From the IMG/VR virus record IMGVR_UViG_3300017913_002196: 20,000 nt of DNA. One strand, written 5' to 3'. The stretch is from an uncultured virus (IMG/VR IMGVR_UViG_3300017913_002196). Its lineage: Duplodnaviria > Heunggongvirae > Uroviricota > Caudoviricetes. The notes under the pieces were generated by a model that ran no database searches, was not told the DNA's origin, and saw nothing but the letters and a program-made list of their open reading frames with translations. Made by a program: the position numbers and the translations under genes. Shown one piece after another: positions 1 to 20,000 of this stretch; positions within the stretch are counted from its first letter, which is position 1, and each line of letters opens with the position of its first letter.

Positions 1-669
1 AAAGACAGTTTCGTGAAAGAGATACAGTCTTCAGCAGCATTTCACATTCAACCTAAAAATCCAACTCAACAGTACTTACTAGATTGTATTGATCAATCTG
101 TAATGACTATTTGTATTGGACCTGCAGGGACCGGCAAAACGTTCTGCTCTGGTATGAAGGCCGCACAGTTAATTTTAAAAGGAGGTTATGATAAGATTGT
201 GCTCACTAGACCTAATGTATCTACAGGAAGATCATTAGGATATTTTCCAGGGTCAGTAGAAGAAAAAATGACCCCGTGGCTCAAACCTATCATGAATGTC
301 CTTCAAGAAGGATTAGGTAAAGGTAGATATGACTATATGGTATCTAAAAGTCAGATAGTTGTACAACCTATAGAGACTATTAGAGGTAATTCATTTGAAG
401 ATTGTATTATCATTGTAGATGAATCTCAAAACCTTAATATGTCAGAGATTAAAGCTATTACAACTCGTATTGGTGAAAACTCTAAACTTATTATGCTTGG
501 CGATCCGGCTCAATCAGATGTACATGACGGAGAAGATCTAGACGATTTTGTTGAGATGTGTCATCACTATGGAATAGAAGCACCAATTGTAAGGTTTACT
601 ACCGATCATATTGTTCGATCGGATATAGTTGCTCAATTAGTAAAGATGTTTGCTAGAAATAAGATATAA
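1..669 (+). CDS. phoH: PhoH-family ATPase (probably 5'-truncated by the window edge)
   Basis: Walker A GPAGTGKT, LGYFPGSVEEKMTPW, RGNSF, Walker B IIVDESQN, GDPAQSD and IVRSDIV motifs typical of PhoH. The frame is open from base 1 (aaa gac agt ttc gtg), so the true start may lie upstream of the GTG at 13. Confidence 0.95.
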   Translation, partial: KDSFVKEIQSSAAFHIQPKNPTQQYLLDCIDQSVMTICIGPAGTGKTFCSGMKAAQLILKGGYDKIVLTRPNVSTGRSLGYFPGSVEEKMTPWLKPIMNVLQEGLGKGRYDYMVSKSQIVVQPIETIRGNSFEDCIIIVDESQNLNMSEIKAITTRIGENSKLIMLGDPAQSDVHDGEDLDDFVEMCHHYGIEAPIVRFTTDHIVRSDIVAQLVKMFARNKI

Positions 670-670
670 G

Positions 671-698
671 AAAAAGGGGGCTTAAGCCCCCTTTTTTT
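671..698. terminator. Bidirectional intrinsic terminator between convergent phoH and the late operon
   Basis: Perfect palindrome AAAAAGGGGGCTTAAGCCCCCTTTTT (671-696): GC stem with a T-run on each strand, between stops at 669 (+) and 697 (-). Confidence 0.9.
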
Positions 699-1134
699 AA
701 CCTGTTGTAAAGTCTTGTGCTATATTTCCGATATAATTTGTACCATCATAAACAATAGTTACTGCATCAATTGCATTTGCATCAGTGCTTAATGTTGGAT
801 CACCACCAGGGAATTTAACATTGTTTGAACCGTCTGTAAAAGTGCCTGTTCTTGAACCAGTAGCGTCTTGAGTAATAATAATTGTCACAGAAGAACCTGT
901 ATCAAAACCACTCATTGTAAAAGTTGCGTTTGTGTCTAAAGTAACAGATTGAATTGATCCGTCTTTCGGATCAATTGTAATTGATGAAGCAGAAGTCTTA
1001 GCTTGTACTTTTTCTTTAATACCACCTCTGAAATCAACTACTTTATCAAACTGTGATGCGTTAGCAACAGCTGGGTTAGCTAAATATGCTGCAAATTTTC
1101 TTGCTCTTGAAGTCCATGCGGTTCTAATTGCCAT
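697..1134 (-). CDS. Small beta-rich virion/fibre-type protein (145 aa)
   Basis: Thr/Ser/Gly-rich beta pattern (ITQDATGSRT...VKFPGG.PTLST.ANAID...YDGTNY) resembling C-terminal domains of aquatic phage fibre proteins. SD-like GGGAG and an AATAAATA motif upstream. Confidence 0.65.
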   Translation of the reverse strand: MAIRTAWTSRARKFAAYLANPAVANASQFDKVVDFRGGIKEKVQAKTSASSITIDPKDGSIQSVTLDTNATFTMSGFDTGSSVTIIITQDATGSRTGTFTDGSNNVKFPGGDPTLSTDANAIDAVTIVYDGTNYIGNIAQDFTTG

Positions 1135-1159
1135 GAGTGTTACTCCCTAATTTCTACTT

Positions 1160-1167
1160 TATTTATT
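1160..1167 (-). promoter_or_regulatory. T4-type late promoter motif AATAAATA
   Basis: tatttatt on + strand, 25 nt upstream of the ATG at 1134. Confidence 0.55.
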
Positions 1168-1243
1168 ATTTTTTAAAAATAGTCGTTACTTTTTCTTATA
1201 ATCTGAACAGATGCCTGAGCTGTTCTAAGCCCCGGATACCATA

Positions 1244-1867
1244 TTAACTTTTAGCTTTCTTTCTTCTACCTTTACGCATATTTAATAACCAATGAGCTAA
1301 CTGTTTCTTGCGAGGTGATGCAGATGAACTAGATCGTATCTTCTTAAGAGAAGAATCAGAACCTTTAGTATTAATTCCATGACGTTTACTATCACCTTTG
1401 TCTTGTGGGTTCTTTCCATCCATAAAATTTTCACCTACTTTATTTCTAAGAGCTCTTAACTGTTCTCTCTTTTTATTAAAAGCAGTTTGTCCACCAACCA
1501 TTTTTTTAGCTCTTATACCGGTAGAAGTCTTCTGTCTTTGAAAATCATTAGTTCTCATATTAGAAACACCTGTACCGGTACTACCAGTCATTATTGCTTC
1601 ACTAACATCATTCATCATATAATCTCTAGCAGTATCAATATAATCACAGGCTTTAGTAATCTTATTTTGTACCCATTCAGCCATGTTAGTGTTATCTTCT
1701 AACATGTTAATCAAATCATTTGCGTTTCGAATAATACCTCTTAATTGAGTCTTAGCCATCTCACCTTCATAGTCATATTCTCTTTCGTTAGATTCTTTTG
1801 ACTCAGATCTAAGTTTAATATATTCTCTTCTTTGAGCTATTTTTTTATCTCTCATATTACTTGGCAT
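1244..1867 (-). CDS. Hypothetical modular protein, candidate internal head protein (207 aa)
   Basis: Helical module YDYEGEMAKTQL...EWVQNKITKA.DY followed by very basic modules ending AHWLLNMRKGRRK. Modules are separated by VSEA and VGEN, which resemble gp21 cleavage sites. SD-like GAAGGG upstream. Confidence 0.7.
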   Translation of the reverse strand: MPSNMRDKKIAQRREYIKLRSESKESNEREYDYEGEMAKTQLRGIIRNANDLINMLEDNTNMAEWVQNKITKACDYIDTARDYMMNDVSEAIMTGSTGTGVSNMRTNDFQRQKTSTGIRAKKMVGGQTAFNKKREQLRALRNKVGENFMDGKNPQDKGDSKRHGINTKGSDSSLKKIRSSSSASPRKKQLAHWLLNMRKGRRKKAKS

Positions 1868-1881
1868 AGCGACCCTTCTTT

Positions 1882-1931
1882 ATTATACTTATTATAAATT
1901 TACGAAATTATACTTATTATAAATTTACGAA
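1882..1931. repeat. Perfect 2 x 25-bp tandem repeat in the intergenic region
   Basis: attatacttattataaatttacgaa at 1882-1906 and again at 1907-1931. Confidence 0.95.
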
Positions 1932-1952
1932 GCTTATTCTTAATAGCTTTAT

Positions 1953-2294
1953 TTACCATTGTTTACAGCTCCAGTAACGAGCCTTTGTTTTAGGTCCAGG
2001 GTTATCACAGTTATGCCTAGCTCTAAAAGACTTTCTACGAGCTGGATTGTCAGCTTTAATTTCCATATTAGGATCACCAAAGTTAACTTTAACTACATTA
2101 CCTTTTTCGTTCTTTACATACACTGAACGCTTTTTAGGTCCACCCGGAGTCAAAAATGGCTTGTTTAATTTTACATTTTTCTTTTTGCCACCATCTTCCT
2201 CATCAATGTATAAGGCATCTTCTTCAACTTCACCCCATTCATTAATTTGTGTCTTTACATTTTCGAATACATTATCACCGGTTAAGATGCTCAT
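1953..2294 (-). CDS. Small basic hypothetical phage protein (113 aa), candidate internal head protein
   Basis: Short acidic leader, then a basic domain (KVNFGDPNM...RRKSFRARHNC...ARYWSCKQW) that I recognise from T4-like aquatic phages. SD GGAG upstream. Confidence 0.8.
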   Translation of the reverse strand: MSILTGDNVFENVKTQINEWGEVEEDALYIDEEDGGKKKNVKLNKPFLTPGGPKKRSVYVKNEKGNVVKVNFGDPNMEIKADNPARRKSFRARHNCDNPGPKTKARYWSCKQW

Positions 2295-2303
2295 AGTTTA
2301 CTC

Positions 2304-2885
2304 CTATAGTAAGTTATTATTAAGTCTACCATTTGTGTAGGTTTGATTTTCAAAGTATAAGTATCTAAATGATGCTGTACTTTTTACATATGTTATATCT
2401 TGATCAGCAGCATTGTATGTTGGTCCATCTAAACTAATAGGAAAACAATCAACAAAATTCCAATGTACTAAAGGTTTGTTACCAGCATCACAACCAAATA
2501 CAGTTATGTTAGAGGTAGTGTTTCTCCACCCTGTACTTCCAGTAGTATTAGTTGTATTAGTAAACTCATTATACTGTTCATGTTGTTCGGGATGATTAAT
2601 AGCTTTTAACCATTCAAGTACCGTTCTATAATTAGTGAAGTCTTTATCCACTAAGAACTCAAAATCTAAAGATGAATAATCAACTCCATTACCAGGTAGA
2701 AAAGCTCTAACAGGGTTAAGTCTATTAGATAAAGGTACTTCACCTCCAGTTACGTTTGGTATGTTTACTGATTGTATATTAAAAACTAGAGAAGGTAATG
2801 TCTCTGCAACAGCATAGAAATTTTGAGGAGCTACATATGAGAGCTCTGGTATTCTAGATGATACTGTACTATATGATACTGCCAT
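2304..2885 (-). CDS. gp3: Tail completion / tail-tube terminator protein (T4 gp3-like)
   Basis: Tube-fold motifs (QSVNIP, YSSLDFEFLVDKDFTNY..VLEWL, FVDCFPISL, ASFRY). Lies directly after gp23, as in T4-like cyanophages. Confidence 0.75.
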   Translation of the reverse strand: MAVSYSTVSSRIPELSYVAPQNFYAVAETLPSLVFNIQSVNIPNVTGGEVPLSNRLNPVRAFLPGNGVDYSSLDFEFLVDKDFTNYRTVLEWLKAINHPEQHEQYNEFTNTTNTTGSTGWRNTTSNITVFGCDAGNKPLVHWNFVDCFPISLDGPTYNAADQDITYVKSTASFRYLYFENQTYTNGRLNNNLL

Positions 2886-2889
2886 ATTC

Positions 2890-2897
2890 TATTTATT
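2890..2897 (-). promoter_or_regulatory. Late promoter motif AATAAATA for the gp3-like gene
   Basis: Minus strand reads AATAAATA-GAAT-ATG, immediately after the T-tract of the gp23 terminator. Confidence 0.65.
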
Positions 2898-2927
2898 AAA
2901 AAAAGAGGCAGCCGAAGCTGCCTCTTT
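2898..2927 (-). terminator. Intrinsic terminator with C(UUCG)G tetraloop after the major capsid gene
   Basis: Minus strand AAAGAGGCAGC-TTCG-GCTGCCTC-TTTTTTT. UUCG-loop terminators are characteristic of T4-like phages. Confidence 0.92.
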
Positions 2928-2948
2928 GTTATCGTTGTATCTAAACGT

Positions 2949-4439
2949 TTACACGTTGTCGATACGGAACTTACGATAGTAAACGTTAGTATTATGAGCT
3001 GCCAAGCCTTGTGACTGTACTGCTGCAGAACCCTGTGAGAATGGATTTGAAACCATACCGTAACGAGTCTTGAAGCCAATCTTTGGCTGGAATGTCTCTT
3101 GTGCAACTGCACGTACCATCTGTAGTGGTACGTATGGGCAGTAGAACATACCTGCGTCCATGTTGTTTGCACCCTTATAACCAACAACAGCATAATCGCC
3201 ATTAGTTGCATATGGGTCAACATACACTTTCATGCGTCCGTTCAATGTACCTGCAAATACACCTGATGTCACATCAACGTTTAAGTTGTCTGACAAGCCT
3301 GATGAATAGTCTAAAAGACCAGCCATTGTCAAGCTAGATGCTACGTTTGCAGAACAAAGTACGAAATTACCTTTACCGCGGCGTGTTTCGAAAGCAATTT
3401 TGTTTGCTTCTTTCTCAAGCTGCAACATAAGGCCTTTCTGACGCTCAACTGACCAACGGCCTTGACCATCTGCAATCAAGTCAAAGATACCATCGTTTGT
3501 TAAACCGTCTGCACCATACTTAGCTTGGCTAATCATAGTACGTACTACTTCACGGTTAATTTCAGCAAGAATTTCTGTTGACAAAATGTTTGACAATTCT
3601 GCTTCTGCATCCAAACCATGAACTGCTTTAAGGTCTTGAACCAATTCCATGGTGTATTCACTCTTGAGCGCACGTGTCTTTGCTTCAACAGCTGTACGTT
3701 CAATTGTGAATGACATTTCACGGAAGTTATCCCCTTCACCTTCTCTGGTTGTCATACCAAATGGTGTTGTGCCTGCTGAAGACATACCTGATGGTACATA
3801 ACCTGTGTTAAGTGCTGGGTCAGCTGTTACTGTGTCAACGAATGGATCGTTAACAGGTGTAACTGAGTTGTCTGTGTAAGCTTCTGATTCAGCTGCTGTT
3901 GAACCGTCTGACTTTGAACGTGATGGTGAGAATGGATTCCCTGAAGTATCTTCATTGGTACCTGCAGCATGTGTTCCTGGCTGACCAGTGTTAAATGCTG
4001 TACCAGAGAAGTTCGGGAATACTTCATCATAGAATGCTTCTAATCCGAGATCACCTGCACCTGGTTCGTTGTTGTTATTGTAACGTGCACGTAATGCGAA
4101 GATCAAACCTGTCGGAGCTGACATTGGCTGAACACCACATAAATCGAATGCCATCATCTGTGGCATTGCACGGCGGACCAATGAGATAATGATTGGATCA
4201 TAACCTGCACGGCCTGTAGCATTGATGGTTGCGTTTGTACCTGCGCCTGAGAATGCGCCACCGAATGCTGCACCAGAAACTGATGCTTCATCGATAATAC
4301 CTGCCTCTTCCTTCAATGCCTTTTCTGTGTTTTCGAGGACCTGAGCAACAACCGCTTTACGATCACGATCCTGAATTGGATCTAGATCTTCGTGGCTGAT
4401 TACTGGTGCCCATTTTTCCATAAGGACATCGGTTGACAT
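2949..4439 (-). CDS. gp23: Major capsid protein (T4 gp23 family)
   Basis: EKWAPV, DPIIISLVRRAMP, CGVQPMSAPTGLIFALRARY, FREMSFTIER, AKTRALKSEYTMELVQDLKAVHGLDAEAELSNILSTEILAEINRE, FYCPYVPLQM, FQPKIGFKTRYG. Strong SD GAAGGAG. Confidence 0.99.
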   Translation of the reverse strand: MSTDVLMEKWAPVISHEDLDPIQDRDRKAVVAQVLENTEKALKEEAGIIDEASVSGAAFGGAFSGAGTNATINATGRAGYDPIIISLVRRAMPQMMAFDLCGVQPMSAPTGLIFALRARYNNNNEPGAGDLGLEAFYDEVFPNFSGTAFNTGQPGTHAAGTNEDTSGNPFSPSRSKSDGSTAAESEAYTDNSVTPVNDPFVDTVTADPALNTGYVPSGMSSAGTTPFGMTTREGEGDNFREMSFTIERTAVEAKTRALKSEYTMELVQDLKAVHGLDAEAELSNILSTEILAEINREVVRTMISQAKYGADGLTNDGIFDLIADGQGRWSVERQKGLMLQLEKEANKIAFETRRGKGNFVLCSANVASSLTMAGLLDYSSGLSDNLNVDVTSGVFAGTLNGRMKVYVDPYATNGDYAVVGYKGANNMDAGMFYCPYVPLQMVRAVAQETFQPKIGFKTRYGMVSNPFSQGSAAVQSQGLAAHNTNVYYRKFRIDNV

Positions 4440-4508
4440 TGTATTTCTCCTTCAAAAAATTTTAATAATGTCTAATTTTTCTTAATTATTTAATACTCTT
4501 CAATTTTC

Positions 4509-6488
4509 TTAATTATTCACAGTCTTTGAAAGGAACTTCGCATACTGCGATACAGTACTGTCATCTTCTTCGATAACTGTACCACCGAATACTTCCTCAC
4601 TCAATGAGCTAAGAAGTGGTTGCTCAGATGATTCGTTGAAATAGCCCTCTTTAAGCTGCTCTACTTTATATCTGAACTCTTCGATGTCATCTGCTTCAAC
4701 ATTTTCAGACAAGTTTTCTAAGCGGATCTTTTGTGTCTGAGTTAAGTCGTTGCTGACTTCATCTACGATTTCTTTTCTTTTGATTTCCAAAAGTTCTCTC
4801 TTAGCTGACTCAAGCTCACCTGCTTGCTCATCTAACTGCTCTTTATATGATTCAACTGCTTCAGTTAACTCATCAACAACAGATACTTCTTCTTCTGGAA
4901 TATCAATAAAGTTAGATTCAAATACTGTCTTCATTTCGCGAATAAAGTTTTCAGCAATTTCAGTTCTTAATGAGTATTTGATCTCTAACTGATTTTCTTC
5001 TAACCATTCATTAACTACATAGTCAACATACTGGTCAACTTTTTCGTTAATCTTTTTAACTTCTTCTTCTAATTCATCAGCGTATTTAGCTTCAATTTCT
5101 TCAGCTAACTTATTAGCCTTTTCATTGACTGCTGTTTCAAAGATAACAGAAGCTTTTTCTTTAAAGTCTTCATCAAGATCTTCCATTAACTCATCCGCAT
5201 CTTCCTTAACAGGGCCTTTTGGATTAGCTTTAGTTGGAGTATCAATAGGATCTTTAGCTTGATCATGAGCACCTTCACCAGGATTACCACCTTTAGAAGT
5301 AGGCTCATTTTTACCTTTCTCTTCTTTAGGACGTTTGTCTTCATTTTCAGCAGAAGATGGTGCAGCTTCTAACTTTTCACCAGTTGCTTCTTCTACTTCT
5401 TCTTCTGACTCTTCTTTAGCCATAGCTTTCTTAATAGCTTTGTCTTTATTGTCCATATACTCTTTATCATCTGGCTCATCTACACCATCACCATCCATGT
5501 CACCTTTATCTTTTGCTTCAGTGACTTCTTGATAATGAGCTTCGATTTCTGCTTGCTCTTCTTCAGTCAAGTTAGAATAGAAATCATGGAACTCTTCTTC
5601 TGTAAGACCTTCGATCTTATCCCAGTCCCATTCCATTTCTTCTTCTACAGATTCTTTAGCTTCTTCTTCATCATCGTCGTCATCGTCATCATCTTTTTCG
5701 TGATCATCTTTAGAAGCCTCTTCTACTGACTCATCAGTTTCTTCTTTATCATCGTCTTCATCATCGTCATCAGAATCATCTTCTTCTTTCATGTTCTTCA
5801 TTGACTCTTTTTCATCGTCTGGAATATGATCATCATTAGCATTCTTTTTTACAGTTGTGTCTTGTGCTTCTTCGATCTCGTCTTCTTCCACTACAACAGA
5901 ATCATAACGCTCTTTAAACTCAGCTAACTCTTCTTCTGTTAACGAATCAACTAACTCCTGGAAATCATCTTCAGAAAGGTTATCAATCTTATCCCAATCC
6001 CATTCCATTGTTTCTGCATCTTCGTCCATAGCTTGATTATGAGGACCTTTGTTAGCTTCAACTTCAGCTGAAGCGTCAGAAGGTAATGCATTCTTACCAT
6101 CTTTCTTAGGACCTACATCTTTATCACCACCACCATCGATAGCAGCACCTTTTTCTGAACCTAAAACTTCTTTAGAATTATCTGATGCGCTAGAAGCAAT
6201 CTTACCTTTGTTCATATCACCGACGTCTTTATCACCGCCTGCGTCAATAGCAGCACCTTTTTCAGAACCAATAACCTCAGATGAATTATCACCTTCTTGA
6301 TCTGACTTAGGCTTAGCTGTATCAGTAAGTTTATTAGCTGCAAGAGACTTATCAGTCTTGTCCTGCGCTTCGTCTACCTGATCTTCTTCACTCATTTTGT
6401 TTTGAGGGTTTCTAACTTTTTTAGGTGCAGTCATATCCGCTTCTAAAAGCTCCTCAATAACATCAATTAAACCGTTATTCTTTTCCAT
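4509..6488 (-). CDS. gp22: Prohead core scaffold protein (T4 gp22 family) with a long acidic N-terminal extension
   Basis: C-terminal ~230 aa match gp22 (FKEKASVIFETAV, VDQYVDYVVNEWLEEN, LRTEIAENFI, FESNFIDIPEE, LTQTQKIRL, LKEGYF). Lies between gp21 and gp23. Start moved from the TTG at 6503 to the ATG at 6488, which follows a GGAG SD. Confidence 0.93.
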   Translation of the reverse strand: MEKNNGLIDVIEELLEADMTAPKKVRNPQNKMSEEDQVDEAQDKTDKSLAANKLTDTAKPKSDQEGDNSSEVIGSEKGAAIDAGGDKDVGDMNKGKIASSASDNSKEVLGSEKGAAIDGGGDKDVGPKKDGKNALPSDASAEVEANKGPHNQAMDEDAETMEWDWDKIDNLSEDDFQELVDSLTEEELAEFKERYDSVVVEEDEIEEAQDTTVKKNANDDHIPDDEKESMKNMKEEDDSDDDDEDDDKEETDESVEEASKDDHEKDDDDDDDDEEEAKESVEEEMEWDWDKIEGLTEEEFHDFYSNLTEEEQAEIEAHYQEVTEAKDKGDMDGDGVDEPDDKEYMDNKDKAIKKAMAKEESEEEVEEATGEKLEAAPSSAENEDKRPKEEKGKNEPTSKGGNPGEGAHDQAKDPIDTPTKANPKGPVKEDADELMEDLDEDFKEKASVIFETAVNEKANKLAEEIEAKYADELEEEVKKINEKVDQYVDYVVNEWLEENQLEIKYSLRTEIAENFIREMKTVFESNFIDIPEEEVSVVDELTEAVESYKEQLDEQAGELESAKRELLEIKRKEIVDEVSNDLTQTQKIRLENLSENVEADDIEEFRYKVEQLKEGYFNESSEQPLLSSLSEEVFGGTVIEEDDSTVSQYAKFLSKTVNN

Positions 6489-6509
6489 TGTATTAAACTC
6501 CAATTAATT

Positions 6510-6517
6510 TATTTATA
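6510..6517 (-). promoter_or_regulatory. Canonical T4 late promoter TATAAATA
   Basis: tatttata on + strand between the gp21 stop and the gp22 SD/ATG. Confidence 0.8.
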
Positions 6518-7183
6518 TTAAAGCGTCTTTAAGAAGCTCTCAAATACTTCTAACTTAACTTCATTAAGTTCTTTTAATTTAGCTCTCTTTAATTTCTCTC
6601 TCTGAAATTCTAAATCTACTTGTTTCCAAATTCCAGATTCGTAAATCCATTCAGCTTGTTCCATTACACCTTCAACAAAAGATGATTGTGCAGATGGATC
6701 AAACACAACATCAGCGGCAGTAGTAAGTACAAAATCATTACCTACTAAATTATAACCTTCTCTTTGAGGAATAAGACTACCTAAACCTCTAGAAGATACA
6801 CCAATCTTTACACCATCAGATAAAAGATTCTCTACTATCTTACCCATTGGTGTTGATAAAACCTTAGCTTTACCCATATAGTAAACAGCGTCGTCAGCCC
6901 TTTCTTTAGTCAACTTAGTTGTCATAATAGCTGCGCGCTCAGGATTTACAATAGGTTCAGCTGGATGGTTCAATTCCCCCAAAGCTCTTTTTTGTGAAAT
7001 ATAATCTTCGTTATACTTTTCAACTGCAGCATCCATAACTTCTTCTGTATAGATTCTGCCATTTTTATTTTTCTTTTCAGCTTGAAGAAAAGGACCATTA
7101 ATATACATTCTTTTCTCTGAACCTTTACCTTCAGAGATGACATCTAGATCATTAAAAGTGATATCTTCTTTAATAAGTTTCAT
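6518..7183 (-). CDS. gp21: Prohead core protease (T4 gp21 family)
   Basis: GPFLQAE.KN.NGRIY, RALGELNHP (catalytic His), TPMGKIV, GVSSRGLGSL (catalytic Ser), ADVVFDPSA..SFVEG. Confidence 0.98.
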   Translation of the reverse strand: MKLIKEDITFNDLDVISEGKGSEKRMYINGPFLQAEKKNKNGRIYTEEVMDAAVEKYNEDYISQKRALGELNHPAEPIVNPERAAIMTTKLTKERADDAVYYMGKAKVLSTPMGKIVENLLSDGVKIGVSSRGLGSLIPQREGYNLVGNDFVLTTAADVVFDPSAQSSFVEGVMEQAEWIYESGIWKQVDLEFQREKLKRAKLKELNEVKLEVFESFLKTL

Positions 7184-7185
7184 AA

Positions 7186-7506
7186 TTATGTCCTAAACTC
7201 AATAACAACATTACCCTGTGATGCGGTTGTAAAAGTAATTGCACACGCAGCAGGTGCAGCTAAATTAATACCACCGTGTAATGATAATTCCCATCTGCCG
7301 GTTTCAAAATCTTTACCGTCAATTGTTACAGCAGACTGTCCCATGTTAGTAACTGATTCAATCTTTCTTACTCGTACATAGTTACCATTTACAGTAAAGT
7401 CATCTGAATCTAATGTATGATCTGCATCATAGACATGATAGACAATTCTGTTACCAGGTGTTGAACCATTTACTTGTACCGCTTTTGCTACAATTTCTGC
7501 TGCCAT
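7186..7506 (-). CDS. Hypothetical small beta-rich protein in the head module (106 aa)
   Basis: Clean ORF tightly packed between the gp68-like gene and gp21, with SD-like AAGGG and an alternating hydrophobic beta pattern. Confidence 0.75.
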   Translation of the reverse strand: MAAEIVAKAVQVNGSTPGNRIVYHVYDADHTLDSDDFTVNGNYVRVRKIESVTNMGQSAVTIDGKDFETGRWELSLHGGINLAAPAACAITFTTASQGNVVIEFRT

Positions 7507-7517
7507 TTTCTATACCC

Positions 7518-8231
7518 TTAATTTAATGTATTAGCAATTGATCTAGATCTACCTTTAACTCTACGTTTGGTAATCTTTGTCTTAATTGCTGCTTTCTTCT
7601 TTGCACCTTTACCCATTGCTTTTTTAGCTCTCTTGAGCTTAATACCAACGCGGCGCATCTTTGCTTTTTGTGTTCCAGTTTGAGGTAAACATCTATTGCC
7701 TGCTAATCTCATTCCTGGACCGCAGATCTTTTTCTTTTTAATCTCACCCTTAGCTCTTTTAAAGATAACTTTTGCTCTTTGAGCTTTACCTTTATACTTC
7801 TTACCACCTGGAGGATTTTTTTCTGCTTCTTCTAATTCTTCTTCTGTATCTTCAATGATTTCCATTTCATAGTCTTCAGCAAACAACATCTCTTTAAGTG
7901 CTAACATACTGTTTACTGAAGGATCTACTTCATTAAGATCAAACTCAAATACTAAGTCCATTACTGAACCGTCTTGATTAGGAGCAAAGTCAAACACTTC
8001 TTGAACTTCATAATGGTTTTCAATAAGTTCGATATCTAAATCCAACTCACCATCGAACTCAACAGTTTCTTCAAACTGTTCAATTTCAACTTCTTGTCTC
8101 ATCTCATCTAATTCACTCTCAGTAAATAAGAAATGAGTGTTATGAGAAACTCCGTTGAGCATCTGTTTCTTTAACTCTTCTCTAAAAGTCTGAGTCTGAT
8201 ATTTTTTCCATTCAAGAAGATTCATTTTCAT
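7518..8231 (-). CDS. Prohead core protein (gp68-like)
   Basis: Acidic N-half, an LEEA putative gp21 site, then a highly Lys/Arg-rich C-terminus with C-x-P-G...R-C. Position between portal and protease matches gp68. The start could be 8234, 8231 or 8225. Confidence 0.7.
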   Translation of the reverse strand: MKMNLLEWKKYQTQTFREELKKQMLNGVSHNTHFLFTESELDEMRQEVEIEQFEETVEFDGELDLDIELIENHYEVQEVFDFAPNQDGSVMDLVFEFDLNEVDPSVNSMLALKEMLFAEDYEMEIIEDTEEELEEAEKNPPGGKKYKGKAQRAKVIFKRAKGEIKKKKICGPGMRLAGNRCLPQTGTQKAKMRRVGIKLKRAKKAMGKGAKKKAAIKTKITKRRVKGRSRSIANTLN

Positions 8232-8376
8232 CACTCTTTAAATAATCTTTGGCCATTTCTTTTTTGATTCCATCTAATCTAGTTAACACTCTAGTTGTGA
8301 TTTCATCTTTAAATGACTTGGTAAAATCCTTCTCTGACTCTTCATTTGAGTTTAAATAATCATAAAAGTCTATCAT
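8212..8376 (-). CDS. 54-aa small prohead core protein (gp67-like), not in the supplied ORF track
   Basis: Manual translation: MIDFYDYLNSNEESEKDFTKSFKDEITTRVLTRLDGIKKEMAKDYLKSDENESS-stop (TGA). It fills the gap, is helical/amphipathic, is preceded by AATAAATA and overlaps the next gene's start. Confidence 0.8.
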   Translation of the reverse strand: MIDFYDYLNSNEESEKDFTKSFKDEITTRVLTRLDGIKKEMAKDYLKSDENESS

Positions 8377-8380
8377 AATT

Positions 8381-8388
8381 TATTTATT
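8381..8388 (-). promoter_or_regulatory. Late promoter motif AATAAATA
   Basis: Minus strand AATAAATA-AATT-ATG in front of the 54-aa ORF. Confidence 0.65.
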
Positions 8389-8393
8389 CCTTT

Positions 8394-9878
8394 TTAACCC
8401 CAGAGAATAGAGTCCATCTCAAGAGTTGAGTTCTTCAACTCCTCTTCAAGCTCTTGTTTCTCTGCATTCGCTTCATCCCAAAGTCCTTGACCATCGAGTT
8501 GTACACCACCAGGAAGTTCAGTATTTTGATATTTCTTTAAATTAGAACCCCACTGTTGCTTTGCTAACACCGTAGCATATCTTTTTAACCATGTGTTTTT
8601 ATAAACCTCACCTGTTAGTTCTGGATCTGCTTGTTCATATACTTCACATAAAAGATAAAAATCTCCTCTACTTTTACCTGTCTTAATTCTATTCCAATCT
8701 ACGTCTAAATATAATCTACTTCTATATTGATTAAATCTTATTGCAGGAGCTGTGTTTAATAAAAAGTCAATATGTTCTACATTTAACTTTTGTGTGTAGT
8801 AGTTTGATAAACCAGTACCTACAGCATTACCATAGAACATATCAAAGTTATTAAGGAAGTACTGATATTCAAAATTGTACATACCTGCATGAGTGAAAGA
8901 ATCTACTTTAGCAACCTTAGTAACAGATACAATACTATCTGGAACTTTAATACCAATCTGTCCTGTAGATGTAACTGTAATGTTTTCATCTTCTAATACT
9001 TTTAATTCTTCTTTAAAGTATTTGCTAAAGCCATTATGAGCTGTTCGTTTACCAAATCTTCTAGGTCTTGTAGATGTAGGGCTAAAACGTTGACTTCTTA
9101 GAACATCTCTTTGTGTATATCTAGTAGCTCTTTCTATAATTACCAATTTAAATCTTTGATCTGAATCTGTATCTAAATCACTATCAAACAATCTAAAAGT
9201 AGTACCATCGGAATCTTGTACGTATGCACCAACTTCGTCACTATCATATCTATTAGAGTAATCTAAATCTGAGTCAAGTAGTCTATAAGTAACACCGTCA
9301 GAGTCTAAAATATATGCTCCGCTATTATCAGAATCATATACTTGGTAATAATCTAAATCAGAATCAATAGCTCTAAATTCAGAACCATCAGAATCTAAAA
9401 TATGAGAACCGTATTGTTCAGAGTCATAAAATTTAGCTGTTTCAGAAATGTCTAAATCACTATCAAATACTCTTATATTACCATCTGAATCTCTTACAAA
9501 GGCACCATTAGTATCTGAATCATAAAAGATATTAGTTGACTCTGAATCAGTCTTAATAAAGATTCTATTTCCTCTAGTATTATCAACTTTAACCATAACT
9601 CTATCACCAATGCGATAGTCGTTTAGCTTATCTGAGTCAAATTTTTCTGCTGTAAGATCTTGGTGAATTCTATTATTACGGTTAAGTAAATTTGAATCTA
9701 CTTTAATTGTTCTCCAAGATCTAGTTACACCATCATAATGATAGTTGTAAAAAAATTGCACGGCTTCGTCAATACAATCTTCCAATTGTACATCAGCGAT
9801 TTCTACGTTAATGACTGGCGCGCCTAGTCTACGTAAAACCCAATCTGCTAACTCTTGTTTAGTCGCTGGTAATGGCAT
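8394..9878 (-). CDS. gp13: Neck protein (T4 gp13 family) with a large DSD-repeat insertion
   Basis: N-terminus P.TKQEL.DWVLRRLGAPVINVEI...QLEDCIDEAVQFF..YHYDG and C-terminus IRFNQ..RLYLD.DW...WLKRYAT.LAKQQWGSNLKKY...LPGGVQLDG are gp13 hallmarks. Confidence 0.95.
   Translation of the reverse strand: MPLPATKQELADWVLRRLGAPVINVEIADVQLEDCIDEAVQFFYNYHYDGVTRSWRTIKVDSNLLNRNNRIHQDLTAEKFDSDKLNDYRIGDRVMVKVDNTRGNRIFIKTDSESTNIFYDSDTNGAFVRDSDGNIRVFDSDLDISETAKFYDSEQYGSHILDSDGSEFRAIDSDLDYYQVYDSDNSGAYILDSDGVTYRLLDSDLDYSNRYDSDEVGAYVQDSDGTTFRLFDSDLDTDSDQRFKLVIIERATRYTQRDVLRSQRFSPTSTRPRRFGKRTAHNGFSKYFKEELKVLEDENITVTSTGQIGIKVPDSIVSVTKVAKVDSFTHAGMYNFEYQYFLNNFDMFYGNAVGTGLSNYYTQKLNVEHIDFLLNTAPAIRFNQYRSRLYLDVDWNRIKTGKSRGDFYLLCEVYEQADPELTGEVYKNTWLKRYATVLAKQQWGSNLKKYQNTELPGGVQLDGQGLWDEANAEKQELEEELKNSTLEMDSILWG
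9159..9527 (-). repeat. Four ~30-aa tandem protein repeats inside gp13
   Basis: FYDSDTNGAFVRDSDGNIRVFDSDLD / FYDSEQYGSHILDSDGSEFRAIDSDLD / VYDSDNSGAYILDSDGVTYRLLDSDLD / RYDSDEVGAYVQDSDGTTFRLFDSDLD. Confidence 0.92.
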
Positions 9879-11457
9879 CGTGCTCTACTATTTCCGTTTC
9901 AGTATTTATTGTAAGAACATCTTTCTCTCCTGATAGAGTAACATCTCTAACTTGTACACTTTCAAAACCAAAAGGTTCTGGTGGCATATCAGGATCTTTA
10001 ATTTGTTCTTTTTCCATCTCGTTCATAATCTCTGTATCAATACGTGCAATATCTTCTTCTGTATGACCAAGAATAACTTTGCGTACATATTCGATAGAGA
10101 AATATTTACCTACATATTCATTAGCATCTCTAAGTACTGCTAACTGATCGTTAAGTAATTCTACCTGCTTAAGTTTATCAAAGTGCATATCTTTGAGATA
10201 GTCATAACTGATATACTGTCTCATTTCTTCGAACTCAGCTTGAGTACAAACACCTTTAAGTACTAACTGAACTCTTAACACTTCGTTAAACAATTCAGCA
10301 AACTGTTTTCTAATACGTTTAATAAACTTACTAAATTTTATTTCATCTCTTGAGATGTCTGATGCTCTTCCGAGTTGAAAGTTGTTGTCTTGGTTGATTC
10401 TTGAGATTGGGACATTGAGCGATTGATATAATTTCTCCTTGAAGTAATTGACATCGTCAAGATCTCCAAGATTTTGTCCTCCAGGGAGTGTACTAATCTC
10501 CGTACCTCTTGACCCTTCTCTTCTAGGGAGCCAGAAGTCCTCCAACAACGACATAAATTTTCTCGAATCACGAATCTCTCCTGTATTTGGATTGTAGTCA
10601 ATTTTATTTCTATAACGATTCATCATATCTCTAAGATAAGTCTCAGCTTTAATCTTAGGTAATGAACCCACATCAACATAAAAAATTCTTCTTTCAGGTG
10701 CTCTAGCAATACGATAAACAATAAGAGCATCTTCCATAGAACGAAGATTGTTAAAAGGTTTAATTGCTTTGTCTAAGTAACCAACAATACTACCTTTATT
10801 TCTATCTACCAATCCTGATGGACAAAAGATAACAGAGTCTTTGGATAACTTTACACCATTATTACCACCATCAGGAGAATATTCAAAGTACTCATCTACT
10901 TTAACTAATACAGGAACACCTGTTCTAGGGTCTTTATCATATTTAGGTTTAACATGTCTTTTAATCTTAAGAGCGTCGATAGGTCTTAATTCTTTAATAC
11001 CATTCTTAAGATTTTCTTGATCTACAATAACTTGGTAGTGTAGTCTACTATCTACATACCATTGTCTAAAGATGTCATATGAACGTCTTTGAAACTTAAG
11101 AAGATGAAGAGTTGTCTTAAACTCTTCTCTAATTATTTCTTTAATTCTATCATCAATGTTAAGAAGATCTAATCTAATAGATACTGAAGGTCTTTCATGT
11201 TCTGTAGTGAAAGCTTCGTTTACAATATCATCAATAGCAGCATCAGCTTCTGGATAGAAAGAAATGTCTCTATACTGAGCAATTAATGCATGTTCGCTTC
11301 TTGCTTTACTATATTGTTCGTAAGTATAACCAATCCTACCACCAACAGGTAAGTCAGTACCATCATCCATTGGTTTAGGAACGGGTGATGGTACTGGTTG
11401 ATCATTCTTGTTTTGAACTAATTCGAACCCGAATAGTTCTTCTTTCTGTAAAGCCAT
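9859..11457 (-). CDS. gp20: Portal vertex protein (T4 gp20 family)
   Basis: LFGF N-terminus, PEADAAIDDIVNEA, YLDKAIKPFNNLRSMEDALIVYRIARAPERRIFYVDVG.LPK.KAE.YL, LEDFWLPRREG.RGTEISTLPGGQNLG, I.RDE.KF.KF. SD GAGGAG. Confidence 0.99.
   Translation of the reverse strand: MALQKEELFGFELVQNKNDQPVPSPVPKPMDDGTDLPVGGRIGYTYEQYSKARSEHALIAQYRDISFYPEADAAIDDIVNEAFTTEHERPSVSIRLDLLNIDDRIKEIIREEFKTTLHLLKFQRRSYDIFRQWYVDSRLHYQVIVDQENLKNGIKELRPIDALKIKRHVKPKYDKDPRTGVPVLVKVDEYFEYSPDGGNNGVKLSKDSVIFCPSGLVDRNKGSIVGYLDKAIKPFNNLRSMEDALIVYRIARAPERRIFYVDVGSLPKIKAETYLRDMMNRYRNKIDYNPNTGEIRDSRKFMSLLEDFWLPRREGSRGTEISTLPGGQNLGDLDDVNYFKEKLYQSLNVPISRINQDNNFQLGRASDISRDEIKFSKFIKRIRKQFAELFNEVLRVQLVLKGVCTQAEFEEMRQYISYDYLKDMHFDKLKQVELLNDQLAVLRDANEYVGKYFSIEYVRKVILGHTEEDIARIDTEIMNEMEKEQIKDPDMPPEPFGFESVQVRDVTLSGEKDVLTINTETEIVEHDAITSD
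9903..9910 (-). promoter_or_regulatory. Possible late promoter AATAAATA for gp13, embedded in the portal 3' end
   Basis: tatttatt at 9903-9910, 24 nt upstream of the gp13 ATG. Could arise by chance in AT-rich DNA. Confidence 0.45.
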
Positions 11458-11484
11458 AAGGACTCCTCATTATAAAATGAAGAG

Positions 11485-12111
11485 TTAGCCAGTTACTGGC
11501 TGTTCAGCGACATCAGCTGTAGTTCTAGCTGAAGTAGGAACTGAAGTTGTATTTGATTCCCACCACTGATATGCAAAAGTAACTGCAAACTCTTCGATTG
11601 TATCTGCACTGTCGTAAGAAACATCAATTGTATCTACAACAGTAGGCCACGCACCTACAATAACATATCTCTTAATCACTGCACCTGTTCTACTTAGTTG
11701 TTCAATTTCTAAGTTAGCAACATATGAGTCAAATGAAGCGGCATCAACACCTCTTCCAGATACGTTTGTAGCTGCGCCGTTAATCGCATCTTGCCATCTT
11801 TCGAAAGCATTTCTTACAGCAAAGTTATTGTCATTAACTACACTTACTGTCCAAGCATCGTAAACAGTATCACCTGATACTTTTAATTGTCTACCTCTAA
11901 ATGGTACAATAATTTCACCAATAGATCTAGCTGGCATTGCTGCAGTTTTAATCATAAAAGAGCTCAATGCTTCTGTCTCACCGGAACCGAAAGCTGTATT
12001 AGCTAGACCTTCAATGTTCCCGTTTGGCCAGTTACAGTTTACTCTAAATAGATTGGCTCTTGCACCGCCGCCAGTTAAAGCTGTTTTAAAATCGTCAATA
12101 CGTACTGTCAT
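11485..12111 (-). CDS. gp19: Tail tube protein (T4 gp19 family)
   Basis: GGGARANLFRV, VPFRGRQLKVSGD..YDAWTVSVVND.NF.VRNAFERW, IEEF.VTFAYQWWE. Confidence 0.97.
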   Translation of the reverse strand: MTVRIDDFKTALTGGGARANLFRVNCNWPNGNIEGLANTAFGSGETEALSSFMIKTAAMPARSIGEIIVPFRGRQLKVSGDTVYDAWTVSVVNDNNFAVRNAFERWQDAINGAATNVSGRGVDAASFDSYVANLEIEQLSRTGAVIKRYVIVGAWPTVVDTIDVSYDSADTIEEFAVTFAYQWWESNTTSVPTSARTTADVAEQPVTG

Positions 12112-12112
12112 C

Positions 12113-14218
12113 TTAAGCTCCTGCTACCTCACTAAATGATACTCCAGTTCTCACAGCAACAAAGTTCAGTGTAATGAAGTTAATTGAGCGAGCTGGCTTC
12201 AGGTAGATATCAGCTACGAATTGATTAGAGTCGATAACCTGACCTGTGTTATTAGATGTATCACAAACAACCTTAAAGTCAGTTAAACCTCTTCTTGCTT
12301 GTACTTCAGCAAGAAATGGCTCAATAGCATTAACGAATGTTCTTCTTGTCAAGTCATCGTTAAACTCGAACAATTGGAACTTAGCAGCTGTTGCAATTGC
12401 TTTTTCAAGAACAATGAACAATCTACGTACGTTAATTCTATCAAACGCAGAAGGCCTAGACAATGCTGTCTTATCACCGTATAACAGAGTACCCTGACCT
12501 CTAAAGGTTACGATAGGGTTAATTCTGTTAGGATAGAGCTGATCTCTATCTGTTTGATTTGGATTGAATGATAATTTAACAACGTTCTGGATAAACCCTC
12601 TGTTTAAACCAGCAGGTGAATACCAAGCTTCGTTAGTAAATTCTGTTCTTGCTGTTAAACCTGCTGTATCAGGGTTAATTGGCATCCAGAAATACTCGTC
12701 GTTATATCTATCATACTGTCTCTTCCAGCTTGAATCGAATACAGCATATGAAGTAGAGTTAATGTCTGAGAAATAGTCAATAACTTTAGTTGCTGTTGGA
12801 TTGTTTACAGCTGCAGAATAGCTAGGTGATAAGAACGCTATAGCATCTTTCCTTTTCTCTGCAATTGTTATAACATGTTTTTGTACTGTTTTCGATCTTT
12901 CACCAGTAATAAGTAGATTTACATCAATAACCTGATCATCGTTTAATAGGTCATAAGCAGTTGTATAGTTACCATCAGTAATAGATGAACCATCATTACC
13001 ACCACCTAATGTATATCTTCTTAAACCAGTTAAGCTTACATTTGTTAACAAATACTTAAATCTATTTGATGTAGCTAAGTTTGTTAATGTATCACCAATT
13101 GAACTTAAAGCAGTACCACCTGAACCATCAGAGTCAATAGTAGATGATTGTGCTTTGGTTTCTTCATTAAGAAGATAAACCCAATTAGAAGCATCATTAA
13201 CTGCATCTACATAGAAGTTACCTGCACCGTCTGCTGTTTTACTATTTTTAGCTTTAGATAAGTATGCATATGTTTCTAATGTTTCATTTGCTGTACCGGT
13301 AATCTTTGTATCTGTAGTATAGATAACAACATGAACTTCATCGAATAATGTGTTCGTGTAATTACCCGCCCATGTTGATGTACCTGGTCTTGTATCGAAC
13401 AAATCAGCGCCTGTAGTGTTACCATATAGCTTATAATTCTTAAAGTCAGAATCGTTTATAGAAGCATCCATGATATAGATACCAATACTATTTCCTAACT
13501 CACCAGGGAATCTAGCATATACTGAACCGTTAACAAGTGTTGATTTTTCTACTTCAAAGTCATCAAAGTTATTAATTTGAGCTGAAGTAATTCTAGTTGT
13601 TGTACTTGCACTTGTATTTGAGAAGAATGTAAATGTTACGCCGTTTACTGTCTGTGCAGCTGGTAAGGTAATACCTGTTGCAGAATATTTTAATGTGGGG
13701 TCTACAATACCTGCAATACCATCTGAGTCAGCAGTAACTGATGAGAAACCATCACTATCCATTGCTTCTCTCATTGCATCAAGTACTGAATCTAATGTTA
13801 ATGCATCAGCACTAAATGAAACTTCTGTTGTTCCGTCTACCTTTACATCAAATCCTGATGCAGAAGGTGTACCTGATAATACAACTGAAATTGTTGAAGA
13901 AGAACCAACAACCGGCTCTGATGCACTATTTCTTGCACCATCAGAGATTGCTCTAACTACTTGTAATTGATTTGCATAACCAAGGAAGTTAGCTGCTGCG
14001 TACCAATCATCTCTTGTACTTGAGGCCGCGTTTGTTGAAACTTTTGGGTATCCAAATTTAGCGAGAAGATCTTTCTCTGAAGATACCGTTGTTACTTCTA
14101 ACGCTGGACCCCATTCGAAAATACCAGCAAAGCCACCAATAGACGTTGCTACTGCTGGAATAATGTTGGTAAGATCTTTCTCTACGATTTGTACACCTGG
14201 ACTAACTAAAAATGCCAT
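12113..14218 (-). CDS. gp18: Tail sheath protein (T4 gp18 family)
   Basis: SPGVQIVEKDLT, AGIFEWGP, ARFPGELGNSI, WYSPAGLNRG, RDQLY...INPI, LYGDKTAL..PSAFDRINVRRLF, FEFND..TR, YLKPARSINFITLNFVAVRTGVSF.E. SD CAGGAG. Confidence 0.99.
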   Translation of the reverse strand: MAFLVSPGVQIVEKDLTNIIPAVATSIGGFAGIFEWGPALEVTTVSSEKDLLAKFGYPKVSTNAASSTRDDWYAAANFLGYANQLQVVRAISDGARNSASEPVVGSSSTISVVLSGTPSASGFDVKVDGTTEVSFSADALTLDSVLDAMREAMDSDGFSSVTADSDGIAGIVDPTLKYSATGITLPAAQTVNGVTFTFFSNTSASTTTRITSAQINNFDDFEVEKSTLVNGSVYARFPGELGNSIGIYIMDASINDSDFKNYKLYGNTTGADLFDTRPGTSTWAGNYTNTLFDEVHVVIYTTDTKITGTANETLETYAYLSKAKNSKTADGAGNFYVDAVNDASNWVYLLNEETKAQSSTIDSDGSGGTALSSIGDTLTNLATSNRFKYLLTNVSLTGLRRYTLGGGNDGSSITDGNYTTAYDLLNDDQVIDVNLLITGERSKTVQKHVITIAEKRKDAIAFLSPSYSAAVNNPTATKVIDYFSDINSTSYAVFDSSWKRQYDRYNDEYFWMPINPDTAGLTARTEFTNEAWYSPAGLNRGFIQNVVKLSFNPNQTDRDQLYPNRINPIVTFRGQGTLLYGDKTALSRPSAFDRINVRRLFIVLEKAIATAAKFQLFEFNDDLTRRTFVNAIEPFLAEVQARRGLTDFKVVCDTSNNTGQVIDSNQFVADIYLKPARSINFITLNFVAVRTGVSFSEVAGA

Positions 14219-14245
14219 TGTGAACTCCTGTATAAACTCTTTCTT

Positions 14246-14253
14246 TATTTATT
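14246..14253 (-). promoter_or_regulatory. Late promoter motif AATAAATA for the gp18-19-20 unit
   Basis: tatttatt in the intergenic gap upstream of the gp18 SD. Confidence 0.65.
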
Positions 14254-14258
14254 TTTTC

Positions 14259-15581
14259 CTAAACCCTTCTGATGATGAAGCTACCAGCATCAAAGGTCTC
14301 TATAACTTCCGCATTAAATGTCATATCTGTAAAGTCATCTTTAAATCTAAAATGTATTGAATCATCAGATGCTAATCCTGAATCTAAATCAATATACATC
14401 TTATCAATATATTGCATTGCAAGTGAGTTGCTGTTTACTGAATATATAATAAATCTTATTACGTTTTCAAATGCTGTGCCTTCAGCAACAACAAACTCTT
14501 GACTTACAATTTCTCCGCCACCTAAACCACTAATAGCCCACTTAAATGTAGTTTCTTCTGATAAAGTAGCACCTGTCTGTACATAATCTACTGCAATAAT
14601 ATCTGAATCAGATGTAACAACTGCAGCAGGAGCGTTAATAGTATTTGATGAACCTACTCCTAATAATTTTTCTAGTGCTGCAATTCTTGTTAAATGTGAA
14701 TCAGTTTCTTTTGTAATTGAAGTGTGTAGTGAATCACTATCTAAGTCAGATCCACCTATTCTGTTTAGATTAATAGTTCTAACAATTCTATCTGAATCAA
14801 AGTGATCTGAATCTTCTAGTCTAGTTAATCTAGTTCTAATAATTGTAATTCTGTCTCTTGTATAACCTTCTTCTGAATCAAAGTCATCTTCAACTACATT
14901 TAATCTTCCGCTAATATGTTGTAGTTTCTCTTCATCAGAATCTAGTCTTCTGTAAATATCTGTTAAATCAAGATTTTCAGAATCAATATCAGATCTCAAA
15001 GCTCTAACTTCTAATGATTCTGAATCCATATCAGATCTAAGTTTTGCTATATCTTCTTCGTTCTGAGTAACTTTTTCTAATAATCTTCCATCACTATCTA
15101 AAGTAGATACAATATTTCTAATTCTTTCTGCATCTGAATCTGCATTACGTTTAAGATGCTCAATAGCAATCATATCACTATCAAGACGTCTAATAATATC
15201 TAACAATTCTGTCTGATCAGAATCAAGTAAGGTTTGTAATTCGTCTATTCTCTTTTGTAAATGTTGAATGACAGTAGAGTCGGAATCTCTATCTGACATT
15301 AATTGATCTACATCATTTCTAAGAGTTGAAACTACTGCTAAATCAGAATCAGTAAAGAGACTATTCTCTCTAACCATACTTCTAATTTGATCAGAATCAA
15401 ATCCTGAACCTCCACTTCCAGCAGAATGTTCATTAATAAGATCAACAATGTAATCCGAGTCTATATTGACTCGAAATACACCTTCGTAATCACTATTCTC
15501 ATTATAATCAACAATGATTCCAGGGCCGGCTTCGACCCTGACCATCATGGGATAAAAATCTGAATCAAAATTGTAAGCCAT
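14259..15581 (-). CDS. DSD-repeat coiled-coil protein (440 aa), candidate whisker/fibritin-like virion fibre
   Basis: Central heptad pattern punctuated by DSD/DSE, with a globular-looking C-terminus. Preceded by TATAAATA and located in the structural module. The fibre role is inferred. Confidence 0.7.
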   Translation of the reverse strand: MAYNFDSDFYPMMVRVEAGPGIIVDYNENSDYEGVFRVNIDSDYIVDLINEHSAGSGGSGFDSDQIRSMVRENSLFTDSDLAVVSTLRNDVDQLMSDRDSDSTVIQHLQKRIDELQTLLDSDQTELLDIIRRLDSDMIAIEHLKRNADSDAERIRNIVSTLDSDGRLLEKVTQNEEDIAKLRSDMDSESLEVRALRSDIDSENLDLTDIYRRLDSDEEKLQHISGRLNVVEDDFDSEEGYTRDRITIIRTRLTRLEDSDHFDSDRIVRTINLNRIGGSDLDSDSLHTSITKETDSHLTRIAALEKLLGVGSSNTINAPAAVVTSDSDIIAVDYVQTGATLSEETTFKWAISGLGGGEIVSQEFVVAEGTAFENVIRFIIYSVNSNSLAMQYIDKMYIDLDSGLASDDSIHFRFKDDFTDMTFNAEVIETFDAGSFIIRRV

Positions 15582-15602
15582 ATATACTACTCAACTTTAA
15601 TA

Positions 15603-15610
15603 TATTTATA
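15603..15610 (-). promoter_or_regulatory. Canonical T4 late promoter TATAAATA
   Basis: tatttata on + strand, 21 nt upstream of the ATG at 15581. Confidence 0.8.
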
Positions 15611-15621
15611 TAAAGTTGAGA

Positions 15622-18159
15622 CTAGAGTTCATACTCTGCAGTTGGTGGTGTAAAGTTAGCAGTGTATCTTGCAAGACCTCTAGTAAATCTTAAATCTTGT
15701 ATGTATCCATGGAATTGATTGTTAGATAAATTATATCCGTTAGCACCTATGACAGGCGCGGCAACTCCATGATTATAACCATTTGTATCTGAATACGTAC
15801 CATCACTTACACCATCAGTATACAAAGTTGTTGTTCCATTATTTCTAACTAATGCAATATGATACCAAGTATCTACAGATAAGACACTACCGGTAATTCT
15901 ATTAGCTTGCTGAGCATATAATTTTATTCCAGCGCTAGAGTCATGAGTAATAGTTATATATGCACCGTTAGTGTTTCTAGGTCTAGTATCAAATATTGTC
16001 ATACTATGATCAACTGCATTTAAGCGCATCCAAAATTCTATAGTAAAGTCATCTATTCCTCCTACACCAACTATACCTTTATTGTTATTAGTATTAGTTT
16101 CATTTTCCCCAATAATATAATCACCATTTCCATCAAAATAAATTGCAGAAGACGTTGTAAATTTTCTTTCTGTAGTTGAAGCTATAACATTACCAACAGT
16201 TCTAAAAGTGATACTACCGGTAGCATCATAGATATTAGTATCACTTTTATTGTTCATAATAAAAACAGTATTAGTATCAAAAGTAACAGGTTCTGTAGGA
16301 ACATCAATATAATCTCCTACTGTGTAAAGAGCTGTACCTTTAGTAATCTTTACATCAGCTATATAACCGTCAACATAGTTATTAACACCTCTATTAACTC
16401 CTATTTGTATATTGTCATCTGTAGAATAGTTTACTGTATCTGCAATATCACTTACCGCTCTAATACCATTGACCCACATTTGTGACACTGATGATTTTCT
16501 CTGTACTACAACATGATGCCATGCATCTCTTACGCCTAGTCCAGTAGTAGAATCTTGATTTCCTGTCCCTCTAGCATATCTAAATTTATCACTAGAGTAA
16601 TAAATTTGCCACGTATTTCCTGATGAACCTGCATCAGTGGAGCTTATAAAAGGATCGTTGGCAGCACTAGGATTTGTTTCTGGTCTCCACCATAATTCAA
16701 CAGTAAAGTCTCCAGTACCAAAATTGCCTATACCTGTGCCTGCAGCTGTTTTTACATAGTCTCCGTCACCATCCATGTATAAAGAACCACCGTTAGTGCC
16801 CGGTATCCAAGGTTCATAATTATATGGCCCAAACGGGTATGTATTAGGAAAACTATTATTTGCTAGGGCAATTCTATTTGTTGATTTATCAATGTGACAT
16901 GGTGCACCACATCCTAAAAATTGAGTATTAGTTATTGCTGTTAATGGTTCTGTTGGAGGGGTAAATGCACCAGTATATACAGCTGAGCCTATGACTACTC
17001 TTAAATCTCGTATGTAGCCTGTGTAGTATGCACCGTTACCTCCACCATTTCTAAAACCATAACCAATTCTCAATCTCGGGTTAGCATCAGTATAACCACC
17101 ACTAATAGCGAGACTTGATTGCTCGACCCCATCTACATATGATTTTAATGTACCTCCATTTCTTACAATGGCAATGTGATACCATGTTCTATTACTTACG
17201 GATGATACTAAAGTTTCCGCTGATTCTAAATTCCAAGTTGAATTATCTGATGATGAATAGAAAGTAAGGTTACCGCTAGCAACGTAAATTAGTAACGGAC
17301 CTCTTAATACATCAGATGGAGCAAGTTCCAGTACAGTGCTTGTATTATACCAGTTTGTAGAGTATACCCAACACTCAACTGTCCAATCATCGCTTCCAAA
17401 CTTTAAGTTAGCATTATTATCTGTTTCTAATCTATCATCTGTACCATCAAACCATGTACTATAACCACCTGAACGATATGGTGATAAGGATGAAGATTGC
17501 GTTGAGCCGGCTCTTGTAAATAGTATCCCATCTGAATTTTCAGAATCTAGATAGACTAGGTCACCGTTGGCTATATTATTACCTGTAGCTCTCATTAACA
17601 TAGTAGTGTAAGCAGAATTATCTATTATATTACTAAATGATAATGTGAATGATGAAACCGCATCTGTTTGATTAACACCATCTGAAGCTCTAAATGTAAC
17701 ACTACCCGTATTGGATGCTGATGGCACTCCGTTTTCACTGTCAGGTGTTACAGTAAAAATTCTACCATTATCAGAATCTTTTGTTATTGTTGCAAAAGTG
17801 TCAAAATCACTATCTGTAATAGCGGTGAATGTTATTGGCAATCCTTCAGAATCAACTGCATTAATAGTAATAGTTGTAGCAGTACCATCATTATTAAGTT
17901 CATATGAACCTGCAGGTGAAGTTGTGTAATAAGGTGAAGTGTTAATAAGAGCAATATTATACCAACCAGAACCTGACCATAGGTATAATCTATTAGTTGC
18001 TGTTACGTAGCCTTGGTCTCCTTGGGTGTTACCGCTTACAGGTAGATCATCTGTACTTGACACCACAATCATTTCTGTTAGATCAGCAGTCACGTAATTT
18101 TTATTGATTGTATTATTATCGTTAATACTTCTAGATAAAGCTCTGGATTTACTTGTCAT
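15622..18159 (-). CDS. Multi-LamG (concanavalin A-like) fibre / putative receptor-binding protein (845 aa)
   Basis: Three modules of the form (F/M)DG.GDY...FT(V/I)E.W...W(Y/H)HIA.VR.....YVDG...GYI.DLR...YT..FTPPT. N-terminal DLP.SGN..GD...V....LY.W.G.GW motif followed by an Ig-like segment. Confidence 0.88.
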   Translation of the reverse strand: MTSKSRALSRSINDNNTINKNYVTADLTEMIVVSSTDDLPVSGNTQGDQGYVTATNRLYLWSGSGWYNIALINTSPYYTTSPAGSYELNNDGTATTITINAVDSEGLPITFTAITDSDFDTFATITKDSDNGRIFTVTPDSENGVPSASNTGSVTFRASDGVNQTDAVSSFTLSFSNIIDNSAYTTMLMRATGNNIANGDLVYLDSENSDGILFTRAGSTQSSSLSPYRSGGYSTWFDGTDDRLETDNNANLKFGSDDWTVECWVYSTNWYNTSTVLELAPSDVLRGPLLIYVASGNLTFYSSSDNSTWNLESAETLVSSVSNRTWYHIAIVRNGGTLKSYVDGVEQSSLAISGGYTDANPRLRIGYGFRNGGGNGAYYTGYIRDLRVVIGSAVYTGAFTPPTEPLTAITNTQFLGCGAPCHIDKSTNRIALANNSFPNTYPFGPYNYEPWIPGTNGGSLYMDGDGDYVKTAAGTGIGNFGTGDFTVELWWRPETNPSAANDPFISSTDAGSSGNTWQIYYSSDKFRYARGTGNQDSTTGLGVRDAWHHVVVQRKSSVSQMWVNGIRAVSDIADTVNYSTDDNIQIGVNRGVNNYVDGYIADVKITKGTALYTVGDYIDVPTEPVTFDTNTVFIMNNKSDTNIYDATGSITFRTVGNVIASTTERKFTTSSAIYFDGNGDYIIGENETNTNNNKGIVGVGGIDDFTIEFWMRLNAVDHSMTIFDTRPRNTNGAYITITHDSSAGIKLYAQQANRITGSVLSVDTWYHIALVRNNGTTTLYTDGVSDGTYSDTNGYNHGVAAPVIGANGYNLSNNQFHGYIQDLRFTRGLARYTANFTPPTAEYEL

Positions 18160-20000
18160 AGTTCGAACTCTGCTGCTGGTGGTGTAAAGTTTTCAGTGTA
18201 TCTTGCCAATCCATTAGTAATCATGAAATCTTGTATGTATCCATTTAAATCATATATATATGATCCACTTTTACCTAAAGCACCAATATTTAAGTCGTCA
18301 GATGGAAACTGTACTGCAGACGAAGAGGTACCCATAGATGTTCCTGTGCCATTTATATAAGAACTAAAATCAGTTCCGTTTCTTACTAAAGCAATATGAT
18401 TCCACTGATCGTCAATTAAAGTAGTAGTTGTGTTTGTTACATTATTAAGTATATCCCAAGAACTACCGTTGCTTGTTGCTGCAGCAACAAGCTGTCTTGA
18501 TGCATTTACATATACCGCCAACCATTTGAATTCACTACCAGTATCATTTCTTTTTGCAAATAGTCCATTATTAGCAACATTAGCACTCCAATCATCACTC
18601 CAAACCCACATTTCAATAGTAAAATCATTAGTTGCTAAATCCATTGCTTGCGAAGATGGAACATCTATTCTATCTCCAGTGCCATCAAAGTAAACCGCTG
18701 ATGATGTAGTAAACTTTCTTTGTGTAGTAGATGATGTAGTATTTGCTTGTAATATAAATGTATTTGCTCCGGATGCATCATAAACATTTACATCTGATTT
18801 GTTTTGCATTAACACTTCTGTATTTGTAATATGACTTAATGGTGCAGTTGGTGGAGTAAAATTCGCTGTATATACAACACTTCCTGGAGTGTATCTAAAG
18901 TCTGCAACGTAAGCTTTTAAATCATAATTATTAGTATTGTATGCACCTATACGGACTCTATTAGACGCTGCAGGTGTATATGTATGCGAACCTGCAAGTC
19001 TTCCATTTATATACCCTTTGGTTGTTGTACTGCTTCTTGTGACCGCAACATGATTCCAAGTATTAAGAGTAAGAGCTTCCTCTGTAAATGAAGCTTGTGC
19101 TTGCGCACCGTTATCGACTCTTATATTTGATCCTGATGCACCTCCGTACCAAATGTTTGTACCTTGTGTTGAACCACTATTAAAGTGCACTATTGTTTGT
19201 TGATCTGTAAGATTATCCCATGGTCTTACCCAAAATTCTACAGTATAATTTCCAACGACAGTAGTTAAATTACTAGCAGAAACAATGCTTGTGTTATCGC
19301 CATCAAAGTAAACAGAACCAATATCACTATCTGCCCATGTAGAGAAATCATATGGGCCAAATGGATATGTAGCTGGTGTATTAGTAACCGTAATACCAAA
19401 CCCATTAGTAGAACCGTCTATAAAGTTTGGAGCATGACACACTAAAAGCTTGGTATTTGCTACTGGTACTAATGCTTCTGTTGGAGGTGTGAAGGCCGCG
19501 GTATATACTGCAGTTCCTACTGTATATCTTAAATCTCTAATATATCCATTATAGTAACGACCATAATATCCATCTCTACCAATTGTGTATGCACCGTTAA
19601 TGTCAGCACAAGTTGCTGATGAAGTACCAGTTCCTCTACTTACTCCATCAACATAGATAGTAAATGCACTACTATTTCTAACAAGAGCAATATGATGCCA
19701 TTGACCATCACAAACATCAACTCCAGAAGTATTGACTAAAGGAGTTGATGTGCTATAATTTGCAAAGTAAAATGCAACGTCACCTGCAGAAGCACTTGCT
19801 CTGTTGAGCATCAATGTCCACATTCCAGAAGCAAAAGAATTAGGAGTTCTTGCTATTAAAGTATCATATCTATCTTCGTTTGTGGTATTAATCCACATTT
19901 CAATGGTGAAATTACTGTTACCTAATTCAAATGCTGAGTTATCACCAACAGAGAGATAACCCGAGCCATCAAAGTAAGTACTGTATCCTCCAGCTCGATA
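18156..20000 (-). CDS. Multi-LamG fibre protein, paralogue of the downstream gene (5' end outside the window)
   Basis: Frame is open to base 20000 (YRAGGYSTYFDGSGYLSVGDNSAFELGNSNFTIEMW...). Three LamG modules and the same C-terminus type (GLARYTENFTPPAAEFEL). ATGA overlap with the next gene. Confidence 0.88.
   Translation of the reverse strand, partial: YRAGGYSTYFDGSGYLSVGDNSAFELGNSNFTIEMWINTTNEDRYDTLIARTPNSFASGMWTLMLNRASASAGDVAFYFANYSTSTPLVNTSGVDVCDGQWHHIALVRNSSAFTIYVDGVSRGTGTSSATCADINGAYTIGRDGYYGRYYNGYIRDLRYTVGTAVYTAAFTPPTEALVPVANTKLLVCHAPNFIDGSTNGFGITVTNTPATYPFGPYDFSTWADSDIGSVYFDGDNTSIVSASNLTTVVGNYTVEFWVRPWDNLTDQQTIVHFNSGSTQGTNIWYGGASGSNIRVDNGAQAQASFTEEALTLNTWNHVAVTRSSTTTKGYINGRLAGSHTYTPAASNRVRIGAYNTNNYDLKAYVADFRYTPGSVVYTANFTPPTAPLSHITNTEVLMQNKSDVNVYDASGANTFILQANTTSSTTQRKFTTSSAVYFDGTGDRIDVPSSQAMDLATNDFTIEMWVWSDDWSANVANNGLFAKRNDTGSEFKWLAVYVNASRQLVAAATSNGSSWDILNNVTNTTTTLIDDQWNHIALVRNGTDFSSYINGTGTSMGTSSSAVQFPSDDLNIGALGKSGSYIYDLNGYIQDFMITNGLARYTENFTPPAAEFEL

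Follow-up and report, generated by a model that had tools for sequence, protein, structure and literature searches.

Background

The neck adaptor is commonly regarded as a conserved ring whose role is purely architectural. The best described protein of this type is gp13 of phage T4. In the available sections of two structural reports (PMC12929587, PMC12929629), domain I of T4 gp13 is a four-helix bundle made up of residues 3-51 and 239-300, domain III (residues 190-239) binds fibritin and is described as special to T4, and the protein also has a C-terminal arm that binds the portal. An adaptor loop (residues 266-279) binds gp14, according to the available sections of one of them (PMC12929587).

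The gp13 gene considered here lies in a stretch of 20,000 nucleotides from an uncultured virus, referred to below as the window, and its product contains a long repeat that has no counterpart in T4 gp13. A first-pass annotation, made from the sequence alone, had pointed out this repeat and had offered a structural interpretation of it. The position, anatomy, variation and possible meaning of the repeat are described below, and the coordinates of the features are collected in Table 1.

Results and Discussion

A gp13 gene in a T4-type structural module

The window contains a T4-type structural module encoded on the minus strand. In minus-strand order it consists of two Laminin_G_3-rich structural proteins, a 440-aa ORF, the sheath (gp18), the tube (gp19), the portal (gp20), the gp13 ORF, two small ORFs, the prohead protease, a 664-aa scaffold, and the major capsid protein. 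The start of the gp13 gene overlaps the end of the portal gene by 20 nt. The 494-aa ORF matched the PHROG family named 'head-tail adaptor Ad2', and it also matched the T4 gp13 chains 9mkb and 9lu4 in the PDB at E 1e-24 (best 1.1e-24). PF26809 (Phage_T4_gp13) was annotated in every relative retrieved by two word-indexed searches (26/26 and 17/17). The first-pass assignment of the gene to gp13, at a length of 494 aa, is borne out by these matches: the product is a true gp13, the neck adaptor of an uncultured marine T4-like myovirus, and by analogy with T4 it would form a dodecameric ring on the portal clip.

Matches to the window gp13 were found in 2,176 GenBank phage records, always as two pieces that made up 43-57% of the query, and none of these records covered 80% of it. 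This indicates that known gp13 proteins have no equivalent of the central part of the window protein.

Table 1. Coordinates of the gp13 gene, its parts and neighbouring genes in the window
Feature	Positions	Strand	Description and evidence
gp13 / head-tail adaptor Ad2 gene	8394..9878	(-)	494 aa; phrog_211, E 1.6e-35; T4 gp13 chains
Residues 1-60	9699..9878	(-)	Conserved N-terminal helices (part of T4 domain I, T4 6-62); PDB alignment; hhalign 99.8
Residues 61-113	9540..9698	(-)	Clade-specific part of the swing domain, conserved DS[DE] at 81 and 111; family alignments
Residues 114-240	9159..9539	(-)	Acidic DSD array, four ~30-aa units
DSD unit	9435-9527	(-)	3 sub-repeats
DSD unit	9342-9434	(-)	3 sub-repeats
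DSD unit	9252-9341	(-)	3 sub-repeats
DSD unit	9159-9251	(-)	3 sub-repeats
Residues 241-285	9024..9158	(-)	Basic R-F/Y array, four motifs, 10-11 aa spacing
Residues 286-494 and stop	8394..9023	(-)	Conserved remainder of swing domain, strongly shortened counterpart of T4 domain III, C-terminal helices, arm
Portal (gp20) gene	9859..11457	(-)	PF07230, E 3.9e-160
440-aa ORF	14259..15581	(-)	DS[DE] 17, shuffle mean 1.35; reached in 0/1000 shuffles

Position of the insert

Alignment to T4 gp13 (309 aa) paired residues 4-60 of the window protein with T4 6-62, residues 347-387 with T4 127-168, and residues 409-481 with T4 226-297. Residues 61-346 face T4 63-126, which amounts to about 220 extra residues relative to T4 gp13. 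When the nearest short relatives (330 aa, core 82-87% identical) were taken as the reference, the insert covered residues ~114-283, or about 165-170 aa. The repeat had been described as an insertion of 200+ aa between conserved N- and C-terminal blocks. The alignment of residues 4-60 and 409-481 to T4 agrees with the insertion; the length holds in comparison with T4 gp13 but not in comparison with the nearest short relatives, against which the insert is about 165 aa long.

A profile built from short members of the family was aligned to T4 gp13 by hhalign with a probability of 99.8. The stretch 'ELPGGVQLDGQ', at the place of the gp14-binding adaptor loop, aligned to 'MLPGGVTIDGQ' of T4, and it is invariant or nearly so within the family. 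The insert is preceded by a beta-hairpin that comes after the equivalents of T4 residues 6-77, and it is followed by the stretch aligned to T4 127-168. The variable insert starts at the end of residues 61-113, which is marked by an 'IK.DSE' motif ('IK.DS(E/D)' in the family), and this start falls at about T4 residue 85-95, where the alignment is weak locally. Because of the aligned flanks and the position of its start, the insert is placed, as judged from the alignment, in the swing domain (domain II) of T4 gp13, before the anchor helices. If the T4 structure is carried over through this locally weak alignment, the insert would point outward at the neck.

Anatomy of the repeat

The stretch from 8980 to 9690, in which the insert had been reported, corresponds to residues 63-300 of gp13, and the four DSD units within it span residues 118-240. 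Each unit of about 30 aa is made up of three 10-aa sub-repeats of the form phi-D-S-D-x-x-x-phi-x-phi, and these are of three types: YDSDxxGAY(I/V), xDSDGxx(F/Y)R, and (L/F)DSDLDxxx. Position 1 (D) and position 2 (S) were the same in 12/12 sub-repeats, and position 3 was D in 11/12 and E in 1/12. DS[DE] was found 15 times in the window gp13, compared with a shuffle mean of 0.67, and 15 was reached in 0 of 1000 shuffles. The four triple-DSD units of the first-pass annotation are therefore real features of the protein. The array has a net charge of -26 over 127 aa, contains 18 aromatics (14%), and has no Pro.

At the DNA level the units are old. Tandem Repeats Finder reported a 90-nt period at 9259-9428 with 1.9 copies and 77% matches, and the nucleotide identity among units 2-4 was 58-66%. 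The Ser codons of the DSD motifs were mixed: six TCA, five TCT, three AGT, and one TCC. The mixed codons, together with the old and diverged units, indicate that the Ser is held by protein-level selection, without recent slippage.

The acidic array is followed by a basic one, in which the motifs QRF, TRY, QRF, and RRF have their R-F/Y at residues 242, 253, 264, and 274, respectively, and which has a net charge of +10 over 45 aa. The Arg-rich stretch that had been noted earlier is present and is part of this periodic array. All of the proteins with an insert of at least 100 aa (17/17) had the same arrangement at the insert end, a basic R-F/Y array and then 0-1 DS[DE].

The first-pass annotation had also suggested that the Arg-rich segment may run back along the acidic repeat and pair with it, and the numbers of the two motifs in different proteins have a bearing on this. 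DS[DE] and R-F/Y counts per protein were correlated across 45 proteins (Spearman 0.92, slope 0.34, intercept ~0), in a comparison of whole proteins in which any two insert features grow with insert length. The slope is close to one R-F/Y motif for every three DSD, i.e. for every 30-aa unit. The 45 proteins came from 50 full-length sequences, of which five were dropped because the boundary pattern failed, and close relatives are among them, as are at least two duplicates. When the 29 modules were considered separately the relation was moderate (Spearman 0.50, slope 0.13): the R-F/Y arrays plateau at 2-6 motifs, while DSD counts per module run up to 29. Because of this plateau, a one-to-one match between DSD units and RF motifs is confined to small arrays (0:0, 1:1, and 4:4). 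It can be argued that the two arrays work together, since keeping them in step needs separate changes at two places. The pairing thus finds indirect support in the whole-protein correlation and in the 17/17 basic ends, but less in the relation per module. In the one-unit clade, the first DSD and the Arg of the RF motif were lost together; this covariation represents about one evolutionary event, has an exception in P0011, and was discounted.

Variation in copy number within the family

Relatives of the window gp13 were collected from the two word-indexed searches (26 and 17 proteins, of 329-970 aa) and from scans of IMG/VR and metagenomes (17 and 16 loci). Family members, among them relatives from seawater metagenomes, were 325-970 aa long and contained zero, one, four, or many units. 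Proteins without units (P0016 and L013) were 330-333 aa long, with a core 82-87% identical to that of the window protein. Proteins with one unit and one (T/Q)RFTQ motif (P0002 and L003) were 371-373 aa long. Four units and four RF motifs were found in the window protein, in P0001 (90% identical to it), in P0024, and in P0044, all of 494-499 aa. The many-unit proteins contained up to 37 DS[DE] in up to 970 aa, arranged as two or three DSD arrays that were each followed by an R-F/Y array of their own. Some of the many-unit gp13 also contained an additional segment that is not repeated. No loci related to P0024 were found in IMG/VR, and the IMG/VR loci related to P0014 had only short, distant gp13 genes. 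The three sub-repeat types were kept across units, and also across clades that share 31-38% insert identity.

In other words, the number of repeats in gp13 is hypervariable within the family, a property that the first-pass annotation did not include. Lengths of 325-970 aa in the family, and of 330-494 aa at 82-90% core identity, place gp13 among those proteins of the structural module that vary most in length. This variability suggests that, like receptor-binding and decoration proteins, the periphery of the neck experiences diversifying pressure.

The same data bear on whether the insert is present in the mature protein at all. An intein had been named in the first-pass annotation as one of the findings that would undo its interpretation, and a mobile element or an assembly artefact would have the same effect. 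No Hint or intein family in Pfam matched the protein at E<=10. The frame is open, and whole units vary in number in frame among the 45 relatives. In addition, the DSD motif is under protein-level selection, as the Ser codons indicated. An allele of the repeat region at least 99% identical to that of the window was present in contigs of a second seawater metagenome study, with no indels or joints in 9024-9539, and the same allele was also present in an IMG/VR record. Since near-identical contigs come from a second study, the repeat did not arise through misassembly in a single sample. An insert that is lost from the mature protein, or that never existed, is therefore exceedingly unlikely. Outside the repeat, two joints were seen in one contig each (8552-8735 and 8615-8730, likeness 85); both fall within the conserved core, and relatives may be their source. 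RNA sequencing runs contained only 6-11% of the sampled words.

Comparison of the insert with known domains

Two pieces of the insert, of 237 and 123 aa, were compared with Pfam at E<=10, and no family was matched apart from DUF5818 (E 0.19). No Ca-binding family model in Pfam matched the insert at this threshold. In the PDB the gp13 core alone found matches and the insert was unmatched. The window insert had no match in 50,697 GenBank phage records in a tblastn search with the low-complexity filter on, and the 607-aa insert of L032, a distant clade member, was unmatched among GenBank phages in the same type of search. No description of a repeat insertion in gp13 or of a phage DSD motif was found in the literature.

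When a 176-aa insert sequence was searched exhaustively against 1.84 billion representatives, five matches were returned at E<=1e-3, and P0014 was the only gp13 among them. The other four were a cadherin protein (P0027), two other repeat proteins (P0028 and P0030), and a 154-aa fragment with WDSDSIG repeats (P0029). P0027, the best match outside gp13, is a cadherin-domain protein (PF00028, E 8e-168). Its BLASTP alignment to the insert (E 4e-5) placed 'FRAIDSD...YDSDNSGAYILDSDGVTYRLLDSDLDY' against 'FRAIDGDGQTVKYSL.GDTAGMFSIDSNGVLYRTRNADYE'. The match falls on the cadherin stretch 'A.D.D ... F.ID..G.l....DYE', which we take to be the cadherin Ca-binding motifs. As far as the sequences go, the likeness is one of motifs, consisting of Asp-rich strand-turn elements, and does not amount to membership in the cadherin family. 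Two further candidates, the YD/RHS repeat and the BNR Asp-box, were rejected because the spacing of their conserved residues differs and Pfam gave no match.

The first-pass statement that the repeat could not be assigned to a named family has thus been extended to Pfam, the PDB, GenBank phages, and 1.84 billion representatives with five matches. Since neither Pfam nor the PDB nor cultured phages contain the repeat, it is a candidate for a new fold, or for a new module for cation binding or modification.

Structure predictions and a proposed fold

Structure predictions for the insert had low confidence throughout. AlphaFold2 with a 19-row alignment of the window gp13 gave a mean pLDDT of 41, and 22-30 in the insert. 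For the one-unit protein L003, with a 49-row alignment, the mean pLDDT was 58.9 and that of the insert <50. The models in the ESM Atlas for the window protein and for P0026 had pLDDT values of 0.51 and 0.41, and their structural neighbours were beta-propeller-like, with TM scores of 0.26-0.43 (all <0.5). An all-beta meander may be taken from these models as a lead for the insert. Orphan repeats with shallow alignments often have low pLDDT even when they are folded.

Very low confidence in every prediction is also what would be expected if the insert were intrinsically disordered, as a polyanionic brush ending in a basic tail, and acted as an electrostatic or entropic spacer at the neck. The net charge of the acidic array and a copy number that varies freely would suit such a brush as well. 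However, the array has 14% aromatics, no Pro, and a strict 10-aa register with hydrophobic positions, and its three types of sub-repeat are retained between units and between clades whose inserts are only 31-38% identical. The aromatics, the lack of Pro, and the conserved sub-repeat types argue that the insert is folded rather than disordered, and we regard the brush as quite unlikely.

The explanation that we prefer, at a little under an even chance, is that the insert folds, in a cation-dependent manner, into a beta-rich projection that leads away from gp13 and back to it, with twelve copies per neck forming a collar of variable size. The first-pass annotation had likewise envisaged short beta strands joined by DSD turns that form a collar. 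According to this explanation, a modular repeat of variable copy number was inserted into the peripheral swing domain of gp13. In its acidic part, each unit of about 30 aa would provide three short hydrophobic or aromatic strands with D-S-D turns between them, and in its basic part the R-F/Y motifs of about 11 aa would return the chain to the core. The acidic and basic arrays would fold together into the beta-rich out-and-back projection, which would probably be stabilised by divalent cations at the Asp pairs, either Ca2+ or Mg2+ from seawater. Together, the twelve projections of a neck would make up a collar at the portal vertex, immediately below the head, and the number of units would set the size of this collar. 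An exposed collar of this kind may serve in adhesion, in fibre handling, or in sensing. The invariant Ser is left unexplained by metal binding at Asp pairs.

DS[DE] motifs in other virion proteins

Analysis of the other virion proteins of the window showed that the enrichment of DS[DE] is not limited to gp13, which was not part of the first-pass annotation. It was found in the 440-aa ORF (Table 1), in the sheath (4, compared with a shuffle mean of 0.52 and reached in 1/1000 shuffles), and in an 845-aa lectin-like protein (5, compared with 0.57 and reached in 0/1000 shuffles). The capsid, portal, tube, and protease had no DS[DE]. Judged from its sequence, the 440-aa protein is a segmented coiled coil, and its DSD motifs have a spacing of 14 or 21 residues and are found where the coiled-coil segments begin. 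In L032, a 458-aa ORF directly upstream of gp13 contained 21 DS[DE] when 0.95 were expected.

These DSD-rich proteins could be neck fibres, and the module in gp13 could be the platform on which they dock, in place of T4 domain III. Much of the T4 stretch with domain III (190-239) faces gaps in the family in the hhalign alignment, and in T4 this domain binds fibritin, according to the available sections of the structural reports (PMC12929629, PMC12929587). When the segmented coiled coil of 440 aa was compared with T4 fibritin, the pairwise match was weak (E 0.002, 21% identity), and the location of the 458-aa ORF of L032 next to gp13 recalls that of T4 wac, which is upstream of gene 13. On the other hand, the fibritin match is at the level of coiled-coil composition, and the insert-free relatives of 330 aa keep the same core and the same gene order. 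This indicates that the insert is not required for any fibre that the insert-free relatives also have, and a docking role seems to us very unlikely.

The distribution of the motif raises a different possibility, namely that DSD is a recognition tag whose Ser is modified by a phage or host enzyme, by glycosylation, phosphorylation, or the like, and that the gp13 array displays such sites around the neck. This could be the case in a folded collar too. Several outer virion proteins, which differ in their structural context, are enriched in precisely this tripeptide, and it is absent from the capsid, portal, tube, and protease; the 458-aa ORF of L032 has the same enrichment. The Ser is invariant in 12/12 sub-repeats, and both Ser codon families are used. 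A precedent is described in the available part of PMC3794999, where staphylococcal Ser-Asp repeats are glycosylated by SdgA/SdgB. Against the tag, no transferase or kinase candidates were seen in the 20-kb window, and D-S-D also fits ordinary structural roles, such as the starts of coiled-coil segments in the 440-aa protein. The 'VDSEG..ITFT' of the 845-aa protein resembles a common D-x-D-G loop, which also counts against a tag. We consider the tag unlikely as an explanation for the array.

Because DSD is found in several outer proteins and in different structural settings, a 'code' of modification or of cation binding stays in play. The preferred reading, a folded collar, can be widened: in a clade of marine T4-like phages, the two-part repeat would grow neck-collar projections of adjustable length directly from the adaptor, and D-S-D would be a virion-wide code that is read by cations or by a Ser-modifying enzyme. 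This wider reading is possible though doubtful. If it were true, the code would be common to the fibritin-like fibre, the sheath, and the lectin-like protein, and the outer surface of neck and tail would be one regulated system. It would also rest on a previously undescribed acidic/basic repeat in which the numbers of the two parts are matched at least in small arrays. With its modular acidic and basic parts, the repeat lends itself to simple in vitro tests, and it is a concrete target for cryo-EM and viromics in the abundant uncultured marine myoviruses.

Comparison with known systems

Cadherin domains (PF00028) and RTX beta-rolls resemble the insert in having short strands with Asp-rich turns between them. 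However, a cadherin domain has about 100 aa compared with 30 aa for a unit of the insert, and the cadherin model was unmatched in Pfam at E<=10. The RTX (HemolysinCabind) repeat is a GGxGxDxUx nonapeptide, whereas the sub-repeat of the insert has 10 aa, lacks GGxGxD, and had no Pfam match. To our knowledge, neither the cadherin nor the RTX family requires an invariant middle Ser.

The Ser-Asp repeat adhesins modified by Sdg-type enzymes, as described in the available part of PMC3794999, share with the window gp13 a large number of Asp-flanked Ser residues on a surface protein. Those adhesins have long runs of the SD dipeptide, whereas the window gp13 has no SD runs; its DSD motifs are single, are set 10 aa apart, and are found in an aromatic-rich sequence.

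T4 provides the closest comparison. The two gp13 proteins align in the N-terminal helices, in the C-terminal helices that carry the LPGGV.(L/I)DGQ loop, and at the protein end, and in both phages the gene belongs to a T4-type module that also encodes the sheath, tube, portal, protease, scaffold, and capsid. The two differ in length, 309 aa in T4 and 494 aa in the window, where the swing domain II would hold the repeat module of about 170 aa. They also differ in gene order: gene 13 of T4 follows wac, and the window gp13 gene is located between the portal and prohead genes. In T4 the neck periphery is decorated by a collar with whiskers, made up of fibritin (gpWac) bound to domain III of the twelve gp13 subunits, as described in the available sections of PMC12929629 and PMC12929587. 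By analogy, the location of the insert would be comparable to that of the T4 collar and whiskers. The T4 decoration is a separate, trimeric coiled-coil protein, whereas the extra mass in the window is part of gp13 itself and, from its sequence pattern, is probably a repeat of the beta type.

DS[DE] motifs outside gp13

The 440-aa ORF of the window contained 17 copies of DS[DE], the tripeptide core of the 10-aa gp13 sub-repeats, where shuffling its own composition gave an expectation of 1.35. Most of the copies were spaced by 14 or 21 residues and sat where helix-like segments begin, and the DS[DE] part was followed by a non-repeat C-terminal stretch of about 110 aa. No PHROG family matched this ORF at E ≤ 0.001, and its only Pfam matches were to coiled coils, all of them sub-threshold. 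By BLASTP the ORF matched T4 fibritin weakly (E 0.002). It is a candidate for a fibritin-like fibre of the neck or tail.

Near its N-terminus, the 845-aa structural protein carried four DS[DE] at a spacing of 12-13 residues, within 'VDSEGLPITFTAITDSD...'. In the window sheath, DSDG occurred three times (residues 154, 164, and 362) and DSDF once (residue 256), all N-terminal to residue 400. The 458-aa ORF of L032, a gp13-bearing locus of a distant clade member, had 21 DS[DE] compared with 0.95 expected, in the form of DS(D/E)W(V/I) repeats, and was without a PHROG family.

Features of the window and of locus L032
Feature	Coordinates	Strand	Remarks
Second tube-like protein, 193 aa	2304-2885	-	phrog_45, E 1.6e-23
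Scaffold protein, 664 aa	4509-6503	-	PF25623 match
Block tube, portal, gp13, 238-aa ORF, 106-aa ORF, protease	6518-12111	-	Conserved
106-aa ORF	7186-7506	-	Between 238-aa ORF and protease
238-aa ORF	7518-8234	-	Acidic N-half, Lys/Arg-rich C-terminus
Sheath protein	12113-14218	-	DSD motifs
440-aa ORF	14259-15581	-	Candidate fibritin-like fibre
845-aa structural protein	15622-18159	-	Three Laminin_G_3 (concanavalin-like lectin) stretches
Second large structural protein	18156-19898	-	Three Laminin_G_3 (concanavalin-like lectin) stretches
L032 458-aa ORF	1125-2498	+	Directly upstream of the 927-aa gp13 of L032

Repeat variants

Four long gp13 relatives (P0026, L033, L036, and L037) had in common a non-repeat segment that comes after their last DSD array and before the final R-F/Y array, with the pattern F(E/T)(L/I)(R/K)GS...DSDGYG...F(A/I)ALDG.R...; the window gp13 lacked this segment. 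P0029, a 154-aa metagenomic protein from the exhaustive search, consisted of eight 10-aa repeats, VWDSDSIG.E, identical to the gp13 sub-repeat in period and DSD core.

Gene order and comparison with T4

The second tube-like gene closely followed the major capsid gene on its downstream side and was separate from the main tube gene (11485-12111). Asp made up 13% and Glu 19% of the window scaffold. Its match to the T4 scaffold family (PF25623) was confined to residues 439-633, leaving a long N-terminal extension ahead of the match; T4 gene 22, by comparison, is 810 nt.

The order of the conserved block was kept throughout the window clade (the window and loci L002-L017 and L041-L046), and in the window the gp13 start overlapped the portal stop by 20 nt. 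A portal gene was near gp13 in this clade. Upstream of the L032 gp13, by contrast, a stretch of 2.5 kb gave no match to a portal. Gene 13 of T4 comes after wac, at a position seven genes ahead of gene 20, while in the window clade the portal comes first and then gp13. The 238-aa and 106-aa ORFs, neither of which had an informative family match, occupy the place of the T4 prohead core genes 67 and 68.

Follow-up and report, generated by a model that had tools for sequence, protein, structure and literature searches.

The analysed window, a stretch of 20,000 nucleotides, carries on its minus strand a putative fibre gene, P0001, next to the sheath gene gp18 of a marine T4-like phage. The P0001 reading frame was taken from the ORF and its translation, and the domain borders given below are those of the predicted layout, i.e. 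a conserved N-terminal anchor, a predicted parallel coiled-coil stalk and, at the C-terminus, a knob similar in the models to sheath outer domains.

14259..15581, minus strand: fibre gene P0001, 440 aa, 17 DS[DE] motifs
15411..15581, minus strand: N-terminal anchor, approximately residues 1-57, highly conserved, with DS[DE] at 6 and 41
14811..15356, minus strand: residues 76-257, predicted to form a coiled-coil stalk; its phi(a)-D(b)-S(c)-D/E(d) heptads lie at 78, 99, 120, 134, 148, 162, 186, 200, 214 and 235
14658..14810, minus strand: joint, residues 258-295, and neck helix, approximately residues 296-308
14262..14609, minus strand: C-terminal alpha/beta knob, residues 325-440, opened by the DSD at 325
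15603-15610, minus strand: box TATAAATA, similar to T4 late promoters, 22 nt before the P0001 ATG
15590..15620, minus strand: perfect 10-bp inverted repeat around the promoter box, starting 2 nt past the stop codon that ends the LamG gene upstream
12113-14218: sheath gene gp18 (Pfam PF17482, PF04984, PF22671)

In each of 13 clade loci, the P0001 gene was the direct upstream neighbour of gp18. A stalkless homologue of about 200 amino acids holds this position in other marine T4-like phages (3 of 3 loci), and P0001 is the positional orthologue of this protein, which makes the stalk an insert of variable length. Relatives of 193-1732 aa begin with the same N-terminal anchor module. One search retrieved 56 P0001 homologues and another one 66 cluster representatives, all of them from metagenomes, and P0001 is a member of an unnamed family of uncultured marine T4-like phages. 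Neither a Pfam nor a PHROG family was assigned to P0001, with Pfam giving only sub-threshold generic coiled-coil matches, and Pfam named no family for nine distant relatives except for a DHH domain in one record that looks like a fusion. The ESM Atlas returned only unnamed viral clusters with a best score of 0.84, which is below the trust level. No cultured relative emerged from tblastn searches with P0001 and a stalkless homologue, which gave no match among 50,697 phage records; a DSD-rich relative of 1,507 aa matched Caulobacter and Brevundimonas phages in its non-DSD C-terminal part only. The accessible part of a study on pelagimyophages reports that fibres and glycosyltransferases are encoded in a variable cluster for host recognition, and the motif is not mentioned there (PMC7029224).

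An earlier note on this DNA had assigned the gene a promoter of its own, in agreement with the late-type box upstream of P0001. With two matches to TATAAATA in the window versus 3.0 expected, the box shows no enrichment, although both copies lie between genes and in the right orientation. The exact TATAAATA was present at -29 to -36 in three of nine clade loci, and AATAAATA occupied the same place in the other six.

In the anchor, M1-S7, Y10, P11 and D41-Y44 were invariant among 19 sequences, and the pLDDT of this part was low in the monomer model. The AF2 monomer model contained stalk helices at residues 78-163, 166-199 and 206-257. In the joint, each of the DSD motifs at 257, 262 and 281 opens a short predicted helix. 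The neck helix that follows (R-I-A-A-L-E-K-L-L-G-V) is kept in the stalkless homologues, with R, E, L and G nearly invariant. The AF2 domain model of the knob (pLDDT 83) was superimposed by VIA-align on the sheath outer domain of cyanophage A-1(L) with a Z score of 10.6 (rmsd 2.2, 91 residues aligned) and on the sheath protein of phage Mu with a Z score of 10.1. Foldseek searches with the knob against PDB and BFVD revealed nothing at E <= 1e-3 and only weak matches, sheath proteins first; the whole P0001 model gave nothing at E <= 1e-3 against PDB.

The 17 DS[DE] motifs of P0001 start at residues 6, 41, 62, 78, 99, 120, 134, 148, 162, 186, 200, 214, 235, 257, 262, 281 and 325. In 20,000 composition-preserving shuffles, the mean number was 1.31 and the maximum 7. 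DSD alone occurred 14 times versus 0.86 times expected from the composition, and SDS was found at three places only. Between residues 78 and 237 (window positions 14871-15350, minus strand), the successive DSD/DSE spacings are exactly those read in the earlier note, viz. 21, 21, 14, 14, 14, 24, 14, 14 and 21, and the peptide quoted there (LLDSD-QTELLDIIRRL-DSD-MIAIEHLKRNA-DSD-AERIRNIVSTL-DSD) is present in P0001. Eight of the nine spacings are multiples of 7, and the probability of at least eight of nine at random phase is 1.4e-6. The lone 24-residue spacing, from 162 to 186, results from a stammer of three residues, which preserves the register:

15060..15071, minus strand: 3-residue stammer, interface step from 171 to 174 (interface residues 164, 167-168, 171, 174-175, 178)

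The hydrophobic columns of 19 homologues likewise shift by three past residue 171. Among 70 distant relatives, the spacings peaked at 14 (172 cases), 21 (129), 18 (108), 25 (39) and 35 (36). These values equal 7n and 7n+4, which fits a fixed heptad position with stutters.

A long, helical and heptad-periodic stalk was predicted, as expected for the coiled coil claimed in the earlier note. The power of the hydrophobic 3.5-residue periodicity in the stalk was 4.40 as compared with 0.20 ± 0.20 (maximum 1.40) in 2,000 shuffles. When residues 76-310 were modelled with ESMFold2 with three copies imposed, a co-fold score of 0.71 was obtained (0.71, 0.72 and 0.71 in the individual runs; best of three controls 0.00), a value to be read with the caveat that coiled coils may score well merely by resembling solved ones. 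For calibration, the mark was reached by 20 of 30 same-chain-pair structures and by 1 of 23 single-chain structures. At least 70% of the contacts agreed among the three ESMFold2 runs, with a partner pLDDT of at least 78, and contacts such as 209:209 and 213:213 indicated a parallel, in-register bundle. We consider a trimeric stalk somewhat more likely than not.

The interface of the trimer model comprised residues 84, 87, 91, 94, 98, 101 ... 133, 136, 140, 143, 147, 150 ... 213, 216 ... 234 and 237. The third motif residue was part of it at 101, 122, 136, 150, 164, 188, 202, 216 and 237, and the serine and the first aspartate stayed outside. Independent of any model, the conserved hydrophobic columns of 19 homologues coincided with positions a and d of every non-motif heptad. 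Around 1,056 motifs from the 70 distant relatives, the frequency of LIVMF peaked at offsets -8, -5, -1, +6, +9 and +13 (0.50-0.63 versus a background of 0.27) and was low at -4, +3 and +10 (0.19-0.24). The outward-facing stripe of serines proposed earlier was borne out in one part: all serines share a single heptad position, c, which is exposed. The register was a different one, with the motif at b-c-d after a hydrophobic a instead of at e-f-g; an outward stripe in the e-f-g register was ruled out by the hydrophobic columns, the interface of the trimer model and the LIVMF offsets in the 70 relatives. By both the hydrophobic phase and the model interface, an Asp or Glu thus recurs at a core position of the heptad, and the second acidic residue of the motif is assigned to the predicted core d layer. 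Taken from sequence and models together, the fibre architecture and the b-c-d register are very probable.

Conservation was highest at the motif. At 15 of the 17 sites, all 42 close homologues retained the serine; it was never replaced by Thr, nor by Ala or Gly, save where the whole motif was lost as a unit. The mean identity in the stalk amounted to 0.90 for motif residues, 0.75 for position a, 0.80 for position d and 0.68 for the other positions. At site 120, Asp-Ser was lost in 8 of 42 sequences, and the acid at position d was kept in all 42. At three sites, the serine codons alternated between TCN and AGY among homologues.

The reading we prefer, tentatively and at somewhat less than even probability, is that P0001 forms a homo-oligomeric, parallel coiled-coil virion fibre, most likely trimeric, with ion-holding acidic core layers. 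Every second or third heptad would carry hydrophobic-Asp-Ser-Asp/Glu at its positions a-b-c-d, the serines at c would form a single exposed line along the stalk, and the second acidic residue of each chain would be turned into a core d layer. The acidic d layers would serve as polar core layers that retain a cation or water at the axis of the bundle and are capped on their outer side by Asp(b) and Ser(c), and the irregular 14/21 spacing would lock the chains in a single register. Seawater is rich in Ca2+ and Mg2+. As far as the accessible part of a work on such stalks reports, Ca2+ is bound by NxxQD in gp26, the tail needle of P22, and chloride by N@d layers, and polar layers in the core of trimeric autotransporter stalks usually sit at d (PMC13580157). 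With NxxQD (Ca2+, P22 gp26) and N@d (chloride, trimeric autotransporters), P0001 shares polar core residues that recur in a trimeric extracellular fibre, which is a prediction in the case of P0001; it differs in its core residue, which is Asp or Glu and invariably follows an Asp-Ser at b-c. In a profile search, EibD (E 0.31) and gp26 (E 0.49) were matched only weakly and without significance, and a literature search on acidic or calcium-binding trimeric core layers yielded no solved Asp/Glu d layer, only Asn/Gln-based ones. Ion layers are disfavoured by the cost of burying three carboxylates in each layer, and a strict serine is not obviously needed for a layer made by the d residue. Furthermore, DSD also occurs in non-helical contexts, viz. 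the gp13 insert, the sheath and LamG proteins; together with its presence at predicted helix starts, this means that a role in coiled coils only cannot explain all motifs. An ion-holding or register-setting role of the motifs appears conceivable at about one chance in three.

A strong rival to ion layers, already considered in the earlier note, is a modification tag, in which Asp-Ser-Asp/Glu would be the sequon of a phage or host glycosyl-, phospho- or other transferase and the coil would display a stripe of modified serines; we regard this as possible but doubtful. It would account for the enrichment of the motif in unrelated folds of outer virion proteins, with none in gp19, gp20, gp21 and gp23 of the window and 13 related loci (in the window, 17 DS[DE] were counted in P0001, 15 in the gp13-like protein and none in these four), for the invariant serine without any Thr or Ala in its place, and for the solvent exposure of Ser at c in the trimer model. 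There is a precedent in SdgB/SdgA, which O-GlcNAcylate SD-repeat serines of staphylococcal adhesins according to the accessible part of the source (PMC3794999), and a literature search for DSD motifs in phages gave only these staphylococcal enzymes. The adhesins resemble P0001 in carrying Asp-flanked serines on an extracellular fibrous protein and differ by their long uninterrupted runs of SD dipeptides (the same part of PMC3794999), whereas P0001 contains isolated tripeptides, 14-24 residues apart, in a helical heptad frame. A hydrophobic-D-S-D sequon could, however, just as well use positions d-e-f-g without an acid in the core, and the family employs a-b-c-d almost exclusively. The loss of Asp-Ser at site 120 with full retention of the core acid also speaks against a tag, and the third motif residue would be hidden from an enzyme once the fibre is folded. 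A Pfam scan of the 17 ORFs of the 20-kb window identified no candidate enzyme and no encoded glycosyltransferase. According to capping rules, a hydrophobic staple joins N' and N4. Hydrophobic-Asp-Ser-Asp might alternatively be an N-capping box with a hydrophobic staple that starts or interrupts helices, so that the stalk would be a row of helical segments of 14 or 21 residues with joints or folding nuclei between them, and the motif would make tight turns in beta-rich proteins. In the AF2 model, the motifs at 41, 62, 78, 262 and 281 coincide exactly with the N-termini of helices, and that at 325 lies just before a strand; breaks follow the DSD-G at 164-165 and the motif at 200-205; and LIVMF at offsets -1 and +4 (0.55 and 0.48 in the 70 distant relatives) fit an N'-N4 staple. 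This explanation is rather unlikely, given that the helix is unbroken through seven of the ten stalk motifs in both models, that the heptad phase is continuous across motifs, and that capping would accept Thr, Asn or Gly for Ser/Asp, none of which was seen.

The earlier note had further suggested that P0001 may be an analogue of fibritin (wac) that docks on a DSD-rich gp13; in such a case, the contact would be made by the N-terminus, and the protein would form a collar or whiskers. The gp13-like protein of the window and its repeats are:

8394..9878, minus strand: gp13-like neck protein P0058, 494 aa (phrog_211, head-tail adaptor Ad2, E 1.6e-35)
approximately 9141-9548 of the window, minus strand: repeat insert of P0058, approximately residues 111-246, with 13 DSD and 2 DSE

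P0001 does have a fibritin-like plan, since T4 fibritin (gp wac) also combines N-terminal attachment, an interrupted parallel coiled-coil rod (for P0001, a discontinuous parallel coiled coil is predicted) and a C-terminal domain, and is likewise a late structural gene; the P0001 gene is placed among late structural genes behind a promoter box of late type. Nevertheless, no sequence relationship was detectable: a profile of 19 homologues searched against all PDB chains found no fibritin and nothing below E 1e-3, and Pfam and PHROG gave no match either. A C-terminal foldon, which is short in T4 fibritin, is absent from P0001 and replaced by the 115-aa alpha/beta knob (pLDDT 83) that resembles sheath outer domains (Z 10.6 and 10.1), and the P0001 gene adjoins gp18 and does not lie between gp12 and gp13. 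To our knowledge, the Asp-Ser-Asp core motif is not a feature of fibritin. Docking on the DSD-rich part of gp13 found no support, since the insert comprises anything between 0 and about 4 repeat units in relatives that have all kept a P0001 homologue, and the surfaces of both proteins are strongly acidic. A fibritin analogue docked on gp13 is improbable. A selection at the DNA level, in which GANTC sites generated by in-frame GAYTCN (Asp-Ser) would matter instead of the protein motif, deserves next to no credence. The window does contain 93 GANTC sites versus 70.5 expected, a number reached in 1 of 200 shuffles. However, AGT codes for 3 of the 17 motif serines in P0001, the TCN:AGY ratio in the window ORFs is 34:10 for motif serines versus 322:109 for other serines (Fisher p = 0.86), and the codon family changes at the same site between homologues. 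Because codon use is unbiased and codon families are switched, the excess of GANTC is a by-product of the protein motif, and the DNA-level reading was ruled out.

In this marine T4-like clade, which is abundant but uncultured, outer virion proteins carry DS[DE] far above chance, and P0001 offers the cleanest frame for asking why, as a motif set in a periodic structure allows its geometry to be read from sequence alone. What is new is the fixed heptad register of the motif with its last residue in the predicted core. The acidic residue of a recurrent DSD inside a fibre core would be an unusual design, and an acid at this place is not predicted by a simple surface-tag model. The family also exemplifies length change in a tail-associated protein, with a stalk of 0 to more than 1,000 residues between fixed ends. 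More speculatively, D/E@d may represent a new kind of core motif with a column of divalent cations running along the fibre axis in marine phages; the fibres would then rely on seawater Ca2+/Mg2+ for their assembly, stiffness or triggering, and the irregular 14/21 spacing would encode the register and keep the many such fibres of one infected cell from mispairing. If the acidic layers bind ions, they would add a new principle to the way natural coiled coils are built and tie the mechanics of phage fibres to the chemistry of seawater.

The fibre protein, encoded in a T4-type late structural module in a window of 35.7% G+C, carries 17 DS[DE] tripeptides (Asp-Ser-Asp/Glu); when its sequence was shuffled 20,000 times, the mean count was 1.31 and the highest 7. 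They start at residues 6, 41, 62, 78, 99, 120, 134, 148, 162, 186, 200, 214, 235, 257, 262, 281 and 325. The spacings reported in the earlier note were recovered with exactly the same nine values (21, 21, 14, 14, 14, 24, 14, 14 and 21 from residue 78 on), eight being multiples of 7; at least eight of nine such spacings have P = 1.4e-6 under random phase.

Features of the window, in minus-strand order
18156-20000 and 15622-18159, minus strand: two LamG-repeat proteins, first in order
15603-15610, minus strand: TATAAATA box, 22 nt upstream of the fibre-gene ATG
14259..15581, minus strand: fibre gene, ORF of 440 aa
14871-15350, minus strand: segment described in the earlier note, residues 78-237 of the 440-aa fibre protein
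12113-14218, minus strand: gp18 sheath, next after the fibre gene
11485-12111, minus strand: gp19 tube, after gp18
9859-11457, minus strand: gp20 portal, after gp19
8394-9878, minus strand: gp13-like neck protein (phrog_211, E 1.6e-35), after gp20
9141-9548, minus strand: gp13-like repeat insert, inside gene 8394-9878
downstream of the gp13-like gene, minus strand: two small ORFs, then gp21 protease, gp22 scaffold and gp23 capsid
plus strand: PhoH

Capsid and portal share no more than about 48-51% identity with any counterpart in cultured phages, the nearest being T4-like Synechococcus and Prochlorococcus phages, and the window is therefore assigned to an uncultured marine lineage. The two LamG proteins have three LamG/concanavalin-like domains apiece; they probably serve in receptor binding, as components of a fibre or the baseplate. 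In related loci, the region upstream of the fibre gene holds other genes instead, including other DSD-rich fibres (e.g. 2248-5112 of locus L010, 954 aa, 23 DS[DE]). The L010 portal gene (14093-15703) appears as two ORFs of 132 and 312 aa with ~270 nt between them; an intron, inserted DNA or faulty assembly could account for the split. In the stalkless-clade locus L014 (1181-4408), the sheath gene seems to be divided between ORFs of 729 and 101 aa, which could reflect a frameshift or an inserted element, and an unmatched 246-aa ORF lies between these and gp19.

When the stalk was arranged in rows of seven, conserved hydrophobic residues formed two columns of every non-motif heptad, and motif residue 3 (Asp/Glu) fell in the second of these. 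ESMFold2 modelling of residues 76-310 with an imposed three copies gave 0.71, 0.72 and 0.71, whereas the highest-scoring of three controls reached 0.00 (in calibration, the tool's mark was reached by 20/30 proteins solved as same-chain pairs and 1/23 solved as single chains); the runs shared at least 70% of contacts at pLDDT 78-79. Like-numbered residues touch in the model, so the stalk is predicted to form a parallel, in-register bundle. The modelled interface (84, 87, 91, 94, 98, 101, 105 ... 133, 136, 140, 143, 147, 150 ... 213, 216 ... 234, 237) includes motif residue 3 at 101, 122, 136, 150, 164, 188, 202, 216 and 237; the serines and first aspartates are absent from it. With residue 3 in a hydrophobic column and in the modelled interface, the motif register is most likely hydrophobic(a)-Asp(b)-Ser(c)-Asp/Glu(d). 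The lone 24-residue spacing is explained by a 3-residue stammer (interface step 171 to 174), which brings back the register. The serine stripe on a coiled coil proposed in the earlier note is retained as far as the heptad-periodic stalk and the off-interface serines are concerned, but the acidic residue 3 is placed in core position d.

The same register is general among distant relatives. Across 1,056 motifs from 70 of these, the LIVMF frequency was 0.54, 0.63, 0.55, 0.56, 0.50 and 0.50 at offsets -8, -5, -1, +6, +9 and +13, versus 0.20, 0.24 and 0.19 at -4, +3 and +10 (background 0.27), and 1,013 motif spacings peaked at 14, 21, 18, 25 and 35, i.e. at 7n and 7n+4. A motif serving exposure only could occupy d-e-f-g without a core acid, a placement that the family does not use.

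Pfam and PHROGs assigned the fibre protein to no family, and tblastn against 50,697 phage records gave no match. A word-indexed search yielded 56 matching proteins, 43 of which have 424-441 aa, are 52-83% identical and derive from marine metagenomes; an exhaustive search gave 66 cluster representatives (E <= 1e-3). Motifs at 41, 78, 99, 134, 148, 162, 214, 257, 281 and 325 were invariant in 19 aligned members. Among 42 close members, the motif Ser was retained in all at 15/17 sites and never replaced by Thr, D and E interchanged at residue 3 of five sites, and the motif at site 200 was frequently absent. Mean identity in these members was 0.90 for stalk motif residues, 0.75 for a, 0.80 for d and 0.68 for other stalk positions. 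Selection acts on the protein and not on the DNA, since AGT codes 3/17 motif serines, the serine codon at sites 121, 135 and 163 is TCN in some homologues and AGY in others, and TCN:AGY usage in the window ORFs is similar for motif (34:10) and other serines (322:109; p = 0.86). GANTC is in excess in the window (93 vs 70.5 expected; 93 reached by 1/200 shuffles), but DNA-level selection was rejected as its cause, the excess being a by-product of in-frame Asp-Ser(TCN) codon pairs. Giant DSD-rich fibres among the distant relatives (P0059, P0060, P0056) begin with up to six consecutive copies of another recurring module, G-F-DSD-Q-[IV]-V-x-I-I-x-E-N, of which the 440-aa fibre protein has one (residues 60-73).

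An AF2 monomer model (pLDDT 62) placed helices at 78-163, 166-199, 206-257 and 282-306, with an alpha/beta domain after them; the last 151 residues, modelled alone with 19 stalkless relatives, reached pLDDT 83. The modelled knob (residues 325-440) is most similar to myophage sheath outer domains, namely those of cyanophage A-1(L) (Z 10.6, with 91 residues aligned at rmsd 2.2) and of Mu (Z 10.1); nozzle domains of podophages (Z 8.8-8.9) and T4 gp11 (Z 6.9) resemble it less closely. Foldseek matches were weak, yet named the same proteins. A foldon was rejected for the knob in favour of this sheath-outer-domain-like fold. The similarity of ~20 representatives of 175-244 aa is restricted to the N-terminal 55 and C-terminal 140 residues, and the N-terminal anchor and C-terminal knob also flank the middle of proteins of 1,133 and 1,732 aa. 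As these stalkless, full-length and longer forms share their ends, the family has fixed ends and a middle of highly variable length. The full-length form lies directly upstream of gp18 in 13/13 loci, in line with the gene order given earlier, and stalkless forms do so in 3/3 IMG/VR loci.

We tentatively prefer to read the motifs as structural acidic core layers: the register is fixed, and at site 120, where Asp-Ser is changed to Asn-Gly in 8/42 close members, the d acid is retained in 42/42. Precedent is found in ion-holding polar layers of trimeric coiled coils, for which the available text of PMC13580157 describes Ca2+ bound by the NxxQD motif of the P22 tail needle, chloride bound by N@d layers, and 45% polar d positions in autotransporter stalks. 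Core layers do not, however, account for the invariant Ser, and the motif is present in non-helical proteins too. The strictness of Ser and the spread of the motif over unrelated outer virion proteins (15 DS[DE] in the gp13-like protein and 4 in the sheath, versus none in gp19, gp20, gp21 and gp23) would suit a serine-modification sequon, which we consider only slightly less probable than the core layers; residue 3 in a core position and the lack of a linked enzyme in the window speak against it. A helix-start or joint motif appears improbable: five motifs coincide exactly with the N-terminal ends of predicted helices, with hydrophobic residues at offsets -1 and +4, but in the models the helix runs unbroken through most stalk motifs. 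The three readings are partly compatible and not fully exclusive.

The likeness to fibritin, of which the earlier note had suggested an analogue, is limited to the general plan, as no homology and no foldon were found and the gene position differs. Docking on the DSD-rich part of gp13 was likewise not upheld. The gp13-like insert is a ~31-aa tandem repeat with three motifs per unit (Y-DSD-xxGAxxx-DSD-GxxxRxx-DSD-LDxxxx), with ~4 units in the window, one in L004, L006, L007 and L010 and none in L013; because the fibre is retained in all these phages, it cannot depend on the insert. On the neck, this module, which bears DSD and is apparently non-helical, has expanded recently. The gp18 sheath contains 4 DSD versus 0.38 expected, all within ~residues 150-370, clear of the sheath core domains matched by Pfam (30-89, 440-687); related sheaths retain 2-4.

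A late-type promoter upstream of the fibre gene is plausible, because an exact TATAAATA copy at -29 to -36 (3/9 clade loci) or AATAAATA at the corresponding place (remaining 6/9) is present in each of the nine loci. The earlier suggestion of an own promoter thus gains from position but not from abundance, as the box shows no enrichment across the window (2 copies vs 3.0 expected). A perfect 10-bp inverted repeat (15590-15620, minus strand) begins 2 nt past the upstream LamG gene's stop codon. Most of the TATAAATA box lies in the 11-nt loop of this repeat, which might form an RNA hairpin or act as a terminator that overlaps the late promoter.

Literature searches found no paper on the DS[DE] motif in phages, the only match being staphylococcal work, and no example of an Asp/Glu d-layer in coiled coils; the available text of PMC7029224 does not mention the motif. 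The fibre protein belongs to a known kind, the phage coiled-coil fibres. New are a heptad register that places an acid in the core, family-wide motif spacings obeying the stutter/stammer rule, and an architecture of constant ends around a variable stalk, encoded at a conserved place upstream of gp18.
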